Source: an uncultured virus (IMG/VR IMGVR_UViG_3300010344_001075)
Taxonomy: Duplodnaviria; Heunggongvirae; Uroviricota; Caudoviricetes
Strand: one strand, 5' to 3'
DNA length: 64,000 nucleotides
Virus record (IMG/VR): IMGVR_UViG_3300010344_001075
Positions 1 through 64,000 of this stretch are shown here, piece by piece. Both the position numbers and the translations under genes were made by a program. Numbering within the stretch: position 1 is the first letter of the stretch; each line of letters starts with the position of its first letter. Under the pieces are notes generated by a model. It was given only the letters and a program-made list of their open reading frames with translations. It was not told the DNA's origin and made no database searches.

Positions 1-87
1 CGGTGGCTCTTTGGTTTTTAGTTAACGAATGAGCGTAGCAGTCTTTCGACTGGCCCGACTCTCACGGGCTGTACCTTGCTGCTAACT

Positions 88-243
88 TCAAACAATACCA
101 AGTTCAGAGATCAAATGATCAAGCAATTCCTGTGCAGTATCTTTGTCCAGGTAATCAAACAAGATATCAAGAAATTGATGGTAAGGAGTCCCTGTCTCTT
201 TTAAAATAAGAGTAATCTGTTCATAAATATCTTTTTTTAACAT
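88..243 (-). CDS. small hypothetical protein (51 aa, MLKKDIYEQITLILKETGTPY...)
   Basis: Read by hand, below the ORF-track cut-off; preceded by the same AATCTAAGAAAATG leader as 1634..2167. Confidence 0.6.
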   Translation of the reverse strand: MLKKDIYEQITLILKETGTPYHQFLDILFDYLDKDTAQELLDHLISELGIV

Positions 244-276
244 TTTCTTAGATTTTTAAATTGTTGATAATTGTAT

Positions 277-522
277 TTAACACATCACATCATAAACTGT
301 CTTCCCATACTGTTGGTAGGTGTGAATCCCACCTAAGGGCATACCATGGTACATACCACCATTGACCGTATCACCATTTACTTTTTTACCTATGGCTTCC
401 GCCGAGGTCAGCGTCTTGACAATAATCCTGTCGTAACAGATACCATGGTTGTACCAAACGATATCCTCGACAGGTATGCCAAACTTTTTGGCATAGTATT
501 CATAGTTTTCTTTTTCAGACAT
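277..522 (-). CDS. hypothetical protein
   Basis: 81-aa ORF in a tightly packed leftward gene run. Confidence 0.7.
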   Translation of the reverse strand: MSEKENYEYYAKKFGIPVEDIVWYNHGICYDRIIVKTLTSAEAIGKKVNGDTVNGGMYHGMPLGGIHTYQQYGKTVYDVMC

Positions 523-524
523 TT

Positions 525-716
525 CTAGATTCTGTATTTTTGAATAAGTGCTTTAAGATCCTCTATGAAAAAAGAGATTGAGGAGCCTGCAATAGAGCAG
601 ATGAAGATATCCCCCACATAGACTTCTGTGTCAAGAAGTTCATGATGATGCTTATCAGATTTGAAGGTTACTTTAGCATAACCAATCTGTGTGGTCGAAG
701 TGATTTTATCAGTCAT
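525..716 (-). CDS. hypothetical protein, paralogue of 1203..1394
   Basis: MTDKITSTTQIGYAKVTFKSDKHH is nearly identical to the start of 1203..1394. Confidence 0.8.
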   Translation of the reverse strand: MTDKITSTTQIGYAKVTFKSDKHHHELLDTEVYVGDIFICSIAGSSISFFIEDLKALIQKYRI

Positions 717-816
717 GAGTTAAACCTCTGTTAATTGACCACAAAAGCTTCTCCATTTTTGTAATGTTGTCTTGAAGATCAGTCAATTGTTTAATTTGTT
801 CCTGTGTCATTATTTC

Positions 817-1185
817 TTATTTTAGAGGTCCAATACATTTTAATCTTTCACTTACATACTCCCTATCATTTTTGTAATAGGTAGTTCCTTTCGGAATTAT
901 CAATTTAATAGGAACAAGATCATCACACCATCTTTTTTGTTCTTTTTTTACTACTTTCAATGAGCGATAAGAATGATAACCTTCATAGATGTTTTTTTCT
1001 ACTATAAGTGGTTTAATTACAACCCTTTTAGTTCTTCTGCCAGGATAATATGCATACCTTTGACAGGCCGCTTCATATCCAGTACGGGTCCTCCATCCTC
1101 CTTTGTCAAATACTAACTTATAGCAAGTGATGTCTCTTTTTGCTACAAGAGGCTGCGGAAACTTTTCTGAAATTGTAAAACACAT
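817..1185 (-). CDS. hypothetical phage protein
   Basis: 122-aa ORF with AKRDITCYK, GYHSY and IPKGTTYY motifs typical of small phage proteins. Confidence 0.75.
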   Translation of the reverse strand: MCFTISEKFPQPLVAKRDITCYKLVFDKGGWRTRTGYEAACQRYAYYPGRRTKRVVIKPLIVEKNIYEGYHSYRSLKVVKKEQKRWCDDLVPIKLIIPKGTTYYKNDREYVSERLKCIGPLK

Positions 1186-1202
1186 GATTTCTAAGGTTTT
1201 AG

Positions 1203-1394
1203 TTAAACTCTGTATTTCTGAACAAGATTCTTAAAATCCTCAATAAACATTGAGATATAGCATCCTGCAATAGAGCAGAGGTAGACTCCGGCCACAAGAA
1301 CTTCCGTATCCAGTAATTCATTGTGGTGTTTATCAGATTTAAAGGTTACTTTTGCATAACCAATCTGTGTGGTCGAAGTGATTTTATCAGCCAT
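1203..1394 (-). CDS. hypothetical protein, paralogue of 525..716
   Basis: Direct duplication seen at DNA and protein level. Confidence 0.8.
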   Translation of the reverse strand: MADKITSTTQIGYAKVTFKSDKHHNELLDTEVLVAGVYLCSIAGCYISMFIEDFKNLVQKYRV

Positions 1395-1397
1395 GAT

Positions 1398-1637
1398 TCA
1401 GGCTTCTGTTAATTGTCCACAGAACTTTCTCCATTTCTTATCTATTCCTTTCCAGAACAGATGATCTTCCTTTGTACCATACCAGACAAAGGCACAAGAC
1501 ACCAGGGAGGTGGTGTATGAGGAGGTGAGTAGGTACTCTTCTAAGGTAACGCCAGGGCGGCTGTGACTTAGGTTATGGATGAAGGAGTCATAGACTCCCT
1601 CATCCTTTAGGAATTGTATGAATCTCTTTTCCATCAC
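1398..1637 (-). CDS. hypothetical protein
   Basis: 79-aa ORF overlapping the upstream stop (GTGA). Confidence 0.7.
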   Translation of the reverse strand: MMEKRFIQFLKDEGVYDSFIHNLSHSRPGVTLEEYLLTSSYTTSLVSCAFVWYGTKEDHLFWKGIDKKWRKFCGQLTEA

Positions 1638-2167
1638 TTGTCCAGCATCATCATAATTAGGAACATCGGATTTTTCATCATATCCATTGTCTCTCCGATT
1701 AAGGCAGCGAATACGATTGTAAGAACAGCCTCTGGTATGGGATCTTCTTTTGAATCTTCCCCGTAGCTTTTAACGAGGTTTTCAATTGTCTTTGTAAGAC
1801 AATTTTCACCCGTATTTTTTTCGGCCATGATTCTTTGGGCGAGATGTTTTGTCAAAACCATGTCTTTTGTCACCTGGAGAAAGATGCTACCAAGAATGAA
1901 GAGGAAGGTGACCTCTTCATCTATCAGACGTATTGCCAACGGGTCATTTTTCTTGGACTGCACGTATGCCAGTAGCAGGTCATGCAGTGTTAATTTTTCC
2001 AGGGCATCCTTTAAAAAACGGTGAACCTCTGCTACCATTTCATCTCCCCTTTCAGTTTTGATGCTTTGTAAGGTTTTTGCCAATGTCTTGTCATTGATGC
2101 AAATTGCATCAAGAACTCTGGTTTCGTCATGATTGTAGGACACGACAGCCTCTTCAATTTTGTTCAT
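1634..2167 (-). CDS. hypothetical protein
   Basis: 177-aa ORF with AATCTAAGAAAATG leader. Confidence 0.75.
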   Translation of the reverse strand: MNKIEEAVVSYNHDETRVLDAICINDKTLAKTLQSIKTERGDEMVAEVHRFLKDALEKLTLHDLLLAYVQSKKNDPLAIRLIDEEVTFLFILGSIFLQVTKDMVLTKHLAQRIMAEKNTGENCLTKTIENLVKSYGEDSKEDPIPEAVLTIVFAALIGETMDMMKNPMFLIMMMLDK

Positions 2168-2213
2168 TTTCTTAGATTTTTTTGATGATTAATAATTTGA
2201 TTGAAATGGTGTT

Positions 2214-2531
2214 TTATTTACTTAATTCTGGTTTGATGTCGAACCTTTCCTCAATAAAGACTTGAAAAGCTCGTTCAATTGCGTTTGTTGTATCGGCCTT
2301 GGCCACCGTATTGAATCCCTTAGGAGCAAACCTTTCAAGGTACTCCTGTAGGGGTGCGGCATACAATATTTTTAATGCCGCTTTGGCACGTTTGGAGTAT
2401 TTGACCTCTCCAATAATGATGCGATCAGGACCATCAAGGCTATCTGGTTCAAGTTGGCAGATAACCTGTGTGTTCATCTTTGGAAAATAGACGCCATAAC
2501 GTCTTGGATTTTCTTCTTTTTGAATGTGCAT
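2214..2531 (-). CDS. hypothetical protein
   Basis: 105-aa ORF in the leftward run. Confidence 0.65.
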   Translation of the reverse strand: MHIQKEENPRRYGVYFPKMNTQVICQLEPDSLDGPDRIIIGEVKYSKRAKAALKILYAAPLQEYLERFAPKGFNTVAKADTTNAIERAFQVFIEERFDIKPELSK

Positions 2532-2543
2532 ACCAATTCTCCA

Positions 2544-2783
2544 TTAATGTTCATGCGGGAAGAGATTGAACATAGAGTCCTGTCTCTTCAGTTTTTTCAG
2601 GGTCTGTCCTGTCATTCCTGTAGGAAGGATAAAGACAGGTCGGTTGGGTTCAACGATAGGCCTTGGTGCGTTTGCTTTTTGAATCCGCGCACGAATATCC
2701 GCCGCCATGTTTGCAATTTTAACCCATTCACGGGCTTCTTCAGGCATTGGTTCCATTCTGTTCCTCTTTTTCAGTTTCATCAA
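2544..2783 (-). CDS. hypothetical protein (start uncertain)
   Basis: ORF in the leftward run; several possible ATGs. Confidence 0.55.
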   Translation of the reverse strand: MMKLKKRNRMEPMPEEAREWVKIANMAADIRARIQKANAPRPIVEPNRPVFILPTGMTGQTLKKLKRQDSMFNLFPHEH

Positions 2784-3012
2784 AAATGAGTGCTGATTGC
2801 ATTAGCCTTTGAAACTCTGCAAAAGAGTCAAGTAGGAATGCTTGACCATAGGCCATTTGTAAGAGAGTAAACAAAATCATTTTTCCATGATCTGTTTTTA
2901 TGAAGTCAGGGTTCTCCCTGCAGCCTTTTTCCAATCCTATGAGGAAAGGAACAGGATTTGAGGGCATTGATGTTTGAAACATTGCCTTAGCAAGTTCTTT
3001 TAAATCAGTCAT
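2740..3012 (-). CDS. hypothetical protein
   Basis: 90-aa ORF with GGAGGT upstream. Confidence 0.7.
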   Translation of the reverse strand: MTDLKELAKAMFQTSMPSNPVPFLIGLEKGCRENPDFIKTDHGKMILFTLLQMAYGQAFLLDSFAEFQRLMQSALIFDETEKEEQNGTNA

Positions 3013-3052
3013 AATTTACCTCCAATTTTTTTAGTTAGACATGAGTATCCAT

Positions 3053-3075
3053 AAAAAAAGGCCCCGAAGGGCCTT
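3053..3075 (-). terminator. intrinsic terminator
   Basis: Minus strand AAGGCCC-TTCG-GGGCCTT followed by a T run, just after the stop of 3079..3297. Confidence 0.85.
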
Positions 3076-3078
3076 CAG

Positions 3079-3297
3079 TTAAACATTGTCCTGAACAAGT
3101 ATTTTTAACAGTATTTCAGTTTCCATACATGCCTCAATATTGCTTTCATTACACAAAGTAATAAAAGCATCCTCTGCATTTTTGGCTTCCTGAATTTTTG
3201 AAACAGTTTTTGCTGTCTCTTTTTCTGTCATTCCATAGTATTCATCCATTTCTTTAACATAGTGGATCAGGGCTGTCTTAAAATCTTCAAGTTTCAT
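3079..3297 (-). CDS. hypothetical protein
   Basis: 72-aa ORF, AATCTAAGAAAT leader, followed by a terminator. Confidence 0.7.
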   Translation of the reverse strand: MKLEDFKTALIHYVKEMDEYYGMTEKETAKTVSKIQEAKNAEDAFITLCNESNIEACMETEILLKILVQDNV

Positions 3298-3346
3298 ATT
3301 TCTTAGATTTAGATTGTTTGTACACTATACTGACACAAAAGGTCAT

Positions 3347-3381
3347 AAAAAAAGGAACAGAGCGTGATGCCCTGTTCCTTT
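3347..3381 (-). terminator. intrinsic terminator
   Basis: Minus strand AAAGGAACAGGGC...GCTCTGTTCCTTTTTTT downstream of 3419..3907. Confidence 0.85.
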
Positions 3382-3418
3382 AAACGTCCCATCCAGTTTT
3401 CTGTTGACTTCCAGTACA

Positions 3419-3907
3419 TTACGCAGCTTTGTTTGCTTTGGCTGCCTTTACTTTGAAAATCCCTTTCTCAGTTAACTCCATGTTACCGAGGTAGTCCGGA
3501 TTTTTTTGAATTTTTGTCCTCCAATAAACTTGTGTCTTAAACGAAGCCACATTGATTTTGGTTTTCAACCCCTGTGCAACACAGAACTCGTTTGCGGCTG
3601 CGATGAGGTCTTCCCATTTTCCGCCCTTGGCTATCAGCTCATCAATTTTTACTGACAGTTTGGGTTTGGCCGGTGCTTTCGGTGCCTTGGCCTTCTTTTC
3701 GGCCTTCGGTTTCGATGCTGCCTTGCCCTTTTCCGTACCCTTCTTTTCTTCGGCAGCTTTGTCTTTTGATTTGTTAATCAACTTCTCTGCCAGTTTGCTG
3801 TTCTGGGGTACCACTTTCTTTGCCAGCGGGTTAGCTGCCTTGTTGGCGGTTTCACTTGACTTTTCTGTTGCTTTTGCAACGCCGTTTTCAATAACTTTTG
3901 CTTCCAT
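3419..3907 (-). CDS. Lys/Ala-rich basic protein, possibly DNA-binding or histone-like
   Basis: KAKAPKAPAKPK low-complexity segment plus a small globular C-terminal part; own terminator. Confidence 0.75.
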   Translation of the reverse strand: MEAKVIENGVAKATEKSSETANKAANPLAKKVVPQNSKLAEKLINKSKDKAAEEKKGTEKGKAASKPKAEKKAKAPKAPAKPKLSVKIDELIAKGGKWEDLIAAANEFCVAQGLKTKINVASFKTQVYWRTKIQKNPDYLGNMELTEKGIFKVKAAKANKAA

Positions 3908-4423
3908 TATTTGTTTGATTTAGAAACGTTTCTGAGCATTATTGCCCATTGTGGGCAGGGAGTCGCTCGCTGACTCAGTGTTGTACACATACGCATCCCG
4001 CGCACTGTACCTTGTACTGCCTTTTTTAGAGGCCCTGCTCGGTAATAAAACGGTTTGTCAACCCATTGTACTTTCATCCCCAAAGTACTTGACACATAAT
4101 GTCTTGTCTCTCATTTACGGAAATACTGTACATTGTACAGTACTTGTCGATCAGCAGCCGCTGGCAACTGTTTCACAACAGGTTTGGCGTCGACTTGTCT
4201 GTCTATCTAATATGTTCAACGAGAAGTGGGAATATACTCTGTGCCAATGTAGCACATTTAACGCTATGAACAACGTAGGGCAGTTAACTTGTTGATTTAG
4301 AAGTTAGTACATTGGCTCGTACACTACTTGGAAACTCGTTTCACAACGGAATTCCTTTCACTTTCAATACGTTACCTCCGTATCCCTGTATTTACAACAT
4401 GTCAAACAACATCCGAATCTCAC
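3908..4423 (-). ncRNA. candidate structured long 5' leader or ncRNA
   Basis: No credible ORF; many short hairpins; begins right after a consensus promoter (see findings). Confidence 0.4.
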
Positions 4424-4429
4424 ACAACA

Positions 4430-4460
4430 CAAAGTTACACAATTAGTCTTTAGTAAACAA
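4430..4460 (-). promoter_or_regulatory. Bacteroidota-type sigma70 promoter (leftward)
   Basis: Minus strand TTG-N20-TAACTTTG matches the -33 TTG / -7 TAnnTTTG consensus. Confidence 0.65.
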
Positions 4461-4562
4461 GAGAAATTACAATTATTTTAAATAAAATTGTAAATTAGAT
4501 TACAATGTATTGTAAGACAGTATGTTACAAAAGCGTAAAAAGTCGCAAAATCCACCTAAAAC

Positions 4563-6110
4563 AGGTGTCTAAGACGTTTAGGAATAGACAAAAGTACTGA
4601 AAAGGTGTCTAAATATCGCTCTTAACCGCGTTTCGCATAATATCGCCGTACATCGGCACACGCACCTACGGCAGTACAATACAGTACAACATACCCCAAA
4701 CCCCTGGAAAAGGCAAGGAACCGCACCTACCAGGCTCTTAGTGGGCTGTACTGTACAGGGCACACAACCTAGCAGCCTAGCAGCCTACTAATCAAACAAT
4801 ATTGAAAGGTGTCTAAATGCTAATAAGGCTATGTACCATGCCGTATAGTCACATCGAGGGTGTCAAGGTAGGTATAGTAGGCAACAGGCTATAAACATAA
4901 GGAAAAGGCAAGGAAAGGTGTCACACAGGCGAAATAGGCAGCCTAACAGGCACACATGAGGTAGGTGGGTGAGGCACTGACATACGACACTGATGGGCAG
5001 TTGATTAGGTGTCTAAAGGCATTGGCAAGGCACACATAGACAGGGGGTTACACCCAATAACAATACTGATAGGCACAAATTAAGGTCTGCCTACCTCACA
5101 CTATCACCCTGTCACCCAACATGTTACCCACTAACCCAACTGCCTGCCTCACCCAATAACAAATGACATAAGCAGTTCATATCTAATTCAATAGGTGTCA
5201 ACTCTGCCTAATGTCTGCCTTATCAACAAACAAAGTACAGTAAGCAGTAACAATGTCAATAATCAAATATGGCTATCTATCCATGTATGTAATGGCATAT
5301 CACATTACTAAGGTATCAACATAGGCTATAGGTATCAATGTCAACGTAGGCAGTATAACAGGCTAATAAGGTAGGGTAGGTGTCAATGGGTGGGTGGGCT
5401 GACAAGGGGTAGGCGGGTGTCAGGGCGGTAAGGCGGGTGTCAAGGTGGGTGTCAAGGGGGTGTCAAGGGGGTGGGGCGATCTGGGCGCGGGCCGCTGAAT
5501 GGTGCCCTGCCTTTTCTAATGACATTAGGTGCCCGATACAATGCCTTGATGCCTAAGGTGTTATGCCCGTTGACATTTGACATGTGGCTGCTGGGCGGTT
5601 GCCCTATTCGCTTAGGTGTCAGGGCTTTAGGCAGGGCGGGGGCTTGACACCCCCCCGGGCGTTTGACGTGTGTAATTCAGGGCTGCGGCGGAAGGACCCC
5701 TTGATAATTGTCCAAATCTATTTCGTAAAATTAGACATTTTCAAGCCCCACCCTCTGCCCTGACTCCCCTTGATAAAGACATCAATTCCCCTTGACATTG
5801 ACATTAGACACACGACATTAGACATTGACACCTCGACACCTAACGCGATTCCCCTTGACACCGTTGCCCTGATGCCCTTTGATAATTGTAGTGACACCTC
5901 TTGACAAGCCCGTCAGCCCCCTCGACAAGTGTTTATATAGGGGAACGTAAAAAGGTGTCACAAGGAGTATGCGAAATTGACAAGCGACATAGGCTTGATG
6001 CCTTCGCAGCATCGCAGAAAAAATTTGTAAAAAATATTTCGGAAAAATTGACAGGGTGTCACACGGCTATTGACACCTCTTGATACGGCTATTGACACCT
6101 CTTGACACGG
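4563..6110. repeat. GGTGTC/GACACC iteron-rich non-coding region (packaging or origin candidate)
   Basis: About 22 GGTGTC hexamers counted by eye on both strands; 22-bp tandem repeat at 6061-6112. Confidence 0.75.
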
Positions 6111-6197
6111 CTGGGAGGGGGAAAAAAATTTTGGCCGCGTAACATGTTCATCCATAATGAAATAAAATTCATTTTAAAAATAATTGCCCATGTCACA

Positions 6198-6227
6198 TTG
6201 TGGTGTGGAAAATGTCATTTAACTTTA
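6198..6227 (+). promoter_or_regulatory. possible Bacteroidota-type promoter for the terminase/late operon
   Basis: TTG-N19-TAACTTTA, one mismatch from consensus, 55 nt before terS. Confidence 0.45.
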
Positions 6228-6282
6228 CTGCGTTTACGCAGTAATGCTCGGATGACGTAAGCGAGTAATAATTGACTCCCCA

Positions 6283-6780
6283 ATGGACAGAAGGACACCA
6301 CAACAATGGAATGACAAGCGGCCGCAACAAGCGTACGAGTTGGCATTGTTGGGGGCTACCAATAAGATGATGGCAGACGTCTTCGAAGTCAAGGAACAGA
6401 CAATCGATTATTGGATTAGGACGAAGCCGGAATTCAAGGAGGCTGTCCATCGCGGAAGAATGATGACAGACGCCAAGGTTGCCAAAGCCCTCCTCCAGTG
6501 TGCCACGGGGTACGAATATTATGAGGAGCACGTGGTGATGATTAAGGGTGAGGCTGTTGTGCGGCGAATTAAGAAGGTGGTACCGCCCAATCCTTGGGCC
6601 GCTGCCAAGTGGTTGACAATACGTCAACGGGCCCTGTGGGCTGACGTGCATAAGACAGAGGCAATCAATACCAACGTCAATGTGTTTAAACTTGACTTGT
6701 CAGGGTTGTCAACCGACGAGCTCAAACTTGTCGAGAAATTAGGTATCAAACAACTTACGCAATATGCTGGTGAGAACTAA
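6283..6780 (+). CDS. terS: terminase small subunit
   Basis: N-terminal HTH (GATNKMMADVFEV..TIDYW..PEF), ATGYEY..E, PP..AA..WL motifs; directly upstream of TerL. Confidence 0.9.
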   Translation: MDRRTPQQWNDKRPQQAYELALLGATNKMMADVFEVKEQTIDYWIRTKPEFKEAVHRGRMMTDAKVAKALLQCATGYEYYEEHVVMIKGEAVVRRIKKVVPPNPWAAAKWLTIRQRALWADVHKTEAINTNVNVFKLDLSGLSTDELKLVEKLGIKQLTQYAGEN

Positions 6781-8329
6781 GATGCCGGGTCAAACGGATA
6801 CGCTTGAGAAACGTGCCATACCAAGGCGGGGGAGAGCCAGCAGCGAAATGTTGTTAGAAGCCATCAAAAACCCAACCGCCGTCACCAGGGAGCTTAACAA
6901 TCGCTCCCTTTACCATTTTTTACAACACTTTTGGCCTGTTGTATCGGCACACAAATTTCACGGTAACTGGCATATTGAGTTGATGTGTCGCGAGCTTGAG
7001 CAGGTTGCTGAGCGTGTTGCCGCGCATTTGCCAAGAAAACATGACTTAATTATAAATGTACCGCCAGGGTCAACCAAAACGATTACCTGCTCAATTATGT
7101 TTCCGGCTTGGTGTTGGACCCGTTGGCATTGGATGCGTTTTATTTGTGCCTCTTACTCTTCGGCACTCTCGATGGAATCTGCCGAATATTGCCGCGACTT
7201 GATACGCAGTACGGCATTTCAAGAAATGTACCCCGAAATAGACATCAAGGAAGATAAAGATACGAAATCAAACTTCAAGGTTGTCAAGCGTCTTCCATCA
7301 ACACCCGGGTACATGCCGAAGACATTATCAGGGGGGAGTCGTTACTCAACGTCAGTAGGAGGTACGTTGACAGGGTTCCACGGTGATATACTGATAGTGG
7401 ACGACCCCTTGAATCCGCAACAGGCCGTGTCAGACACCTTACTGCGGTCGGCAAACGATTGGTGTGAGAGAACACTTTCCACACGTAAGACGGACAAAGC
7501 AATTACCGCTACCATATTTATAATGCAGAGACTGCACCAGGACGATCCTTCCGGACACCTGCTTGCCAAAGACAAACGCAATGTCAAACACATTTCTCTG
7601 CCAGGGGAAAGTCTAAATTTTCAGAAGCAAGTAAAACCGCATCAACTGTTACAATATTATAAAGACAATCTACTTGATCCAATTCGTATGCCTTGGTCCG
7701 TATTGAAGGACTTGGAGGCTGACTTAGGCCAATACGGTTACGCAGGGCAGATAGGGCAGAACCCCGTACCGCCCGGAGGGGGCATGTTTAAGGTGGACAA
7801 GATAATGACCGTAGATGGACTTCCAGACGGAGTTTCACGCATTCATACCGTTCGTTATTGGGATAAGGCTGGTTCACAAGGTGCCGGGGCCTTTACTGCG
7901 GGCGGGAAAATGTCTGCTTTATCCAATGGAAAATGGCTCATGGAAGACATGACACGTGGTCAGTGGGGTACGGATATACGGGAGCGTTGGATTAAGAGTA
8001 TGGCTTTGGCAGACACGTCTGAGGTGGTTGTATGGATTGAGCAAGAGCCGGGGTCAGGCGGAAAAGAGTCAGCCGAGGGGACGATAAGGAATTTGGCTGG
8101 GTGGTCTATTTATGCTGAGAGGCCTACGGGAGATAAGATATTTCGTGCCGACCCGTTCTCTGTACAAATTAACAATGGCAATGTGTGGATGATGAGAGGT
8201 GATTGGAACCATGATTTGATTGAGGAACTTCGTTTCTTTCCATATTCTACTTATAAGGACCAGGTGGACGCAATGAGCGGAGCCTTTAATAAATTAGTAC
8301 AAAAGAAAATTTGCAGGAGGGTAACTTAA
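6764..8329 (+). CDS. terL: terminase large subunit
   Basis: INVPPGSTKT Walker A, ILIVDDP Walker B, MQRLH, C-terminal nuclease (YWDKA, DQVDA). Confidence 0.95.
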   Translation: MLVRTKMPGQTDTLEKRAIPRRGRASSEMLLEAIKNPTAVTRELNNRSLYHFLQHFWPVVSAHKFHGNWHIELMCRELEQVAERVAAHLPRKHDLIINVPPGSTKTITCSIMFPAWCWTRWHWMRFICASYSSALSMESAEYCRDLIRSTAFQEMYPEIDIKEDKDTKSNFKVVKRLPSTPGYMPKTLSGGSRYSTSVGGTLTGFHGDILIVDDPLNPQQAVSDTLLRSANDWCERTLSTRKTDKAITATIFIMQRLHQDDPSGHLLAKDKRNVKHISLPGESLNFQKQVKPHQLLQYYKDNLLDPIRMPWSVLKDLEADLGQYGYAGQIGQNPVPPGGGMFKVDKIMTVDGLPDGVSRIHTVRYWDKAGSQGAGAFTAGGKMSALSNGKWLMEDMTRGQWGTDIRERWIKSMALADTSEVVVWIEQEPGSGGKESAEGTIRNLAGWSIYAERPTGDKIFRADPFSVQINNGNVWMMRGDWNHDLIEELRFFPYSTYKDQVDAMSGAFNKLVQKKICRRVT

Positions 8330-8608
8330 ATGGACTTAATTTATCATTTCATTGCCGGTGCTTTTGTGAGCACATTGATTATGTTTATCTTCGGAAAGCG
8401 GGATCCAATAACTGACCAGCGACCTGATCTAATAAAGGCCATTGCCGGGATCTTTCCACTTCTTGTCGGTCTTGGAAAAGAAGCATTGGACAAATGGTGG
8501 GGAGCCGGAAACCCGGAAATTGCAGATGTCACTCTGACTTGGAGTGGCGGTATCTTTGCAGTTGTTGTCATTTTATTCATTGATACTTTTAGAACAGATA
8601 AATACTAA
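8330..8608 (+). CDS. small membrane protein (VanZ/YfiM-like)
   Basis: HFIAG...GKE..D....G....D pattern with 3 hydrophobic segments. Confidence 0.6.
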   Translation: MDLIYHFIAGAFVSTLIMFIFGKRDPITDQRPDLIKAIAGIFPLLVGLGKEALDKWWGAGNPEIADVTLTWSGGIFAVVVILFIDTFRTDKY

Positions 8609-8614
8609 ACAATC

Positions 8615-8818
8615 ATGGGAACAATTTTAACAGGTCGTGTAAAGTTTTTCAACGAACAAAAAGGTTTTGGCTTCATTGCCGGAGATGATGGAACGGATAT
8701 ATTTGTCCATAAGTCAGGTACACTTGATGTGATCAAGAAGGATGATTTGGTTGAGTATGCAACCGAGAATGGAAAGAAAGGATTGAAAGCGGTAAGAGTT
8801 AAACGAATAAAGGAGTAA
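8615..8818 (+). CDS. csp: cold-shock domain protein
   Basis: GRVKFFNEQKGFGFI (RNP1) and DIFVH (RNP2). Confidence 0.95.
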   Translation: MGTILTGRVKFFNEQKGFGFIAGDDGTDIFVHKSGTLDVIKKDDLVEYATENGKKGLKAVRVKRIKE

Positions 8819-8821
8819 GAG

Positions 8822-9184
8822 ATGGCAAACAGTAAAAATGATGGGCATGGGTACAAGTACGCCACGGTTGATACTGCACCGGCCCCCGGTAGTGGAGGAT
8901 ACTACACCTCGGAAGTAGCCCCTCGCAAAGAACAGATTGATCGGTTCTATTTCTCCATTCGGGAAACCTCTCGTGATAGTGTGGCTTCGGTTGTGACTGT
9001 CAAACTTCAGTTCAAGTGTCCCGGGGATACTGATTGGACTGACAAGAAGAATGGGACAGAGGATTGGGCAATCGGAGATCGTGCTGTCATTAATGATTTT
9101 GCTGCGGGAGTTCTTTGGAGAGCAGGTGTTGTTGACAATTCCGATTTTACAAGTGGAAGTGTAACCTTTGGATTTGATTGGTAG
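8822..9184 (+). CDS. hypothetical beta-rich protein
   Basis: 120-aa ORF in the operon, 3 nt before the tail-tube paralogue. Confidence 0.75.
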   Translation: MANSKNDGHGYKYATVDTAPAPGSGGYYTSEVAPRKEQIDRFYFSIRETSRDSVASVVTVKLQFKCPGDTDWTDKKNGTEDWAIGDRAVINDFAAGVLWRAGVVDNSDFTSGSVTFGFDW

Positions 9185-9187
9185 GCA

Positions 9188-10360
9188 ATGGCAAGTGAAG
9201 CATTTGCAGGAGTAGGTACAAAGTTCCAACGATGGGATGGAGCAGCATGGCAAGACATTGCTGAGGTTAATTCCATTGATGGTCCGGGAATGACCAAGGA
9301 CGTTCTTGAGGTTACGTCATTGGATACGGATGCAGGATACAACGAGTTCATTACAGGATTCGCTGAAGGAGGGACTCTCACACTGGATATGAACTTTACA
9401 AGAGAGACCTATGAATTGATGAAAGAGGATTTTGAATCAGATGAGGTGCGGTCTTATCGAATTCAATTACCGGATTATGATTTAGCACCAAGTACATTTA
9501 CAATAGAAGGGTTAGTAATCGAATTACCTATAACGATGACAGCAGATGATAAAGTAACGGCCGACGTTGTTATACAGATAACAAGTCAGGTAATATTGGA
9601 TGATGGGATTTCGTGGAGCACATACTGGACGGCACTAAAAGCAGCTATGACGAATAAGCCTTCACAGGCATACTCAATAGCTGCAAATACATTTATTACG
9701 TCATTAGTTGACGGTGGAGTATGGGCAAAACTTGACAGGTTATTTGTTTTTGCCGCCGAAACAAATGACGGGGGAGAGGCTTTGTTGGATTGGATACATC
9801 CAACAGGCACCCCTGCAATTCTTGCATATGGGAGTGGCGGAAGCGTACCGACATTTACTGCAAATAAGGGATTTAAGGGAAATGTAGCTAATAAGGCATA
9901 TATAGATACTAAATATAATCCAACGTTGCATGCGGTAAATTATACTCAAAACTCCGCATCAATGGGTTGTTATATCAATGAGCTAAGTACGGGTACGGGA
10001 AATCATTTAATGGGTGGGGTGGCTGGTATAAATTATCTTTCTCCAAGATATAACAACGGCCAATTCAGGTGTAATGTTAACGGAGCTGTGGATTGGACCG
10101 CTCAAACAATGCTATCAACTCCATCTCTCGTTTCTGTTGTTAGATCAAATGCGACTACGGTTACTGCATATATAGGAACAACAGCGTTAGCCGCTAAAAC
10201 AATAAATTCGGCGGCTATTGGGAATCATGAAATCACAATACTTACAATAACTACTGCTTATGATAACTCAGAAGTGTCAATGGCATATATAGGGGCGGGG
10301 TTGACAGAGGCAGATATAACAGTATTGAAGAACGCTTGGGACGCTTTTTTTTTGACATAA
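9188..10360 (+). CDS. tail-tube paralogue fused to a C-terminal putative lectin/adhesin domain
   Basis: First ~137 aa align by eye with the major tail protein 31358..31789 (AGVGTKF.RW, MNFTRETYE, ADDKVTADV); the rest is a beta-rich domain in more AT-rich DNA. Confidence 0.85.
   Translation: MASEAFAGVGTKFQRWDGAAWQDIAEVNSIDGPGMTKDVLEVTSLDTDAGYNEFITGFAEGGTLTLDMNFTRETYELMKEDFESDEVRSYRIQLPDYDLAPSTFTIEGLVIELPITMTADDKVTADVVIQITSQVILDDGISWSTYWTALKAAMTNKPSQAYSIAANTFITSLVDGGVWAKLDRLFVFAAETNDGGEALLDWIHPTGTPAILAYGSGGSVPTFTANKGFKGNVANKAYIDTKYNPTLHAVNYTQNSASMGCYINELSTGTGNHLMGGVAGINYLSPRYNNGQFRCNVNGAVDWTAQTMLSTPSLVSVVRSNATTVTAYIGTTALAAKTINSAAIGNHEITILTITTAYDNSEVSMAYIGAGLTEADITVLKNAWDAFFLT
9608..9638 (+). 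repeat. left putative recombination site ATTTCGTGGAG-N14-CACTAA
   Basis: Inverted copy at 11490-11520. Confidence 0.7.
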
Positions 10361-11493
10361 ATCCGGCAACAGAGCTACTGGTGAGAATGAATGACGATAC
10401 CGACCTTTATGCACATGAGAGTCATCTTTTGATTAAGGATGATAGGATATTTCTCATGTATATGAGCAATAAGGAAACATCTACCGAGTGGCAAACTACC
10501 GCTAAAGCAATACTAAAGGTATTTAATTTAAACACACTTGTAAGATTAAAAACATTTGAACTGTTTTATCCGGGATTAGAAGCGGGGGTAACACTTCCCG
10601 CCGACGTGCCAATTAATGTACCGAGAATGTATTTCTATGGTGATAATACGTTAAGATGTTTCTGTCCTAATAGTGCAACTTTATATACAAGAGATGTAGA
10701 TATTTCTGATGGCGATCCCGATAATTGGACTGTCGGGAATATTTCAATCGCTCAGATGACAATGAAGGATACCGAAGGTAATGATGTGGTTGCTGATGTG
10801 ACAAGCGCAAATATATTAACACATTTAGATTATGTTTTGGGTGATGATTATGCGGGATATCACGATCTAATGCCAATGTTCCGAAATCTTGACCCAGTGA
10901 AAGATGGAAGTACATGGTATGCACCAATGGAATTTAATAGTGAGAAAAGCCACACATTAGCATCTCCTACAATAATATGTAAATCTACGGATGCGGGTAA
11001 TACATGGGCTTTCGGTTCACTAATGGGGTATAATCCTTCTGTTTATAGACTTCACCTAACAGAAACAGGAGTTGTTTTAAGCGGAGGTGTTTTACATAGC
11101 CTTTCAAGAGGAACGGCTATGAGGTATGTGACATCAGATGATAATGGCGTGACATGGGTAAGGCTTGCCGATAAAAGCACTGTTGCAGGCCTGACGTATT
11201 TGAGCGCAAAACCATGCTTGATTAGTTACATAGAGGGAGCTACACAAAGAAACGTTCTTGCTATTAATATAACATCCGAGGTTAATGGCAATAGCGGCAG
11301 GACAACACTTGCTATTGTAGAGACATCAGACTTTACCACTTTCACATTGATTAAAAAGATAATAACACCCACCTATTGTCATTATCCTTCACTATGTAAA
11401 TATGGCAGTAGTTTATATATGGCATATACTAAGGGATGGCCGTTAGGTTCTGCAACAGATAGAAATACAATATCATTTGAGAAAATATATTAG
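10336..11493 (+). CDS. Asp-box beta-propeller (sialidase/glycosidase-like); possible -1 frameshift extension of 9188..10360
   Basis: Asp-boxes KSTDAGNTW and TSDDNGVTW, C-terminal HYPSL; overlaps the upstream stop across a T9 run. Confidence 0.8.
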   Translation: MGRFFFDINPATELLVRMNDDTDLYAHESHLLIKDDRIFLMYMSNKETSTEWQTTAKAILKVFNLNTLVRLKTFELFYPGLEAGVTLPADVPINVPRMYFYGDNTLRCFCPNSATLYTRDVDISDGDPDNWTVGNISIAQMTMKDTEGNDVVADVTSANILTHLDYVLGDDYAGYHDLMPMFRNLDPVKDGSTWYAPMEFNSEKSHTLASPTIICKSTDAGNTWAFGSLMGYNPSVYRLHLTETGVVLSGGVLHSLSRGTAMRYVTSDDNGVTWVRLADKSTVAGLTYLSAKPCLISYIEGATQRNVLAINITSEVNGNSGRTTLAIVETSDFTTFTLIKKIITPTYCHYPSLCKYGSSLYMAYTKGWPLGSATDRNTISFEKIY

Positions 11494-11520
11494 TGTAGTA
11501 GCGAATAGACTCCACGAAAT
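11490..11520 (-). repeat. right putative recombination site (inverted) ATTTCGTGGAG-N14-CACTAA
   Basis: Plus strand TTAGTG-N14-CTCCACGAAAT; ends 6 nt before the recombinase ATG. Confidence 0.7.
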
Positions 11521-11526
11521 ATAAAT

Positions 11527-12465
11527 ATGAATATACTGAGAAAATATAAGAAATTTACAGAGATCAGTCCAATGTTTTTGGCAGAGAAACAAATACAGAT
11601 TGTTCATAAGTCATATTTGGCATATACTCGTTCTTCAGATGTATTTACGGAATGGTTACAAAGTAAGAATTATATAGATTTACCAATGCGGAAAATTACA
11701 CCACAAATCATATCTGATTTTTTCATTTACTTAGCTAATGTGCGAAAGTATGATAGACCGACTTGTCAGAAGTATTTTATGACTTTGCGTTCTATATTCA
11801 GATATGCATTACGTATTGGTGAAATAAAGTTTATTCCATTTGATAAAGAACATATAGTATTTCCAAAGAAAGGTAAGGATTGTTCTGCGGCTCTTATACC
11901 ATCTCATATTATGCCTATTTTATTAGAGGATATGCGAGAAAATGATCCTCAATTGTTTTTGGCTTGTATGATGGAATTTTATTGTGGAGCTCGTCCTGGT
12001 AGGGAGATTCGTTTAATACAAGTGCGTAATTTTGATTTGATCAATGGTATTTTAACAATAGATGCCGATAAGACCAAGAATGGTAAAGTTGGCAGAATAA
12101 CAATGAGTGATGATTTTATTGAGATGTGTAAAGCGTATGGTATTGCTGATGCTGCTCCAAATTTATATGTATTTGGTAAAAACAAACACATAGATACCAG
12201 ACCATTATCTGAAAATATGCTCAATTATAGGTTTCATACGTATCGTGCAAAATATCAATTATCAAATGATGTGAAGTTATATTCTTTTAAACATATGGGT
12301 GCTAGTTATCTAGTTCATTCCAAAGTATTAGATATACTTGAGTTAAAAGATCATTTGCGGCATTCTGATCTTAGTGCTACACAACATTATGTAAAGAAAG
12401 TACTTGGGGCTGATAATGCTGCAATAAGAACACAATTTCCGAACCCTTTGAAAATAGCGATATAA
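11527..12465 (+). CDS. tyrosine recombinase (Bacteroidota-type integrase/invertase)
   Basis: CGARP (R), KTK (K), YSFKH (variant of HxxR), LRHS (H), TQHY (Y); SAM-like N-domain; no arm-binding domain evident. Confidence 0.9.
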   Translation: MNILRKYKKFTEISPMFLAEKQIQIVHKSYLAYTRSSDVFTEWLQSKNYIDLPMRKITPQIISDFFIYLANVRKYDRPTCQKYFMTLRSIFRYALRIGEIKFIPFDKEHIVFPKKGKDCSAALIPSHIMPILLEDMRENDPQLFLACMMEFYCGARPGREIRLIQVRNFDLINGILTIDADKTKNGKVGRITMSDDFIEMCKAYGIADAAPNLYVFGKNKHIDTRPLSENMLNYRFHTYRAKYQLSNDVKLYSFKHMGASYLVHSKVLDILELKDHLRHSDLSATQHYVKKVLGADNAAIRTQFPNPLKIAI

Positions 12466-12527
12466 TTGTTCACTAATACACTGTCAGATGAGAATAGATA
12501 AGTCAAATTCAAAAGAAGGAGGAAGTT

Positions 12528-12842
12528 ATGGAACCATGTGCAAAGGAAAAGGAGATAGATCACATTTGTGAAAGGATCGATAAGATTGAAGAGAATATTG
12601 AGGGTAATGGAAAACCAGGTATGAAATTTGAATTAGGTGAAATAAAAATCGAACAGCGCCATATGAACACCTTTCTTAAGGATTTGAACACGAATATGGC
12701 TGCTGTTATGAAATTTATGATTGAATCACAGATGTCTTCAAGAATTAAATTGCAGACACGTGATGTGGTAAATATGGTAATTACGGCCATACTATCTGCT
12801 TCGGCAATAGCAACGGCTTTTATTGTAGCAGGAGGACGTTAA
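12528..12842 (+). CDS. coiled-coil protein with C-terminal TM, putative holin/lysis accessory
   Basis: AGGAGG RBS; single C-terminal hydrophobic helix; directly before the endolysin. Confidence 0.6.
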   Translation: MEPCAKEKEIDHICERIDKIEENIEGNGKPGMKFELGEIKIEQRHMNTFLKDLNTNMAAVMKFMIESQMSSRIKLQTRDVVNMVITAILSASAIATAFIVAGGR

Positions 12843-12843
12843 T

Positions 12844-13266
12844 ATGCCAAGGTTCTCACAAATATCAAGAGATCGACTCCGCACCTGTCACCGAGATTTA
12901 CAGGTGTTGTTTGAGTTTGTTATCATGAATTACGACTGTACCATTGTTTGTGGTCATCGTAATGAGATTGCCCAAAATTTGGCATTTGCTGAAAATCGTT
13001 CACAATTACAGTGGCCTAACTCAAAACACAATACTTGGCCATCAAATGCCGTGGACGTTGCTCCATATGAAACAAGTGGGATTGATTGGGGTAAAACGCA
13101 GTCAGCTTATTTTGCTGGTCGAGTGATGGGAGTTGCCGTAGAGTTGAAACGTCAAGGTTTAATTTCACATGATATACGTTGTGGGATTGATTGGGACAGA
13201 GATAATGATGTGGACGATACCAAGTTTTGGGATGCGTGCCATTTTGAGATAGTACCAAACAATTAA
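12844..13266 (+). CDS. endolysin, M15-family (L-Ala-D-Glu-type) peptidase
   Basis: FS..S..RL..CH.DL, GHR...Q, SKH...PS.AVD, D..HFE motifs. Confidence 0.9.
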   Translation: MPRFSQISRDRLRTCHRDLQVLFEFVIMNYDCTIVCGHRNEIAQNLAFAENRSQLQWPNSKHNTWPSNAVDVAPYETSGIDWGKTQSAYFAGRVMGVAVELKRQGLISHDIRCGIDWDRDNDVDDTKFWDACHFEIVPNN

Positions 13267-13277
13267 ATCAAAACAAG

Positions 13278-13856
13278 ATGAAAAAACTGTTTCTTTTAAC
13301 AATCGTAGTGCTGCTTGCAAGCAGTTGTACTTGTCTGCTTTCGCAGATTCCGCCACAGACTATTCCGGTAAATGCAAATTGTCAGGCTGTTCTTCCGGAT
13401 TATCTTCCAATGGTGCCAGCAACAGATAATTGCGGATTGGCAAGTGTTGTTCAAATACCAGAGGCTGGGTATATCCTTGACGTGGCAAATCAATCGGTAG
13501 AGGTTACAATTCGGGCAACAGACCTTTTTGGTAATTTCAATGAGGTTAGTTTTATGGTCACGGCTGTTGACACAATTAAACCTGTATTGAGTCCCATACC
13601 TGAATTATTATCAGCGAATTGGGATACAATACATAAGGTATATGATGTTGCCGAAAGGCTGGTAGCGGAGCAGGAACAGTATTTTGATGAGCATTTTGAT
13701 TGGGAGGCCGCAGGTATTCCTGAGGATAAGCGTCCTATCAATCAATACGATACAAAAATGCTTTCTGTAATAACTTCCCCGGCTCATGCAAAGACGGGAT
13801 ATGGAAGTCGTGTAATACTGTTTAAGAGTAACAATGATGAATTTATAGTCAAATGA
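13278..13856 (+). CDS. lipoprotein with HYR/Ig-like domain
   Basis: Lipobox LASSC; ATDNCG...VTIRATD.FGN...F.VT.VDT..P pattern. Confidence 0.7.
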   Translation: MKKLFLLTIVVLLASSCTCLLSQIPPQTIPVNANCQAVLPDYLPMVPATDNCGLASVVQIPEAGYILDVANQSVEVTIRATDLFGNFNEVSFMVTAVDTIKPVLSPIPELLSANWDTIHKVYDVAERLVAEQEQYFDEHFDWEAAGIPEDKRPINQYDTKMLSVITSPAHAKTGYGSRVILFKSNNDEFIVK

Positions 13857-14953
13857 AAAAGCTGCTTGTCATACTATTCTTGCTTCCTGCCATACTTTCG
13901 GCTCAGGTTGTTTTAACATATGAAGGGCAAAAGTATGTGGATACCATCTGTGAAAATGTAAATGGGCTCTCCATTCCGCGAACAGAGCAAACGACATTCA
14001 CGTTCAAGAATAATTATGTGCAAGCGTGTAATACAGGTGGCTATATTTTACAGGCGGGGCATGAGTCTCCCAACACGATACTTGATCATAAACTTGATGG
14101 GGAATTAATTGTTGGGAATAAATTTGTCTGGGCTGGTGATCAGAACGCCAATACCATTACGCATGGTATATTTACAGGGTATCAAAACAATGTGCGAATA
14201 ATGTACAACTATCTGGATTATGTTCCTATGGGGATTGTCCGTAAATCTAATGGCTGGACGGATAGCACAGGTGTTGTTGCCTACAATATTATTCGGAACC
14301 CTCCTGCGGTAGGAATTGTAGTGAAGGGGATGAATGGTGTTCGTATTTATAATAACACTTTGTTCAGTGAGGATTCTTTGTATGTAGGTCCGGGTATTGG
14401 CACGTGGAGGGGCTTGATAGATGTGTACGAGAACGACAATCCTGTTGGGAGTGCCAAGGGTGCCAAAATCAAGAACAACATCTTTTACACCAAGAGAAAG
14501 CTCACCAACATCAACGTCATGAATGAATCGTGCCTAGAGGGGTTTGAGAGCGATTACAATATCTTTTGGTGTGAGGAGGGCGAGCCGATGTTCATGATTG
14601 GAGGGAATCGGTTAACCTTTACACAATGGAAGGCTCGGGGGTATGATTTACATTCGATGGTAATGAACCCACATTTCAAAGATTTTGTTAACTTTGTTCC
14701 AGAGTTTAGAATTCAATGGGGTACTCCAACTGAATTTGATATGGGCATTGCCATGTCAGATTATTGGGCCGTTGGGTTTGATCCGGTACTTGTAAAACAG
14801 GATGGGTATTGGCAACAAGGTGCCAGAATTTATGAAGGGGATTTGGTTATCTTTTACCGAGGTGGTCGGTTGCTTGAGGGTGATTCTACTAATATTCCTC
14901 TCAAGACTGGCAAGGTGGTAATTAAACAAGGTGAAATTGAAATACAACAGTGA
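13853..14953 (+). CDS. secreted right-handed beta-helix protein (pectate-lyase-like fold)
   Basis: Signal peptide; repeated RIYNNT, KIKNNIF, SDYNIF strands. Confidence 0.75.
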   Translation: MKKLLVILFLLPAILSAQVVLTYEGQKYVDTICENVNGLSIPRTEQTTFTFKNNYVQACNTGGYILQAGHESPNTILDHKLDGELIVGNKFVWAGDQNANTITHGIFTGYQNNVRIMYNYLDYVPMGIVRKSNGWTDSTGVVAYNIIRNPPAVGIVVKGMNGVRIYNNTLFSEDSLYVGPGIGTWRGLIDVYENDNPVGSAKGAKIKNNIFYTKRKLTNINVMNESCLEGFESDYNIFWCEEGEPMFMIGGNRLTFTQWKARGYDLHSMVMNPHFKDFVNFVPEFRIQWGTPTEFDMGIAMSDYWAVGFDPVLVKQDGYWQQGARIYEGDLVIFYRGGRLLEGDSTNIPLKTGKVVIKQGEIEIQQ

Positions 14954-15768
14954 TGTGCAGAAATTGGTTTTCAAAAGAGGAGCCGGTATTTAATCCGGCC
15001 TCGTTTCGGATGATGTCATTCGGAAAGAATACCTATCCTGGTGGTAACAGTTTGCCCGGATGTGTTAATGATACGAATTTTCTGTCGGCTGATATTGGTC
15101 ACCAATTTGGTGGGGATATTCGTAAGTACACTGAATGGAAGGCAACTGCGAAAAGGTATGTTCAAAATACCAATACTGCGATTAGTGTACTTAGTCCGGG
15201 AGCCACGGTTGCCATAATAGCGGATAGTTGTTTTTCTGGGGGGATACTTCGTGCAAACCCACACGTCCCAATGCATAATGGGCATCCTGTTTACAACAGG
15301 TTTTTACCCAATCCTGATATTAAACCGGGCCTTGTTGTTGAAAATCATTTTGCCATTCGTTCGGATCTTCATTGGCTTGTTATAAGTGCTTGTCAAGAAC
15401 ACCAAACGGCTATGGATGCTTACTTTAGTGATATTAAAACCAACATGGGTGCATTAAGTTACAGTCTTCGTAAGTCACTCGTAAAAGGAATGACTTGGCA
15501 GGAATGGGTTAATGCGGCAATGGTTTTACTTGCATACCATGGTTTTGCACAGATTCCAATGTTTTACGGGCCATTGGAGAAGAAACATGAAATTATCGGT
15601 TCAAGCGAAACCCTTATTATTCATAATTCTTCCCATGGTTCTCAGCGGAGGGATTTGGATGGGGATGAAGTTGATAAACTTGATGAAACTATTGAGTTGG
15701 ATACTTTCGTCCTTGATGATACGTTGAATGCAATGTTGCAGAATATACCAAAAAAATTAGCGTCATGA
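14950..15768 (+). CDS. metacaspase-like (C14) peptidase with rearranged motif order
   Basis: LPGCVND, ADSCFSG, SACQ..Q.A.D, GALS, and SSHGSQ..D.DGDE.D..DE located at the C-terminus. Confidence 0.85.
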   Translation: MMCRNWFSKEEPVFNPASFRMMSFGKNTYPGGNSLPGCVNDTNFLSADIGHQFGGDIRKYTEWKATAKRYVQNTNTAISVLSPGATVAIIADSCFSGGILRANPHVPMHNGHPVYNRFLPNPDIKPGLVVENHFAIRSDLHWLVISACQEHQTAMDAYFSDIKTNMGALSYSLRKSLVKGMTWQEWVNAAMVLLAYHGFAQIPMFYGPLEKKHEIIGSSETLIIHNSSHGSQRRDLDGDEVDKLDETIELDTFVLDDTLNAMLQNIPKKLAS

Positions 15769-16163
15769 CAACACAACAATTCTTTAAAGGCTTATTTATG
15801 GCCTTGGTAACAGTGGTAGTCGCGGCTTTTAGTCAACAGCCGATTGATTACCTTCTTCTCGCAGTAACGGCAGTAAGCACCATATTGGTGTATTCTGGAA
15901 AGAATCTTATTGCCGTTTTGCATTCTGACTCTCCAGCAGGGGCTCTCAGTTGGATAAACCTACTGTCTGGTATTCTTGTTGCCGTTGGTACGGGAATTCT
16001 ACAGGGGGTTGGAATATACTTGGTAGAGGGCACCATTATATGGTCCCTTGTATGGCGGGTTGTCCTATCGGCAGCATTTACATATCTTGGTACCACCTTC
16101 TTTGCACCGGAGCATAATGTAACCAAGCTGCGAGTATTTGGCAGTGTACGAAAAGCCGCTTAA
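15765..16163 (+). CDS. holin-like 4-TM membrane protein
   Basis: Four hydrophobic helices in two internal repeats; basic C-tail; end of the lysis block. Confidence 0.6.
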   Translation: MTTQQFFKGLFMALVTVVVAAFSQQPIDYLLLAVTAVSTILVYSGKNLIAVLHSDSPAGALSWINLLSGILVAVGTGILQGVGIYLVEGTIIWSLVWRVVLSAAFTYLGTTFFAPEHNVTKLRVFGSVRKAA

Positions 16164-16170
16164 GGAAAGA

Positions 16171-16198
16171 AGTTCCGGGGTGAAAGATCCCCGGAACT
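16171..16198. terminator. strong hairpin between the lysis block and portal
   Basis: AGTTCCGGGG-TGAAAGAT-CCCCGGAACT perfect 10-bp stem, weak U tract. Confidence 0.55.
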
Positions 16199-16220
16199 AT
16201 TCTAACAATTAACTTGTCAA

Positions 16221-17714
16221 GTGATGGAACGAACGAAAGGAATAGTCAAACAAGATGCCGGGTTGGTAGCCTACGCCCAATTACTTGGTGACCTTGTTGG
16301 GAGGATGCAACTTGCCACAACACTTGGCATGCAATACGCGGGAGAGCGTGATATCTATAAAGCCTTGGGGTATCCACAGACAAGTGATTTAAAATTTGAA
16401 GATTATTACGGTAGGTATTGTCGGCAGGATATTGCGAAGGCTGTTATTGACAGACCGGTTCGTGGTACGTGGCAAGGTCCACTTGAGTTAATTGAATCAG
16501 AGGAAACAAAAGATACAGAGTTTGAAAAGGCCTGGGTTGCTTTAAATTTGAAGCTCAGTTTAAAAGCAAAGCTTTCTAGACTTGATAGGTTAACCGGTCT
16601 TGGGCGGTATGGGGTTCTTTTACTTGGACTTGATGATGTTTCCACACGTGAAGGGTTTGAAAGACCTGTAAAGGAGGGGGCTCGTACTTTAAAATATGTT
16701 AAGCCTTTTGGAGAAACCAGTGCAAAAATACTTACCTATGTCACAAATCCAAGTGATGAGCGTTTTGGATTACCATTGATGTATTCCATTGAAACGGTTA
16801 ATATCAGTACAGGTGCAACAATACTGACAAAGGTTCACCACTCACGAATGTTACACGTAACAGATGAGGCGTTAGAATCAGAGATATACGGTATTCCTCG
16901 ATTACAATCCATCTATAACCGCTTGATGGATTTGGATAAGGTTATCGGCGGGGATGCTGAGATGTTTTGGCGGGGTGCCCGTCCTGGGTATGAGGGTAAA
17001 GTTGATCCTCAATATACGATGACTCCTAAGGGGCGGGAAGATTTAATTTCACAGATATCGGAGTATGAGAACAATCTACGCCGTATCCTCATAAATGAAG
17101 GGGTTGAATTAAAATCATTAGCACAACAAATTGCCGACCCCTCTCCACACTTTATGGTAATACTCCAAGCAATATCGGCAGAGACTGGAATACCTGTACG
17201 GGTGTTAACAGGCAGTGAACGTGGTGAGTTAGCAAGTTCACAGGATGCTGGGGAATGGAAGGCCTACGTACAAGCCCGCAGGGAGGAGCACGCGGAGACT
17301 AATATAATACGCCCACTTGTAGGGATGCTCCTTAAATACGGCGTTTTACCAAGCCTTAAGACGGAAAATTACACGGTTAAGTGGAACGACCTGTACTCCC
17401 TTAGTGAAAAGGACAGAGTTGAGATTGGTAAGTCAAGGGCTAATGCTTTACGTGAATACACATACAGTCCAATGTCTGAGGCTATTGTTCCGCCGGATGC
17501 CTTCTTTGACTTGTTCTTAGGGTTGACCCCGGAACAGATTACACTTATCCGTGAGCAACGTGATGAGCTTATTTCACAAGAAGACTTGTATGACAAGATT
17601 TTGGAAGAGTTGGAACCTGAGCCTGTTGTGATGCCAGGGCAGTCTCCGGCAGGTGGTGCAAAGAGCACACCGGCCAAGCCGACAAAGAAGAATACGATGA
17701 GTAGAACAAAATGA
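16221..17714 (+). CDS. portal protein (DUF1073-like)
   Basis: Size, position and motifs (R.DIA..VID.P, HHSR.LH, GIP.RVLTGSE.G). Confidence 0.85.
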   Translation: MMERTKGIVKQDAGLVAYAQLLGDLVGRMQLATTLGMQYAGERDIYKALGYPQTSDLKFEDYYGRYCRQDIAKAVIDRPVRGTWQGPLELIESEETKDTEFEKAWVALNLKLSLKAKLSRLDRLTGLGRYGVLLLGLDDVSTREGFERPVKEGARTLKYVKPFGETSAKILTYVTNPSDERFGLPLMYSIETVNISTGATILTKVHHSRMLHVTDEALESEIYGIPRLQSIYNRLMDLDKVIGGDAEMFWRGARPGYEGKVDPQYTMTPKGREDLISQISEYENNLRRILINEGVELKSLAQQIADPSPHFMVILQAISAETGIPVRVLTGSERGELASSQDAGEWKAYVQARREEHAETNIIRPLVGMLLKYGVLPSLKTENYTVKWNDLYSLSEKDRVEIGKSRANALREYTYSPMSEAIVPPDAFFDLFLGLTPEQITLIREQRDELISQEDLYDKILEELEPEPVVMPGQSPAGGAKSTPAKPTKKNTMSRTK

Positions 17715-18667
17715 GTGAAGTAGCAACATATACTGAAGCCGTTCGTAAGAACTACGATCCTACGCATACGACCGCATTGAGAAACGCTTTCGCGGCAGAC
17801 TTCCGCAGGCGTTTCAAAGAGTTGGCTGCCGTAGTTGCCATAGGTGTTTATCAAAACGACTGCTTTGGTTTGAAAGAGAAATTACATACCTTCCAAATGC
17901 AATCTCCACCAAGAGAAGCTTATGCGTTCTTACGGAGCCAAGAGAAGATTGCGGCGTTTATGAAGTGGTTAGAAAAACAGGTGGAGTTAGGTATTTTGAC
18001 AATACAGGATCTTGATCAAATAGGTACTGCAATTGAATCCGTTTGGACAAATAAATACATCTACGATTCTTATAAAAGAGGGGTTCTCAGAGCGCGATAT
18101 GAGATGGGGCAACTTGGTATGGAACTTACTCCACTTGAAATGATCGGAGGGGCTGCAACATTGTTGGGGTTACCAATGCATTTGGATCGTCTTGGTTTAC
18201 TGTACACAAGGCTATTCACAGATTTAAAAGGGATCACTTCCGCAATGGATTCACAAATTAGTCGTATATTAGCTCAGGGATTAGCGGATGGAGATGGTCC
18301 GCGATTGTTGGCTCGTAAGTTAGTATCGACAATTAATGGTACAGGAATGGGTGATTTAGGTATAACAGATACATTAGGTCGGTTTATCCCTGCTGCACGA
18401 CGGGCTGAAATACTTGCTCGCACGGAGATTATTCGGGCACACCATTTGGGTACCATACAAGAATACAGAAATCAAGGTTTATTGAATATTGTAGTAAAGG
18501 CTGAATGGAAAACGGCTGGGGATGATCGCGTATGTTCAAAGTGTGCCAGTTTGGAAGGGAAGGTTTTCACGTTGGATGAGATAGAACCAATGATACCACA
18601 GCATCCACAATGCCGTTGTATTGCACTTCCATATATTGAGGAACTTGAAAAATATAACGTAAAGTAG
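17711..18667 (+). CDS. head morphogenesis protein (MuF/SPP1 gp7 family)
   Basis: RA..LARTE, W.TAGDDRVC..C, P.HP.CRC. Confidence 0.92.
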   Translation: MSEVATYTEAVRKNYDPTHTTALRNAFAADFRRRFKELAAVVAIGVYQNDCFGLKEKLHTFQMQSPPREAYAFLRSQEKIAAFMKWLEKQVELGILTIQDLDQIGTAIESVWTNKYIYDSYKRGVLRARYEMGQLGMELTPLEMIGGAATLLGLPMHLDRLGLLYTRLFTDLKGITSAMDSQISRILAQGLADGDGPRLLARKLVSTINGTGMGDLGITDTLGRFIPAARRAEILARTEIIRAHHLGTIQEYRNQGLLNIVVKAEWKTAGDDRVCSKCASLEGKVFTLDEIEPMIPQHPQCRCIALPYIEELEKYNVK

Positions 18668-18679
18668 GAGGATAAAAAG

Positions 18680-19426
18680 ATGCCAAGAGGTGTTTATATA
18701 CATAAAAAAGGAAGGAAAATAACTTGGGGTGATAAAATATCTGAAGCTTTAAAAGGTCATACATTTTCGAAAGAACATAAATTACAATTAAGTGAATGTC
18801 ACAAAGGGTATGTTATGCCTGAGGCACAAAAGGAAAAGATACGAAAATCTTGTTTAGGAAAGAATAAAGGTAAAAAAATATCTGAGGAACATAAGAATGT
18901 GCTTCGTAATATAAATAAAGGAAGGCAGCTATCTGAAGAAACAAAAAGAAAGATTGGTAATAAATCAAGAGGTAGACATCATACAAAAGAAGCCAAAGAA
19001 AAAATTAGGAGATTTACAACAGGTAGAAAAAGACCAGAATTGACAGGGGACAAGAATCCAATGCACACCCATCCCAATTCATATAAATCTAAATTTGGAA
19101 AATGTGGATATAGACAAGATATTGGAATTTTTGTAAGATCAAGGTGGGAAGCAAATGTATATAGAATATATAAGTATTTGGGATATAAAATTGAGTATGA
19201 ACCAAAATCATTCAAACTTTCTGATGGTAGAACGTACCGTCCAGATTTTTATATCAAGGAATTAAATTTGTGGATAGAAGTAAAAGGATGTTGGTTAAAA
19301 GATGCAAAAAGTAGATTTGATTTATTTCAATTGGATTATCCTGAAATAAATATTCAGGTGATTGATCCTCTTAAATATAAAGAATTATTACAAACATACT
19401 CAAGTAAAATAAATATGGAAGGGTAA
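18680..19426 (+). CDS. free-standing homing endonuclease: NUMOD3 repeats + PD-(D/E)xK nuclease
   Basis: Repeated SEE(H/T)K.KI motifs; RS.WE, YEP, Y.PDF, IEVKG; AT-rich DNA. Confidence 0.85.
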   Translation: MPRGVYIHKKGRKITWGDKISEALKGHTFSKEHKLQLSECHKGYVMPEAQKEKIRKSCLGKNKGKKISEEHKNVLRNINKGRQLSEETKRKIGNKSRGRHHTKEAKEKIRRFTTGRKRPELTGDKNPMHTHPNSYKSKFGKCGYRQDIGIFVRSRWEANVYRIYKYLGYKIEYEPKSFKLSDGRTYRPDFYIKELNLWIEVKGCWLKDAKSRFDLFQLDYPEINIQVIDPLKYKELLQTYSSKINMEG

Positions 19427-19430
19427 TGCT

Positions 19431-20999
19431 ATGTGGGACATAAATGATGTAGATAAGCACAAGAAGGGTTTATCTGACAAAAAGAAAAAGCAATGGGTTC
19501 GCATTGCCAATGCCGCTTTGGTGTCGTGTATGAAGAAAGGTGGTACTGATGAGGAGTGTGCTGCCAAGGCAATAAAACAGGCAAACGGCGTTGTTAACGC
19601 AAACAGTGGTGCTTACGCAGTGTACAAGAACCGACCTGACTCAGATTATGAAGTCACCCTTACTGTACATCAGGAAAGACCCTGTTATGTGGTACCTGTT
19701 GTAATGATGGTAGAGGGGGTACATAATGGAAGCCATGGACCACTTCTCCATAAAATTGATGAACTTGGGAAAATTCCGGCTGCTTGGAATGGTATCCCTG
19801 TTGTGATAGATCACCCGGAGGATGAGGCCGGTACTCCGATTTCAGCGAACTCTCCCGAGGTTATTGATAAGCGAACAGTTGGACGGGTATATAATACGAA
19901 TGTCGATGGAACGAGATTATGCGCGGAAGTTTGGTTGGATGAAGAGAAACTTAATTCGATTGCTCCTGAAATACTTGAAGACATCACAAATAATAAACTT
20001 ATTGAAGTTAGCGTGGGGGTATTTTCGGAGGAAGAGGAAGAAAAGGGTGTCTGGAACGGGGAAGAGTACGTAGCAAAAGCATACAACTATCGGCCGGATC
20101 ACCTTGCCATACTTACAGAGTTCGTTGGGGCCTGTTCTTGTGAGGATGGGTGTGGTTTGCGAAACAACAAACAAAATGACATGATACAGGTATCAATTGA
20201 AGGAACATTAAAAGGTAAGGATCTTGTTCTTGCATTAAACAGGCAAGGTGTTGCCACACGGGCAATCGGTAATCATGCCGATGCTGGGTACAAAGAGAAG
20301 CTGGATGCTGTTTATTCGGCGTTACGGGCAGTAGATGGGGATGACTCTTACAGTTACTTGGAGGAGATGTTTGACACCTACTTGATATATAGCAAGAGTA
20401 GCAAAGGTGCTACCAAAATGTATAAACAGGATTATTCGTTTGAGAGCGGGAAACTTGAATTGACGGGAAATCCTGTTGAAGTCCATCGTAAGGTGGAGTA
20501 TGTGACTAATGATTTGAATACTAACAAAAAGGAGGTAAAAATGAGTAAAGAATGCGCTCCTTGCATCAAAGAGAAGGTTGATCATCTGATTGCAAACAGT
20601 CAGGGTCGCTGGACCGAAGATGACAGGGAATTTCTTCAGACGCTCTCCGAAGCTCAGTTGGATAAAATGAAGCCAATTGAGACAGAGAAGGTCGTTGAGA
20701 AGAAAATCGAAGTGAACAAACTCACTCCGCAGCAGGAAGCCGACCTTGCCTTTGTGGCAAACATGCGTGCGGAGAAAAAGAGGAGTATGATCTCTGGGAT
20801 TCAGGCAAACACTTCGAAAGAACTGTGGCCTGATGAAGTACTGAATGGAATGGACGACGCGAACCTTGAGAGAGTGTTCAAGTCTGTCAAGAAAGAGGAA
20901 GTTGTTGATTATTCACTTGGTGGTGAAGTACCAATCCGGACGAACGCTGGTGAAGAGCCGATGCTTCCTCCTATGGTTGAAGAAACACCTAAAAAGTAA
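19431..20999 (+). CDS. prohead protease/scaffold (DUF2213-like)
   Basis: WNGIPVVIDHP, EVSVG, PDHLAIL..GACS..DGCG; charged helical C-terminal region. Confidence 0.85.
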   Translation: MWDINDVDKHKKGLSDKKKKQWVRIANAALVSCMKKGGTDEECAAKAIKQANGVVNANSGAYAVYKNRPDSDYEVTLTVHQERPCYVVPVVMMVEGVHNGSHGPLLHKIDELGKIPAAWNGIPVVIDHPEDEAGTPISANSPEVIDKRTVGRVYNTNVDGTRLCAEVWLDEEKLNSIAPEILEDITNNKLIEVSVGVFSEEEEEKGVWNGEEYVAKAYNYRPDHLAILTEFVGACSCEDGCGLRNNKQNDMIQVSIEGTLKGKDLVLALNRQGVATRAIGNHADAGYKEKLDAVYSALRAVDGDDSYSYLEEMFDTYLIYSKSSKGATKMYKQDYSFESGKLELTGNPVEVHRKVEYVTNDLNTNKKEVKMSKECAPCIKEKVDHLIANSQGRWTEDDREFLQTLSEAQLDKMKPIETEKVVEKKIEVNKLTPQQEADLAFVANMRAEKKRSMISGIQANTSKELWPDEVLNGMDDANLERVFKSVKKEEVVDYSLGGEVPIRTNAGEEPMLPPMVEETPKK

Positions 21000-21011
21000 G
21001 GAGGATAAACA

Positions 21012-21494
21012 ATGGCTTACAACACTATTAAAATCAAAAAGTACCTGGATATTATCGAGGAGTTTATTGCAGCCGATGCAATATATCCGGGTATGGTTGT
21101 GGAGATGGACTCTGCTGGTAAGGTAAAAGCCCATGCCACTTCCGGGGGAAACGTCGTTCCTGTAATGGTTGCTCTGGAAGATGAGCTTCAGGGAAAAGGA
21201 ATCGATGACGCTTACGCCGCCAATGATAAGGTCCAGGTATGGATTCTTAATTCTGGAGAGGTGTTCTACGGGATAATTGCTGACGGGCAGACGATTGCGA
21301 AGGGTGACCTTCTTGAGTCGGATGCAGGTGGCCGATTGATCAAGCACGTACCTGATGAAGGTTCAGTGAATGCAATCTACCAGAATGCTATTGTCGGCGT
21401 CGCCCTTGACGCTGTCAGTACTGCTGCCGGTTCAGAAGACAGTGATATCAATTTCCTCTCTATTTACAGGAGGATTCCGGTAAGAGTTCGTTAA
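21012..21494 (+). CDS. head decoration/cement protein
   Basis: Between scaffold and capsid genes; A...I.PG, GDLLES...G.L motifs; GGAGG RBS. Confidence 0.75.
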   Translation: MAYNTIKIKKYLDIIEEFIAADAIYPGMVVEMDSAGKVKAHATSGGNVVPVMVALEDELQGKGIDDAYAANDKVQVWILNSGEVFYGIIADGQTIAKGDLLESDAGGRLIKHVPDEGSVNAIYQNAIVGVALDAVSTAAGSEDSDINFLSIYRRIPVRVR

Positions 21495-21516
21495 TTAAAA
21501 ATAGGAGGAAAATACA

Positions 21517-22629
21517 ATGAATGATATCTTTGTTGATCTTATCGCGAATGGACAGGCTCAGGGGCAGGTTGCTCAGATGATCCTTAACAACGGCCGTATG
21601 GATACGGGCCGTATGCGTCCATTTATCGGGAGAGACGGCCGTGCGTATATGACCGTTTACAAAGGGGGTGACCCCAGGAAGCCCGAGAGTTATGCAGTTA
21701 TTCAGTCATACGCTGGTGCTACTCTCCGCAGGGATGAGTGGAAGCGTTTGGATGAAGCGATTGTAGAACCTTCCCGTTATCGCCTTGGTGGTGTGGAAGA
21801 CCTTATTTCCAATGGTCTTGTGTATAACCTTGGCAACGGACTTGGCACTACGGTGCTTGAGTGGCATGACGTGAGTGAAGGTATGAATGCTGTAGTAACA
21901 ATGGACGGCGTTACCCGTGGTAACAACGACCGTGTTGTCTTCCAGCACAATTACCTGCCCCTCCCGATAATTCATGCTGACTACGAAATCAACGCCCGTG
22001 TTCTTGCCGCCAGTCGTAATATGGGGAACCCCCTTGACACGACTATGGCAGAAAGGGCCGCGCGCAGGATTCTCGAACTGAAGGAGAAGATGCTGTTTAC
22101 CGATGTTACATATTCCTATGGTGAAACAGACACCCGTGGACGTAACACGATTTACAGTTATATCAACTTCCCGGATCGTAACCTTGTTAACCTGAGTATT
22201 CCTTGGGACAACTCGGCTTGCACTGGCAAGATGATTCTTCAGGATGTTCTTGAGATGAAGCAGGCAAGTTTGACTGCGCTGCACTATGGGCCGTGGATGC
22301 TTTACATTCCTCCCGCTTATGAGACTGTTCTTGATGATGACTATGTTGGGTCCAATCCTGATACCGCTCCTACAGTGACGGTAAGGCAGCGGCTCCTTGG
22401 CATTGCCGGAATCAAGGGTATCAAAGTGATTGACACACTTCCTGCAAACAACGTTCTTCTCGTCCAGATGACATCTGACGTTGTACGTCTTGTAAGAGGT
22501 ATGGCTCTCCAGAACGTTGAGTGGAAGACCGAAGGTAATATGGTTACCAAGTACAAGGTAATGACTATCGAGGTTCCGCAGATTCGTTCTGACATCAACG
22601 GCAAGTGTGGTATTGTACACATGTCATAA
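21517..22629 (+). CDS. major capsid protein (HK97 fold, encapsulin/Linocin-M18-like subgroup)
   Basis: EW..LDEAI, PLPIIHADY.I.AR.L.ASR..G.PLDT, YGP..LY motifs; strong RBS. Confidence 0.85.
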   Translation: MNDIFVDLIANGQAQGQVAQMILNNGRMDTGRMRPFIGRDGRAYMTVYKGGDPRKPESYAVIQSYAGATLRRDEWKRLDEAIVEPSRYRLGGVEDLISNGLVYNLGNGLGTTVLEWHDVSEGMNAVVTMDGVTRGNNDRVVFQHNYLPLPIIHADYEINARVLAASRNMGNPLDTTMAERAARRILELKEKMLFTDVTYSYGETDTRGRNTIYSYINFPDRNLVNLSIPWDNSACTGKMILQDVLEMKQASLTALHYGPWMLYIPPAYETVLDDDYVGSNPDTAPTVTVRQRLLGIAGIKGIKVIDTLPANNVLLVQMTSDVVRLVRGMALQNVEWKTEGNMVTKYKVMTIEVPQIRSDINGKCGIVHMS

Positions 22630-22673
22630 ACTGAAGTTGACTAATCAAGTCATTTCATTAAAAACTATCAATT

Positions 22674-23165
22674 ATGGAACGTACAAAAAAGAATGAGAAG
22701 CCTCCGGAAAATGAACCTGAGGTTCCTGAAACACCTGAGGTTCCTGAAACACCTGAGGTTCCTGAAACACCTGAGGTTCCTGAAACACCTGAGGTTCCTG
22801 AAACACCTGAGGTTCCTGAATCCAAGGAAGAACCAATTCCTGTTGACCCCGATCCGATTATAACATGGAAGAAAACCGGAGGGGGCTCACTTCGCCTTGC
22901 TAAGCGATTAATTCCCCCTGGGGCAACGTTTAAGGCCCGGGTAAGTGAGATACCCAAAGGGTTCCGGGATGTGGTTATTCCAATGGAGCTCATACCAGAG
23001 GCACAACAGGTAACAGTACCTCCGGTAAAGTCAGCCTTCCAGGTAGTACCACGTGGTAAGAGCAAGTCAATGTTTGACATCATTGGTGCGAATGGTAAGC
23101 GGATGAACGAACAGCCCTTAACAAAGGCCGTTGCGGAACGTCTTAAAGCCGACCTGGAAAAATGA
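22674..23165 (+). CDS. hypothetical head-associated protein with PEVPET repeats
   Basis: Follows the capsid gene; repeat-containing N-terminus. Confidence 0.75.
   Translation: MERTKKNEKPPENEPEVPETPEVPETPEVPETPEVPETPEVPETPEVPESKEEPIPVDPDPIITWKKTGGGSLRLAKRLIPPGATFKARVSEIPKGFRDVVIPMELIPEAQQVTVPPVKSAFQVVPRGKSKSMFDIIGANGKRMNEQPLTKAVAERLKADLEK
22716..22823 (+). repeat. 18-bp tandem repeat CCTGAGGTTCCTGAAACA x6 (last copy ends TCC)
   Basis: Direct reading. Confidence 0.95.
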
Positions 23166-23869
23166 CCTGGCGAGTTCCTAAAATATGGGAAGGTGGTGAT
23201 GTTTGGATCATAGGGGGAGGCCCGTCTGTGCCTCGTCAATTTGATGTTCCTGAGGATATCATTCAAAAGGTAACTCAAGGGACTCTCCCTCCAAACGCCT
23301 ACTCACCCTATATGCATCCAATACATGACAAGCACGTCATTGGTGTAAATATGTCATATAAACTTGGCATGTGGATAGATGTAGTAATGTTTGGGGATAG
23401 TGGGTTTTTCCTTAAAGAAAGAAATGGTTTAGCAACCTTTCCCGGAATCAAGGTTTCATGTAATACAGGCAGCCAAGGAGAGCGGTGGATTAAACATCTT
23501 GGAAGAGATGGCTCTCATTCAAAAGGGATAAGTACCAATCCAATGTTGGTGGGATGGAATGGTAATACAGGTGGGGCGGCAATCAACCTTGCCGTTCATA
23601 TGGGGGCTAAACGGATTTTACTCCTAGGCTTTGATATGAATTTGGATGGTACACGCATGCAACACTGGCATGATTTGTATGGAAAAGGACCTGTATTGGA
23701 TGAGAGGAGAAAGAGAAAACTGCCATTTTCTAGGCATATCACGTCCTTTTCGTTTATTGCGGCAGACGCTAAGAGGCTTGGTGTAGAAATCATCAATCTA
23801 TCCCCAGGCAGTTCAATTAATGATTTTCCTAAGATGTCCGTTAAAGAATTTTTACTTGATACGAAGTGA
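23162..23869 (+). CDS. Maf/DUF115-like putative glycosyltransferase
   Basis: IIGGGPS, IGVN, N(T)G..AINLA..GAKRILLLGFD. Confidence 0.7.
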   Translation: MTWRVPKIWEGGDVWIIGGGPSVPRQFDVPEDIIQKVTQGTLPPNAYSPYMHPIHDKHVIGVNMSYKLGMWIDVVMFGDSGFFLKERNGLATFPGIKVSCNTGSQGERWIKHLGRDGSHSKGISTNPMLVGWNGNTGGAAINLAVHMGAKRILLLGFDMNLDGTRMQHWHDLYGKGPVLDERRKRKLPFSRHITSFSFIAADAKRLGVEIINLSPGSSINDFPKMSVKEFLLDTK

Positions 23870-23870
23870 C

Positions 23871-24656
23871 ATGAATATTGTTAAGTTGGCAGGGGGATTA
23901 GGTAATCAATTATTCCAATACGCATTCGGAAGAGTTGTACAAGAATGCAGTGGAAATAAAACGGCGTATGATAAAACGTGGTATGATACAACTCGTATCC
24001 CTCCTAGGCCTTATGTGTTAGGTCAATTTCAAGTAGAGGTTCCCACATCAGGTTATTTAAAAACAGGTAAGGTTGTGGAGAAGATAAGTGAAGGGATCCC
24101 CTCCTTGTATGTTGATAATAAATATTTCCAGGGATATTGGCAGAACCCTGATTTGTACAGTTTCAAATTGATAGAGGAATTTCGTGAACAGTTTCATGTG
24201 CGGCCACAGTATCAAACCGCTGCGTTTTTAGAATTACGGAAACAAGTACAATCTTGCAATTCAATTGCCCTCCATGTACGTCGTGGGGATTATCTATTGC
24301 ATCCAAATCATTTGGTATTGCCTTTACAGTATTACCAAAATGCTTTATCTTACATGGACGCAATGAAAAAGAATACCGAGGTATTTGTATTCAGTGATGA
24401 TTTGGATTGGTGTCGAGAAAATTTTATGGATTGTCACTTTGTAGAATTGGGGGATGAATGTTTGGAATTTGATTTAATGAGATCTTGTAAACATTTTATT
24501 ATTGCCAATTCTACGTTCTCTTGGTGGGCTGCTTATTTATCATTGAATGCCACTATTATTGGGCCGAAGCGGTGGTGGCGGAGTAATGTAAATGGATTTG
24601 GTGTTTATGAGAAAAGAATGAAGCGTAATGATTGGTTAAACATATCGTTATCGTAA
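23871..24656 (+). CDS. GT11 alpha-1,2-fucosyltransferase-like
   Basis: GGLGNQLFQYA, GYWQ, HVRRGDY, FSDD..WC, IANSTFSWWAA. Confidence 0.92.
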   Translation: MNIVKLAGGLGNQLFQYAFGRVVQECSGNKTAYDKTWYDTTRIPPRPYVLGQFQVEVPTSGYLKTGKVVEKISEGIPSLYVDNKYFQGYWQNPDLYSFKLIEEFREQFHVRPQYQTAAFLELRKQVQSCNSIALHVRRGDYLLHPNHLVLPLQYYQNALSYMDAMKKNTEVFVFSDDLDWCRENFMDCHFVELGDECLEFDLMRSCKHFIIANSTFSWWAAYLSLNATIIGPKRWWRSNVNGFGVYEKRMKRNDWLNISLS

Positions 24657-25393
24657 TGGATATACTAATAACAACGGCTCCGAAGGATTTTAACAAACTC
24701 AAGTTTAACTATGAGTCCATTGTGCGGAACATAGAAGGAATTGATGAGGTTATCTATGTTTCTCCCGTGGTTATTCCATCTGAATATTTACCGAATAAAG
24801 ATGTTCTTTGTTTCACTGATGCTGGGGTACTTGATTTTGATTTCTTCCTTATTAAGGATGCCAAACGACGTGGTTGGTATCGGCAACAGTTCATTAAGTT
24901 GTTTCAAGAACTTACTTTTAGTAATTACCTTGTGGTTGATTCAGACGTATATATTTGCAAGCCGTTAAAGATAAGTGATGCCCAGCCAATATTTTACCTT
25001 GGGCAAGATCAACTACATCAACCTTACTTTAATTTGATGAAAGATCTTGTCAACCTTGACCGGGTTTATCCTCATTCTTTCATCAGTGAAATAATGTATT
25101 TTAAGAAAGACATTATTGATGAAATTGTTTCTTACGTAGGAGTTGATGATTATGAGTTCTTTAACAAGTGTGTCGCGTACATAAATGAGGCAAATGACCC
25201 TTCTGGTTTTTCCGAATACGAATTGTACGGAAATTTTACAACGAAATACTTTCCTGGGTTATACCAGTATGAACATATAAAGGTCCTTCCAAAAGCATTG
25301 AAGAGAGAATGGACTACCAAAGAGATTCAGCAGTTTATTGAGCAGAATAAAGACAAGGGGTTTGATTTATTAACAATGCATAGTTGGTTATGA
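24656..25393 (+). CDS. putative nucleotide-sugar transferase (DUF6492-like)
   Basis: GWYRQQFIKL, DSD (DxD), FSEYELYG. Confidence 0.7.
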   Translation: MDILITTAPKDFNKLKFNYESIVRNIEGIDEVIYVSPVVIPSEYLPNKDVLCFTDAGVLDFDFFLIKDAKRRGWYRQQFIKLFQELTFSNYLVVDSDVYICKPLKISDAQPIFYLGQDQLHQPYFNLMKDLVNLDRVYPHSFISEIMYFKKDIIDEIVSYVGVDDYEFFNKCVAYINEANDPSGFSEYELYGNFTTKYFPGLYQYEHIKVLPKALKREWTTKEIQQFIEQNKDKGFDLLTMHSWL

Positions 25394-26271
25394 GAGTAGT
25401 GATGTTTCATAGTGGGAAAGAGCTCCCAAGTTTCTTGGAAGCCAATTTTAAGCAGTTCCGGTATTTCAATCCGTCGGTCCCTGTTTATTTTCTTACGGAT
25501 TACCATCATTTACAAAATCCTGTCTTTGAGAAGTATTCAATAATTGCTGTTAACAAAGATGATTATTATTCTGAAAAGGTTACGCACTTTGAAATATTGT
25601 TTGGCAGAACTTCAAATGATTTTTGGACCTTGGCCGCAACGAGAATGCTATACATTGAAAATTTTATGCGGTTGCGGAGTATGACAAACGTTTACCATTT
25701 TGAAAATGATGTATTGATTTATTACAATTTACAGAAACATCATACATACCTTCGGCAATATTGGGGAATGTGGATTACCTTTGGTGGACCAGATAAGTGT
25801 ATGACTGGTTTTATGTTCATCAAGAATTATAAGGCTCTTCAACATATGACTAATTATTGGATTAATTTGCTTAGTGAATATGGTGTGGGTGGTGTAAAGA
25901 ACACATTCAAAGTTGATATGGTTAATGAGATGACGTTAATGCGGATATACGCAAGTGATGCGGAGTCAAAGTTACGCCCATTGCCTACGATGCCTGTTCC
26001 TCCAATGAACCATGGGTTTGAAGATTTTGGTTCTCTGTTTGATCCAGCTTCCTGGGGACAGTATGTAGGAGGTACCCGTAACGAAGGGCCTGGGGCAATG
26101 CCGCAGGACCATTACATTGGGGTATGGTTAAAGTCTTTACCAGAAGTCCGCCTTGTTTGGATATATGAAGATCATTTGAAAATACCAACTCTTATTTATA
26201 ATAACGAAGCATTTCGAATAAATAATTTGCATATTCACAGTAAGAACCTACATTTATACATAAGCAAATGA
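25390..26271 (+). CDS. putative glycosyltransferase-like protein
   Basis: FW..A..R, HFENDV, NEM, FDPASWGQY.GG, NLHIHSK. Confidence 0.6.
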   Translation: MRVVMFHSGKELPSFLEANFKQFRYFNPSVPVYFLTDYHHLQNPVFEKYSIIAVNKDDYYSEKVTHFEILFGRTSNDFWTLAATRMLYIENFMRLRSMTNVYHFENDVLIYYNLQKHHTYLRQYWGMWITFGGPDKCMTGFMFIKNYKALQHMTNYWINLLSEYGVGGVKNTFKVDMVNEMTLMRIYASDAESKLRPLPTMPVPPMNHGFEDFGSLFDPASWGQYVGGTRNEGPGAMPQDHYIGVWLKSLPEVRLVWIYEDHLKIPTLIYNNEAFRINNLHIHSKNLHLYISK

Positions 26272-27035
26272 TAGACTGGATACAAGGAGAACGGTTTATG
26301 GCATTGGCAAACAATGAAGACATATTCTACTGTCATACGCATGACGTGAATTATTTCTTTAAACACTTGCCAACTGAGAAACCTTTTATCCTTATCAGTC
26401 ATAATAGTGACGGGTGTATAATGAGGCATCCAGATCGGGCTGACCATGCCGATGTTGGTCTTATGCCCCCGAATCTTATTCATTGGTTTGGGCAGAATGT
26501 CAATACGGTAAATGTCAAAGTCAGTTCTTTACCATTGGGAATGGAAAATAACCGGTGGCTGAAGAAAGAACGCAAGCTCAAGAAAATGGAAGAGAAAGTA
26601 AATGAGCCACGTAAGATACGGAATTTACTTTATGTCAATCATAATGTGGCAACCAATCCAGAAGAGAGGCAACGTCCATATTTTCTCTTTGCAAAGCAGG
26701 ATTGGGTGACAATGAAAAGAGGAAAGAACGGGGAAAGTTTTTATGCGTACTTGGATGACTTGTACAATCATCAATTTATTCTTTCTCCGCAAGGGCATGG
26801 GATAGATACCGTTCGTACCTGGGAGGCGTTGTACATGGGCACAATCCCAATCGAGAAAAGAAACCTTAACAACCGTTTCTATGAGGATCTTCCAATCTGT
26901 TTTGTAAGTGAGTGGGAACAGATAACGGAAGAGTTCTTACAGGAAGAATATGTGAGGATAATGACAACCAAGTGGAACCTTGAGAAACTTAACTTTGAGT
27001 ATTGGGCAAACAAAATTAGGAACTATGATAAATGA
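26268..27035 (+). CDS. exostosin/GT47-like protein
   Basis: LISHNSD, F.LSP.G.G.DT.R.WEALY.G.IPI. Confidence 0.7.
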   Translation: MIDWIQGERFMALANNEDIFYCHTHDVNYFFKHLPTEKPFILISHNSDGCIMRHPDRADHADVGLMPPNLIHWFGQNVNTVNVKVSSLPLGMENNRWLKKERKLKKMEEKVNEPRKIRNLLYVNHNVATNPEERQRPYFLFAKQDWVTMKRGKNGESFYAYLDDLYNHQFILSPQGHGIDTVRTWEALYMGTIPIEKRNLNNRFYEDLPICFVSEWEQITEEFLQEEYVRIMTTKWNLEKLNFEYWANKIRNYDK

Positions 27036-27621
27036 TCGTTACATGGAATTGGTAAAACCTCAGTACAAGGTTTCTTATTTGGCATATTTGAAAGATGCTA
27101 AGAAGATGGAGGCCTTCAGCACACATCAACCACCACTTATACACATGCTTAACACTATTATTGAGGGGGAGGTGTTAGAGTTTGGAATGGGTTGGCACAG
27201 TACTCCAATAATGCACCTACTTTGTGGGATACAGGGTCGGAACCTGTTAAGTGTTGACACTGACAAGAATTGGTTTGACAAATTTAAGGACTACCGGGCA
27301 CCTTGGCATCAATTGCAACTGTCGGAACAAGAACCAATATTTAAAGGACAACACAGTATGTTTGATAAGCATTATGCCATTGCGTTTGTGGATGCAGCCC
27401 CGGCACAGATTCGGCAACCTGTTATTGAAAGAATCAAAGATGTGGCAGATTATGTTATTGTGCATGATTCAGAATGTACTTTCCAAGGAAGGAAGAATGC
27501 GTACGCATACGATTTTTCAATGTATAAGCATGTGTTGCACTTCCGTCCAATGAATCCTGCCACGTCGGTGTTGTCAAACTTGGATGAGATTCCAACTGAA
27601 GTAACAAGAATATTTGAATAA
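27025..27621 (+). CDS. class I SAM-dependent methyltransferase
   Basis: VLEFGMG..ST, SVD...W, FVD, VIVHD. Confidence 0.75.
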   Translation: MINDRYMELVKPQYKVSYLAYLKDAKKMEAFSTHQPPLIHMLNTIIEGEVLEFGMGWHSTPIMHLLCGIQGRNLLSVDTDKNWFDKFKDYRAPWHQLQLSEQEPIFKGQHSMFDKHYAIAFVDAAPAQIRQPVIERIKDVADYVIVHDSECTFQGRKNAYAYDFSMYKHVLHFRPMNPATSVLSNLDEIPTEVTRIFE

Positions 27622-28898
27622 TGGAAGAACGTAAAACCATAGTGCTTGTCTTACGAAGCGGAGGCGACTTTGCCATACGTGATGTTGAGTTAATCGCTCG
27701 GCATATTCAAGGTAAGTGGCAATCTCCAATTAAGCCTCGTATTATATGTCTGTGGGATAAGGCATCACAACATTATGATCTTGGTAATTTTGAATTGTTA
27801 CCGTTAAGCAATACATATCCTGGAACTTGGAGTCGCATCCAATTATACAGCCCAGAGATGGATCAGTATCGTCCGTTTTTGTATGTCGATCTCGACACAG
27901 CAGTTGTTAATTCTCTTGAGCAAATATTCGCTTCTATTATTGATCCATCTCTTTTTATTACTCTTGAGGATTTTTGGCAGAAGGGTTCTTTAGCAACCGG
28001 ACTTGTATGGTTCCCCAAAAATTGTGAAAAGACAAAAAAGGTTTGGGAGTCTTGGAAGATGCCGGTGGGTCGACGCATGGACAATTACATTCGCTCAGTT
28101 ATTTCGGCGGACACTTATTGGCAGAAATTAACCAATTCTATTTATGACTTCAAACCAAGGCGCGGAGGGTTACTCCAAAAAGTTCCGGAGGGGGCTTCGT
28201 TAATATGTTTTCATGGTAAACCTCGCATTTTTGAGGCAGTTAATATAGGATGGGTTAACACCTACGTAAATTCAAGGGTTTCCTGCCCGCTCCGGGGTGA
28301 TCGTAGTGTTACTGTTATAATACCGTACAACAAGGATCGGGGCTGGTTACAGGCAGCAAAAGACAGCGTACCTGAAGGCGTCCAGTTGATATTAAGTAAG
28401 GGGGACGGAAATTGGCCTGAGAATTTTAATGCGGTACTTGATAAGGCTACCGGGCGTTATATTCGTTGGTTACATGAGGACGATATGCTTACTCCAAATT
28501 GTATAGAGGATTCAATAAAGACATTTGAGGAACAAGATGTTGATTTCATTCATGGCCCCGCTGTTGAAATCTTTATGAACGCTGGACGAGCCACACAACG
28601 ATATACACCACCTATTAAATATCCTACCGTAGATGATTTATTGAGGAAGAATGTTTTGCACAGTGCTACAATGATGTATAAACGTGAGGTATTTGAAAAG
28701 GTGGGCAAAATGAATGAGACATTAAATACAGCAGAGGAATTTGAGTTTAATCTGCGGTGTTTAAAAGCAGGGTTGAAAATAGGGTACTGTGAAACACCTT
28801 TGGCTTTTTACCGCAGACACGCTCAGCAAAAGGTACGGGTCGTTCCAAAAGAACAGAAAGATAAAGAACGTGAACAAGTGAAACAGTTATACAGATGA
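27621..28898 (+). CDS. two-domain glycosyltransferase (GT8-like + GT2)
   Basis: N-domain Y.DLD and FHGKP; C-domain VTVIIPY, HEDD, GY...PL..YRRH..Q. Confidence 0.8.
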   Translation: MEERKTIVLVLRSGGDFAIRDVELIARHIQGKWQSPIKPRIICLWDKASQHYDLGNFELLPLSNTYPGTWSRIQLYSPEMDQYRPFLYVDLDTAVVNSLEQIFASIIDPSLFITLEDFWQKGSLATGLVWFPKNCEKTKKVWESWKMPVGRRMDNYIRSVISADTYWQKLTNSIYDFKPRRGGLLQKVPEGASLICFHGKPRIFEAVNIGWVNTYVNSRVSCPLRGDRSVTVIIPYNKDRGWLQAAKDSVPEGVQLILSKGDGNWPENFNAVLDKATGRYIRWLHEDDMLTPNCIEDSIKTFEEQDVDFIHGPAVEIFMNAGRATQRYTPPIKYPTVDDLLRKNVLHSATMMYKREVFEKVGKMNETLNTAEEFEFNLRCLKAGLKIGYCETPLAFYRRHAQQKVRVVPKEQKDKEREQVKQLYR

Positions 28899-29590
28899 TA
28901 GAGCAAGATCCTATATTAGTCACCGGAGCCTCCCGAAGTGGTTCGGGCATCGCCGCCGGAGCATTCGTCAAATGTGGGGCGTTTGGAGGCATAATGACCA
29001 ATAAGAGGGGATTGTACGAGAATGATAAGGTACGTGATCTCTTGGTGAAGCCTTATCTCCAGGATGCTGGTGTTGATCCGCTTGGGCAATTTCCATTACC
29101 GGATACGACCAGCATGTTGATACCGCGCCATTGGCGCTCTCAAGTACAGGAGATAATGGAAGAGGAGGGCTATACAGGGGGCCCGTGGATGTACAAAGAT
29201 TCTCGCATAGGGTTGATGTGGCCGATTTGGCATTATGCCTTTCCAAACGCTAAATGGATTCTTGTTCGTCGTCGTACAGGTGACATTGTTGATTCTTGTA
29301 AAAAGACAGCGTATATGTCTGCTTATAAAAATCAGGCAAATCTTACGGCAATTAATGTAACCACAGAAGAAGAAGGTTGGAAGTGGTGGATACATGAGCA
29401 GGAAAAACGTTGGGTAGAAATGATGAATGAGGGAGTTAATGTCAAGGTTATTTGGCCTGAAAGAATGGTGGACGGGGATTACCGACAATTTCATGAGACT
29501 TTGGAGTGGGCGGGGTTAAAATGGAATCCAAATATTTATAACTTTGTGGATACATTACTTTGGACAAGTCGTAAAAAGAAAGGAGGCTGA
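28895..29590 (+). CDS. sulfotransferase-like protein
   Basis: PILVTGASRSGS (PAPS-loop-like), W.YKD.R, FPNAKWI...R. Confidence 0.7.
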   Translation: MIEQDPILVTGASRSGSGIAAGAFVKCGAFGGIMTNKRGLYENDKVRDLLVKPYLQDAGVDPLGQFPLPDTTSMLIPRHWRSQVQEIMEEEGYTGGPWMYKDSRIGLMWPIWHYAFPNAKWILVRRRTGDIVDSCKKTAYMSAYKNQANLTAINVTTEEEGWKWWIHEQEKRWVEMMNEGVNVKVIWPERMVDGDYRQFHETLEWAGLKWNPNIYNFVDTLLWTSRKKKGG

Positions 29591-29591
29591 T

Positions 29592-29975
29592 ATGGCAGTT
29601 CGCGTTACAACCGAAGAGGTTTTGGAAATAATGGACAGTGATGTTGTCATCAGTTCTACACAGGCAACGGCCATGATACGTGCCGCCAGTTTAATGATTG
29701 ATAAGATATTTGCCGATGACAGTGATGTAACAGCAGAGGAACTAATTGAGTTAGAACGTTGGCTATCGGCACATATGATAGCTTCAACGTTGGCACGGAT
29801 GGCCTCAAAAGAAAAAGTTGGGGAAGCTGAAGTAACATATACAGGTAAGTGGGGGGAGTTATTAAAATCAACTCCTTACGGGCAAATGGTACTTCTTTTG
29901 GATACGACAGGTAAGATTGCAAACGCAGGGAAGGCGAAAGCAAGTATGTATGCAATTCCAAACTTTGACGAATGA
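29592..29975 (+). CDS. head-tail adaptor
   Basis: Position; LERWL.AH, T.YGQ....LD.TG motif; AGGAGG RBS. Confidence 0.7.
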   Translation: MAVRVTTEEVLEIMDSDVVISSTQATAMIRAASLMIDKIFADDSDVTAEELIELERWLSAHMIASTLARMASKEKVGEAEVTYTGKWGELLKSTPYGQMVLLLDTTGKIANAGKAKASMYAIPNFDE

Positions 29976-30379
29976 GCAGTTTTGAACAGTTTCTGAATCG
30001 CAATTACAAGCAAACGGCTGTCTATTGGGGTAACCCAAGAAATGATGGATATGGGAGAAATCTTTATGATGATCCGGTTGAGATCAAATGCCGTTGGGAA
30101 AACAGTCTCCAAGTCTTTGAGGCAAATGACGGGAAGGGAACAGAGTTTGTGTCAAGGGCGATTGTTTATGTCGGGGTGGATCTTGATTATGATGGGGTAC
30201 TGTGGTTGGGGACACTTGCTGAATTGGAGGACTATTTGGATAGCAGTTCAGGTTCTTATATAGATCCGGTTGATGTACCAGAGGCCTATCCAATTAAGCG
30301 TACTGAGAAAATCCCAATATTGGGAAAACCTACGGCGTTCGTAAGAGTAGCATATTTAACACCTTGGTTGAATACATAA
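29972..30379 (+). CDS. head closure/stopper protein
   Basis: QTAVYW....DG.G......PVEI.CRWE; position. Confidence 0.65.
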   Translation: MSSFEQFLNRNYKQTAVYWGNPRNDGYGRNLYDDPVEIKCRWENSLQVFEANDGKGTEFVSRAIVYVGVDLDYDGVLWLGTLAELEDYLDSSSGSYIDPVDVPEAYPIKRTEKIPILGKPTAFVRVAYLTPWLNT

Positions 30380-30948
30380 TGGCAAAAAGATTATCGGCAC
30401 GGAAATACAGAGCCCAATACCCGTTAACTGGTGTACAGGGATTTGAGCAGGTAATGGAACGGCTCAATAAAGCCCTATTAGAAATTGAGGGGGGTTCTGT
30501 CCGTGGTTTGGTTTTAGCGGCAGATGCTATCCGGGTTGCTACAGAAACAACGCCACCCCTGACACCGGTTGACCTTGGTAATTTACGTGCCAGTTGGTTT
30601 GTAGTAACGTCAAATAAAGATAAGGTAAAGCTACCTGAGGTAAGAAATGAAAAGGGAAAACTTGTACGAGAAGGACGATTCCGTGGGCCGAATGCCGATA
30701 CAATGAAAAAAGAACACAAGATGGTAAAGACATTGGCTGAATCCGAAATTTCTGCACAGGATGATCTGCATATTGTGATGATGGGGTATAGTGCAAACTA
30801 TGCAGTCCATGTACATGAAGGTCCTCGGGGGAACCTAGGGGCAAACTTCAAGCGTCCCGGGGCCGGGGTAAAATGGTTTGAAGCAGCCTTCAACCGTAAC
30901 GCAAAAAAGATATTACGTGTAATCGCAGCTAATGCAAGGGTAAAATGA
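30379..30948 (+). CDS. neck protein (HK97 gp10-like)
   Basis: TPVDLGNLRAS, GY.ANYA..VHE. Confidence 0.75.
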   Translation: MAKRLSARKYRAQYPLTGVQGFEQVMERLNKALLEIEGGSVRGLVLAADAIRVATETTPPLTPVDLGNLRASWFVVTSNKDKVKLPEVRNEKGKLVREGRFRGPNADTMKKEHKMVKTLAESEISAQDDLHIVMMGYSANYAVHVHEGPRGNLGANFKRPGAGVKWFEAAFNRNAKKILRVIAANARVK

Positions 30949-31343
30949 ATGCACCAAGTGAAGATGTAAAAGATATGTTGATTGCTGAAAGTGATTTGAA
31001 TTTAACTTTTAATAGCAATCTATTCGTCGGAAGAGTCCCTCCCAAGCCTTCTGATGTAGTTGTCATTATTGATTCATATGGTTATCCCCCAGACTTGGGT
31101 TTATCAGACGCTGATTATGAAAGACCTGGAATTCAAATTGTTGTTCGTAATCGCGATTATAATGTTGGAATGCAATTAGCGCAAGATATCAAGGCGACGT
31201 TACATGGTCGTAAACACGAAACATGGAATGGAGCTTTGTATTTGGTTCTCACCTGTTTGGGAAATCCCGCTCTCCTTGAATGGACTGAGAACAATTTAGC
31301 AACATTTAGTATTAACTTTAATCTGCAGCGAAGAGCTGTTTAA
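30945..31343 (+). CDS. tail terminator / tail completion protein
   Basis: P.IQI.VR...Y motif; directly before the tail tube gene. Confidence 0.7.
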   Translation: MNAPSEDVKDMLIAESDLNLTFNSNLFVGRVPPKPSDVVVIIDSYGYPPDLGLSDADYERPGIQIVVRNRDYNVGMQLAQDIKATLHGRKHETWNGALYLVLTCLGNPALLEWTENNLATFSINFNLQRRAV

Positions 31344-31357
31344 AAAGGAGGTTAAAA

Positions 31358-31789
31358 ATGGCAAGTAAAGCTATTGCCGGTGTAGGAACAAAGTTCAAGA
31401 GATGGAACGGCTCTGCATGGGTCGACATCGCTGAGATCAATTCCATTACCGGACCAAGCATGTCGAGGGACACGATTGACGTCACCTCGCTGGATTCTAC
31501 TGGAGGGTACAGGGAATTCATCACGGGTTTCCGTAATGCAGGAACTGTTGTACTCGCAATGAACTTCACTCGTGAGACTTACGAACAGATGCTTTCTGAC
31601 TTCGAGAGTAACACTATCCAGAACTACCAGATTGTTCTTCCGGACGAAGAAAACACTGGCCTGGACTTCGAAGGTCTGGTTTCTGAACTTCCGTTGACAA
31701 TTCCTGCTGATGACAAGGTCACCGCAGACGTCACCATTCAGGTAACTGGAAAAGTCTACGTCAGTTCTGGTGGTAGCACGGGTGTGTAA
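31358..31789 (+). CDS. major tail tube protein
   Basis: IDVT.LDS..GY.EFI.G....G pattern of lambda gpV-like tubes; strong RBS. Confidence 0.9.
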   Translation: MASKAIAGVGTKFKRWNGSAWVDIAEINSITGPSMSRDTIDVTSLDSTGGYREFITGFRNAGTVVLAMNFTRETYEQMLSDFESNTIQNYQIVLPDEENTGLDFEGLVSELPLTIPADDKVTADVTIQVTGKVYVSSGGSTGV

Positions 31790-31856
31790 TCAAAAGACAT
31801 TCCTAATCAAGGAATATTTTTTCAACAAATTATTAACAATCAAAAACAAACTAATC

Positions 31857-32273
31857 ATGGGATTTTTAGACAAGACAGCACTCCTTACAAAAGAGGAACT
31901 GGAAATCGTAAAAGTTGACCTGGGTAAAGGTGACTTCGTGTACGTTCGTCAGATGACTGGCAGGGAACGTGACAAATTTGAGCAGTCTCTTATCAAAGAG
32001 AACAAGAACGCTGAAGGTGGTTTCGAAAGGGCCCTGGATGACTTCCGTGCTAAGCTCGCGGTATGTACCATTTGTGACGAGAAGGGAAACCTTCAACTTA
32101 CCCCACCCGATGCTCCCCTGCTCAGCCAGCGTATGAGCGCCGCACGATTGGAGAAGATCGTTAACAAGGCACAGGAGATGAACAAAATTTCGGAAGAGGA
32201 TAAGGAGAACTTAACAAAAAACTCAAGCGGCGACCAAGTCGCCAGTTCGCCTTCCGACTCTGCCGAGAATTAG
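31857..32273 (+). CDS. tail assembly chaperone (gpG-like)
   Basis: VYVRQMTG.ERD.FE; slippery AAAAAAC near the 3' end. Confidence 0.85.
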   Translation: MGFLDKTALLTKEELEIVKVDLGKGDFVYVRQMTGRERDKFEQSLIKENKNAEGGFERALDDFRAKLAVCTICDEKGNLQLTPPDAPLLSQRMSAARLEKIVNKAQEMNKISEEDKENLTKNSSGDQVASSPSDSAEN

Positions 32274-32665
32274 GGTATCCTCATCCAGACTACCTATTGG
32301 ACCATTTAACATCGGCACAACTCTCAGAATGGGAAGCGTACGACAAGATGGATCCAATAGGCACCTGGAGGGAAGATTACCGAATGGCCGTTCTAGCATC
32401 ATTGATTGTAAACATTGTTAGCAAACTTTATGCGAAGAAAGGGCATACTCCAAAAGAGGTACTACCTACTGAGTTTATGCCAAACTGGACAGGAGAAAAA
32501 CGGATTGAGCGTAAGCAAAGTGTTGCAGATATGAAAAATGTTCTTATGAGTATCGCCAAAGCAGCGAAACAGAAAGAACAACAGGACAAAGTGGATGAGA
32601 TGAGATCGAAGAGACCGCCTTTGGCTTTTAACAAGAAGCCTGTGCGGAAACCTCTTAACAAGTAG
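32216..32665 (+). CDS. -1 frameshift extension of the tail chaperone (gpGT-like)
   Basis: -1 frame open from the heptamer: KLKRRPSRQFAFRLCRELGYPHPDYLLDHLTSAQLSEW... Confidence 0.85.
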   Translation, partial: KKLKRRPSRQFAFRLCRELGYPHPDYLLDHLTSAQLSEWEAYDKMDPIGTWREDYRMAVLASLIVNIVSKLYAKKGHTPKEVLPTEFMPNWTGEKRIERKQSVADMKNVLMSIAKAAKQKEQQDKVDEMRSKRPPLAFNKKPVRKPLNK

Positions 32666-32670
32666 AAGCG

Positions 32671-35600
32671 ATGGATATCGGGCGATTGACAGCAACATTG
32701 GCAGTGCAAACCCGTGGTTTTGTAGAGGCAAATCGTGCCATGCAAAATCTGCAAAAAACAACTCTTCAAGCCGTCAACATAATCAATAACAGATTGGATG
32801 CTCTTGAAGGGCAGGTTGGGGCTTTGACAGGTAAGTTGACTGCCATGGGCCAAGCGTCGGCCTCAGCCAATCGTATGATTGGGGATTCTACTGCCGCAGG
32901 TGTTGGGAAAGCAACGGCCTCATTTGATACATTATCTTCCAAAATGCACCAGGCCGCAATGGGGTTGAGGAGCTTCGGTTGGTTAGCAACAACTGTATTC
33001 ACCTTACCCATTGCTGCAGCTGGTAAAACTGTTCTAAAATCATATTCTGAGTTTGAATACTCCATGATGAAAATTGTGGGGTTGGTTGGGATTGCTCGTT
33101 CTGAAATTGAGCAGTGGTCTGTTTCCGTCAAGGAGATGTCAAAGAGTATTAGGCGCTCACCGTTGGAACTGGCCGATGCTTTGTACTATGTAACATCCTC
33201 AGGTTATAAAACGGCCGCTGCGTTAGGTGTTGTTGAACAATCTGCGAAAGCCGCCGCCGCAGGCCTCGGAGAAACGCAAGACATAGCTGACCTTGTTACT
33301 TCCGTTATGAACGCCTACGGGCAAGGAAACATATCCGTAGCGAAGACACTTGACGTATTGACGGCAGCCGTTCGAGAAGGTAAGGGAGAGGCTTCACAGT
33401 ATGCAAAAGTACTTGGTTCGGTTGTTCCTTTTGCCGCACAATTAGGTGTCACATTTGATGAGGTTTCTGGGGCAGTTGCCTCAATGACATTATCAGGGGC
33501 GTCCGCAGCCAACGCGGCAACGTATCTGAGAAACATCTTTATGAAATTACTCAAGCCGGCGAAACAAAGTGAGGATGCTTTGCGAGCGATGGGATCCTCA
33601 ACGGCTGAGCTTCGAAATATGTTGGGTGAACAAGGATTAATGCCGACCCTGATAAAAATACGAGAACTCACCAATACATATGGAGAAGATATGTTAGGTA
33701 AAGTGATACCTAACATTCGTGCTATGTTGGCAGAGTTGATGTTAACCGGAAAGAACCTTGAGTACAATCAACAGGTGATGGAATCGGTTACCAACTCAAA
33801 TATGGATTTGGCGAAGGCCTATCAAGCCGTTTACGATGTAACAAAGAACCGTTTAAACCGAGCAAACGCTGAATTGAAATCCAGCCTTATTGACTTAGGA
33901 GAATCATTGAAGGAAACAATTATTCCAATATTGGAGAATCTTGCCAAGACACTTGCTAATATTGTTGAATGGTTTATAGCACTTGATGACAGTACTAAAA
34001 GGACAGTACTTGGTTTTACTGCGTTCCTTGCTTTGATTGGTCCTGCCTCGCTTATTGCATCTACATTTGGTTTAGCAATACACCAGGTAGCCGTTTGGGT
34101 AAATGGATTGGCCCGTGCTATGGGTGTACTCCGTGTGGCAACGATTGGGGCATCTGGTCCAATAGGCGCCGCAATTACATTACTTGGTGTTGGTGTTGTT
34201 GCTTTAGCACGTTACCAAAAACGGTTAACGGATGCCGCCCGTGATAACAATGTATTTGAAAAGACATTGGTTGATGTTAACGGGGAAATTAAGAAACTGA
34301 AAGAATTAACCGCAGTTGACTATTCCATCTTAGGACCAGAGGCTATTGGTAAGATGAACGTTCAAGCCCGTAATGAGGTTTTGAAATTGACTAAAGGTAT
34401 TCAGGAAGCCTTTATGCGGGGATTTGAGGATAACAATAGTCTTAAAAATATGGAAGTAACCATTGGCGGGGTTACAGATAAATTGAAAAACTTTTCACAG
34501 GAAACACAGGAAGCATTTAAATCAAAGCTTGCCAAGAAATATACAGACGAAGTTGTACAAGGTTGGGAAACAATAGGGAAGACTCGGCAAAAATTCCTTA
34601 TGAAAGAAGCTGGACCACAGGATGATTACTTGAGCAAAATACTTATTCCAAATCTTCTTTTAGCAAAGAAACAGTATGATGAAACAAGCATTGCGGCAGA
34701 AGACTTTTATAATACCTTCTTAAAGGGTTTAGAAGCTTCAAGGGTGAAAACACCTCTTGAAGATCTATTTAATGCAAAAGCAGCCTTGGCCTTAATGAAT
34801 GAACAGTTACGTCAAATTGATGTATTAGAAAAGGCTTATACTAAATTAGGTGTCGAGGGGTACGATGCTAATAAGGAACGATTAGACCTTTATAATGATA
34901 CGCTCCGTGACTTCATTGAAAATGGACACGGGGCGGATGCTGCCGCGAAAGCAATGGCGGAAGCAATTAAAAACTTGTCATTTATTGTTGAAACATCAAA
35001 GAATAAACTCTACCAATTTGGAGAGGCTTGGTCCTTTATCGAGGCAAAAGAAAAAGCTCTTGGTGATGGATTTGACGCCACCGCTGGGAAGTTGTCCATG
35101 TACAATGAAATGCTTGATACATTTATTGAGACGACAACTGAGGCCGCTAAGACAGGGGCTGATTTAAATAAGGTAACGGAAGCCTTTGTCAAACATAATG
35201 GGGCTGATATATTTGAGGGGAATGTTCCGACGACATATGAAGAAACATTATCAAGGATTGTTGAACTTATACAGAAGTATATTGATGTAGGTGCTTCGGA
35301 AGAATTACAAAAATCAATTGACTTACTTGAAAAGCAAGCTAAAGCGTTTGGTGATCTTGATATATACCTTGAGCTTCTGAAGAAGCGAATGCAAGTTACC
35401 AGATCCGAAATGGTTAAACTGGCAAATGCTTCTAAAGAGGGTATCAATTCTCAGGCCTTTAAAGATGCCGCAAAAGCATTCCTTGATCTGAAGGATGCTT
35501 ATATTGACCTTGAGGCTTCACTTGATGCCGAAGTTGTATTAGGTGTTGCTAAGGCCTTTGGTTCCTACGCCTCTGCCATGGATATGGTACAAGTGGCAAC

Positions 35601-38600
35601 AAACATAACGGAGGCTAAGATACGTTCCCTGTACGAAGTTATTGAATCCAACCGTGGAGAGGCTTGGACGGCTGAGATGGAAGAGCAGATGGGGAATCTC
35701 AAGGATCTTCGGGAAGAGGTGTTGAAGACCCAACTTGCAATGGAGTCACTTGGTTGGATTGCTAATCTGTGGGATAAACTTACGGACTCAATCGGAGAGG
35801 CTGATGAGAAGTGGGCCAAGTGGGTAGGTAACATACTTCGTGCCATTCCGCAGGTGTTGGCCTTTATGCAGAAGTACGGAGAATTGTTTGGTATAACATT
35901 TGGCAATTCAAAAGCTCAAGCCATCCTTGAGAAGTCTGTTCAGAATCGTAACCTTGAAGCCGCATCAATTGAAAAGGTTGCCCTTGCCAAACAGAATGAG
36001 AACGTTGCCATTGCGGCGTCCTTGCCGTTACGGGCACAAGCAAACTTGTTATCTGAGGCAATGGTACTGTCTAAGAATACAGAACTTGATGCCATTGCTA
36101 AATTGATACCGGCCACTACCACGGAGACTGCGGCCAAGGTAGCCGATGCTGGAGCATCTGCCCAGGCGGCAGTTGCCAACTCGGTTAATGCGGCCACAGC
36201 AATCGTAGCGGCAAATGCTAAGGCCGCAGAGGCTTTGGCATCGGCAGTGGCAGAAGCCGCCAAGATGCCGTTCCCGTACAGTTTAGTTGCAATAGCACTG
36301 AACTCGGCTGCAGTAACCACGGCGTTGTCTGTACCTATTCCAATGATTACAAAAATGGCAACGGGTGGCGTTGTTCCGGAGGGTTATCCGAATGATACAT
36401 TCCCGGCACTTCTATCTTCTGGTGAAACCGTAATTCCGAAAGGCAAGGCAGGGGAATACGCTGAAAAATTAATCAAGGAGAAACAACAGAAAAAGCGGCT
36501 TGTAGAATTCTCACCTGAGACTGAGATCTCTTCCATACTGATACCGAAGTTACAACACGGGGGAGAAATCCCGCCCGGGTATCCTAATGATACGTACCCT
36601 GCATTCTTAAGTTCAGGTGAAACGGTCTTGCCAAAGAAAGTTGATTTCACTGGGCTTGCTTTTGGGTTTAAAGCAATGCAACAAAGTACTGCCGGGGCCA
36701 TACGAGCATCAGAAACACTTGGTGAGAAGATACACAATTTCTTCTCTGATATGGCAACGGGTATGTTAACATGGGGCTTCCAATTCCGTAAACCACAACC
36801 TGCGGAACTTGAGGCTGGGCGTGGTAGTTGGGGAGAACGTTTACCACTTATTACCGAAGCGGCAACGTACGGAATGCTTGATGAGATGACAGGTAAGTTA
36901 ACGTCGCTCATACCAGATGCCGTTAAAGCAGTGAAAGGTAGTATGATTACAGCCAAGGCCCCTATGGAACAAGCATCATTAGGTTCTCTATTTGATGCCT
37001 TTAACGTTTCTAAAGGACCTGAAGTTAAGTATTTCCAACGGTTAAACGCAGTTGAGGAAGGGAATCAATGGTTGCTCAATTGGTTAAACGATCCGGCAAC
37101 ACAAAAACGTTATGACGCTTTAATTAAGGAAGATCCTACTTTTGATATTATGCAGTATAGAGGTAAGGATCGTACGATGTTTGAAAGTGATTTAGTTGAT
37201 TGGGATGACTTAACTGAATCTGCGGCCAATGCTTTCCAACACGCTGCAGGTTTGGCTGGTAAGGGTACATTTAAACCGGCATTGAACGAGTATATGGCCT
37301 TCGTTCGGCCTGACTTACCTTTAGCAAAGACAACTTCTGTTGCGGTACATGAGGCCACACATCGGTTAACCAAGGGTGAGGAACTCATCCCGCCAATGAT
37401 GAAACGTGATTTAAAGTCTGTTATGTATGACGCCTCAGATCCAATAGGTTTTCTAAACGACAGTCCTTTGTTTAGTAAAATGCTTGGTGAGGTAGCGGAT
37501 AATCCAGATGAAATTAAGGGGCTCTTATCGGACGTAACTAAAGATCTAAAATATTATAGTAAGCCAACAGAGGTTTATGCACGAATGATGTCGGTAAGAC
37601 ATGCGGCTGGTTTAAAACCTGGAGAAGAAATTACGCAAGAGGTTGGGGATAGAATATCTGATCTTTTCTTTGATTCTGATGTTGTTGAAAATATGCAACC
37701 TTTCATTAAAGATCTTGATGGGTTATTTAAGTTAATGAATAAACTTCCTGTCGCTGCCGGGCTCACGGCCGGGGGTCTTGCCCTTTCAAGTAATGAGGCT
37801 TCAGCTAAAGAATACGAAAAGTCAAAAGAAAAATATCCTGAAGTATTTAAAGTAATTGATCAACGTACAACTGATACGATTACTGGCAAACCTGTTTCGG
37901 ATTATTCCAAACTACATGGTTCATTTGACGCCACCTTTGTAGAAGAAGTAGTTAAGAAAGCACTTGCCCGCGGAATTGATCCGTACACCGCTCTTGCTAT
38001 ACCACACGTAGAAACGGGAGGCACACCGAGTGGTTCTGCCAATCCGTTTGCAGTTAACTATGAGAATCCGCAACAACTTGAAAAGTTGATTGCCGATCCT
38101 ATTGGGGCGTCACTTGACATACTTCGACAGAAACTCAAGTTAGCGGACAAGTTAGGATATGATACCTATGCCAAGATGGTACAAATGTACAATGGTATGG
38201 GCACACTTACCCAAGGGGCAGTTGGTGGTAAAAAGGCTTACGGAATTGAAATACCAGATGAGGGTATCAAGATGAGGGAGAATCCTCTTTACGGAAAGCG
38301 TGTCGAGGATGTTCGTAATAATATCTTAATGCAGAATGAGGAATTGGTATCCTTTGTGGAAAGTTTAATGAAAGACTATCCGCAGCCTTCCTTCCCCTCG
38401 ACATTATACAAGCCTGAGCCTCCTACTCCAATAGAATACGAAACACCGCTGCCCCTTACCGAGCCTGCGATCGGTGCCGTGTACAAGTTTATTGAGGCAT
38501 TACAATTATTAGAATCTCAGGTAGTTAACACCGCCGCAAGTACGCAACAACTTACGGCTGCCACGCAAGCCGCTGAAACAACGGCAGAAGCAACTCAAGC

Positions 38601-39825
38601 AGTAGAAGGCGCCGGAGATGCTTCAAAGGCAAGCACCGTAGCAGCCTCAGCCGCCGGGGCCGCGTCAAATATAGTATCGACAGCAATACAAGGTGGCAAT
38701 GTAGGCAAGGCAATGGTTGCTGGTGTGGGAACAACTATGACAACGGCCGTAACTGATTGGCTGACACCGATGCTTTCCGCCATCCCAATTATTGGGCCGT
38801 TCTTGGCTCCGTTATTGGGCGGGCTCTTCGGCGGGCTATTTTCGGGCATGGCCAGCAAGATGGCCAAGGGGGGTATAATACCTCCCGGGTATCCCAACGA
38901 TTCGTTTCCTGCGCTCCTATCAAGCGGAGAGACGGTTTTACCGAAGGAGTATAAAGACATGCCGCAAATGCAGGATGTTCTTAGTAAATTAACCAAGCAA
39001 GGTTCTATTCCTTCAGGGACGATAAGTGATGAACTTCAACTGCTACTTTCCACATATGAAATCAACTTCCCGGAAGAGAAGTTTAAATCGTTGTTTGCCC
39101 CATTGATGAAGCAACCAAGGGTCACTGCGGAGAAGGCACTTGATACAAGAAAGAAAGTAACATCAAGAATTTATAACTACAATAACTATTCAAAGAACCT
39201 AACACAGATATCAAAAGCACAGGCAAACAAAACGAATGCCATGCTTAAATTGAGAAAAGAAAGTACGATTGGTGTTACAAATTCTCTTGCAAAACTGTCA
39301 AAAGGAATTCTTGGAAATGATAAAACATTAAATCAACTCACCCGTTCAAATAAAGCCTCCCGTGATATGCGAGTCAAGGACGCTTCTTTCAACAGCATTG
39401 ATCGACTAACACGCGTGATGAAAGAAAATAAAGTCAAGGCTCGTGTATCTGGCGGTACTAATAACGAGGTGGGTAATATTCAACTGTTTGAGAAGATTTC
39501 AAAGATGAAGCGAACAAATGATAAGTCGCTCGCGTATCTTACACGAATTTCTCGCGGAACAGAAATGACAGAGAAGATGCTTGCCGGGGCTGACTATTAT
39601 CCGAATGTAGCACGTATGGCAGGTGGCGGGGCCGTGCCTCCAGGGTATCCCAATGATTCCTTCCCTGCCTTCCTGAGCAGTGGTGAATATGTATTACCGA
39701 GCAACGTTCGAACAGATGTTCGTAACATTGAACAGAAGCCGCAGAAGATATCTATTGTAGTAGATGGTAAGGTTAGTGGTAAGGATCTCATGCTTGTACT
39801 GAGACGGGCAAATGTAATGAGCTAA
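32671..39825 (+). CDS. tape measure protein (2384 aa) with embedded peptidase- and lysozyme-like modules
   Basis: TP901-type TMP core after the chaperones; HEATH motif; GIDP..ALAI..VE...YNG; four GYPND motifs. Confidence 0.92.
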   Translation: MDIGRLTATLAVQTRGFVEANRAMQNLQKTTLQAVNIINNRLDALEGQVGALTGKLTAMGQASASANRMIGDSTAAGVGKATASFDTLSSKMHQAAMGLRSFGWLATTVFTLPIAAAGKTVLKSYSEFEYSMMKIVGLVGIARSEIEQWSVSVKEMSKSIRRSPLELADALYYVTSSGYKTAAALGVVEQSAKAAAAGLGETQDIADLVTSVMNAYGQGNISVAKTLDVLTAAVREGKGEASQYAKVLGSVVPFAAQLGVTFDEVSGAVASMTLSGASAANAATYLRNIFMKLLKPAKQSEDALRAMGSSTAELRNMLGEQGLMPTLIKIRELTNTYGEDMLGKVIPNIRAMLAELMLTGKNLEYNQQVMESVTNSNMDLAKAYQAVYDVTKNRLNRANAELKSSLIDLGESLKETIIPILENLAKTLANIVEWFIALDDSTKRTVLGFTAFLALIGPASLIASTFGLAIHQVAVWVNGLARAMGVLRVATIGASGPIGAAITLLGVGVVALARYQKRLTDAARDNNVFEKTLVDVNGEIKKLKELTAVDYSILGPEAIGKMNVQARNEVLKLTKGIQEAFMRGFEDNNSLKNMEVTIGGVTDKLKNFSQETQEAFKSKLAKKYTDEVVQGWETIGKTRQKFLMKEAGPQDDYLSKILIPNLLLAKKQYDETSIAAEDFYNTFLKGLEASRVKTPLEDLFNAKAALALMNEQLRQIDVLEKAYTKLGVEGYDANKERLDLYNDTLRDFIENGHGADAAAKAMAEAIKNLSFIVETSKNKLYQFGEAWSFIEAKEKALGDGFDATAGKLSMYNEMLDTFIETTTEAAKTGADLNKVTEAFVKHNGADIFEGNVPTTYEETLSRIVELIQKYIDVGASEELQKSIDLLEKQAKAFGDLDIYLELLKKRMQVTRSEMVKLANASKEGINSQAFKDAAKAFLDLKDAYIDLEASLDAEVVLGVAKAFGSYASAMDMVQVATNITEAKIRSLYEVIESNRGEAWTAEMEEQMGNLKDLREEVLKTQLAMESLGWIANLWDKLTDSIGEADEKWAKWVGNILRAIPQVLAFMQKYGELFGITFGNSKAQAILEKSVQNRNLEAASIEKVALAKQNENVAIAASLPLRAQANLLSEAMVLSKNTELDAIAKLIPATTTETAAKVADAGASAQAAVANSVNAATAIVAANAKAAEALASAVAEAAKMPFPYSLVAIALNSAAVTTALSVPIPMITKMATGGVVPEGYPNDTFPALLSSGETVIPKGKAGEYAEKLIKEKQQKKRLVEFSPETEISSILIPKLQHGGEIPPGYPNDTYPAFLSSGETVLPKKVDFTGLAFGFKAMQQSTAGAIRASETLGEKIHNFFSDMATGMLTWGFQFRKPQPAELEAGRGSWGERLPLITEAATYGMLDEMTGKLTSLIPDAVKAVKGSMITAKAPMEQASLGSLFDAFNVSKGPEVKYFQRLNAVEEGNQWLLNWLNDPATQKRYDALIKEDPTFDIMQYRGKDRTMFESDLVDWDDLTESAANAFQHAAGLAGKGTFKPALNEYMAFVRPDLPLAKTTSVAVHEATHRLTKGEELIPPMMKRDLKSVMYDASDPIGFLNDSPLFSKMLGEVADNPDEIKGLLSDVTKDLKYYSKPTEVYARMMSVRHAAGLKPGEEITQEVGDRISDLFFDSDVVENMQPFIKDLDGLFKLMNKLPVAAGLTAGGLALSSNEASAKEYEKSKEKYPEVFKVIDQRTTDTITGKPVSDYSKLHGSFDATFVEEVVKKALARGIDPYTALAIPHVETGGTPSGSANPFAVNYENPQQLEKLIADPIGASLDILRQKLKLADKLGYDTYAKMVQMYNGMGTLTQGAVGGKKAYGIEIPDEGIKMRENPLYGKRVEDVRNNILMQNEELVSFVESLMKDYPQPSFPSTLYKPEPPTPIEYETPLPLTEPAIGAVYKFIEALQLLESQVVNTAASTQQLTAATQAAETTAEATQAVEGAGDASKASTVAASAAGAASNIVSTAIQGGNVGKAMVAGVGTTMTTAVTDWLTPMLSAIPIIGPFLAPLLGGLFGGLFSGMASKMAKGGIIPPGYPNDSFPALLSSGETVLPKEYKDMPQMQDVLSKLTKQGSIPSGTISDELQLLLSTYEINFPEEKFKSLFAPLMKQPRVTAEKALDTRKKVTSRIYNYNNYSKNLTQISKAQANKTNAMLKLRKESTIGVTNSLAKLSKGILGNDKTLNQLTRSNKASRDMRVKDASFNSIDRLTRVMKENKVKARVSGGTNNEVGNIQLFEKISKMKRTNDKSLAYLTRISRGTEMTEKMLAGADYYPNVARMAGGGAVPPGYPNDSFPAFLSSGEYVLPSNVRTDVRNIEQKPQKISIVVDGKVSGKDLMLVLRRANVMS

Positions 39826-39828
39826 GAT

Positions 39829-42669
39829 ATGGATCAACAATTTGAACTTCGATATTGGGATTTGGCACGGTGTGCTTGGTGTGCTAAATTTTACGTACCA
39901 TCATACGCAGGGGCCGTCGAGCAGCTACAAGGTAGTGGGCACCCCATTGTTATTGAATTTCAAAACAGTGATGATGATTACGCCGACCCCTACCGTCCTA
40001 CACAAGCAAAGATAGAAATCAAGGTAGGAGAGAATTGGAAGTTCACTGATTTATTTGACCCAAACATAATGTCGTGCTGGGTAGAAATATATCAGGGCCT
40101 TGATGACGACGCCACATTGTTCTTTCAAGGATGGGTAGATCCTTCACAATATGAGGAACCTTATGACGTCGCTCCTTACTACCTCACCATTGTTGTAGTT
40201 GATGGCCTTAAGTACCTACAAGACATTATGTTTGCTGAGTCAGAAAACAGTGATGGTACATTTGACTATTATGAGGACCGCAGAACTGAATCTCAAATTA
40301 TTTGGGATATACTTTCCAAAATAGGGGTAACACAATATGAAGAGTATGTAAACCTGTTTGCAGTTCAAATGGCAATGGGCTCTGCCTATTCACCTTTTTC
40401 ACAGACACTATTGGAAAGGGATCGATTTTATGATATGACGTGTGCGGAAGTATTGACAGAGATGTTGCGCAAGTTGGGGGCTGTAATTCGGCAGAGTTTT
40501 GGGGTTTTCCAAATCTTTCGACCTGTTGAATTATATCGAAGTGTTGTTTATGGAAGACTTTGGACAAGTGCTACAAGTAATACCCCGATCTCGGCAACCC
40601 CAATTCAATACATACATCGCACAGCAACACATCAAGAATCCGCCTTACATCAAATACCAGGGGGGATGCAAATGCTTGTTGCCCCCGCCAAGCGAGTTAA
40701 TATCAAACAAGAATACGGAAACAGAAACAGTTGGGTTGATAATTATACGTTGCATCGTGATACGTATGATCCTGTTACCCGTAGATTTGAAAAGTGGTCG
40801 GCAGTCACTTTAGGCATCTCACAATACGCTCCAATCCCGGTTGCTGATATTTTACCAAGGGAGGATGAGGGGGTGGCCCTTCGTTACTTGACGGGCGTGC
40901 GGCAGACCTTTGGACAGTATGCACGTATGGCCCCAGATACTGAAATGTTTAAAATTGAGTTTGAGTATGGTTTTTATAATAAAGCGACAGCATTTAAAGA
41001 TGATGTAGTTGCCTCCTTTGTCATCATACAAACGGTATCTGACATCCCCCTTTGGGCACAAGGAAAATACCTGCTAAAGAATTCAAAGGAGGCTACTGAA
41101 TTAACTTGGGTGCCTTTAGATTATAGTGGTTCTGCCAATTATTCCAATACTGTACCTATGGATGATGTGGGGCATGGTTGGACTGGATGGCAGACAGCTT
41201 CATTTACATTTAAAGGTTTACCATATACACGACCTCTTTCTATACGGTTTATAAACCGATATTCAGATAGTATTTATGTCTGTATTAAAAATGTCCGGTT
41301 TGTAGCTTCCGCCACAGAGATATCAAAAATAACTTATCAACGTGGATTGTTTGAACGTTTACGGGCACGAATAACGAGTGAAGGTTTTCGTATTTGGTTG
41401 GCAAAGAAATACATCTTAAAAGATAAGTATAGTGAAGTTGATGTGGTTACAGAAAATTTGTACAATCCAATCTGCGATGTCGTTCATGGTGATGTGCGAG
41501 AATACGATTTTATACTTGGTGACATTGTAAAGGAATCAACTCCACCTATCAAGGGGGACACGGGTATAACAAACAACCTTGAACAGTTTGCCGGGTCCCT
41601 TGCCATACTGGCTCCTGAAACAGTAGAAGCGGCAATACAGACTTTTATATCAGCCTTTGCTTCCTATTATGCGGCGGTCGATGTCTTGTTAAGTTATGAG
41701 GAAAACAGTGCCGGGATAGGAATGCTTGTTTTCAAGGCTGCCGTGCCCGGAGTAGACTTTGGGGCGGCTGCTTCCATTAGTAGTATTACGGGGGACATCG
41801 TCGCACAGGCCTACACAATTCAAGCGAACCAGGCGGGAACAAGACAATTAGTAGAATTATTAATTGAGGGTACCGGTGGATATGTTACTATCACTATTGC
41901 CGGGGTCACTCGTAATATGAATTATTACGGAAGCAGTATAGATGAAACCATTACACATTTTATAGATTTATATGATTATGTTTACGCAGCGGTAGGTATT
42001 ACACTTGATATTAATTCAACGAATGATGCTTTATTAATGTTGGGGGATGCTGAAGGAAACAGTTTTACATACTATGCTCTTGATACGGGGTTAATTCCAA
42101 CTGAAGTGCTTTTCGTGGCGGCTTCCCCAATTGGTCAACGTACGGATGCTATTGAAATTACAGGAACAACTGGATCAGCTGCAATAACATGTGCTGGGGT
42201 TACTAAGACATTTTCATTCGGATTTGCTTTGGTTACCCCATCTTCGGAATGGTGTGCTGGGGATGATAGTAGTGATGCTTTTCCATATAAACCGTTAGTT
42301 CAAATTATCGGGGATGAGATTGCAGCACAGTACAGTCGTTCCAAGTATTTAATTCAAATGCCAATTATAGAAAGGGTAACTGGTGTTAAAAGCGGATTAA
42401 AAATTAATGGTTGTATTATTGACACTGAAAATGAAGTAGATGGTGTACCCCGTAAATTTATAATCAACCGGGGTTCATTTGATACAAGACATCGTAAATG
42501 GGAATTGGATTTGGTAGAGTTACTTCCGTATGAGGGAGTGCAACCTGAAATTGAACCTGATTCTATTCCTTCATACGAATCAGATGAGGAACCATATTAC
42601 ATTCCAGGTAATGCAGGTAACATACCTTCGTCAGAAGACCCGGAACCTTCCGGTTTACTGGACAGTTAG
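39829..42669 (+). CDS. tail tip/hub-type structural protein
   Basis: 946 aa, directly after the TMP, beta-rich. Confidence 0.7.
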   Translation: MDQQFELRYWDLARCAWCAKFYVPSYAGAVEQLQGSGHPIVIEFQNSDDDYADPYRPTQAKIEIKVGENWKFTDLFDPNIMSCWVEIYQGLDDDATLFFQGWVDPSQYEEPYDVAPYYLTIVVVDGLKYLQDIMFAESENSDGTFDYYEDRRTESQIIWDILSKIGVTQYEEYVNLFAVQMAMGSAYSPFSQTLLERDRFYDMTCAEVLTEMLRKLGAVIRQSFGVFQIFRPVELYRSVVYGRLWTSATSNTPISATPIQYIHRTATHQESALHQIPGGMQMLVAPAKRVNIKQEYGNRNSWVDNYTLHRDTYDPVTRRFEKWSAVTLGISQYAPIPVADILPREDEGVALRYLTGVRQTFGQYARMAPDTEMFKIEFEYGFYNKATAFKDDVVASFVIIQTVSDIPLWAQGKYLLKNSKEATELTWVPLDYSGSANYSNTVPMDDVGHGWTGWQTASFTFKGLPYTRPLSIRFINRYSDSIYVCIKNVRFVASATEISKITYQRGLFERLRARITSEGFRIWLAKKYILKDKYSEVDVVTENLYNPICDVVHGDVREYDFILGDIVKESTPPIKGDTGITNNLEQFAGSLAILAPETVEAAIQTFISAFASYYAAVDVLLSYEENSAGIGMLVFKAAVPGVDFGAAASISSITGDIVAQAYTIQANQAGTRQLVELLIEGTGGYVTITIAGVTRNMNYYGSSIDETITHFIDLYDYVYAAVGITLDINSTNDALLMLGDAEGNSFTYYALDTGLIPTEVLFVAASPIGQRTDAIEITGTTGSAAITCAGVTKTFSFGFALVTPSSEWCAGDDSSDAFPYKPLVQIIGDEIAAQYSRSKYLIQMPIIERVTGVKSGLKINGCIIDTENEVDGVPRKFIINRGSFDTRHRKWELDLVELLPYEGVQPEIEPDSIPSYESDEEPYYIPGNAGNIPSSEDPEPSGLLDS

Positions 42670-42855
42670 AAACAGTTCTTTCATAATTATAGCAAGTGGA
42701 CAACAGACATTTGCATTTAGTATAGGAACGAGTTACAACAGACATTTGCATTCGGTGACATGTCCTATGGGGGAATATGAGGATTGTGTTCTGACAGTTG
42801 GTTTTACGCCAGGAACTGCAGTGGCATCAAGTAACAAATTTACAATAGCCTTAAT

Positions 42856-43368
42856 ATGAAAAAGTTAGCAATTTTATCAGTCCTTCTCTGCTTGACAATT
42901 GGATTGTCAGCACAGAGTAAATGGCAGGGCTTTGGAACCCCTATGACCAAGTACCGTTTATCGTCTATGTATGATGACTTCCATGAAAAAGCCTTAGTAG
43001 GAAAGGCTTTGATTCGCCCCGCAATGTCAGTAAACTTCTTGGCAGTGAAACCAATGTTTGATGAGAATTGGAACTTTACTCAATTTGATTTACAGGTGGT
43101 ACAAAGAGCCGGGTTTGGTTTGAGTTACTGTTTTTATGAATCTTTGGAAGGAGAGGGTGTCGCTTATGAAAAGTACAGTATTGATCTGCTACTCACAATC
43201 GTAAAACAGAGTGAAGTACAAGGAATGAACAGTGGTGTCCTCTTAACCTTTTCCGCTTTTGATCTTTGGAACTTGAAACCAAGTTTCGGGGCAGGGATTG
43301 ATATTGTAAAAGATACCCCGTTCAAGTCTTGGTGGTACGGGGCCTTCAACGTTCGGTACAGTTTCTAA
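42856..43368 (+). CDS. secreted outer-membrane beta-barrel-like protein
   Basis: Signal peptide, amphipathic strands, C-terminal VRYSF. Confidence 0.6.
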   Translation: MKKLAILSVLLCLTIGLSAQSKWQGFGTPMTKYRLSSMYDDFHEKALVGKALIRPAMSVNFLAVKPMFDENWNFTQFDLQVVQRAGFGLSYCFYESLEGEGVAYEKYSIDLLLTIVKQSEVQGMNSGVLLTFSAFDLWNLKPSFGAGIDIVKDTPFKSWWYGAFNVRYSF

Positions 43369-43730
43369 AGATACTTTCTTTTCCAAAAATGCCCGTGAAT
43401 TGTCTGCCGACCTTTAAGTGCACTCCACAAAGAAGTTCGGCAGATATTTCCATATTTAATGGCATCTTGTGGTGTTGGGTATTCATTAAGTAATACCATA
43501 TTTCTATCAAACTGTTGAATGATATACGGTCTTTTATGCCAACGATTTTTGGCAAGGTCCTTCCCGCGATGTTCCCATCCCACCATCCACATTAACCCGT
43601 AATGCTCTTCTATTATATCACTCAGGTTTCGTGGTAGACTTGGAACTTTTGTCTTCAAATCTTTTAGTAATAACCGCACGGCTTTTTCTTGTTCCATCTT
43701 CTCTTGCTTTTCGTCCAAGGTATCCTCCAT
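43365..43730 (-). CDS. hypothetical protein with C-terminal NUMOD1-like HTH
   Basis: IQQFD....LNEY.....A......I...L.G......G.FW. Confidence 0.6.
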   Translation of the reverse strand: MEDTLDEKQEKMEQEKAVRLLLKDLKTKVPSLPRNLSDIIEEHYGLMWMVGWEHRGKDLAKNRWHKRPYIIQQFDRNMVLLNEYPTPQDAIKYGNICRTSLWSALKGRQTIHGHFWKRKYL

Positions 43731-43813
43731 GATGCCGCTTGGCGTATTCCTCACGGGTGAAATTAATCTCTTCCATCATCAACACAACCAACGCATCTGA
43801 TATTGGTATGGCG

Positions 43814-44107
43814 TTAATCGTTGCATCTCTCGCCTCCTTCCGTCTTTCCATACAAAACCGACCATTCGCCCGTACTCGATGATATCCATGTCCTCACAGG
43901 CGGAGGACAATCACATCTTAAATCAAACGGACTATGTACCGCCCCACATCTCGGACATATCCATCCGTACATTGCAACAGTTTCCGCTATCCGCTTCTCC
44001 ACCTCCTGATTGATGAGAGGTTCAATCATATCAATAATTGCATTCATGGACTTATACCGTGAACGTACTTTCATTTCGTCGAATAAATTGCGTAGCTTCT
44101 CTTTCAT
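43814..44107 (-). CDS. hypothetical protein with zinc finger
   Basis: GWICPRCG.V.SP....C.C. Confidence 0.7.
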   Translation of the reverse strand: MKEKLRNLFDEMKVRSRYKSMNAIIDMIEPLINQEVEKRIAETVAMYGWICPRCGAVHSPFDLRCDCPPPVRTWISSSTGEWSVLYGKTEGGERCND

Positions 44108-44219
44108 CTCTCAATTCCATTTAAATGTATCTCCAAATGCTTTCATAAGCCACCATAACAGGGCAACCAGCCCCACCACCACAACACTCAAAATAATTAT
44201 CGCTGCTTTCATCTCTCGG

Positions 44220-44417
44220 TTAGTTTTCAATTACATCTACCATGCATGGATCAAAACTATCGTAGTTATCTCCGCAGGTCTTACAGATACAGTCCTTGCC
44301 CCAATCATCATTATAAACAATGCGGGTGTTTACCGCATGACATATCCACATATCCTCACCGGCAACCTCATAGTTCATGGAGGCTTTGCCGCACTTGCAT
44401 TTTTCTGTGTGTTTCAT
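44220..44417 (-). CDS. small Cys-rich hypothetical protein
   Basis: CKCG and CICKTC motifs. Confidence 0.6.
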   Translation of the reverse strand: MKHTEKCKCGKASMNYEVAGEDMWICHAVNTRIVYNDDWGKDCICKTCGDNYDSFDPCMVDVIEN

Positions 44418-44553
44418 TTCGTATCGGTGTTTTTATTTTCTATCCCTGGTTTTATATGTTAACCTTTAGTGTACATATAACATAGTTAGCAAACATTAAA
44501 ACGATTTGCTAACAGGGGCTATAAATAATAAAACCCCTGCCAGCGCACCGCTA

Positions 44554-44772
44554 CTAATCAACAGGCTCAAAATTATCTTCAAAATACTGTTTTGCCACAA
44601 GCCACTGGTCGTTATGGTTTTTTGGATTTCGTGCAATCATATCACCTACTTTTGGACTTCCTGCATCTTTGTCGGCTTGTGATACGGATACTGCATCAGA
44701 TAATTTTTCACCTTCTTCAAAAGGTCGTAGTTCTGCAATCTGCTTTCTACGGTACTCTTTAAATTCACTCAT
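44554..44772 (-). CDS. hypothetical protein nested in an attC-like loop
   Basis: 72 aa; GDMIARNPKNH.DQWLVA..YF. Confidence 0.75.
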   Translation of the reverse strand: MSEFKEYRRKQIAELRPFEEGEKLSDAVSVSQADKDAGSPKVGDMIARNPKNHNDQWLVAKQYFEDNFEPVD

Positions 44773-44873
44773 TTTTATTATGTATTAAGTTACGTGCAGT
44801 AATTATTCCCCCACCGCACAAAAAGGGGTTTTACATATTCATAGCCCCAAAACGTTGTAGGTAATTAAAAATA

Positions 44874-45068
44874 CTACTTCTGTGGTTTTTTCGAAGCGTA
44901 TTTCCTTTCCCAACTTTGCCGTTCAAAATCTAAAAATTCAATAAGGTATTCCAAAACCTTCACCTTATCCCATTCTTTTAATTCTTCTTCGGTGTAATCA
45001 CTTTCGATTTCAAATGAACACTCTTCTACCGTGTCCATCATAAACTGTTGCATTTTCTCTAATTCCAT
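44874..45068 (-). CDS. acidic hypothetical protein (cassette gene)
   Basis: 64-aa ORF between GTTGTAGGTA and TACCTACAAC. Confidence 0.7.
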   Translation of the reverse strand: MELEKMQQFMMDTVEECSFEIESDYTEEELKEWDKVKVLEYLIEFLDFERQSWERKYASKKPQK

Positions 45069-45216
45069 AATTTTTAGATTTTTATTAGTGTTTCAATTCC
45101 GTATTTTTAACATACCTACAACAAGCGGTATAGTGCAGTTTGCCATTAGGTTAGTGGTAAGGTGAAAAAGTCTGCAATGCAAACCGACACCATACCGCCA
45201 ACCGTTATATGCAAGG

Positions 45217-46038
45217 CTAAGACCGTGCATCGTTCAACCTTTGTAGTGTTATTTCAATCGCTCGTGGGTTAATATCACATCCGATAAAATTTCGGTTTAA
45301 TTCTTTACAAACTACTGCGGTTGTGCCACTACCTAAATAAAAATCTGCAACCAAATCGCCTTCGTTACTACTTGCTTTTATTATTCGTTCAATCAATGCT
45401 TTTGGTTTTTGGGTATCATAACCTAATCTTTCTTTTGCTGTTGGCTGTATATGTTGTATTTCCCAAACATCGTGTAATGGCACACCCTTGTTTTCAGTTT
45501 CACGCTTTTTATAACTACCATCTTCATTTTTTAATCTTACCAATTTGCCATCAATCACACCCCTAACTGTATCTTCAATTTCATTTGGCTTTGCGTAATC
45601 CTGATATTGAATGTTAAATTTTGATTTATCTTTTGAATAAAACAATATTACATCGTGCATTTTTTGAAAACCAAATGAAATATTTGACCATCTTTTATAC
45701 CACCAACTTATTTCGTTTCTAAATTTATCATACCCAAAAATATCGTCCATAATACACCGCATCCAATGGTTTATTTTAGTATCCATTTGCAAATAAATAC
45801 TCCCTGTTGGTTTCAATATTCGGTGCATTTCTTTTATTCGTGGTATGTAGTGCGCTTCAATTTCACTACGTATCGGTTTTAAATCTTGATAGTCTGCAAA
45901 TTTCCTTCCAGTACCATAAAGAATATCACAATAAATTAAGTCAATCGTGTTGTCTTTAATTTCCGCCATCAATTCTAAATTGTCGCAAATTCTAAGGTCT
46001 AAAAAATTTCCTCCCCCTATTTTTTCTTTTACTTTCAT
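45217..46038 (-). CDS. DNA N6-adenine/N4-cytosine methyltransferase, beta class (cassette gene)
   Basis: IDLIY.DILY (motif IV variant), TQKP..L..RII, DFYLGSGTT (motif I). Confidence 0.9.
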   Translation of the reverse strand: MKVKEKIGGGNFLDLRICDNLELMAEIKDNTIDLIYCDILYGTGRKFADYQDLKPIRSEIEAHYIPRIKEMHRILKPTGSIYLQMDTKINHWMRCIMDDIFGYDKFRNEISWWYKRWSNISFGFQKMHDVILFYSKDKSKFNIQYQDYAKPNEIEDTVRGVIDGKLVRLKNEDGSYKKRETENKGVPLHDVWEIQHIQPTAKERLGYDTQKPKALIERIIKASSNEGDLVADFYLGSGTTAVVCKELNRNFIGCDINPRAIEITLQRLNDARS

Positions 46039-46173
46039 TTGTTCATTTATTTAAGTTTCTACTAATTTTACCGCCCAGCATATAACACGTTGTATATGTC
46101 AGTTTTGCCAATTGGCAGTATCGCTTTGAATGGAAGTAGGTGCATGGCAAAACCGAACACATACAACCATACG

Positions 46174-46380
46174 TTACCGCCAATTAAATAGAACATCGTG
46201 TTCGTGAATAAACTGGTCAGCGCAATTGTTTAATACGTTTTCTGTCTTGTTTTTATACGCTTGATTTTTGCCAAATATTTCATCAATAACATATTCTCTT
46301 GCAATATCTCGTGATGAAAACACTTCTGCAACTTCTGAGCCCCCAAAACCGTTTTCCTGATAAACAACATATACTTTCAT
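46174..46380 (-). CDS. hypothetical protein
   Basis: MKVYVV...VFSS...A; its stop codon lies inside the GTTA core. Confidence 0.7.
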   Translation of the reverse strand: MKVYVVYQENGFGGSEVAEVFSSRDIAREYVIDEIFGKNQAYKNKTENVLNNCADQFIHEHDVLFNWR

Positions 46381-46763
46381 TTTTTGTCAATTTTATTGTG
46401 ATACTTTTCGCTGTTATTTAAAAACACGTCAATGAACCAATGTGTTACATCATTTAACACCGCACTCCATCGCCACTGTTCAAAATGATTCTTAGAACTC
46501 AACCATGCCCCCTCTGCCACGCCTCCACTATGACTATAAATCAATACGCATTGTCCACTTTCTGGCATTCTGTCCTTTATGTCAATCCACTCTTCCTCGC
46601 TCGGCATCTTCTCCGCTATCCGCTTCTCCACCTCCTGATTGATGAGATATTCAAGTTGTTCTGAAAATTGTTTGTGATATTCTTCACTGACTTTCCATCC
46701 CGTTCTCTCATCCCATTCAGAAGCCCAAGTATTAATAAATTTGGCTTTTGTTATCTCTTTCAT
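46377..46763 (-). CDS. DUF551-like protein
   Basis: WI...DRMPE.GQ.VL ... VTHW. Confidence 0.75.
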   Translation of the reverse strand: MKEITKAKFINTWASEWDERTGWKVSEEYHKQFSEQLEYLINQEVEKRIAEKMPSEEEWIDIKDRMPESGQCVLIYSHSGGVAEGAWLSSKNHFEQWRWSAVLNDVTHWFIDVFLNNSEKYHNKIDKK

Positions 46764-46769
46764 CTCTTG

Positions 46770-46995
46770 TTAGTTTTGAACTTCAATTTCTTCAACCCTC
46801 CAATCTTCATGTTCACCAAAGGGACTTGTGTAATAATCATCAGGTCTGTTATAAATGTCCCAATGCTCCTTTTCTTTTTCCGCTTTATGAAAAGCCATTG
46901 CCATTTCTGCACCCTTTCGTGTTTTATGAAGGCTCATTGTTGCATAAGCACTTTCATAAATGCAGGAATTATATAAAAAGGCATAAACCTTCATC
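46770..46995 (-). CDS. hypothetical protein (probable start MKVYAF; start coordinate approximate)
   Basis: GAGAGATGAA start context shared with neighbouring genes. Confidence 0.6.
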
Positions 46996-47040
46996 TCTCG
47001 TTTGTTTTTATTGTTCACCTTTAGTGCACATATAACCCAG

Positions 47041-47433
47041 TTAGCCACAATTTCCACATCCGCAATCGTAGCCCATGATTTCTATATCTTCAGGATTAAG
47101 TTTATCTGGATATAAATTAATAAAGCACTCTAAGCATAAAGCTGTATTGTGCCATCGTTTTGGTATTTTAACCCAATCTTCATCTTTACAACTCCAGATA
47201 ACATGTTGGTCTCTGCCGCAATATCTACAGCTTTGTTTGTCTCTAAGTCTTAATTTTGTTAGTAAAAACTTTTTCAATCCTACACGTAAGTAGTCTAATG
47301 TCCTAAAGTACCATGCGTAATCAAAAAGATAACTTCGCTTACCACAGCTAATAAAACTGTGGCTAACACCGCATAAAACCAATAAAGGTTTTAGTGGGTT
47401 GCGAAGGGTTATAATTCTATTTAATGTTTTCAT
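47041..47433 (-). CDS. hypothetical Cys-containing protein that starts inside an attC-like loop
   Basis: MKTLNR... reads through TGTGGCTAAC; CRYCG and LCLEC motifs; stop in the GTTA core. Confidence 0.6.
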   Translation of the reverse strand: MKTLNRIITLRNPLKPLLVLCGVSHSFISCGKRSYLFDYAWYFRTLDYLRVGLKKFLLTKLRLRDKQSCRYCGRDQHVIWSCKDEDWVKIPKRWHNTALCLECFINLYPDKLNPEDIEIMGYDCGCGNCG

Positions 47434-47504
47434 ATATTGATAATTAAGTGTTTCAAATTCCTTTACTGGTCTTATGCCCACCGTTATCGTCCACTTCGCA
47501 GCCG

Positions 47505-47804
47505 CTAACACTCGTTCTCCTTCCAGTAGGCAAATAGTTCATCAATGGTTTGAAGTTTTCGCCCTTCAACATGAATGTTATCGTTGAGGATATATTCCTC
47601 GTTTAGTTCGCCAAAAAATATCTCCTGATCTTTTATGAGCCACTCAATAAATTCAAGTGGATAACCCGCATCTTCTTTCGCCACATAGTGTTCGCTGATG
47701 AGGGCGGTGAGGTCGGAAACATAAGACCGCATAGTGATGGGATGTTTTTTCCCCATCCATCTCTCCACCAACTCCCTTGCCGCTGCTGCTGATTTATCTG
47801 TCAT
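47505..47804 (-). CDS. hypothetical protein
   Basis: 99-aa ORF; EF.EWL and TIDELF.YW motifs. Confidence 0.7.
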   Translation of the reverse strand: MTDKSAAAARELVERWMGKKHPITMRSYVSDLTALISEHYVAKEDAGYPLEFIEWLIKDQEIFFGELNEEYILNDNIHVEGRKLQTIDELFAYWKENEC

Positions 47805-47807
47805 GGC

Positions 47808-48239
47808 TCAATGTATTTTTCTGTTTCGTATCCTTTTAATTCCCTTGCTATCGTAAGGATTAACCTCTAACGGATTAGGTCTGTCTTTGAATTGAGCCTT
47901 ATATTGCTCCATCCTCTCCTCCACCATCTTCTCTGCAAGTCGCTGGGCGTGGAGGGTGGCAAACTCGGTCATGGCGGCAATAGCACTATTTTCGTGTACA
48001 AACGAAGGATATTCTATACTGTGAGGATATTTATCAAGTATCTCCTCCGCACCCTCGGCTGTCGGCTGCTGCTTTTGAGATGCAGCAAACGCATTCATCA
48101 ACCTTATAACCTCATGTACCGGAATAAATGATCCATCATGTTCACATCCTTTCAGGAACTCCTCTGCTGTTGCACCCTCTCCGCAAAAAGGACAAGGCTT
48201 TGCCTGTTCAAATTGTTCTGTTGTCATATCGTTCCACAA
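47808..48239 (-). CDS. hypothetical protein (KPCPFCG, Lar-like N-terminus)
   Basis: Motif and operon packing. Confidence 0.6.
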   Translation of the reverse strand: MWNDMTTEQFEQAKPCPFCGEGATAEEFLKGCEHDGSFIPVHEVIRLMNAFAASQKQQPTAEGAEEILDKYPHSIEYPSFVHENSAIAAMTEFATLHAQRLAEKMVEERMEQYKAQFKDRPNPLEVNPYDSKGIKRIRNRKIH

Positions 48240-48571
48240 TTTTTACGTTCTATATCATTGCTATCAAGTTCAGTCCAGTATATTTCGTAAGCAACTGTCA
48301 TATCCTCCAATATTTCAAAGGAGTGATATTCATTTGGTTGAATAACTATGCTTTGCCCTGTTTCTAATACGGTTTCATCAGTAAGAGGGTATTCGTTCTT
48401 CTGTATTAAAATTTTAATTTTTCCTCGTTCTATAAAGAACATGGATAGCTTTGCCGTGTGGCGATGTAAGGAACTTTTGCCCCCTTCCCAACCAAATATA
48501 CGATGTACCTCTACGTTATTCTTGGAGAATATCTTACTTGTGTACCCCCAAATCTTTCCGTTCTTATCCAT
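48224..48571 (-). CDS. cupin-domain protein
   Basis: K.WG, SLH.H..K, G.S..I.PNEYH.F. Confidence 0.8.
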   Translation of the reverse strand: MDKNGKIWGYTSKIFSKNNVEVHRIFGWEGGKSSLHRHTAKLSMFFIERGKIKILIQKNEYPLTDETVLETGQSIVIQPNEYHSFEILEDMTVAYEIYWTELDSNDIERKNCGTI

Positions 48572-48574
48572 TTG

Positions 48575-49105
48575 TTATCCTTTTTGTATTGTCATAAGTA
48601 ATTCTCTTCTTCCTTCAAATCGAGCCTCATATGTCTGATCTAAATAAGCAGCAAACGCACCTGATCCTACAAGTTCCGCAAGAAAGACTTCTCCACAAAA
48701 TTTTATGTTATCCTTTGCCATTAGGCATTTCAATACATTACCTTTATTAAATACTTGTACTGGATCTACCTTCCATACAATATTATGCGCAGATACAGAC
48801 CAAGAAGGAGGTGCTTTTCTATAATGCTCTTCATCCGGATAATATCGGCATTGCATATCTACTCTGAAGTCTGTGCTTGCTGCAATGAGCTGCTGTTCTT
48901 TTTCATCATAGATATATAATACATCTATTGATTCAGGATCGACCTTAATAGTATGCTCAATTGGACCTGTATAAGTCTTACCAATAGCATCTACTGGTGG
49001 GATAGGTTCCTCTGGCAGAGCATCAATTTGTTTTAATACCACTGCTGGAACTGCCGCTACGGCGGCTGCTCCAAATATTCCTTTAAGAAAATCTCTTCTT
49101 CTCAT
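48575..49105 (-). CDS. protein with twin-arginine (Tat)-like signal peptide
   Basis: MRRRDFLKGIFGAAAVAA. Confidence 0.7.
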   Translation of the reverse strand: MRRRDFLKGIFGAAAVAAVPAVVLKQIDALPEEPIPPVDAIGKTYTGPIEHTIKVDPESIDVLYIYDEKEQQLIAASTDFRVDMQCRYYPDEEHYRKAPPSWSVSAHNIVWKVDPVQVFNKGNVLKCLMAKDNIKFCGEVFLAELVGSGAFAAYLDQTYEARFEGRRELLMTIQKG

Positions 49106-49713
49106 GTTGCTATTACTTTTGATTTCCCTTTCTTAATACTTACTTCAAATACTTTATCAGCATAAGAGGCCAATGTACTCTCATGCGTAACGATAATAAA
49201 CTGAACACCTAACCGCTGACTGATTTCTTTTATCATACGTGATGCCTTTTCTTGATTATCTACACTCAAAAATCGTAAAGGCTCATCCAAGATTATAGTT
49301 GCACGTGTTCTTGGATGGGCCATTGACCAAGAGGCTATCCTTAAGGCGAATGCAGCCACGTCCACTGCTCCGCCACCACTTGCTGTGAGCGGATCCATCT
49401 CACTATCCTCTCTTACGAATTTCAAATCACATTCCGTTTTATTCCTACGCTGTACAAACTCTACCTTCAGTTGGTAGGGTTCATTAAAGACACTCTCAAG
49501 GGCAAGAGATGTGATGTCCGAGATGTGGAATTGTAACTGCTGTTGCGTTTTCAATCCTACTTCCCGTACAACTTCTCGGGCAAGTTCATGACGGTGTAAG
49601 GTGCGGTTAGTTTGTTTCAATTCCAATTCTTTCTCTTCAATGCCTTTTTCAATTTGGAGGCGTTTCCCTTTCTGTTTGTCTAACCGGCTCCGCAAAGACT
49701 TGGTATCCATCAT
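49102..49713 (-). CDS. SbcC/Rad50-like ATPase, C-terminal half
   Basis: ASGGG signature, IILDEP Walker B, IVTH H-loop. Confidence 0.88.
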   Translation of the reverse strand: MMDTKSLRSRLDKQKGKRLQIEKGIEEKELELKQTNRTLHRHELAREVVREVGLKTQQQLQFHISDITSLALESVFNEPYQLKVEFVQRRNKTECDLKFVREDSEMDPLTASGGGAVDVAAFALRIASWSMAHPRTRATIILDEPLRFLSVDNQEKASRMIKEISQRLGVQFIIVTHESTLASYADKVFEVSIKKGKSKVIAT

Positions 49714-49946
49714 TCCTCGGGGTATTTTTCATCAAGTTCTTCGATGCTTGATTCAATATTTGTTTCAAGCGTTTTAATGTCTTCCTCCATTTTAGTAAGC
49801 TTTTTCTTGGCAGCCTCAATAGAAGTGGCACCCCATTGTTCTTTCAACTGCCGCATCAGGGCTGTCTTTTGCCCTTTAAGCTCTGCTAACTCATTCTTGG
49901 CTTCAGTGATCTTTTCTTTCAGATCAAGTAATTCTTTTTCTGTCAT
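49710..49946 (-). CDS. coiled-coil protein
   Basis: Heptad-rich 78 aa overlapping the SbcC C-half start. Confidence 0.75.
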   Translation of the reverse strand: MTEKELLDLKEKITEAKNELAELKGQKTALMRQLKEQWGATSIEAAKKKLTKMEEDIKTLETNIESSIEELDEKYPEE

Positions 49947-50128
49947 TTTATAGGGTTCTTTTTTAAGATGACTATTGCTGTTTCATACTGTTTAATTAAG
50001 GCGTCAAGGTTTTTCTTATGTCCGACGTGTTGTACAACTGAAATGGTTCCCATTTGACAGCACTTTGTGGAAGATTGTAATGCCCCCTTTCCACACGTCT
50101 AATTGCTTCTGAAGGCATTCAATTGGTG

Positions 50129-50341
50129 TCATCCTACAGGCCTCCCCCCTACGAATTTTGAAAACTCCCGAGCTTCCTCTTTCGTAATGAAGCCAGCCTT
50201 GTAAAGTTGGGATGCATGAAACGGACGGTCATCCGGGCTACAATAACGCAGTAGAATAATTGGATCCATTTGTTCAATTACGGAACCTAGATTTTTGTGC
50301 ACGGCATGCACGGCTCTTTTTAATGCTTTCAACTGACTCAT
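50129..50341 (-). CDS. hypothetical protein
   Basis: 70-aa ORF with ATGA overlaps. Confidence 0.6.
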
Positions 50342-51288
50342 AATTCTTTGTCTTTGGTTAGTAATGCTTTGAAATATGCTATTGTTAATTTCAATCCCGT
50401 CTCAAGTGTAACCTGTGGTTCCCAATCCAACACGGCCTTTGCCAATTCTATGTTTGGGCATCTTTGTTTTGGATCATCAGTAGGTAAATCTTTGTAAACA
50501 ATGACAGCCTTTACCCCTGTCAATCGGGTAACGCTTTCTGCAAGTTCTTTCATTGTAAACTCACCGGGGTTCCCGAGGTTGAGTGGGCCAGTAAAGAAAT
50601 CAGGTTGTTGCATAAAACGAATAAAAGCCTCAATCAAGTCATCAACAAATTGGAAGCTTCGTGTTTGACTACCATCCCCGTAGATTGTGAGTGGAAGCCC
50701 TTTCAAGGCTTGTACAATGAAATTACTTATAACCCTACCATCATCTTTTCTCATCCTAGGGCCGTAGGTATTGAAAATTCTTGCTATCTTTACCGGGGTT
50801 CCGTATTGCCGATGATAGTCCATACAAAGTGTTTCAGCACACCGCTTTCCTTCATCATAACAAGAACGGAGCCCTACCGGGTTTACATTGCCCCAATACC
50901 ACTCTGGCTGCGGATGCTCTTCTGGATCCCCATACACTTCGCTCGTAGAGGCCTGCAGGATTGGGATGTTAAGCCTACGGGCAAGGTCGAGTGCATTTAT
51001 CGTCCCCATTACATTGGTACAGATCGTTTGTACAGGATCTTTTTGATAATGCACGGGGGAGGCCGGACAGGCCAAGTTGTAAATTTGATCCACTTCTACG
51101 GAGTACGGTTGTGTAACATCCCAACGTATAAACTCAAAGTTGGTGTCGTTTAACAAATGGTTGATGTTACGCTTATCTCCCGAGAACAGGTTGTCCATAC
51201 AAATGACTTGGTTTCCCAAGCTTAGAAGTGTCGAGCAGAGGTGGCTTCCTATGAAACCGGCCCCTCCTGTTACAAGTATTCTTTTCAT
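50338..51288 (-). CDS. uxs: UDP-glucuronate decarboxylase (UDP-xylose synthase family SDR)
   Basis: [56 protein letters not shown]. Confidence 0.92.
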
Positions 51289-51470
51289 TTCTGATATGGA
51301 TTAAAGAACACTTTAACTTCTGCCTTTTTCCTTGCCGGATCTTCTATATACATAATATCAAATCCTTCATGTAAGTTTGAGTCTTTTAACTTCTTTAGAT
51401 TTTCATCTAAGAAATCCTTCTCTTCCTGAGTGTCTCTTGGTGGGATAAAAATTACAACTACTGATTTCAT
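51285..51470 (-). CDS. hypothetical protein
   Basis: 61-aa ORF with overlaps on both sides. Confidence 0.6.
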
Positions 51471-52366
51471 ATTTCTATTGCTTTATAAATGATGTCCATT
51501 ACTTTTGGATTAATTCGATTTGCTTTACTAAAAGCCTCAAGATTCTCCTCAAAGGATAATGAGGTTTCCCAGCCTTCTCCTAATCTACTGATAAAAGCAT
51601 CTATCCGGGCGTTTCTCTCCTCAGTAACCTCTATATGTGCTCGGCTTATAGAACCCTCGGAAAAGGGAAGGAAATGAGGTTCTACGGTATTCGTTTCCCC
51701 GTACCAAAGATAGACTCTTGGGCGGAAATCTATTTGGTCGGCATGTTGACGTGTTATGCCCCCGGGATTAACAAGTATTCTTCCTTCATGGTGTTCTACA
51801 AAGGGTAAATGATTGTGTCCTGTTACAATCAAATCATACTGAGGATACTTACGCAACAGAGCTCCAGCCATTGGGTCAGTTATTCCTGGCCAGGGTTTCT
51901 TCCCTTGGTAGGTCATCACGTGCCATACAAGTATTATTCTTTCATGTGCTGCAAGTAATCCATCCGCCTCTTCCGCAGGGCCATCCTCTTCAGGCTTCTG
52001 TCCCCAATGAACACCACCCATGACATTTAACTTACCAGCCTCTTTCAATACATTGATGCCACACTTGTTTGCCAAGTCAAGGTTGTGTTGGGGAAGATCA
52101 TGATTTCCGTAAATGGTAAAGAACTTGTTTGGTAAGTGTTTCAATGCCATTGACAGTAACCAAGGAGAAGGTTTCCAATGATTAAATAAATCGCCGGTGT
52201 GTACAATAGGACAATCATACTGCCGTTGGAGTTTCATTATATCCTCGACAGCATTCCATTGTTCTTCCTGGAAGTCACCGACGAAAGCCGTGGGGGTATC
52301 TTCCCGTAGATGCCAGTCTGCCGTCAAGATTAAGTCTGGGGCTCTCCTATTTTTTGTTCTTTGCAT
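51467..52366 (-). CDS. SbcD/Mre11-like metallophosphoesterase nuclease
   Basis: ADWH, GDLF, GNHD, GHNH, NPG; start MQRTK chosen. Confidence 0.9.
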   Translation of the reverse strand: MQRTKNRRAPDLILTADWHLREDTPTAFVGDFQEEQWNAVEDIMKLQRQYDCPIVHTGDLFNHWKPSPWLLSMALKHLPNKFFTIYGNHDLPQHNLDLANKCGINVLKEAGKLNVMGGVHWGQKPEEDGPAEEADGLLAAHERIILVWHVMTYQGKKPWPGITDPMAGALLRKYPQYDLIVTGHNHLPFVEHHEGRILVNPGGITRQHADQIDFRPRVYLWYGETNTVEPHFLPFSEGSISRAHIEVTEERNARIDAFISRLGEGWETSLSFEENLEAFSKANRINPKVMDIIYKAIEI

Positions 52367-52474
52367 TTTCTTTTGCCATATATTTTTGACATTCTTTCCA
52401 GGTTCCACGGAACCAAACAATTAATTCATCACGGTCTGTTACTTCGTATGTGTGGCCGTAGGCGTGTCTTATTT

Positions 52475-53533
52475 TCATTTCTTTAATATAGTATCACATA
52501 ATGGACAAATGTCTGGCATCTCTTTATGGAACTTTGTTTCTAATTTCGTAACATTGTTTCCAGTGGTTACAATATCATCATCAACAAGATTTACTTGATT
52601 TAGCAGGTATTGTAATTGAGATTTCGTTTTCTTTAACTCACGCAATTGTTTGTACTTATCAAGTAAGGATAGTACTAAAGGTTCAAGTGGCAATAACTCA
52701 TTGGCGGTTGTTTCTTTTCCTTCAAGCCCTTCCAAGTCATCAATTATAGCGTGTAATTCATCCGCTTGAGTTTGTAATTGATCCTGTTGTGTAATGTTAT
52801 CCAAAGTGGAAGTGACTAATCCTTCAAGCTCAAGTAACGGAGTTAACGTTTCAATCTCTTCCTCAAGGTCTGCATACTGGGTGATGACCTTTTTCAACGT
52901 GTCACGTTTCCCCCGCATGGAAGTAAGTCTAGATTCCATTTGTTCAAGGACCTCAATTTCAATCTCAAACTTTTCAAGGTTTTCAAATTGAGGTAACTTC
53001 GCTTTCTCAGTTGCTATGTCCGTTTCTAAATGGCTGACATCACTTTTCAATCCACGTATCCATCCGTTAATGGCAGAAGTTGCCGAGTCAATACGGTCAA
53101 GTCGGGCAACCTTGTTAAAGTGTGTTGCTACGGCTCCCGGGGTGTCTGATAACAGGAAAGTGGCATCATGTTGGTTTTGTAAATTGATTTCACTGATGTT
53201 AAGAACCCCTTGGATCTCTGCCGGTACTGAAGTACCAATAGCCTTAAATTCAATGTCTTCCTGTCCCTTGAGACGTAGAGTGTATTTATCAATCTTATCC
53301 TTACTCCGAGTAATGACACCTTCTTCTGTCTCCAACTGTACATTTGTAGCACCGCCCCATCGTGATCGTAAAGCGTCCCCAGAAGGTCTATTCCAAATAA
53401 GCCAACGCAAAGCTCTGATAATAGCCGTTTTTCCTCCATCCGTCGTACCAACGATGACATTAACTCCTTCATGAAAGTTGAGTACGGTTTTTGCATGGCT
53501 TTGGAAATTTTGTATTGATACTGATTTAAACAT
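52475..53533 (-). CDS. SbcC/Rad50-like ATPase, N-terminal half
   Basis: IQNFQSH, GTTDGGKT Walker A, Q-loop, coiled coil, terminal CPLC hook. Confidence 0.9.
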   Translation of the reverse strand: MFKSVSIQNFQSHAKTVLNFHEGVNVIVGTTDGGKTAIIRALRWLIWNRPSGDALRSRWGGATNVQLETEEGVITRSKDKIDKYTLRLKGQEDIEFKAIGTSVPAEIQGVLNISEINLQNQHDATFLLSDTPGAVATHFNKVARLDRIDSATSAINGWIRGLKSDVSHLETDIATEKAKLPQFENLEKFEIEIEVLEQMESRLTSMRGKRDTLKKVITQYADLEEEIETLTPLLELEGLVTSTLDNITQQDQLQTQADELHAIIDDLEGLEGKETTANELLPLEPLVLSLLDKYKQLRELKKTKSQLQYLLNQVNLVDDDIVTTGNNVTKLETKFHKEMPDICPLCDTILKK

Positions 53534-53534
53534 G

Positions 53535-53831
53535 TTACAAATGTATTTGATCTTCAGGATACGTTGCTACACCTATTCCAGTTATATCCACTAAATATTC
53601 CCAATGAAATTTGGTTACATTTATTAAAGAAAAATCTGTCTTTACAAATTTTGCTTCAAGTATTTTCACCGGATGTTCTTTTCCAAATAAAGGCATATAT
53701 CCGGTATCTCCGTACTTATACTTTGGAGTATTTTCTGCTTTCCAAATAAATTCATTTACTTGGTCTTTTAATCTACGAACTTCACCATCAAGTTCGTTAA
53801 CTTTGTTTTCAAGATATTCAATTTTATTCAT
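53535..53831 (-). CDS. hypothetical protein
   Basis: 98-aa ORF in the operon. Confidence 0.65.
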   Translation of the reverse strand: MNKIEYLENKVNELDGEVRRLKDQVNEFIWKAENTPKYKYGDTGYMPLFGKEHPVKILEAKFVKTDFSLINVTKFHWEYLVDITGIGVATYPEDQIHL

Positions 53832-54247
53832 TTTGCTTCATTTACATCGGGTGATACCGGTTTTGAAAACATTACCACTTCCTGTCCTTTTGGGAATTGA
53901 TCCCACTTAGGTACAAGAGCCTTATGATCGAACTCAACCGTCCTGAAATGCATCTTATACTTTACAGGGAACATCTGCTCAAGCCACTTTGGGAAGAGTT
54001 GCAATTTTAAATGCTCCCACCAATTCTTTGGGAATTCATACCCAACGTCATACTTCTGTATGTTTGACTGGCCGAGTATCTTCATAGTCACCTCAAAGAC
54101 CGCCTCATTTACTATAGACGTTGCCAGTGACCGTACATCAATTGAGCGGAATGAATAACGACCAAAAGTTTTGCGTAGATGTACACGCATTTCATCCAAA
54201 ACGATTTTGGTTACAACGTGTTCTTTGTATTCTTTTCCAGTGCTCAT
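53828..54247 (-). CDS. hypothetical protein
   Basis: P..WW.H.K...FP.WL...FPV motif. Confidence 0.7.
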   Translation of the reverse strand: MSTGKEYKEHVVTKIVLDEMRVHLRKTFGRYSFRSIDVRSLATSIVNEAVFEVTMKILGQSNIQKYDVGYEFPKNWWEHLKLQLFPKWLEQMFPVKYKMHFRTVEFDHKALVPKWDQFPKGQEVVMFSKPVSPDVNEAK

Positions 54248-54840
54248 TGTTTCATCATTTTTAACATTGGGGATTGTTGATTCGCCACATAATGTACGGC
54301 AAGGGCGTCAGCGACAGCCTCATCAATATATTTTGTGCCAGTCAAAAAAGAATGCCCATATAGTTTTCCAATAGCAACAATAGTCTCAGTCTTCGTCGCT
54401 GATTTCTTTCCAAGCAATTCCTTTTTAGAATCTTGTTCAGAATAATATTCAATTGGAAGAGATAGTAAGTCAGCCATTGTTTGTACAATACCTTGGACAA
54501 TACCAATCATTACGGCTGCGTTTGCGTTTTGACTACCATGTGGGGCTTCTGTCAAAATACAGTGCACATTGTACTTTTTAATGATAGCCAACAATTTTCT
54601 AACAATTTCAGAAGTACGACGGGCTCGGTCATCTGATACCCGTGTGCGGAGTTTCTTGTGTTCTGGTTCAGTCTTGATACACCCGGTAGCAATTACTTTA
54701 CCTTTCACATCTAATACGGCCCAACCCCAGGCAGTGAAGCTTGGGTCATTAGTTAGAATAGTAGGTTCTTGAAAAGTGCATTCGCCTGTTTCAAAATTAA
54801 GACTGGTCAGTCTTCGGCCTGTGTGTTTGGTCCTTTCCAT
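54244..54840 (-). CDS. ruvC: RuvC-like Holliday junction resolvase
   Basis: NDPSFTAWGWAV, TE, K.ATK, ADALAV. Confidence 0.85.
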   Translation of the reverse strand: MERTKHTGRRLTSLNFETGECTFQEPTILTNDPSFTAWGWAVLDVKGKVIATGCIKTEPEHKKLRTRVSDDRARRTSEIVRKLLAIIKKYNVHCILTEAPHGSQNANAAVMIGIVQGIVQTMADLLSLPIEYYSEQDSKKELLGKKSATKTETIVAIGKLYGHSFLTGTKYIDEAVADALAVHYVANQQSPMLKMMKQ

Positions 54841-55898
54841 TATCTGCGAGGTCTACGATTTGATTTAAACTGTAATTCTATCTTGTTCCAAAGTAAAATG
54901 ACTTCCTGCCTTAAACGTTCTGTCAAGTTCTCCTCCTCAATAATGGCAATAGACTTGTCCATTGACATATCCAACGAACGGTCACCAAGAATGTATGTCT
55001 TACTTTTACCATACGTTTTCAAAAACTGTAGGTTCTGCCGTATGTCATCAATCCCATAATCAAATATGATTGTCAACGGTGCTTTTCTGTACGGACGGTC
55101 AATAGAACTCTTGAAGACTTCTATTTCTACTTCAACGCCGACCACACGTGAAATCTCCTTTCCTCGGAAAGTGACTTCTTTAACAATCTTTTTCAAGACG
55201 TTTGTTTTCAAGCGAAGACTGGAGTAGAAGCCGACAGATTCCCCGCCGGGTGTCGTGTACTTAGGTGACCATTGTCCCCCGTCCACGTTGATTCGGACCT
55301 GGTTACTACATACCATGAGGAAGTTGTTTTGCGCCAGGATACGGCAGGTTTTTCGCAGTTCCTCACTGAATTCTTTGGCACGTCTCATCCCCATCTTATC
55401 CCCGTCATCTTTCCCCATCTCCATATCAGTGGATAAAGCAGCCAATGAGTCCGCCATGATACCATGTATCTTTCCCTTTTGCGGAGGCTTCCATTCTCGA
55501 ACCGTTTTGAAAACTTCTGGTACGGTGTCAGGTCGGTAATAATCCCCGTCCTCAAGTTTCATACCAAACATTTTGGAGAATGTAGGATTGATACGGGCCT
55601 CAGGATCATGGAACTTTACAAGACCCCCCTTCTCTTGTATGCACCCAGCAATTGAACTAAGCAGTACTGTTTTTCCTGAACCACTTGGCCCAAATATCTC
55701 TACCAGAATCCCTGCTGGTAAACCACCCCCACGAACTCTCCCTCCAGATATTGCTAAGTCAAGAAGAGTTGAACCTGTGCTAACGGTGTTGTAGAAATTT
55801 CCGTCATACTCAGTAAATACCTCTTCTTTATCCGACGCTATCTTGTTTTTCATTTGGCGGCTGATTGGGCCGGTTGGTCTTTTCGTTCGTTCCATCAT
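54840..55898 (-). CDS. recA: RecA/UvsX recombinase
   Basis: STGS..LD.AI, EIFGPSGSGKT, DSLAAL, NQVR, TTPGG. Confidence 0.95.
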   Translation of the reverse strand: MMERTKRPTGPISRQMKNKIASDKEEVFTEYDGNFYNTVSTGSTLLDLAISGGRVRGGGLPAGILVEIFGPSGSGKTVLLSSIAGCIQEKGGLVKFHDPEARINPTFSKMFGMKLEDGDYYRPDTVPEVFKTVREWKPPQKGKIHGIMADSLAALSTDMEMGKDDGDKMGMRRAKEFSEELRKTCRILAQNNFLMVCSNQVRINVDGGQWSPKYTTPGGESVGFYSSLRLKTNVLKKIVKEVTFRGKEISRVVGVEVEIEVFKSSIDRPYRKAPLTIIFDYGIDDIRQNLQFLKTYGKSKTYILGDRSLDMSMDKSIAIIEEENLTERLRQEVILLWNKIELQFKSNRRPRR

Positions 55899-56248
55899 TT
55901 AATGAGTTTAATGATTATTTCAGTCACTTGCCGTTCTTCCAAACCTTTTTTCAAAAGCTCAGATTTTAATCTTGTTTTGAATTCATCAAAATTAGATCTT
56001 GGCTTCTTCAGTTTTAACTCTTTCCACTCCTTATTTATTCGTTCGAAGAGTTCTTTTGTCAGTTCCTTCTCTGACATACTGGAATCAGTTTGTTCCATCC
56101 ATTGCTCAATTAGCATTAAGAACAATTCTGCTTTGGTTATTCCTTTCGCCAGTGTGTAGAGAGTTAAATAATTATGAACCCGGGGGGTTACTTGAACCCC
56201 CACGAGTTTATAATCATCACGCTTGCTTTTTACACCTAAGATTGGCAT
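55895..56248 (-). CDS. hypothetical protein (possible ribbon-helix-helix)
   Basis: KLVGVQV strand followed by two helices. Confidence 0.6.
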   Translation of the reverse strand: MPILGVKSKRDDYKLVGVQVTPRVHNYLTLYTLAKGITKAELFLMLIEQWMEQTDSSMSEKELTKELFERINKEWKELKLKKPRSNFDEFKTRLKSELLKKGLEERQVTEIIIKLIK

Positions 56249-56254
56249 AGTCTG

Positions 56255-57283
56255 TTATTCGTTTGCGTCAGCACAGGCATCATACATTTTACAGGTTTCA
56301 CATTTGTCGTACTTCTCAAAGTCAACGCCAAACCTGTACCCATGTGGACAGGTGTCTTTGCCTTTCGCAGTTGTTTTCTTCCCTGGCTTTTCTTCTTCCT
56401 CCTCTTCAGGTTCTGTTTTTCTTGCCAGTTTACCTATAGGTTTACGAGTGAAAGTTTTCTTGGCAGCTGGTTTTTCTTCCTCCTCTTCCTCTTCCTCTTC
56501 TTCAGTTGGTTTGGTTTTACGTTTACTTGAATTCAACGTACCCCCGTCTTCTTCATGTTCCATCTCCCAGAACTTGGCCTCAAGTTCTTCGAAAGAAAGC
56601 ATTATAAGCATCTCATCAAGTGCTGGAACATCTTCAAGGATAGATTCATCATACTGTTGATCCCTCTCAACAAAGTCAATTCTGGAAGCCTCGGCAAACG
56701 GTTGGCTATTACCGATTGTCTGGCTTTCAAAACGGATTTTGACACTGTACCCTTCTTCCAGATCGGCGAAGTTTTTGTATTCTGGGTTCTCCTTTGCTTC
56801 CTTGAGCAGAAGTTCAGTGAACAGGTACTTACTGATGTCAAAGATACAAATCTGATCTTTCAGTTTCCTGTCATCAAGTGGGACAACAACAAACAGGTTC
56901 CTTTCAGAGGGTTTTAATGCTCTTGTCTCTTCCTGCGGAGCCTGTGCCTTTATCCTCTTGGCACGGTACTCACATATTGGGCACCTCTGCTTGATAGAGG
57001 TGGGACAAACGACAGTGTCATTTGAGGCACCAATGTTTCTGTGTACGAAATAGGGGAGTCTCCACCACAGATCTCCTTTGGCAGCACCTTCTGGGTGGTG
57101 ATCAGACGTAACTTCATAAGGAATTATGTCAAGGGTAACTTTACATCCCTTTGCATCTGGTGAGTACACACTGATACCCTTCGGTAGTTGCAGGTACCCG
57201 TATGTTGCACCTGATCTTTCACTTTTTTGGATAGCATCATCGATAGCTTCCGCAAAATTAGTTTTTCTCTTCTTCTGTACCAT
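56255..57283 (-). CDS. single-stranded DNA-binding protein (gp32-like)
   Basis: H...VVCP...CPICE zinc motif, acidic C-region, replication context. Confidence 0.75.
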   Translation of the reverse strand: MVQKKRKTNFAEAIDDAIQKSERSGATYGYLQLPKGISVYSPDAKGCKVTLDIIPYEVTSDHHPEGAAKGDLWWRLPYFVHRNIGASNDTVVCPTSIKQRCPICEYRAKRIKAQAPQEETRALKPSERNLFVVVPLDDRKLKDQICIFDISKYLFTELLLKEAKENPEYKNFADLEEGYSVKIRFESQTIGNSQPFAEASRIDFVERDQQYDESILEDVPALDEMLIMLSFEELEAKFWEMEHEEDGGTLNSSKRKTKPTEEEEEEEEEEKPAAKKTFTRKPIGKLARKTEPEEEEEEKPGKKTTAKGKDTCPHGYRFGVDFEKYDKCETCKMYDACADANE

Positions 57284-57422
57284 TTTGTTTGTGTTTCATT
57301 TTTTGTTTATATTTCTTGTAAAGGTAATCATCAATCTCATGGAGTATGCCTTTCATTCCTATCCTTGATAGGACATAAACGGCAAGTACGCCAAGAGCTC
57401 CATATAGTATTACTTCCCACAT
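57258..57422 (-). CDS. small membrane protein (MWEVILYGALGVLAVYVLSRIG...)
   Basis: Read by hand; fills the intergenic gap exactly. Confidence 0.5.
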   Translation of the reverse strand: MWEVILYGALGVLAVYVLSRIGMKGILHEIDDYLYKKYKQKMKHKQNGTEEEKN

Positions 57423-57425
57423 GGC

Positions 57426-57911
57426 TTATTTCTTCCGTGATAGCCCTCTGCCGATTTCACCACTTACGGCCTTTTCCCTGGCAGCTCTTTGTTCAGCCAA
57501 ATCTCTCGGAACAGATGGGCCGGCAAAGTACTGCTGTCCATGTAATCGAACCAAGTTTTCCAAAGCGGCCTTTCTGGTAAAGCTAAATTCGTTCTTTGCC
57601 ACCTCTGCCATGTCAAGTTCGTATTGGGCTTGCACCCAGGCTTCCTTTGCCTCCTTGTGCCGCTTATGATTACGGTAGTAGGCTTCTATGTCAGCCGCAT
57701 TGGGTTTTTCTTTATTGCAGCATTTGACAGGGTCTAAGTTTGCTTCCGCAATCAATTCGGCTCGGATAACCTTTATACGCTCTTCAGCCTTGGTCAATTC
57801 TCTTTTACGAATCGCCCAATGTCGACCATACCGCAAGGCAAGACTTGCCTGTTCCAACCACTCTACATCGAGAGCAGTATCATCAATTCTTATGTCACTT
57901 TCGTAGTCCAT
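57426..57911 (-). CDS. UvsY-like recombination mediator
   Basis: ID...LD.EW..Q helical protein between the clamp loader and SSB. Confidence 0.6.
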   Translation of the reverse strand: MDYESDIRIDDTALDVEWLEQASLALRYGRHWAIRKRELTKAEERIKVIRAELIAEANLDPVKCCNKEKPNAADIEAYYRNHKRHKEAKEAWVQAQYELDMAEVAKNEFSFTRKAALENLVRLHGQQYFAGPSVPRDLAEQRAAREKAVSGEIGRGLSRKK

Positions 57912-57914
57912 CTA

Positions 57915-58826
57915 TCAATTTTTAGTTACTGCATAACAAGCGTAAACAAGTTGTGGAAAACCACTATCGTAAAACGGTGTTAAGAATTCTTCCAAAACCC
58001 GTCCTGCCCGTACCATGTCTGACTTCAACAAAACAGATTGGCAGTATCCAAGAACAACGCGACGGATGCTCTCCGCTTCCTGATCCTTTAAGCCAACCAA
58101 TATCTTGTTAACTTCCCCCCAGGGTTTCTTATTTAACAGGGCACGACAGAGTTCAATTGACTGTGATTGTTCAGCGGCACTCTGTTGTGCTACCTCTATC
58201 CGTTTGTCCTCGGGAACACTAAGCACACGTTCGAGAATTTGCAGGGCATTCCGGGGATGTCCGAGACTATCACGTGTTATAACGTCGTACACCTCCTTTG
58301 AGACTGTTGCTCCCTCCTTCGCGACTACACGGCGCAATAATTTGAACATCTGAGATTCGTCCAAAACCTTTACCTGTAACTGTACACACCGACCTTTTAT
58401 GGTTGGTAGAAGTTTCTGTGGGTCAGTTGTACATAGTACGAAGTAGACATGTGATGGAGTATCCTCAAGAATCTTAAGCAATGCATTCTGGGCATCGTTT
58501 GTCATCTTGTGGCACTCATCAATTATCCATACACGGCAGTCTGATTCCATTGCCATGTACTCGCTCGTACGACGTATCTCACGGATGGTATCAATACCAC
58601 GGAAGTCAGCTGAGTCTACTTCCTTTAGATCGGATCCGCTGGAGTTAAGTTTACGGGCAATGATTCTTGCGATAGTTGTCTTGCCACAACCCGTTGGGCC
58701 ATGGAGAAGAAAGGAATGTGGGCAAGAGTCAGTATTGCCCAGCATTCCTTCAAGAGAGGCAATCACTTCGTCATTGCCACGCATTTGGGTTAGGTCGGTT
58801 GGTCTGTATTTCAAATATAAGCTCAT
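57915..58826 (-). CDS. dnaX: clamp loader (DnaX gamma/tau-like)
   Basis: LYLKYRP, GPTGCGKTT, IIDECH, AQNALLK.LE, TI..RC. Confidence 0.92.
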   Translation of the reverse strand: MSLYLKYRPTDLTQMRGNDEVIASLEGMLGNTDSCPHSFLLHGPTGCGKTTIARIIARKLNSSGSDLKEVDSADFRGIDTIREIRRTSEYMAMESDCRVWIIDECHKMTNDAQNALLKILEDTPSHVYFVLCTTDPQKLLPTIKGRCVQLQVKVLDESQMFKLLRRVVAKEGATVSKEVYDVITRDSLGHPRNALQILERVLSVPEDKRIEVAQQSAAEQSQSIELCRALLNKKPWGEVNKILVGLKDQEAESIRRVVLGYCQSVLLKSDMVRAGRVLEEFLTPFYDSGFPQLVYACYAVTKN

Positions 58827-58859
58827 CCTGTTGGGGTTTAAAACATATTATACGAAAAA

Positions 58860-60248
58860 TCATTTAATTTTGTATTCATCCTTTTCCGCCCAGCTTCCGT
58901 CAACTGGGCAAAGTTCTATTTCTACTTCAAGTGGCACAATAATCCAAGGCCAATGTGCCGGGAGGTCTTCACAGGTAACACGATGTACAACTTTCACAAC
59001 ATACTCTAATTCGTCAGGGTGTACATCAAGTATCATACTGTCATGTATCTGTCCTACAAGTCGTGTCCTCCAATTCTCTTCCTGAGATATCCTGTCAATC
59101 TCCGTAAAGGCCCAAAGTAGGCAATGAAAGGCAGCACCTTGTACAGGATAGTTGATGCAGTCATTCTTCCCCATAACACCGTGGCAGCGGAAGCCTGTGT
59201 ACATATCAATATATCCATACTTTTGATATGTTTTCCACCAACGATCTTTCCATGCGGCATAGTCAGCAAAACGGACACCCCAGAAGTCTGACTCAATCTT
59301 TTTCACATGGTTGATAAAGGTATCAAGAGATTTGATTCCCTTTTCAATAAAGTGATCTGACAAATGGGCTCCGTCAATTTCTATTCCTTGTCCAGGTTTC
59401 CATTTGGTAGGAGGCAACTTACCCCAATTGCAAGCCATGTACGTAGCACAGTTCTTGTAATAGTCACCGTAGAATTCCGGGAAAACAAAACCATTCTTTG
59501 CCGCTTGTCTCAGTACCTTGTGGGCTGGATTAGATTTGTCAAACGAATCTAACATAAAGATTTGGACGGCCATATCTCTATGCATATCCCCTTGCGTAAT
59601 GTCATATATCAATTGTTGATCATGGTTGTAACATGCCGCTATTCTTACCTCAAGTTGACTGTAATCAACTTCCATTAACTGATGTCCTGGACGGGGGTAC
59701 AATGCTTTGCGAACAATCTGCATAGATTCCTCATCCCGTTTTGGTATGTTTTGAAAGTTAGGGTGGTCGGAGCTTGAGCGAAACGTACGAACAAGATGTA
59801 AGTTGAAGAACGGATGTATGTATCCTTTTACCTGTTCTCTTGAAAAGGCTTCAAGGTATGTGTCCCGTACCTTTTTCAACTTACGCATGTCTAACAGTAT
59901 GTCTAACTCAGGTATGTTTAACTGGCGTAAGGTTTCCTCATCGGTAGAACCTTGTCCAGACTCCGTTTCCTTTTCAACTTCCAACTTCTTTGTCTTGTAC
60001 AGGAAGTGGGCAAGTTGTGCGTTGGAGTTGATGTTTACCCTGCCACCTCGAGAATGTTCCCAATGCCGATAGAAATCTGAGGCCTTAAACTTCCGTTCAA
60101 GCCTGTTTATTTTGGAAGTTAGATTGGCTTTACGTTGTTCAAGGTACTCTAAGTCAACACGAAGCCCTTGTTGTTCGGCTCTAGCAATGGCAAGAATACC
60201 ATTATGCATCAAACGGTACGCGGCTTCACTATGTGGGCTGGTATCCAT
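58860..60248 (-). CDS. polA: family A DNA polymerase, polymerase domain
   Basis: R.SS..PNFQNIP, DYSQLEVR, R..AK...F...YG, NYPVQG, QIHDS. Confidence 0.95.
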   Translation of the reverse strand: MDTSPHSEAAYRLMHNGILAIARAEQQGLRVDLEYLEQRKANLTSKINRLERKFKASDFYRHWEHSRGGRVNINSNAQLAHFLYKTKKLEVEKETESGQGSTDEETLRQLNIPELDILLDMRKLKKVRDTYLEAFSREQVKGYIHPFFNLHLVRTFRSSSDHPNFQNIPKRDEESMQIVRKALYPRPGHQLMEVDYSQLEVRIAACYNHDQQLIYDITQGDMHRDMAVQIFMLDSFDKSNPAHKVLRQAAKNGFVFPEFYGDYYKNCATYMACNWGKLPPTKWKPGQGIEIDGAHLSDHFIEKGIKSLDTFINHVKKIESDFWGVRFADYAAWKDRWWKTYQKYGYIDMYTGFRCHGVMGKNDCINYPVQGAAFHCLLWAFTEIDRISQEENWRTRLVGQIHDSMILDVHPDELEYVVKVVHRVTCEDLPAHWPWIIVPLEVEIELCPVDGSWAEKDEYKIK

Positions 60249-60559
60249 TCTTTAAATCGTTTTTCAAATGTTCGTACTATTTCATCTGCTTTGTTACAAA
60301 ACACAGGATCACTCATTTCCTTACGGGCTCTAATAAGTTTGAGCTCATGCACGATGTTATTGTAATTCTCCTCGGTGATCCCACATTTGTTTACATAATC
60401 CCCGAACATGCACAACCTGGCATAGATAGGGCTTCCGTACACTTTATGCACTCTTTTAGCTTCGTTCTTCCCATGCCACCACAGGACAACTATGGTAAAA
60501 AGAAACAAGCCAATTAAGACTACAACCTCTAAAGGTTTCATTGTTGGTAATGCTTCCAT
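60209..60559 (-). CDS. hypothetical membrane-anchored protein between the two PolA parts
   Basis: N-terminal TM helix. Confidence 0.65.
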   Translation of the reverse strand: MEALPTMKPLEVVVLIGLFLFTIVVLWWHGKNEAKRVHKVYGSPIYARLCMFGDYVNKCGITEENYNNIVHELKLIRARKEMSDPVFCNKADEIVRTFEKRFKEWIPAHIVKPRTV

Positions 60560-60561
60560 GA

Positions 60562-61779
60562 TTAGAAAGGTAATAAGATTTGACTTTGTTGTAACATTGC
60601 TAACCGATATTCATATATCGTATCGAGGGCACAATACGTTAGGAGTTTTTCAGTTCCCCCTGGTACTGTAAGAAGTTCAAGTACACGATTAAGTCCATTG
60701 CCATCACTATTATCAACGGCATGTAAATATGGAGAGATCTCACTTGCGTAATCAACGACACCAAGTTGTACGTAGGTTTGAAACTTAAGACTTGTTATCC
60801 CTGGACGGTTGTCAAGAATGTGTGCGGCTTGCATACTATCCCAATACCAGTTGACGACGGGTTGTCTTAATCGTACGACACTCCAAGTATCCTCAAATTT
60901 CATGTTGTGTGCCATCTTTCCTACTTTGGGATTGGCTAACAAGTCAAGGAACGGTTGTCGTTCGGCCTTTGTTTCTGGCATCAAAAACGCATACGTATGA
61001 TCTGGGGAATCAGCAACTGCCGCACAAACGACACGATGCCCTGCGGCATGTGGCTTAAGACCCGTTGTCTCATAGTCGATCGCAACAGGACCTTTTATAC
61101 GTTTCAATACGGATAAGTCTTCAATTATCTCAATCTCCGGCTCATTGTATTTCGGCAGAGCACCAAGTGCAAAGGCCTGTTTCAAATCCCTTTTCCATAT
61201 GGCTTGTACGTCAGGTTGTTCTGAGACTCGTTCAATGTAACTCGGATGAAATGTAGGACAGAGCCAAGCATTAAAATCTAAATCAGGTATTGTAAACCCC
61301 CGCCACTTACTTATCGTCCCCAGATCTTTCATCCAACGATGTCCTATTATGCTGTATAGTGCCGTATTTCCGAGGATAATAATTTTATGTGGGCAATACT
61401 CCTCTATTGTCCGAAGTATTGACCTACGGCAGCATTCCGCCTCAAAATTAGAAGGTGGGCGGTTAGTTCCCTTAAGATCTACAGGCCTACATAAAACCGC
61501 GTTGATGTTAACACAATCTTCAAACAAATCAATACCTAATGAAGAGTATGTTTTTTGGAGAAGCTTGCCAACTTTACCCTGCCAGGGTTTTCCTGTACGA
61601 TCCTCTGCCTCTCCCGGAGCCTCACCTATGTTCAGTATCTTCTTTTTGAAATTACCGAAAGGTTTCATTTGTGGGGATTCACAGGTTCGGTGTAGGCCGC
61701 AAGTTACACAGGTGCCAACCTTACCCGCCGGTCGTGTAATTGACTCGACCTCTTTCTTTGTGAAGAACCCCTCTATCAT
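60562..61779 (-). CDS. UDG family-4-like + 3'-5' exonuclease (N-terminal part of an SPO1-type PolA)
   Basis: C..C.L, GEAPG..ED, CRP, TFHPSY; DYETTGL, HNMKFE, YCALD. Confidence 0.9.
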   Translation of the reverse strand: MIEGFFTKKEVESITRPAGKVGTCVTCGLHRTCESPQMKPFGNFKKKILNIGEAPGEAEDRTGKPWQGKVGKLLQKTYSSLGIDLFEDCVNINAVLCRPVDLKGTNRPPSNFEAECCRRSILRTIEEYCPHKIIILGNTALYSIIGHRWMKDLGTISKWRGFTIPDLDFNAWLCPTFHPSYIERVSEQPDVQAIWKRDLKQAFALGALPKYNEPEIEIIEDLSVLKRIKGPVAIDYETTGLKPHAAGHRVVCAAVADSPDHTYAFLMPETKAERQPFLDLLANPKVGKMAHNMKFEDTWSVVRLRQPVVNWYWDSMQAAHILDNRPGITSLKFQTYVQLGVVDYASEISPYLHAVDNSDGNGLNRVLELLTVPGGTEKLLTYCALDTIYEYRLAMLQQSQILLPF

Positions 61780-62807
61780 TTGTTGTTCTTAAGAGCTTTC
61801 AGAATACCAACGTACACCCAGCCACTACCTGCGAACTTTATACGGTTACTTGTTAGTTCACAGGCTTGAGTTTCTTTCAGAATATCCTTCAACAGATATG
61901 GAGTAATGACAAAGGCTATTTTCTTTCCTTCATACTTTTCCATCTCTAATGTTTCCACGAAGCGACCTGTATCCGAAGTGGCTTCCATTGTGAGGCCTTC
62001 ATCGTCTACCGTTATGTGTATTTCTTCTTCCAACATGCGTTCACGTTTGGAGAACACCATGGCACGGGCAAGTGTCTCATCAAGCCCCTCCGGCAGGATA
62101 ACCCTTGTACCGGATACCTGTAAGTGTTGATCCATTGCTGGATACTTGTCTTCGGCAAACAAACGACATGAAATTATTGTACCCCCTTGACAACGAAAAT
62201 GGGCCCAACCTTGTCCCAATGCAATTCGTGTAGGTGCCAACTTAACCATCTCCACAACCGAAGCGGCAGGGATAAGTAAAGTAGGAATGGATAGTTCAGT
62301 TGATAATGTATAACGTGTGATACGGTAGCCGTCTGATGCCTCAACGAAACCGTCCTTGTTTATGTGTACACAGGTGAGAAGTGGTTGACTCATGTTTGTT
62401 CCGCTTGAAGTCATTACGAAACGGCAGGCATCAATAAACCCCTCAGGTAGTTTCTCCCACTTGCCTTTCTCTCCGAGTTGTTCTTCAAGGGGTAGTTTGA
62501 TTTCACTTTGTAAGGTGAAGTTTGCCTTTGCTCGTCCAGCTGACAGCACAACTTCGGCATCGTTAATTTCAAGATCAATTTCTTTTTGTGACACCTTGCC
62601 AAGAAACTTGTACAGGTTCTCTGCTGAGATGGCCCCTGTCAAATTGAGGAAGTCCACAGGATGAGAAATACTGATCTCATCATTGTAAGTGACTACCTTT
62701 CCGTTTACAAAGGCAAAAGAAGTTGATTGCTCTATCAAATCTCTGTTTGCCAAACCTGGCTTAACAATTTCAAGAGCTGTTTTTAGATCATCCTTTACTA
62801 TTTTCAT
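61776..62807 (-). CDS. dnaN: sliding clamp (DnaN beta-like)
   Basis: ASDGYRI, SCRL....YP, size and context. Confidence 0.8.
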   Translation of the reverse strand: MKIVKDDLKTALEIVKPGLANRDLIEQSTSFAFVNGKVVTYNDEISISHPVDFLNLTGAISAENLYKFLGKVSQKEIDLEINDAEVVLSAGRAKANFTLQSEIKLPLEEQLGEKGKWEKLPEGFIDACRFVMTSSGTNMSQPLLTCVHINKDGFVEASDGYRITRYTLSTELSIPTLLIPAASVVEMVKLAPTRIALGQGWAHFRCQGGTIISCRLFAEDKYPAMDQHLQVSGTRVILPEGLDETLARAMVFSKRERMLEEEIHITVDDEGLTMEATSDTGRFVETLEMEKYEGKKIAFVITPYLLKDILKETQACELTSNRIKFAGSGWVYVGILKALKNNK

Positions 62808-63345
62808 TCTTCATATGGTTTAATAAGGTTTCTTTTAACTTGGATACAGGAAGTAATGTACCATCCAGGTATTCCGGTGCAACATACATGCGGTTTACTT
62901 TCTTGTCTTTGTGTCGATAAGATGTGTGCCAATATTTTGTGGGGATATCTCCGTACTTGAAAAATACAAACCAACCAGTTCGTACGAATAAAAGAACACA
63001 TACCCCCTCTCCTCCTAATTTTTCTAAGGCATACTTGACACGATCCTTTTCAGCCGTGGCTTTAACGATTGATGAGGGCATATCATAACGAACATGCCCT
63101 TGTATCTGTTTAACGTAATCAACAACAGACATTTGACATTTAACAGGAACCGCCGTATATTCTTTTGAGGTGATCCATTGTGTATTACCAACTATTTGGC
63201 TTTCTTTCGTTGGAACTTCCTTTACAGGAGTCAATACGAAACCAGCCTCTTCCAATATTGGACGTAGGAATAACTCAATATCTTGTAGGTTTTTATCCCC
63301 ACCAAAGACATGTTCTTTTTCAGGTAACGGAAATAACGTATCCAT
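62788..63345 (-). CDS. hypothetical protein
   Basis: 185-aa ORF in the operon. Confidence 0.65.
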   Translation of the reverse strand: MDTLFPLPEKEHVFGGDKNLQDIELFLRPILEEAGFVLTPVKEVPTKESQIVGNTQWITSKEYTAVPVKCQMSVVDYVKQIQGHVRYDMPSSIVKATAEKDRVKYALEKLGGEGVCVLLFVRTGWFVFFKYGDIPTKYWHTSYRHKDKKVNRMYVAPEYLDGTLLPVSKLKETLLNHMKNENSKG

Positions 63346-64000
63346 TATTTTCTGTATTTTGCTACCGCTTTGGCAATGTTCTCACTCCAATAAGCGTAGC
63401 TGATTAAGATATCAAGTTTGGGCCGTACCTTGCCAAAGATTGCCAAGTGTGTCGTTGTTGAAACACCCATGTACATGATGGTCTTTGGACCTTGTATCAT
63501 CTCTTCCTTCTTGATCAAATTTTCTACGTACGGACGTGGATACACAGGTGTCCTTCTTTGAAGACGTGTCCACATCGTTAAGTTCCACCTCATGCGTTCT
63601 TCCCAGTGATTGGCAAGTGTACGAACTTCGGTGTTAGAAGGTTTGATTATATAACCAAACTCGGGTTTCAGTTCCTTCTTCGGATTCTTCTTGTCTTTAC
63701 GTGTCGGGCGTTGTTCCTGATAACGAAGTTCTCCTAATTCAAACCCACCATCTACTATCAAACCTTCGTATGCCTTTTGAGCACTCGGTGGCAGGCCAAG
63801 AAAACTTGTCTCATTACCAACGACATGTTTAGCCTGATCCGATACACGGCAGATAAACATATCAAAGTATTTAAATTCGTTATCCCGTATTATTGGCAAC
63901 AGGATACTGCCCCATACGGCGGATATGACAGGAGTAAAGGAGTCAACTGAGAACCAGGGATACTTGAGCATCTGATCAATCTGTGTTAAACCAAGCCCAT
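63345..64000 (-). CDS. partial TGT/DpdA-like fold protein (5' end outside the window)
   Basis: Frame open to the window edge: (H)GLGLT....KYPWFSVDS. Confidence 0.5.
   Translation of the reverse strand, partial: GLGLTQIDQMLKYPWFSVDSFTPVISAVWGSILLPIIRDNEFKYFDMFICRVSDQAKHVVGNETSFLGLPPSAQKAYEGLIVDGGFELGELRYQEQRPTRKDKKNPKKELKPEFGYIIKPSNTEVRTLANHWEERMRWNLTMWTRLQRRTPVYPRPYVENLIKKEEMIQGPKTIMYMGVSTTTHLAIFGKVRPKLDILISYAYWSENIAKAVAKYRK

Follow-up and report, generated by a model that had tools for sequence, protein, structure and literature searches.

Within the window, the whole stretch of 64,000 nucleotides of DNA of a phage from sludge, a second tail-tube gene fused to a lectin-like cargo, a propeller reading frame and the gene of a small tyrosine recombinase follow each other on the same strand (Table 1). 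The presence of a second copy of the tail-tube protein at position 9188, first noted in a preliminary description of this DNA, is borne out by three lines of comparison. Residues 1-140 of the encoded protein, TTP2, are identical to the canonical 143-aa tube protein at 85/140 positions (61%; 2 gap positions; E 3e-58), the Pfam family Phage_TTP_12 (PF16461) matches residues 18-131 with 29 bits against a cut-off of 26.1, and both TTP2 (E 8.5e-18) and the canonical protein match phrog_158, 'major tail protein'. The canonical gene is situated beside phrog_344, phrog_337 and a 2384-aa ORF at 32671-39825. In the related loci L001, L002 and L004-L007, the tube domain of TTP2 is 92-98% identical to that of the window. 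The conserved 120-aa protein encoded immediately upstream has homologs directly 5' of the cargo gene in L001, L003, L005, L011, L017, L151, L152 and L159; it matched nothing in Pfam, PHROG or NCBIfam, and the Atlas returned viral hypothetical clusters only.

Table 1. Features of the cargo slot and the canonical tail-tube gene, in window coordinates.
Feature	Position	Strand	Basis or remark
Conserved 120-aa protein, ends ..TFGFDW	8822..9184	+	precedes cargo slot in relatives
TTP2 (tail-tube paralog) ORF, 390 aa	9188-10360	+	tube domain fused to lectin-like cargo
Tube domain of TTP2, residues 1-140	9188..9607	+	identity to canonical tube; Phage_TTP_12 and phrog_158 matches
Left site, linker codons I-S-W-S-T-Y-W (9608-9628) + CACTAA	9608..9638	+	DNA identity with relatives ends here
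Cargo domain X, predicted ConA-like lectin/glucanase jelly roll	9629..10360	+	AlphaFold model, Foldseek
T9 run (U_UUU_UUU), candidate site of a -1 frameshift or of transcriptional slippage	10345..10353	+	reading frames
Predicted GH33-like six-bladed sialidase propeller	10354..11493	+	-1 frame; internal ATG at 10387; model, Foldseek
Right site, stop-rich 3' cargo motif TTAGTGTAGTAGC + box ACTCCACGAAAT	11490..11520	+	box = inverted left 11-mer
Small tyrosine recombinase, 312 aa	11527..12465	+	PF00589, Phage_int_SAM_5, XerA 4a8e alignment
Right edge of variable slot, ACTGTCAGAT	12480..12489	+	about 40 nt 5' of conserved MEPC.. gene (12528-12842)
Canonical tail-tube protein, 143 aa	31358-31789	+	phrog_158; chaperone and tape-measure genes follow

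By predicted fold, the cargo that follows the linker is a ConA-like lectin joined to a GH33-like sialidase propeller. The AlphaFold model of domain X (pLDDT 71, pTM 0.78) retrieved lectin-like jelly-roll domains in Foldseek (TM 0.5, E 6e-07), and homologs of this domain are also found behind other leaders. The predicted structure of the propeller (pLDDT 74.7, pTM 0.80) has the six-bladed fold and matched many sialidases (TM about 0.6, E 6e-10); in the profile search, the propeller reached 15.8 bits against Pfam BNR_2, under the cut-off of 31.4, so that a GH33 assignment by profile failed. A blastn search of positions 8000-13500 against 50,697 phage records gave no match, and no relative turned up when viral contigs were scanned with an alignment of the lectin domain. 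Profile matches and predicted structures agree on the cassette anatomy that had been proposed, a tube paralog with lectin-like and propeller cargo next to a tyrosine recombinase.

The propeller had previously been taken for a gene of its own. Its predicted fold and the position of its stop in the right site stand, but the reading frames indicate that it probably extends TTP2-X in the -1 frame rather than forming a separate gene. The -1 frame stays open between 10336 and 11493, across the T9 run near the close of the short ORF, and domain X and the propeller form one continuous frame in P0004, P0009 and P0010; P0002 terminates with the same ..AFFLT. The T9 run is unchanged in L021 and L022, and a diverged contig of run X2 shows no indel across 10255-10452. 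No stimulatory RNA structure was found 3' of the run (z 0.26). A programmed frameshift is known from TpeX of the lactococcal 936 phages and from gp17.1* of SPP1, where it furnishes part of the tube subunits with a C-terminal carbohydrate-binding extension, a decoration thought to help host binding (PMC6669499). The locus resembles these systems in having, as read from its sequence, a tube subunit with a predicted carbohydrate-binding extension and a slippery run, here the T9 followed by an open -1 frame from which a frameshift product is predicted. It differs from them in that their extension derives from a single tube gene, whereas a separate paralog 22 kb away from the tail module is used here, and in that an enzyme-like propeller forms part of the cargo, which relatives exchange (PMC6669499). 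Two tube-protein genes in one siphophage genome are also found in actinobacteriophage clusters with a pair of major tail proteins, namely gp17 and gp19; both of these lie in the tail module, and the passage that deals with them does not describe exchangeable cargo or a recombinase (PMC11080557). The 'two major tail proteins' of a paper on JBD30 refer to neighbouring subunits and were rejected as a precedent for a paralog.

Sequence comparison marks the slot as a hot spot of module exchange, with break points at the linker codons on its left and at the stop-rich motif TTAGTGTAGTAGC on its right. Near-identical tube domains bear at least four unrelated cargos, and in L001, whose cargo is GH43/GH32-like, as well as in L002 and L004, DNA identity with the window stops right after ATTTCGTGG. 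The lectin cargo of the window, in turn, is found with 80% identity behind the leader MPGISVSKIPIPFNKGGG-ISWSSYW in P0002, and again in a contig of run X2, which has a loose end before 9621. On the right side, a contig of X2 has the propeller and then other DNA after 11499, and a contig of X3 possesses the recombinase site from 11490 onward with other DNA 5' of it. At the right edge of the slot, loci that have the recombinase and loci that lack it become homologous again. A comparison of related phages for different cargo after the ISWS motif, suggested at the outset as a check, consequently gave a clear positive answer. The linker G-I-S-W-x-x-Y-W was found in 8 contexts and in 13 rows, where it is preceded by a tube domain of the TTP_12 type or of the Phage_tail_2 type (L102), or by a short leader. 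It is also constrained at the level of its nucleotides. Its Ser codon is TCG in 9/9 rows from 7 lineages and, with X2 (TCG) and L153 (AGT) added, in 8/9 lineages; TCG has a share of 9-11% among Ser codons. The Tyr codon is TAC in 12/13 rows, and synonymous variation occurs elsewhere in the linker (GGG/GGA/GGT, ATT/ATA).

The two boundaries of the cargo are related to each other by the 31-bp inverted repeat already described, which we confirmed in its coordinates and sequences and found to be beyond chance. The left site reads ATTTCGTGGAG-N14-CACTAA and the right site TTAGTG-N14-CTCCACGAAAT; the pair is complementary at 22/31 positions and is the longest among 91 inverted pairs within 8000-14000. 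The match at the module boundaries is 11/11 plus 6/6, the central 14 bp agree at 5/14 positions, and right-region shuffles equalled the observed alignment score about once in 1000 in one run and in 0/2000 in another. As had been noted, the right site holds the stop of the propeller frame (TAG, 11491-11493) and ends 6 nt before the recombinase ATG at 11527. The cargo stop lies inside the 3' motif in the window, L014, L024/25, L026, L027 and L028, and L014/L023 retain 24/26 nt of the right-site box unit. The enclosed 1.9 kb, which had appeared more AT-rich than its flanks, is so relative to the left flank (GC 0.38-0.44 versus 0.45-0.49) but not relative to the right flank past 12750 (about 0.41), and the lowest GC outlier is the recombinase gene itself (0.31-0.35). 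By eye, the 3' motif TTTAGTGTAGTAG looks like the 5' motif copied in direct orientation and bearing a stop (11/13 versus the left site of L159), an observation on which we do not rely.

Conservation of the sites in relatives holds in part. The repeat is present in L014, and a significant inverted repeat between the slot boundaries is missing in 12/14 recombinase-bearing loci. A direct-orientation repeat, searched as a control between the left and right boundaries, was never significant, with 6/6 loci negative in one comparison, and no core sequence common to both boundaries was found across the recombinase family. Inverted repeats that would flank the recombinase gene were also considered and rejected (P of at least 0.08 in 6/6 loci); the 11-mer in L028 is situated in a region coding for a signal peptide.

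Such a repeat invites the idea of an ON/OFF switch, in which the recombinase would flip the 1.9 kb between the 31-bp sites and TTP2 would be made either decorated or bare. The opposite strand reads ISWSLFATTLIYFLK-stop; as had been predicted, inversion would keep the reading frame and yield a bare tube subunit ending in ISWSLFATTLIYFLK. ISWS would then be followed by 11 further codons and a stop. Also in favour of an invertible switch are a repeat beyond chance both in the window (0/2000 shuffles) and in L014 (1/2000), where both copies have been kept despite unrelated flanks and cargo and saturated synonymous sites in the recombinase gene (pS 0.83 versus the window), the confinement of the exact 11-mer within 64 kb to the two sites, and the joint decay of the right box and the recombinase in L001. 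Its closest model is the Rin shufflon of Bifidobacterium prophages, with which the locus shares a phage tyrosine recombinase flanking a virion gene, a constant N-terminal and a variable C-terminal part, and short (11-bp) asymmetric junction sites (PMC6109161). In Rin, however, the variable C-terminal genes are several and lie in either orientation, and its inversions have been seen between genomes and in virion DNA; the locus studied here has one cargo on one strand, its carrier is a tail-tube paralog instead of a receptor-binding protein, and in its recombinase a Lys replaces the second catalytic Arg (PMC6109161). In Mu, P1 and p15B, where invertible segments of the tail fibre let site-specific recombination by Gin, Cin or Min alter the C-terminus of an adsorption protein, the enzymes are serine invertases and at least two alternative C-termini are encoded in opposite orientation, unlike in this locus (PMC6109161).

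No inverted or excised form was seen in three identical assemblies (the window, L021 and L022 are one sequence), in the contigs of 4 runs or in 13 other loci with their own cargo, which is in forward orientation in all of them. The contigs contain no strand-changing joint, and one contig of the likely source run covers 8300-12809 without break; since contigs alone were compared and minority forms are hidden there, the power to detect inverted forms is low. An alternative C-terminus is likewise missing on the opposite strand, where no ORF of at least 50 aa runs inward from 11520. The absence of inverted forms from assemblies and contigs, the occurrence of the repeat in 2/14 loci and the lack of an alternative C-terminus together speak against the inversion switch as it had been put forward; with the divergent site centres and the non-canonical active site of the recombinase counted in, we consider it unlikely.

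The recombinase is a tyrosine recombinase by profile (PF00589, 36.2 bits, cut-off 27.1; Phage_int_SAM_5 was also matched), with a SAM-like domain that begins at residue 18. Its active site, R156-K184-Y252-K255-H279-Y288, is invariant at all six residues in 35/35 family members. Y288 aligns with the nucleophilic Tyr of XerA (4a8e), and R156, K184, H279 and Y288 are kept from the canonical R-K-H-R-H/W-Y set, from which the protein departs by having Y252 where the first His, and K255 where the second Arg, would stand. To our knowledge, this second catalytic residue is an arginine in all well-studied tyrosine recombinases, and the Lys might mean altered or weak catalysis. The gene is under purifying selection (dN/dS 0.06-0.09). 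A PDB sequence search with the recombinase by itself gave no match, the closest NCBIfam models, XerA (49 bits) and XerC (44 bits), remain far under their cut-offs, and the model of integron-type integrases, TIGR02249, gives 17.1 bits where 265 are required. Integrases of the IntDOT type, to which the enzyme had been compared, have about 400 aa and an N-terminal arm-binding domain followed by SAM-like and catalytic domains. This comparison has to be given up because the recombinase has 312 aa and no arm-binding domain, is nearest to XerA/XerC and has a non-canonical active site.

Gene order across loci points to the R-K-Y-K-H-Y recombinase as a conserved downstream neighbour of cargo genes. A cargo gene lies directly 5' of it in the window and in L014, L026, L027 and L028, that is, in 4/4 recombinase-selected loci with enough upstream DNA, and the same order holds in 8/10 distant mid-contig loci, the ten being taken from 80 loci. 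The family keeps this place down to 38-46% identity.

Integrases usually adjoin attP, and one might therefore read the recombinase as a lysogeny integrase, its conserved box as attP and the cargo slot as a moron hot spot beside it. Agreeable to this reading are the conserved 26-nt non-coding unit, tandemly duplicated in L014, L001, L027 and L028, and the more distant recombinase homologs (26-35% identity), which are frequently found no more than a few hundred bases away from the end of a contig. We hold it to be highly improbable: L027 has a second integrase of 449 aa adjoining tRNA-Met, the enzyme is short and devoid of an arm-binding domain, and insertion here would split the TerL-portal operon. 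Moreover, the window phage encodes its own polymerase, clamp and clamp loader together with UvsX-like, RuvC-like and SbcCD-like proteins, a lytic-style replication module, and no repressor family was found among 26 of its proteins searched. A recombinase scan of 185,579 species genomes led to one locus, a contig end at which a glycine-cleavage gene runs into a recombinase fragment; it looks chimeric and was set aside. Because of the separate integrase of L027, the replication genes of the window phage and the lack of a repressor among the 26 proteins, the recombinase is, as judged from gene content, very probably not a lysogeny enzyme. The window phage is a lytic-style siphophage.

A further alternative regards the recombinase as a bystander, the cargo being swapped at short linkers by general homologous recombination, of the phage (UvsX-like) or of the host, and the 11-mer repeat arising incidentally from the conservation of a coding motif and of the recombinase leader. 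Exchange indeed goes on where the recombinase is dead or absent. Remnants of it stand beside intact cargo in L001/L019 and L017. A 15-mer search for the 3' motif fetched 80 loci, of which 77 were chance matches, and the 3 real ones (L047, L051, L102) have the cargo-end motif and no recombinase within 3.5 kb. None of 3 TTP2 loci with the alternative linker VLDVGSTVPAEESE (L003, L005, L011; class B) has a recombinase, and each carries 2-3 tube-fusion paralogs with differing cargo; on the contig of L011 (G001), tube paralogs are present and a recombinase is absent across 48 kb. Furthermore, the linker is conserved as protein with some synonymous variation, the phage has its own UvsX-like, RuvC-like and SbcCD-like genes, and the CGAAAT box near the recombinase start, also present in L157 and L159, could be an expression signal. 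What a bystander would leave unexplained is the lasting position of this one recombinase family, itself under strong purifying selection, behind cargo over large sequence distances, the almost invariant use of the rare TCG codon by the linker, and an inverted match placed exactly at both module boundaries. On these grounds we regard it as rather unlikely.

The reading we favour, to which we give an even chance, is that a lytic-style siphophage has here a slot for variable cargo, with recombinase-associated exchange of a tail-tube decoration. Gene 9188 would encode a second tail-tube subunit, joined by the conserved linker to a ConA-like lectin domain, and through a -1 slip on the T9 run some of the product would gain the GH33-like sialidase propeller. 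TTP2 subunits may then co-assemble with the bare tube protein, as in TpeX or SPP1 gp17.1*, and part of the tail would therefore bear a glycan-binding and glycan-cleaving decoration. The recombinase would have as its targets the DNA that codes for the linker and the box before its own gene, and would thereby exchange cargo between phage genomes; alternatively, in the lineage of the window, it may flip the cargo. That it acts on these two sites at all, for exchange or here for flipping, stands at about even odds. Weighing against the cargo-slot reading, no recombination product was seen in assemblies or contigs, general homologous recombination would also leave sharp breaks at the ends of conserved sequence and a UvsX-like recombinase is present, and the recombinase is decayed beside intact cargo in L001/L019 and L017 and missing from L047, L051 and L102.

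A broader proposal, which we put forward tentatively and think doubtful on balance, is that the small R-K-Y-K-H-Y recombinases of phages, as a widespread family, a linker-coded site (..TCG TGG AGY .. TAC TGG) and a stop-bearing 3' motif constitute a plug-in cassette system that would install start-less, promoter-less glycan-active modules behind a virion anchor. In the R64 shufflon (Rci) and in integrons, a tyrosine recombinase encoded beside an array puts coding segments that lack a start and a promoter behind a constant expressed part. Unlike these, the locus has neither repeated sites in an array nor folded sites of the attC type, and an integron-type integrase is absent. If the proposal is true, phages of sludge and digesters would possess an integron- or shufflon-like virion decoration whose anchor is either a tail-tube domain or a short leader.

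The sugar-binding tail-tube decoration known from dairy phages comes from a single tube gene; here, a separate paralog carries interchangeable lectin and enzyme modules. Up to three such tube-paralog carriers occur in tandem in relatives, which points to a general, modular means by which phages retune their first contact with the glycans of the host surface. If the recombinase moves these modules, it would join Rin as the second system in which a tyrosine recombinase encoded by a phage serves adsorption proteins, and would represent a new natural tool for site-directed domain swapping.

The second copy of the tail-tube gene that had been recognized in the preliminary description stands: the encoded paralog (TTP2) is identical to the tube protein in 85 of 140 residues (E 3e-58), exceeds the cut-off of Phage_TTP_12 and also matches phrog_158. 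Its residues ~148-390 were modelled as a jelly roll (pLDDT 71, pTM 0.78) that resembles the ConA-like lectin domains of solved structures at a TM of about 0.5. The ORF following TTP2 was modelled as a six-bladed propeller (pLDDT 74.7) akin to GH33 sialidases, with a TM of about 0.6, while its Pfam BNR_2 score lies under the cut-off. TTP2 would presumably be assembled into the tail.

Judged from the sequence, the TTP2-lectin ORF and the propeller ORF are probably a single gene with a frameshift. A run of nine T (T9; 10345-10353) immediately precedes the end of the first ORF (..NAWDAFFLT-stop), and the propeller lies in the -1 frame, which is open from 10336 and overlaps the end of the TTP2 ORF (10336-10360). 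Among homologous cargo proteins, P0004, P0009 and P0010 carry the lectin domain and the propeller fused in one frame, and P0002 (80% identical) has the same AFFLT end as the first ORF. The window and the loci L021 and L022, three assemblies in all, share the same T9 run; L021 and L022 match the window without a difference over 13,255 and 16,936 bases, respectively, and consequently do not count as independent. Across T9, a diverged contig from sequencing run X2 shows 17 substitutions and no indels. No RNA structure was found 3' of the run, so that polymerase slippage is as likely as ribosomal slippage; T9 is a candidate site for either a programmed frameshift or transcriptional slippage. The product would have a close parallel in the tube extensions TpeX and SPP1 gp17.1* (PMC6669499).

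A search with TTP2 yielded 13 loci. The expectation that related phages carry different cargo after the ISWS motif was borne out by L001, L002 and L004, whose tube domains are 92-97% identical and in which DNA identity ends just past ATTTCGTGG. Past this break, each runs on with ..x-x-Y-W and then with its own distinct cargo, which is GH43/GH32-like in L001. Right-hand homology restarts at ACTGTCRGAT, about 40 nt 5' of a conserved MEPC.. gene. The same break points recur in contigs of other runs: in X2, the lectin cargo of the window is preceded by ..NKGGG-ISWSS and the propeller runs into other DNA past 11499; in X3, the tube leads past 9591 into a different linker, VLDVGSTVPAEESE, and the stretch from 11490 with the recombinase site has other DNA before it. 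By this comparison of contigs, the slot is hypervariable. Three loci (L003, L005 and L011) possess this second, acidic linker, with two to three tube-fusion genes in tandem and without the recombinase. These tandem fusions (L003 939-5249, L005 8001-11249, L011 8001-12095) bear C-terminal parts that are LamG-like, FN3-like, beta-helix-like or of other kinds.

The cargo begins with the linker, G-[IFM]-[SN]-W-x-x-Y-[WC], in eight contexts in one comparison and in 13 rows in another. What precedes the linker is a TTP_12 tube domain, in L102 a Phage_tail_2-type domain, or a short leader such as MGLWNGIGNGIGRKKSG, as in L027 and L028; on this distribution, it is a general adaptor. It is conserved at the protein level, with some synonymous change. 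Its Ser codon is TCG in 9/9 rows from seven lineages, or in 8/9 lineages once X2 (TCG) and L153 (AGT) are included, TCG accounting for only 9-11% of Ser codons, and 12 of the 13 rows use TAC for Tyr. Codons this close to fixation suggest that the nucleic acid itself, DNA or RNA, is constrained too. In the window, L014, L024/25, L026, L027 and L028, the stop codon of the cargo falls within TTAGTGTAGT(A/T)GC, and the L001 counterpart of this stop-bearing 3' motif is GAGTAGTAGC. A second unit, GTAGTAGCAAATA(G/A)A, comes next in L014, L001, L027 and L028. When this unit was used for a blind search, most of the 80 loci fetched were chance matches; three of the 80 have the extended motif at the cargo stop, with the recombinase absent within 3.5 kb. 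Just past the cargo stop, L159 (about 3340-3430; ..TCGTGGAGT..) and L155 (about 5905-5930; ATTTCGTGACAG) hold partial direct copies of the 5' linker DNA, possibly a scar left where a next cassette was lost. In L014 (1-120), the cargo ORF has no in-frame ATG, GTG or TTG 5' of ISWSSYC; an ATG at 42-44 is in a different frame and meets a stop after five codons, so the leader is either broken or frameshift-dependent.

The preliminary description had proposed an ON/OFF or cassette-exchange switch; as an inversion switch, the recombinase would flip the cargo segment between two 31-bp inverted sites. Several of its elements were confirmed: the position of both sites, the stop codon inside the right site, the 6 nt between the site end and the recombinase ATG, and the bare-tube reading after inversion, the opposite strand encoding ISWSLFATTLIYFLK-stop. 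The AT-rich character ascribed to the segment proved half right, as the real low-GC outlier is the recombinase gene (0.31-0.35). In the window the repeat is significant: the pair is the longest of 91 inverted pairs within 8000-14000, its exact 11-mer is found only at the two sites across 64 kb, and shuffled controls reached its score about once in 1000 in one test and in 0/2000 in another. Yet no such repeat is present in 12 of 14 loci, and the centres of the two sites are unlike each other. In L014, both site copies survive as islands amid otherwise unrelated flanks, and the 26-nt unit 5' of the recombinase is 24/26 identical despite saturated synonymous sites; the layout also agrees with Rin. 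However, an inverted arrangement was seen in no locus or assembly compared, the likely source run has a single contig unbroken across both sites, contigs (the only material compared) gave a strand-changing joint in none of four runs, and no alternative C-terminus is encoded. We consequently regard a flip switch as distinctly unlikely.

Our favored interpretation, to which we give about even chances, is that the slot holds cargo for decorating the tail tube, that its modules are exchanged at a pair of conserved boundary motifs, and that a dedicated, unusual recombinase likely carries out the exchange. The data show the fusion, the folds, the exchange with its break points, the synteny and the active-site pattern, whereas tail assembly, the frameshift product and any action of the recombinase are inferred. 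This 312-aa enzyme has SAM-like and catalytic domains; its nearest models, XerA and XerC, both score far under the cut-off. In the alignment to XerA (4a8e), Y252 takes the place of the first His and K255 that of the second Arg, and R156, K184, Y252, K255, H279 and Y288 are invariant in 35/35 members of alignment A6 of this family, which comprises at least 100 clusters. Where measurable, dN/dS is 0.06-0.09, indicating strong purifying selection; synonymous sites are saturated relative to the window. In the window, L014, L026, L027 and L028, the gene stands immediately 3' of a cargo gene with the linker, and this synteny is kept in eight of ten distant mid-contig loci (ten examined out of 80). 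Remnants with internal deletions occur in L001/L019 and L017. That the enzyme is a bystander and homologous recombination only is at work appears unlikely to us. In L027, a separate integrase of 449 aa (SAM_5 and catalytic domain, 6268-7617) adjoins a tRNA-Met (7878-7951), and the small enzyme is therefore not the lysogeny integrase there; such a role for the recombinase is highly improbable. The integrase and tRNA-Met probably mark a prophage end, which would make this relative temperate with two recombinases. Among 26 proteins searched in the window no repressor family was found, nor does the window contain tRNA genes. A contig of a Sphaerochaeta MAG (L029 9950-10194), in which a glycine-cleavage P-protein gene runs straight into a recombinase fragment at the contig end, was set aside as a probable chimera, joined during assembly at a short word common to both.

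Coordinates of the features in the window
Feature	Position	Strand	Remarks
TerS	6283-6780	+	
TerL	6764-8329	+	
Accessory and lysis block	8330-16163	+	directly after TerL
TTP2 ORF	9188-10360	+	390 aa
Left site	9608-9638		
Right site	11490-11520		
Recombinase	11527-12465	+	
Beta-helix lipoprotein	13853-14953		
Peptidase_C14 protein	14950-15768		
Portal	16221-17714	+	then head genes and glycosyltransferase cluster
NUMOD3/endonuclease-like gene	18680-19426		
Glycosyltransferase-like cluster	23162-29590		between head and connector genes
Tube protein	31358-31789	+	143 aa; 3' of connector genes; then chaperone genes and 2384-aa tape measure
Nucleotide-sugar epimerase	50338-51288		opposite strand from glycosyltransferase-like cluster
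DNA polymerase (phrog_17), two ORFs	58860-60248 and 60562-61779		

The window is a near-complete siphophage genome, with an activated-sludge type of habitat according to run labels. Its replication module on the - strand is self-sufficient (split DNA polymerase, clamp, clamp loader, UvsX-like, RuvC-like and SbcCD-like genes); the two polymerase ORFs match one part of the profile after the other and are separated by a 116-aa ORF. One member of the glycosyltransferase-like cluster matches a PHROG named alpha-2,3-sialyltransferase, a match that, like the epimerase, deserves mention alongside a sialidase-like tail decoration. The caspase-like Peptidase_C14 protein and the beta-helix lipoprotein of the TerL-portal block are both kept in relatives. 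The NUMOD3/endonuclease-like gene, flanked by a Mu-F-like head gene and a scaffold/protease gene, likely encodes a homing endonuclease.

Counterparts are known for every element of this locus: the decoration resembles that by TpeX and gp17.1*, adsorption proteins are switched by Rin, Gin, Cin and Min, and some actinophage clusters possess two tube genes. The combination did not turn up in the full text of the open-access papers searched and, within that scope, appears new: a separate tube paralog acts as carrier, the linker is universal, the 3' motif bears the stop, and the recombinase has an R-K-Y-K-H-Y active site.

Follow-up and report, generated by a model that had tools for sequence, protein, structure and literature searches.

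Complementary arms around a small phage gene form the closing stem of an exchangeable one-gene module that resembles an integron cassette

The analysis presented here indicated that two complementary arms around a 72-amino-acid (72-aa) open reading frame (ORF) are the closing stem of an exchangeable one-gene module, which resembles integron cassettes but is not one. The ORF lies in a stretch of 64,000 nucleotides from an uncultured virus (IMG/VR record IMGVR_UViG_3300010344_001075), and this whole stretch is referred to here as the window. We tentatively favor a reading in which the stem closes the module in the transcript and modules are swapped at an adjacent hairpin, designated H2; we judge this reading to be plausible and somewhat short of probable.

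The window represents all or much of a phage genome. Genes for a terminase, a portal, a tail tube, and a 2384-aa tape measure protein, as well as further structural genes, occupy the plus strand from 6.2 to 43.4 kb. From 43.4 kb on, the minus strand carries genes for PolA, a clamp loader, and RecA-like, RuvC-like, and SbcCD-like proteins, together with many small ORFs. The arm-framed cassette sits amid the small minus-strand genes, directly downstream of an N6/N4 DNA methylase gene (45217..46038) whose closest DNA matches were in Flavobacterium, Cellulophaga, Polaribacter, and Tenacibaculum phages. The phage was present in activated-sludge, wastewater, and digester metagenomes, and all or part of a 3-kb stretch of it was recovered from 20 runs in 18 studies. 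The elements of the cassette, in the order in which they occur on the gene strand, were as follows.

44825..44848, minus strand: L arm (5' on the gene strand), 24 nt, GGGGCTATGAATATGTAAAACCCC, also found in other contigs.
44794..44819, minus strand: H1 leader hairpin, GTGCGGTGG ... TTACTGCAC, -11.9 kcal/mol, z -2.5.
44554..44772, minus strand: cargo ORF, 72 aa, a member of a widespread phage family, modelled as a small beta-rich fold.
44538..44551, minus strand: conserved 3' trailer block, GCGGTGCGCTGGCA on the gene strand, which can pair with the 5' half of H2.
44515..44537, minus strand: R arm (3' on the gene strand), 23 nt, GGGGTTTTATTATTTATAGCCCC, which pairs with the L arm.
44485..44514, minus strand: H2 hairpin, TGTTAGCAAA-TCGTTTTAATG-TTTGCTAAC, which ends in TAAC and abuts the R arm.

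Read on the minus (gene) strand, the L and R arms formed a 24-bp duplex that contained two G.U pairs and a single bulged U. When the arms were aligned with one gap, 21 positions matched, and both mismatches were G.U on the minus strand and A.C on the opposite strand; an ungapped repeat finder reported the pair as 23 nt with 78% complementarity, 288 nt apart. The RNA duplex of the arms had a predicted energy of -37.0 kcal/mol, compared to a mean of -9.8 and a minimum of -21.7 kcal/mol for shuffled arms (0/1000 as good). The first arm occurred once in the window when up to three mismatches were allowed (0 expected), and the arm pair ranked second among the long-range pairs of 1582 sampled minus-strand window positions. 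When the full region was folded, the arms paired with each other in both the minimum free energy and the centroid structures, as RNA (z -4.85) and as DNA (z -4.96). Chance is excluded as the source of the arm complementarity.

These results upheld the initial annotation, made from the letters of the window alone, in its central point that two imperfect inverted-repeat arms enclose the 72-aa ORF; its slightly wider arm limits were also sound, as the additional flanking A/T nucleotides (44514/44538 and 44824) pair as well. Two of its structural details had to be revised. What had been taken for a cassette body of about 11 nt is actually the 11-nt loop of the separate conserved hairpin H2, and the gene does not lie in the variable terminal structure of an integron attC site, as had been proposed; the counterpart of the inner attC hairpin is H2, which is outside the arms.

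Each arm starts with GGGG and ends with CCCC, TTTTT follows the 5' arm, and the 3' arm and its flanks can instead fold locally into a stable hairpin (-22.3 kcal/mol, z -6.4) that uses GCTGGCA of the conserved trailer and the first half of H2. These features would suit two independent terminator-like hairpins, which, like a chance inverted repeat, would make the resemblance of the arms incidental. However, the 5' arm alone formed no hairpin better than shuffles (-6.1 kcal/mol, z -0.5), the arm loops are mutual reverse complements, and two arm subfamilies change together. Moreover, the pair was present in 16 viral loci, and the same design was present in dozens of metagenome loci. We consider this explanation hardly credible. 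In line with this, arms that fold only on themselves, an outcome that the initial annotation had set against its own proposal, were seen neither in the full-region folds nor with the 5' arm.

The H1 hairpin is part of the conserved 5' block that separates the L arm from the start codon, and inspection by eye indicated that its stem is retained, with changes, in other cassettes. In these models, H1 looks regulatory, and so does the local, mutually exclusive folding of the R arm onto H2. Neither YAACGKTT nor GTGCGGTGG was enriched in the window as a punctuation motif.

The minus-strand ORF is a genuine, broadly conserved gene; its 72-aa protein had 3361 homologues at E<=0.001, and a separate comparison placed it in 65 viral loci. 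Pfam, PHROGs, and NCBIfam contained no family for this protein or its small neighbours. An AlphaFold model of the protein (pLDDT 83.7) had no match in the PDB at E<=0.001, and the top rows of the search resembled SH3-like small barrels, with E>1. Nearly all homologues of the 72-aa gene were located in tight operons without arms. Specifically, a flanking complement of at least 9 nt was absent in 57 of the 62 homologue loci, and mismatched control pairs reached 9 nt in 5/599 cases; an exact k-mer test was used for this comparison, as RNAduplex was too noisy on long GC-rich flanks. A few homologues (L051, L054/L055, and L015) were framed by other arms. Thus, the suggestion that the same arms might flank homologues of the gene failed for most of them, yet the arms recurred with other cargos, and the arms are a property of the cassette frame and not of the 72-aa gene.

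The recurrence of the frame was evident in viral contigs. The arm pattern was found in 24 viral stretches, three of which were probably chance matches in GC-rich coding DNA, and an inverted second arm was located 250 to 412 nt away in 16 of the 24. Between the arms was one small ORF on the same strand, and the ORFs differed among contigs. The same arm pair framed at least 11 unrelated small ORFs (clusters) in viral contigs with unrelated flanks, and the flanks were unrelated even for cassettes that shared one cargo. The only parts common to the contigs were the two frame blocks, which were 93 to 100% identical. The 5' block, about 75 to 120 nt long, comprises the arm, H1, and the first codons, and the 3' block, 68 nt long, comprises the trailer, the arm, and H2. 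There were two arm subfamilies, and both arms changed in concert between them. A second viral scan with the 3' block as the query yielded no additional contigs.

The arms and H2 belong to a wider family, whose unit reads on the gene strand as TAAC, G plus a 5- to 6-nt linker, the L stem, the cargo, the R stem, 0 to 3 nt, and H2. TAAC followed by G was invariant at every boundary. H2 reads TGTTAnnnnA-TCGTTTTAATG-TnnnnTAAC; its loop and inner stem are invariant, and its outer stem covaries. A metagenome scan for H2 found at least 122 stretches, 80 of which were fetched for analysis, and a genome scan found 20 stretches, of which 14 were from Bacteroidota by record titles, including the isolate Lutibacter holmesii. 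The hosts are Bacteroidota. The description of a whole gene between the arms of one hairpin, given in the initial annotation, is literally true, and across a large family this arrangement is the norm and not an isolated case. A host-wide repeat was ruled out, as there were only 1 to 2 copies per 2.6- to 3.6-Mb genome. The nearest upstream ORF was co-oriented with the unit in 11/11 loci and the nearest downstream ORF in 10/12. Extra H2-loop motifs in 110 loci were on the same strand in 33 cases and on the opposite strand in 13.

The pairing of both structures was conserved through sequence change. Among 98 distinct H2 sequences, the four free stem pairs were 98.5% paired, and 135 double-change cells were counted, compared to 45 +/- 4 in shuffles (0/500). 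In the case of the L and R stems, the R box (about 25 nt before H2) had a near-perfect inverted partner, the L box, 43 to 499 nt upstream. This partner beat all 20 shuffled controls in 47 of the 72 usable loci, with about 3.4 expected; support for the R box rests on this 20-shuffle test, as score thresholds with shuffled AT-rich boxes were too loose. The stem half adjoining H2 has a shared core, TATGAATAGT paired with ATTATTTATA, and the half adjoining the cargo is cassette-specific. A central G.T followed by T-A was found in 45 of 54 distinct cassettes, and 13 of these 45 had a bulged T beside it. Positions -13 to +10 of the stem were almost all Watson-Crick pairs, mostly with three to four pair types. 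Mismatch-blind scoring on the coding strand gave 43 G.T and 5 T.G wobbles versus 0 A.C/C.A, plus 24 other mismatches. Homologous cargos with different stems showed paired changes, as in L164 versus L140. The L/R pairs were counted by a dedicated script; a MAFFT alignment of whole cassettes had misplaced the L stem of the window. These counts indicate that the L/R stems and the H2 stem covary. Rfam contained no known RNA family at the arms, H2, or the short cargos described below.

The inverted orientation of the arms, their length of about 24 bp, and the core shared across cassettes could also reflect sites that a protein recognizes in duplex DNA, either MITE-like terminal inverted repeats or pdif-like inverted recombinase or transposase sites. 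The occurrence of the unit in unrelated contexts and the tyrosine recombinase encoded within the window are compatible with this idea. In contrast, there was no target-site duplication beside the arms, where the flanks read GTTTT and TGTTA, and the inner halves of the two arms, specific to each cassette, nevertheless stay complementary through compensatory changes that a duplex-binding protein does not need. The one-stranded wobbles (48 versus 0) would be meaningless in a duplex, unless L and R carry different signals. Duplex sites therefore seem quite improbable, and a transposon with terminal inverted repeats was ruled out, given that target duplication was absent and that the arms differ between cassettes.

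The cargos were diverse. Each cassette with a gap of at least 100 nt between its stems contained one ORF of 47 to 141 aa on the H2 strand. The ATG of the cargo was usually 1 to 30 nt past the L stem, or about 48 to 75 nt past it in cassettes of the G-arm subfamily, where the H1 leader is present. Most stop codons were within about 10 nt of the start of the R stem, with those of the G-arm subfamily 16 to 27 nt before it and a few outliers. The 65 cargo proteins fell into 44 blastp clusters, one of which was a wrong-strand artefact, and G-arm frames alone accounted for at least 11 cargo clusters. Thirteen short cargos (43 to 80 nt) were non-coding, and some of these contained a T-arm-like GGTTCGAnnCC. 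ARAGORN called a tRNA-Leu in 1 of the 13 short-cargo loci (L109), and Rfam called none. We claim only T-arm-like motifs because Rfam gave no confirmation of L109. Two units were found in cultured systems. In a prophage of Lutibacter holmesii CCUG 62221, the terminase and portal genes flank a unit whose cargo is 292 aa long. Cellulophaga phage phi39:1, a phage of Cellulophaga baltica NN015839, has one unit around gp03, at about 728-935 of its record and just ahead of its terminase genes.

The window itself carries three successive stems of one build, which lie in a segment that is absent from some related contigs.

45125..45198, minus strand: stem 1, 12 bp, a bulge, and 12 bp, with a 28-nt loop that contains no ORF, -33.2 kcal/mol.
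45105-45122 and 44854-44871, minus strand: the arms of stem 2, 11 bp, a bulge, and 11 bp, -25.0 kcal/mol.
44848-44515, minus strand: stem 3, 13 bp, a bulge, and 11 bp, with the 72-aa ORF inside, -37.0 kcal/mol.
44489..45210, no strand assigned: 722-nt segment with the three stems and H2, absent from variant contigs in two runs.

Stem 1 is preceded on the gene strand by TATAACGGTTG (45200-45210), stem 2 encloses a 64-aa ORF (44874..45068, minus strand), and stem 3 is followed by H2, which is present in a single copy in the window. For each of the three stem energies, 0/1000 shuffles were as good.

Metagenome contigs revealed both indels and cargo swaps at the DNA level. In contigs of two RNA-library runs from different studies (X15 and X16), position 44488 was joined to 45211 with CCA between them, and these contigs lacked all three stems and H2 because the joint skips 44489..45210. 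The junction reads TGGTAAC followed by TATG on the gene strand, and TAAC is found on both sides of the 722-nt indel. In a DNA run, a joint from 44552 to 44778 replaced the cargo and retained both frame blocks. Single-gene indels were also seen in the neighbouring small genes, and contigs branched or stopped at H2. These joints are contigs of diverged strains and not evidence of splicing. RNA-library contigs of this phage left 44608-45009 uncovered and carried the variant without the module; the missing cover does not equal silence, because the runs in question contain that variant.

In the mechanism that we favor, the arms would together make a stem of about 24 bp, specific to each cassette, that closes a self-contained, exchangeable one-gene module, and the structure would belong to the coding strand as a single strand. 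The stem would act in the transcript, within operons in which the modules are co-oriented; because the units are co-oriented inside operons, both arms would be transcribed and would have to pair. The paired arms would then close the cistron with a long double-stranded RNA stem in which the central G.U is conserved and a bulged U may or may not be present. This stem may be an RNase III-type substrate or a translational or insulating lock, because the start codon is only 1 to 50 nt in from the stem and the stop codon is at the base of the stem; its role would lie in processing, stabilisation, or locking of translation. The homology for module exchange between phages would come from the H2 hairpins and the frame blocks, which are near-identical, as is the case with the promoter-early stem-loop (PeSL) cassettes of T4-type phages. 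The family, its pairing and covariation, the strand asymmetry, the range of cargos, and mobility with indels in DNA are shown by the data; we infer that the stem works as RNA and might be cleaved, and that an enzyme may swap the modules.

Several observations fit this RNA reading. The wobbles are one-stranded, the stems directly adjoin either start and stop codons or non-coding cargos, alternative folds are available to the conserved leader and trailer, and ORFs are swapped inside one frame. Features of RNase III stems were found as well: a duplex of at least 20 bp formed from flanks, compensatory changes, and G.U on the transcribed strand. Other observations weigh against it. No transcripts, RNA ends, or cleavage sites were seen, and the RNA-library contigs of this phage carried the variant that lacks the module. 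Initiation at many start codons should be blocked by a 24-bp stem whose end is 1 to 7 nt away, unless the stem is cut or melted, and no phage RNase III was found in the window or in the other scans. No promoter was identified; TTTG/TAnnTTTG, the Bacteroidota-type promoter consensus, was seen by eye in only a few G-arm cassettes (L067, L088, and L089) and not in the window. The wobble asymmetry is not proof of RNA, because in single-stranded DNA, too, no mismatch is more stable than G.T. Homologous exchange at H2 leaves the 722-nt indel unexplained, because the join site has TAAC without H2. Finally, the fixed linkers (0 to 3 nt before H2 and 5 to 6 nt after it) suit one compact R-H2-L structure.

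Such a structure is the core of an integron-like explanation, in which the folded coding DNA strand would be the substrate and the recombination site would be split by insertion. Topologically, the unit is then an integron cassette whose R boxes are very long. In an excised circle, the R arm, H2, the linker, and the L arm would be contiguous, with the arms as the outer stem and H2 as the inner hairpin. Recombination would take place between TAAC and G at the inner edge of the 3' arm, which matches the cut between G and TT at the inner edge of R' in attC, and insertion of the circle would leave each cargo between its own L and R arms. The cassette-specific L/R complementarity follows from this automatically and with no further assumption. 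The invariant TAAC and G at the boundaries, the fixed linker lengths, the tight packing of the ORFs with no promoter identified, and the presence of the same cassette in unrelated flanks are also as expected, and the bulged T and fixed G.T are reminiscent of extrahelical bases. In addition, the 722-nt indel is TAAC-bounded at a site without H2, and there are rare unsplit forms (L182 and L122) in which the R box pairs with the sequence right after H2.

Further support came from Polaribacter phage P12002L, whose methylase is homologous to that of the window. Intergenic hairpins of this phage have the same TCGTTTTAATG loop, flanked by GCTAAC ... GTTAGGC, and its methylase gene is enclosed by GTTAGGCAC/GTGCCTAAC. 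According to the available text of the source, the region in this related Flavobacteriia phage was called a CALIN, and one predicted attC in the methylase region was recombined by IntI1; that site may differ from the hairpins with the TCGTTTTAATG loop (PMC9892861).

The search for a matching enzyme weakened the split-site explanation. No IntI was found, and the tyrosine recombinase of the window (11527..12465) scored 17.1 bits on TIGR02249, for which the cut-off is 265, and is 33 kb away. PF00589 was present in 2 of 7 other records (2 of 5 from IMG/VR, 17 to 28 kb from the cassettes) and neither the complete Cellulophaga phage phi39:1 nor the nearest record (G001), which ends before the cassette region, contained it; tyrosine recombinases are thus neither adjoining nor universal. 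The arms lack the R-box consensus, GTTAGC...GCTAAC in H2 is the reverse of the attC order, and the asymmetry favors the coding strand, unlike that of attC. Hybrid sites, in which the R arm of one unit is combined with the sequence that follows H2, folded no better than the shuffled control (24/105 versus 23/105 loci with at least 6 outer pairs). Moreover, one frame with at least 11 unrelated ORFs requires replacement of the cargo inside the arms, which this mechanism does not supply. A split single-strand site is, in our view, possible if doubtful. The more specific proposal of an integron-independent cassette system of Bacteroidota phages, in which a coding-strand hairpin site is split on insertion and a non-IntI enzyme acts between TAAC and G, is on balance unlikely. 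The RNA reading, which we continue to favor tentatively, and recombination of single-stranded DNA are not mutually exclusive.

A literature search found no description of H2, the L/R stems, or the grammar of the unit, and the matches to CGTTTTAATG concerned unrelated topics. Going by the available text, the nearest published item is the CALIN call in P12002L (PMC9892861). If the module is what it appears to be, then many Bacteroidota phages carry small accessory genes that move in a standard one-gene format, each in a frame that can be recognised, and the phages with such units come from marine, freshwater, sludge, and gut-related habitats. For annotation, the frame would be a sequence rule for locating these genes and unannotated non-coding cargos. 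It would also offer a handle on how phage morons (accessory genes between conserved genes) insert without disturbing operons. Either outcome would be new, whether it is RNA punctuation in which each cistron is closed by a stem or a second integron-like mechanism without IntI, and it would be categorically new if either mechanism were shown to run in that way. Cellulophaga phage phi39:1 and the Lutibacter holmesii prophage are cultured systems in which this could be tested.

Several known systems share parts of this design. The pdif modules of Acinetobacter plasmids have one shared site consensus and do not require mutual complementarity, the MPME elements of mycobacteriophages carry one conserved ORF, and REPINs carry no gene. 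Like the units described here, they are small and bounded by inverted sites or repeats in many contexts, but none of them has an H2 hairpin. The processing stems of 16S and 23S rRNA are formed by flanks that pair over at least 20 bp, with the product in the "loop," and are retained by compensatory change; the RNase III sites of T7 early mRNA are local intercistronic hairpins. The present design resembles the rRNA stems in that the flanks of a gene product pair over at least 20 bp and are kept by compensatory change. Unlike those systems, which act on rRNA or at local intercistronic hairpins, the stems here enclose small protein genes, and we are aware of no phage whose small protein genes are closed in one by one by stems of their own.

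The comparison with integrons, which the initial annotation had proposed by calling the arms attC-like, stood in its logic and not in its membership. As in integron cassettes, there are single-gene units that apparently lack their own promoter, and a folded imperfect palindrome follows the ORF. The 5' end of the unit is complementary to its own 3' site, which is extended here to 20 to 25 bp and is cassette-specific, and it is the inner edge of the 3' arm that marks the boundary. The occurrence in unrelated contexts is also shared, and a bulged base and a strand asymmetry, here on the coding strand, may add to the likeness. An attC site is a contiguous imperfect palindrome of R''-L''...L'-R', roughly 57 to 141 bp, located directly 3' of the ORF. 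In the units described here, the complementary part is about 24 nt compared to 6 to 7 nt in attC, and it is because of this difference that the ORF appears to be "inside" a hairpin. The arms are 288 nt apart around the ORF, and the contiguous piece after the ORF is the R arm plus H2. The arms read GGGGCTAT.../...ATAGCCCC and contain no RYYYAAC (R'') or G|TTRRRY (R') core sites, which correspond to the attC consensus boxes RYYYAAC/GTTRRRY given in the available text of PMC9892861. In addition, the loop of the inner hairpin is invariant, the asymmetry is on the coding strand and not on the bottom strand as in integrons, there is no IntI, and there are usually one to a few units per phage. A canonical attC was ruled out by the lack of the R-box consensus, the coding-strand asymmetry, and the lack of IntI.

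The PeSL cassettes of T4-type phages are repeated stem-loops between small accessory genes in a hyperplastic region, and, in the available text of PMC2839356, indels and replacements between related phages map to the stem-loops, modules are shuffled, and PeSLs are direct repeats with a sigma-70 promoter and a terminator. The units described here differ from PeSLs in that each gene has its own complementary arm pair and H2 has no T run behind it; a promoter was likewise not identified. They are like PeSLs in that H2 repeats are in direct orientation between accessory genes and in that indels are bounded there.

The L and R stems, the complementary arms that enclose the cargo, were also found around non-coding cargos of 43-80 nt at loci L109, L116, L117, L124, L134, L135, and L148. 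Several of these short non-coding cargos contained one or two copies of a T-arm-like motif, GGTTCGAnnCC. When the cargos at these loci were searched for tRNA identity, Rfam identified none as a tRNA and ARAGORN identified only one.

In the G-arm frame, the cassette subfamily to which the 72-aa ORF of the window belongs, unrelated cargos shared the first codons MSEFKE or MSDFKE (window 44773-44772 region; loci L074-L083). The conserved 5' block thus extended a few codons into the ORF, and this extension may mark a recombination junction. The small genes neighboring the cassette showed single-gene indels among metagenome contigs (window 44101-44112 and 44206-44217; joints 44112->44437 and 44217->44427), and the breakpoints coincided with a short repeat (plus strand, CTTTCATCTCTC) around the start codons.

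The following proteins were encoded elsewhere in the window:

8615-8818, plus strand, cold-shock domain (CSD) protein of the phage, E 1.8e-14
11527-12465, plus strand, tyrosine recombinase with PF00589 and SAM-like domains (XerA/XerC-like scores weak)
14950-15768, plus strand, caspase-like Peptidase_C14 domain
23820-28898, plus strand, several glycosyltransferases
50338-51288, minus strand, GDP-mannose-dehydratase/epimerase-type enzyme

The tyrosine recombinase gene was embedded midway through the block of structural genes. Proteins of the cold-shock domain family are known RNA chaperones, and such a role for the window's protein could be relevant to melting of the long stems.

Non-coding DNA ahead of the terminase genes (5378-6106) contained clustered GGTGTCAAGG and TTGACACC motifs in both orientations. 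This repeat cluster looks iteron- or operator-like, and no other long-range pairing in the window had a better energy.

The loop of H2, the invariant-loop hairpin adjoining the R arm, also occurred in hairpins of other phages. In Cellulophaga phage phi39:1, a tandem pair of such hairpins (907-970) was located directly upstream of the small terminase gene. Polaribacter phage P12002L carried hairpins at 2836-2960 and 3711-3846 on the minus strand that had this TCGTTTTAATG loop on different stems. In the same phage, GTTAGGCAC/GTGCCTAAC arms enclosed one methylase gene; thus, the same kinds of stems held either an 11-nt loop or a whole gene.

Follow-up and report, generated by a model that had tools for sequence, protein, structure and literature searches.

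Putative mobile gene cassettes with integron-like hairpins in an uncultured phage from activated sludge

Does a tailed phage carry gene cassettes that can be exchanged in the manner of an integron, and which enzyme would move them? The question is raised by a locus in a 64,000-nt stretch of DNA from an uncultured virus (IMGVR_UViG_3300010344_001075), the whole of which is called the window here. A preliminary description of this DNA had noticed an integron-like array among its phage genes. From the analysis reported below, we consider it likely that positions 44478-47486 of this tailed phage, which comes from activated sludge and has a Bacteroidota-type host, are a short row of mobile gene cassettes moved by a recombinase.

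Units, junctions and hairpins of the array

The preliminary description listed four units, each bounded by GTTnnnnnn and its exact reverse complement, and all four of these GTTN6...N6AAC pairs were found in the sequence at the positions given for them. It also had the ORFs running leftward; all array genes indeed lie on the - strand, and all sites on the + strand. The features are as follows.

44439-44488, + strand: junction X1, first copy of a 59-nt repeat (D2)
44485-44513, + strand: unit 0, GTTAGCAAA at 44485, then CATTAAAACGA, then TTTGCTAAC at 44505
44510-44857, + strand: site A (inverted repeat I2), arms 44515-44537 and 44826-44848, spacer AAAAC, GTTG at 44854
44854-45122, + strand: cassette 1, GTTGTAGGTA at 44854 to TACCTACAAC at 45113, with a 64-aa gene (44874-45068, - strand)
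45119-45207, + strand: site E1, compact hairpin CAAC-AA-GCGGTAT...ATACCGC-CAACC-GTTA
45204-46086, + strand: cassette 2, GTTATATGC at 45204 to GCATATAAC at 46078, with an N6/N4 DNA methyltransferase gene (45217-46038, - strand)
46083-46176, + strand: site E2, compact hairpin TAAC-AC-GTTGTAT...ATACAAC-CATAC-GTTA
46173-47036, + strand: segment 3, starting with GTTACCGCC and ending at junction X2, ends unmatched; genes for 68 aa (46174-46380), 128 aa with DUF551 (46377-46763) and 74 aa (46770-46994), all on the - strand
46994-47043, + strand: junction X2, second copy of the 59-nt repeat, with TAAC (47033-47036), CCA and GTTA (47040-47043)
47040-47367, + strand: cassette 4, GTTAGCCACA at 47040 to TGTGGCTAAC at 47358, with most of a 130-aa Cys-rich gene (47041-47433, - strand)
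47364-47486, + strand: site D, arms 47371-47388 and 47460-47477, spacer CCACC, GTTA at 47483

Junction X1 reads ...CACATATAAC (TAAC at 44478-44481), ATA and GTTA (44485-44488). This TAAC-NNN-GTTA joint without a hairpin, at the left end of the row, is a possible simple insertion site, and its copy of the D2 repeat is 76% identical to that at X2. The cassette body of unit 0 is only an 11-nt capping loop, whose motif also caps hairpins in the Polaribacter phage P12002L. The 288-nt loop of site A contains an entire 72-aa gene (44554-44772, - strand). The 130-aa gene starts in the loop of site D, which includes its ATG (47433) and first codons, and has as its stop codon the TAA of the sense-strand TAAC. 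Beyond the nine matching letters, the repeat at the ends of cassette 1 extends to 18 nt at 83% (I9) and that of cassette 4 to 14 nt at 93% (I25); cassette 1 is also linked by end-to-end chaining of cassette ends. The cargo comprises one DNA methyltransferase (Pfam N6_N4_Mtase, E 2.8e-53) and several small proteins without assigned function. The 130-aa protein had no match in Pfam or PHROG, and a protein atlas gave no function for it or for the 72-aa protein. A tRNA scan of the window found none.

The earlier picture of an array made of bounded units thus holds for the four pairs and fails for segment 3, which has no matching end: no reverse complement of its starting sequence was found. This segment is probably phage backbone between two insertion points.

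The four pairs by themselves are not significant, because GTT-led 9-mer inverted repeats are not enriched window-wide (37/1157 pairs). This fact speaks for reading the repeats and hairpins as chance features of AT-rich intergenic DNA. The hairpins are significant against shuffled sequence. Under a strict descriptor (from [TC]AAC[AG] to [CA]GTT[AG], with spacers of 1-3 nt to the left and 3-6 nt to the right of a stem scoring at least 10.5 pairs out of 12), the window has exactly four matches (44510-44857, 45119-45207, 46083-46176 and 47364-47486), all on the + strand and none on the - strand; of 100 shuffled windows, 90 had no match and 10 had one, or 0.1 per strand. These are the places where a hairpin had been described after each AAC, ending at the next GTT. 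The chance reading is refuted by these counts, together with the recurrence of the architecture in 44 loci and the agreement of unit borders with contig breakpoints, and we regard it as virtually inconceivable. Sites A and D score 11.5 and 11, and the spacers of the four sites, 2-3 and 5-6 nt, fit the TAAC...GTTA family pattern described below. Looser early descriptors were dropped, their matches being as frequent as in shuffles.

The TAAC...GTTA hairpin family and its folding strand

The family pattern starts with TAAC-A and about 2 nt; a stem closed by a variable loop follows, and about 5 nt ending in C then lead to GTTA. We found it at 141 distinct sites in 44 loci, mostly viral contigs and Bacteroidota-labelled MAGs, with consensus ends [C/A]TAAC-A ... 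C-GTTA-[T/G/C] and commonest spacers of 2 and 5 nt. The 141 sites include 83 different basal 7-bp stems, and each of the four Watson-Crick pair types is represented at stem positions 1-4. The early remark that the hairpins differ in sequence and share an architecture applies to the family as well. Stem mismatches at pairs 7/8 and 12 are part of the pattern, which all four window sites fit. These statistics are anchored counts; a MAFFT alignment (A1) placed stems out of register where spacers differ. A scan of the genome collection gave 38 pattern matches, comprising nine full elements and 29 chance or partial matches. Copies of the E1 type are present in many viral loci, and a copy of E2, 79% identical, lies in a 462-kb uncultured phage (L001).

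The complementary ends recur as well. The E1/E2 right arm served as seed for a set of 20 distinct viral loci. In 11 of them, the 9-mer on the left side of the hairpin is matched by its exact reverse complement 234-1078 nt farther left, and in 11 the 9-mer on the right side is so matched 101-637 nt farther right; at least one complementary end occurs in 17 of the 20, with a chance expectation of about 0.01 per query. Such ends chain into arrays with six cassettes in L020, 12 sites in L063 and at least 15 in L105. Sites are located 5' of their genes, start codons fall within hairpin loops at many loci, and the compact E1/E2 sites have a conserved 5' leader (CTGG-GCGG...) ahead of the gene. DNA methyltransferases above the Pfam cut-off account for 14 of 49 ORFs in array cargo; their dominance outside the window points to a store of anti-restriction genes.

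Next, we compared the two strands. In the first 12 stem pairs of the family, the TAAC-to-GTTA strand carries 173 A.C, 23 G.T and 35 other mismatches, and the A.C mismatches, which sit at fixed stem positions, are G:T pairs when read on the gene-sense strand. DNA folds favour the gene-sense strand for E1, E2 and D (for E1, -15.6 kcal/mol versus -10.7 kcal/mol on the + strand with DNA parameters). Folding had been suggested as a check for extrahelical bases, and these are present in the gene-sense DNA folds as a 3-nt bulge beside the TAAC/GTTA end helix and, about 12 bp up, a bulge of 1 nt. The extrahelical pattern of integron attC sites differs from this one.

Strand bias, fixed orientation and start codons in loops would equally fit mRNA structure. 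The hairpins could act at the RNA level in the leftward operon, for instance as terminators, processing sites or structures at translation starts, with modules exchanged only by homologous recombination between conserved intergenic sequence. The wobble pairs on the gene-sense strand, its better RNA folds (E1, -36.6 kcal/mol, z -3.5), the single orientation of the sites relative to the genes, the loop start codons and the conserved leader all agree with such a role. However, no Rfam family matched the hairpins, either in the whole window at gathering scores or in 44300-47700 at E up to 10, where the best match reached 22.3 bits against a gathering score of 67; over the four sites, E up to 10 returned only MIR8643, at chance level (16.7 bits at 47371-47477, gathering score 135). 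An RNA role alone also leaves unexplained why the ends are complementary within a unit and different between units, why breakpoints fall at a core of just 4-5 conserved bases, why one gene has two different self-complementary end pairs (in the window and in L037) and why arrays elsewhere are headed by a recombinase gene. Therefore, we consider this explanation improbable, and an additional RNA role may exist alongside DNA recombination. The sole above-threshold Rfam match in the window is Twister-sister, at 19-86.

In their folded hairpin, their strand bias and the short conserved tetranucleotide at their flank, the units are reminiscent of single-strand transposition. It is very unlikely, though, that the units are small non-autonomous transposons, hairpin-ended and IS200/IS605-like or MITE-like, mobilised by a transposase of the HUH or another type: a unit has one hairpin and not one per end, its ends are complementary to each other and unlike those of other units, and the arrays run head-to-tail. 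No transposase family was reported among 47 window ORFs scanned against Pfam, and the neighbouring enzyme elsewhere is a tyrosine recombinase.

Unit borders in related phages and metagenomes

The preliminary description had named disagreement between unit borders and indel breakpoints as grounds for rejecting a cassette array. The borders agree with homology breakpoints in the relatives L030, L037 and L051, in sludge metagenome contigs and in a reordering of cassettes between two Polaribacter phages. The homology block common to the window and L030 is 45204-46179; therefore, cassette 2 and E2 move together. In L037, which lacks 44492-45210, other cassettes directly follow X1, the GTTA at 44488 being joined straight to the methylase cassette; the same joint (44488 to 45211) occurs in Logan contigs from runs X4 and X8. 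The methylase gene body of L037 is 97.8% identical to that of the window and carries the ends GTTACCAGC/GCTGGTAAC. In L051, unit 0 and site A occur together behind another hairpin, and the arms of site A enclose a different loop gene there and in Logan run X2. The cultured Polaribacter phages P12002L and P12002S have one methylase cassette at different positions, that is, reordered.

Pieces of Logan contigs begin or stop at 44485/44488, where contigs branch or end at X1, and at 44854, 45209, 46173 and 47040. Record 26 of run X8 spans exactly 44854-45209, taking in cassette 1; in run X4, record 22 begins exactly at 46173 and the match of record 23 exactly at 47040. Loose ends show other neighbours immediately after 46176/46178, the end of E2. 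We also looked for excised forms: the assembled contigs, which cannot reveal rare forms, contained no excised circle and no circle junction (46175 to 45204). Two backward joints, 46074 to 45118 and 46756 to 44206, proved to be look-alike sequence from other contexts, and a 2453-bp tandem repeat in L010/L028 was ruled out as a cassette circle, its ends not being complementary.

Not every change in the region follows the units. A 65-aa gene (44220-44432) is an indel without GTTA/TAAC ends and segment 3 is unmatched, so other mechanisms must reshape the region too. The contig of the nearest record, G001, stops, and window positions 21-51 kb are absent from it; the array comparison rests on the other relatives. 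Indels of G001 against window 0-4 kb are not GTTA-bounded. Several related contigs end 1-2 kb past a conserved ATPase gene.

A candidate recombinase and comparison with known systems

The early statement that the window has no integrase is correct for IntI, the best score against the integron-integrase model TIGR02249 being 17.1 bits with a cut-off of 265, and needs correcting in that an unrelated tyrosine recombinase (P0001, the protein with this score) is encoded at 11527-12465, 33 kb from the array, as the only one in the window. P0001 was rejected as the array recombinase: it has no homologue in five element-bearing records and no real similarity to array-end enzymes (E 0.009). It had no match among solved structures.

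In other genomes, a tyrosine recombinase does adjoin the arrays. An Xer-like enzyme is encoded at the array end in L068, L069 and L131; in L014 such an enzyme lies about 2 kb away from a truncated element, and in L078 beside a partial one. Among 20 loci of bacterial homologues, eight descriptor sites were found in seven (+-1.5 kb), and extended loci had 8, 3, 2 and 1 sites, beginning beside the recombinase gene. No homologue of the array-end enzymes was found in the window or in G001. Any tyrosine recombinase is present in only five of 15 element-bearing viral records; records at least 90% complete without one are G003, G011, G015, G016 and G018, the last of which contains the six-cassette array L020.

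These results bear on the earlier proposal of a host or distal integron-type integrase, under which the sites would be classical attC sites, the array a CALIN and the cassettes moved by a true IntI from the host or elsewhere. The AAC...GTT ends, imperfect hairpins and self-complementary cassette ends match attC logic. In the excerpted text of Qi et al. (2023, Front Microbiol, PMC9892861), a related region of P12002L with two DNA methylases is called a CALIN (an attC cluster without an integrase); two sites are predicted and treated as attC for IntI1, with a HattCI call for P12002L_attC1, and attC2, at the array end, recombined with attI1 under IntI1. P12002L_attC1 belongs to the TAAC...GTTA family, and its published primer matches the hairpin at about 3375-3435 of L035. 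However, the text of Qi et al. gives no verified recombinants of attC1 with IntI1, and the one complete integron that the excerpted text of the IntegronFinder 2.0 paper names for Bacteroidetes proper is that of Salinibacter ruber (PMC9024848). In addition, the window has no IntI, the recombinases adjoining arrays elsewhere are short (266-271 aa), Xer-like and below integron-integrase cut-offs, only GTTA/TAAC of the attC core is kept and the site is 5' of the gene. Thus, movement by a true IntI seems unlikely.

For the row of mobile cassettes that we favour, we infer the following mechanism. Read on the + strand, a unit would begin within GTTA, between G and TTA, and continue with N5-6, the body, N5-6-TAAC, the imperfect hairpin and C-G. 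In a circular or looped-out form, the complementary N5-6 ends would close a helix beside the hairpin, like the R boxes of attC. It is the gene-sense strand that folds well, and a tyrosine recombinase would cut such folded single strands at GTTA or next to it and rejoin them, which would excise, insert and reorder units. A short Xer-like recombinase, of the type that heads arrays in other phages and in sampled genomes of the bacterial class to which G007 belongs, is the likely enzyme; since none was found in the window, it would have to be supplied in trans by the host or by a co-infecting element. Since start codons and even whole genes can lie in a loop, recombination might in addition exchange the translation start and N-terminus of a protein; the two methylase heads, one in the window and one in L037, suggest as much.

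A broader proposal has, in our judgement, about an even chance of being right: Bacteroidota-type bacteria and their phages would share an integron analogue that evolved without IntI, in which folded single strands of gene-sense DNA are exchanged at TAAC/GTTA by a short Xer-like recombinase. Such a system would mainly bank DNA methyltransferases and small anti-defence genes, and most phages would carry cassettes only and borrow the enzyme. If the units move in this way, phages of a major bacterial phylum would own a dedicated route to gain, lose and reorder accessory genes, chiefly DNA methylases that blunt host restriction. This would help to account for hypervariable regions where phage assemblies break, and the integron principle would then also apply to viruses and to a second recombinase lineage. 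The sites are easily recognised.

Several known systems share parts of this design. In CTX-phi, host XerCD acts on a folded single-stranded phage site, so that there, too, an Xer-type tyrosine recombinase would use a hairpin from one phage DNA strand; however, the whole phage genome is integrated at dif and there is no gene cassette array. The PeSLs of T4-type phages, a subject of Arbiol et al. in 2010, are reportedly mobile regulatory cassettes of promoter-plus-stem-loop repeats, thought to use homologous recombination. They likewise place small accessory phage genes between repeated stem-loop modules shuffled among related phages, but the units described here have a core of 4-5 bases and ends that are complementary to each other, and recombinase genes stand at the head of arrays elsewhere. 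The P12002L CALIN is the only description of the hairpin family that we found in the literature; the excerpted text of PMC9892861 was not found to mention the TAAC...GTTA family, its strand bias or an Xer-like partner, yet the region has the same hairpins in a recombinase-less phage array, as in the window.

The closest likeness is to integrons themselves, as the preliminary description proposed. Head-to-tail cassettes are split by imperfect hairpins ending AAC...GTT, a cassette start is complementary to its own far end (as in the four window pairs), site sequence varies while structure is conserved, one strand folds better and has extrahelical bases, though in another pattern, and in other genomes a tyrosine recombinase gene stands at one array end. 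In integrons, the complementarity of a cassette's two ends arises from a crossover point within the core. The integron attC core consensus is RYYYAAC ... GTTRRRY; the window sites retain AAC and GTT, with the RRRY/RYYY parts free (e.g., GTTATAT and GTTACCG), so the sites are non-canonical, and the four of them within 3 kb, without IntI, form a CALIN by definition only if accepted as attC. In integrons, moreover, an IntI with a family-specific insertion adjoins the array, and the site follows the 3' end of a gene that has no promoter of its own and is read from Pc, whereas here the site is 5' of the gene and may contain the start codon or the entire gene; genes lie on the folding strand; and the carriers are phages and sampled genomes of the bacterial class to which G007 belongs, with an Xer-like enzyme. 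The array would therefore work much like an integron, yet it is no classical one: it has no IntI, its site precedes the gene and only the AAC/GTT core is kept.

Hairpin sites in the phage genome

The window is a tailed-phage genome, in which terminase, portal, tail tube and a 2384-aa tape-measure protein are encoded at 6-43 kb on the + strand, and DNA polymerase A, RecA, RuvC, a clamp-loader-like ATPase and other genes at 43-64 kb on the - strand. The array lies at the distal end of the leftward operon, where this meets the rightward structural genes. Parts of the stretch are present in 20 public runs from 15 studies, and all of the labelled runs are activated sludge, bioreactor or digester metagenomes. 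The closest DNA relatives of the array methylase occur in Flavobacterium, Cellulophaga, Polaribacter and Tenacibaculum phages. Elsewhere, a Twister-sister ribozyme (RF02681; 19-86, - strand; 37.9 bits, gathering score 34) lies at the window start amid small leftward genes, and family-2 glycosyltransferase and nucleotide-sugar epimerase/dehydratase genes (27621-28898 and 50338-51288) are possible surface-sugar modifying genes.

We searched for hairpin sites with a descriptor ([TC]AAC[AG], spacer of 1-3 nt, at least 10.5 of 12 stem pairs, spacer of 3-6 nt, [CA]GTT[AG]) that scores G.T and A.C alike. It matched four times in the window, every time on the + strand, whereas shuffled windows gave 0.1 matches per strand. 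Two looser descriptors were discarded, as their matches were no more numerous than in shuffles.

Features of the array, from left to right
44478-44488, +: junction X1 (leftmost), TAAC-ATA-GTTA without hairpin
44485-44513, +: unit 0, whose body is an 11-nt loop alone
44510-44857, +: hairpin site A, descriptor match right of unit 0; its 288-nt loop encloses an entire 72-aa gene
Between sites A and E1: cassette 1, 64-aa gene
45119-45207, +: hairpin site E1, descriptor match
Between sites E1 and E2: cassette 2, N6/N4 methylase
46083-46176, +: hairpin site E2, descriptor match
46173-47036, right of site E2: segment with three genes, without matching end
47033-47043, +: junction X2, TAAC-CCA-GTTA, within a 76% repeat of X1
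Between X2 and site D: cassette 4, filled by a 130-aa gene
47364-47486, +: hairpin site D, descriptor match; its loop contains the ATG (47433) of the 130-aa gene of cassette 4

The preliminary description had delimited the units by GTTN6...N6AAC pairs, all four of which are present in the sequence. GTT-led nine-base inverted repeats are not enriched in the window (37 of 1157 pairs up to 3 kb apart), and by themselves such pairs are weak evidence; the main support for the array comes from the hairpins. Genes may occupy the cassette body, the hairpin loop or both, and the 11-nt loop CATTAAAACGA caps an empty end in the window as well as in Polaribacter phage P12002L. We infer that the segment at 46173-47036 is phage backbone separating two insertion points, X1 and X2. 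Paralogous genes at 43814-44107 and 46377-46763, the longer one with DUF551, share a 43-nt stretch of 95% identity.

As for the cargo, 14 of 49 array ORFs from five loci pass the Pfam cut-off as DNA methyltransferases, and 31 have no family match. A methylase is also among the cassette genes of the window, and the only look-alikes of the 72-aa and 130-aa cassette proteins are unnamed and mostly viral.

Evidence of exchange of units between genomes

The preliminary description had proposed that the phage gains and shuffles genes as such units, and the unit borders do match breakpoints in three relatives sharing parts of the array (L030, L037 and L051), in Logan contigs and in the cultured Polaribacter phages P12002L and P12002S. 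The block common to the window and L030 is exactly 45204-46179, comprising GTTATATGC, the methylase and E2 up to CGTTA; E1 is absent from L030. Therefore, the unit moves as a gene together with the hairpin on its 5' side. In L037, which is 96-98% identical, the GTTA of X1 is joined straight to the methylase cassette; this relative lacks window positions 44492-45210 and 45952-48156 and has an additional methylase-like cassette (GTTATACGC...GCGTATAAC). Its methylase body, 97.8% identical to that of the window, bears the ends GTTACCAGC/GCTGGTAAC and has a different N-terminus, which begins inside its hairpin loop. In L051, a different hairpin precedes unit 0 and site A, and the loop encloses a different gene. 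One methylase cassette, 98.6% identical, is common to P12002L (4652-5667) and P12002S (2928-3943), where it lies on opposite sides of a neighbouring methylase cassette; the hairpin site is duplicated in P12002S.

Logan contigs from four runs and four studies also show array units with differing neighbours. The joint 44488->45211 occurs in two runs, and pieces begin or stop exactly at 44485/44488, 44854, 45209, 46173 and 47040, although such contigs break at any assembly-graph branch and some pieces must derive from other phages. At the loose ends, other hairpin arms precede 44485 and 46171, and other cassettes follow 46176/46178. A further joint, 44112->47002 in Logan run X2, would remove everything between similar upstream regions, one side being supported by 21 bases only.

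Part of the change in this region is independent of the hairpin sites. A 65-aa gene at 44220-44432 is missing from L037 and several Logan contigs (joints 44112->44437 and 44215->44424); this indel has no GTTA/TAAC ends and was therefore made by another mechanism. Viral contigs L010 and L028 contain a 2453-bp tandem duplication with an E1-type site, a methylase and three small genes, which is not a cassette circle because its ends are not complementary. L036, L038-L041 and other related viral contigs stop 1-2 kb past the conserved ATPase gene, at the start of the variable cassette region, where population heterogeneity may have broken the assemblies.

A hairpin family and its putative recombinase

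The right arm common to E1 and E2, described by one degenerate motif, has only these two copies in the window; it was also found in 29 stretches of viral contigs and in one 462-kb uncultured phage. Two sequence types, differing by compensating stem changes, can be distinguished among the copies (e.g. GCGGTAT/ATACCGC and GTTGTAT/ATACAAC). In 11 of 20 distinct viral loci, the exact reverse complement of the 9-mer on the left flank of the hairpin lies 234-1078 nt farther left, and in 11 of 20 that of the right-flank 9-mer lies 101-637 nt farther right, so that 17 of the 20 have at least one complementary cassette end (chance about 0.01 per query). Every such N6AAC is followed by another hairpin of the same build and different sequence. 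Walking from end to end in this way gave six cassettes in viral locus L020 and 12 sites in L063, which has a 57%-identical relative of the ATPase gene of the window phage and its array at the same genomic position; a Chitinophagales MAG contig (L105) has at least 15 sites.

Overall, the collection comprises 141 distinct sites, drawn from 44 loci, with a median length of 115 nt (range 40-382), the ends [C/A]TAAC-A and C-GTTA, and spacers most often of 2 and 5 nt. They have 83 different basal seven-base stems, and all four Watson-Crick pair types are represented at stem positions 1-4. The paired fraction of these sites is circular as evidence, because they were chosen by stem score; the independent supports for the family are the shuffle control and the end-complementarity test.

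The preliminary description had noted the absence of IntI, and indeed the sole tyrosine recombinase of the window (11527-12465; Pfam Phage_integrase, E 6.7e-9) reaches 17.1 bits with the integron-integrase model, whose cut-off is 265. No homologue of it was found in five element-bearing records. It belongs to a tail-side module that differs from G001, the nearest genome record. Homology with G001 ends at 9601 and returns at 12497, and an inverted repeat (9608-9638 / 11490-11520; 31 nt, 71%, 11-nt exact core) directly precedes the gene; the segment at 9608-12465 may be an invertible or replaceable module.

In other genomes, a different enzyme is found at array ends. In L068, RtcB and then a 271-aa recombinase come after an array of seven sites, and in L069 a 266-aa recombinase begins 280 nt beyond the last site. 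The two share 34% identity and match XerA and integron-integrase models best, all under cut-off. L014 has a homologue at a distance of about 2 kb from a truncated element, and in L078 one adjoins a partial element. At E <=1e-30, homologues occur in 161 of 301 sampled genomes (including one unpublished genome, G114) of the bacterial class of genome record G007. Within 1.5 kb on either side of the 20 best homologues there are eight descriptor sites in seven loci, against about 0.2 expected. Four extended bacterial loci have 8, 3, 2 and 1 sites, beginning beside the recombinase gene on the same strand, and in locus L131 the cassette ends chain.

Only five of 15 element-bearing viral records have any tyrosine recombinase, and none was found in the genome record G018, which is complete, has direct terminal repeats and contains the six-cassette array of L020. 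No homologue of the array-end enzyme was found in the window or G001; therefore, the window array is recombinase-less as far as seen, and we infer that an enzyme works on it in trans.

Strand bias and comparison with integrons

Read along the TAAC->GTTA strand, the mismatches within the first 12 stem pairs of the 141 sites are 173 A.C, 23 G.T and 35 others. The A.C mismatches, which cluster at pairs 7/8 (79 of 141 sites) and pair 12 (55 of 141), are G:T pairs on the complementary, gene-sense strand, and this strand is the better DNA folder for E1, E2 and D.

Folding energies (DNA parameters)
E1: gene-sense strand -15.6 kcal/mol; + strand -10.7 kcal/mol
E2: gene-sense strand -16.2 kcal/mol; + strand -13.6 kcal/mol
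D: gene-sense strand -11.9 kcal/mol; + strand -9.3 kcal/mol

Extrahelical bases are present in the gene-sense folds, with 3 nt bulged out next to the end helix and 1 nt farther up the stem, in a pattern other than that of attC. With E2 flanked by the two ends of the methylase cassette itself, the DNA fold includes the nine-base end helix. RNA structure, as an alternative or additional role of the hairpins, would also suit this strand bias.

Concerning the cassette-array reading, 10,705 phage genomes were screened earlier by means of IntegronFinder and HattCI, and 17 CALINs were reported, one of them in P12002L and carrying two methylases (Qi et al. 2023, PMC9892861). The attC1 primer in that paper corresponds to a TAAC...GTTA family hairpin. 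For attC1 no verified IntI1 recombinants are reported, and for attC2, at the array end, recombination with attI1 is reported. One complete integron in Bacteroidetes proper, that of Salinibacter ruber, is named in the IntegronFinder 2.0 paper. We found no description of the TAAC...GTTA family or of its Xer-like partner in the full-text literature, subscription journals being outside the coverage.

The initial designation as an integron-like cassette array in a phage holds for architecture and evidence of exchange, with recombination itself putative; the window array is not a classical integron. By integron convention, the + strand is the top strand, since each unit carries its site at its 3' end. 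The strand that folds is then the counterpart of the integron bottom strand, and in the window the genes sit on it.
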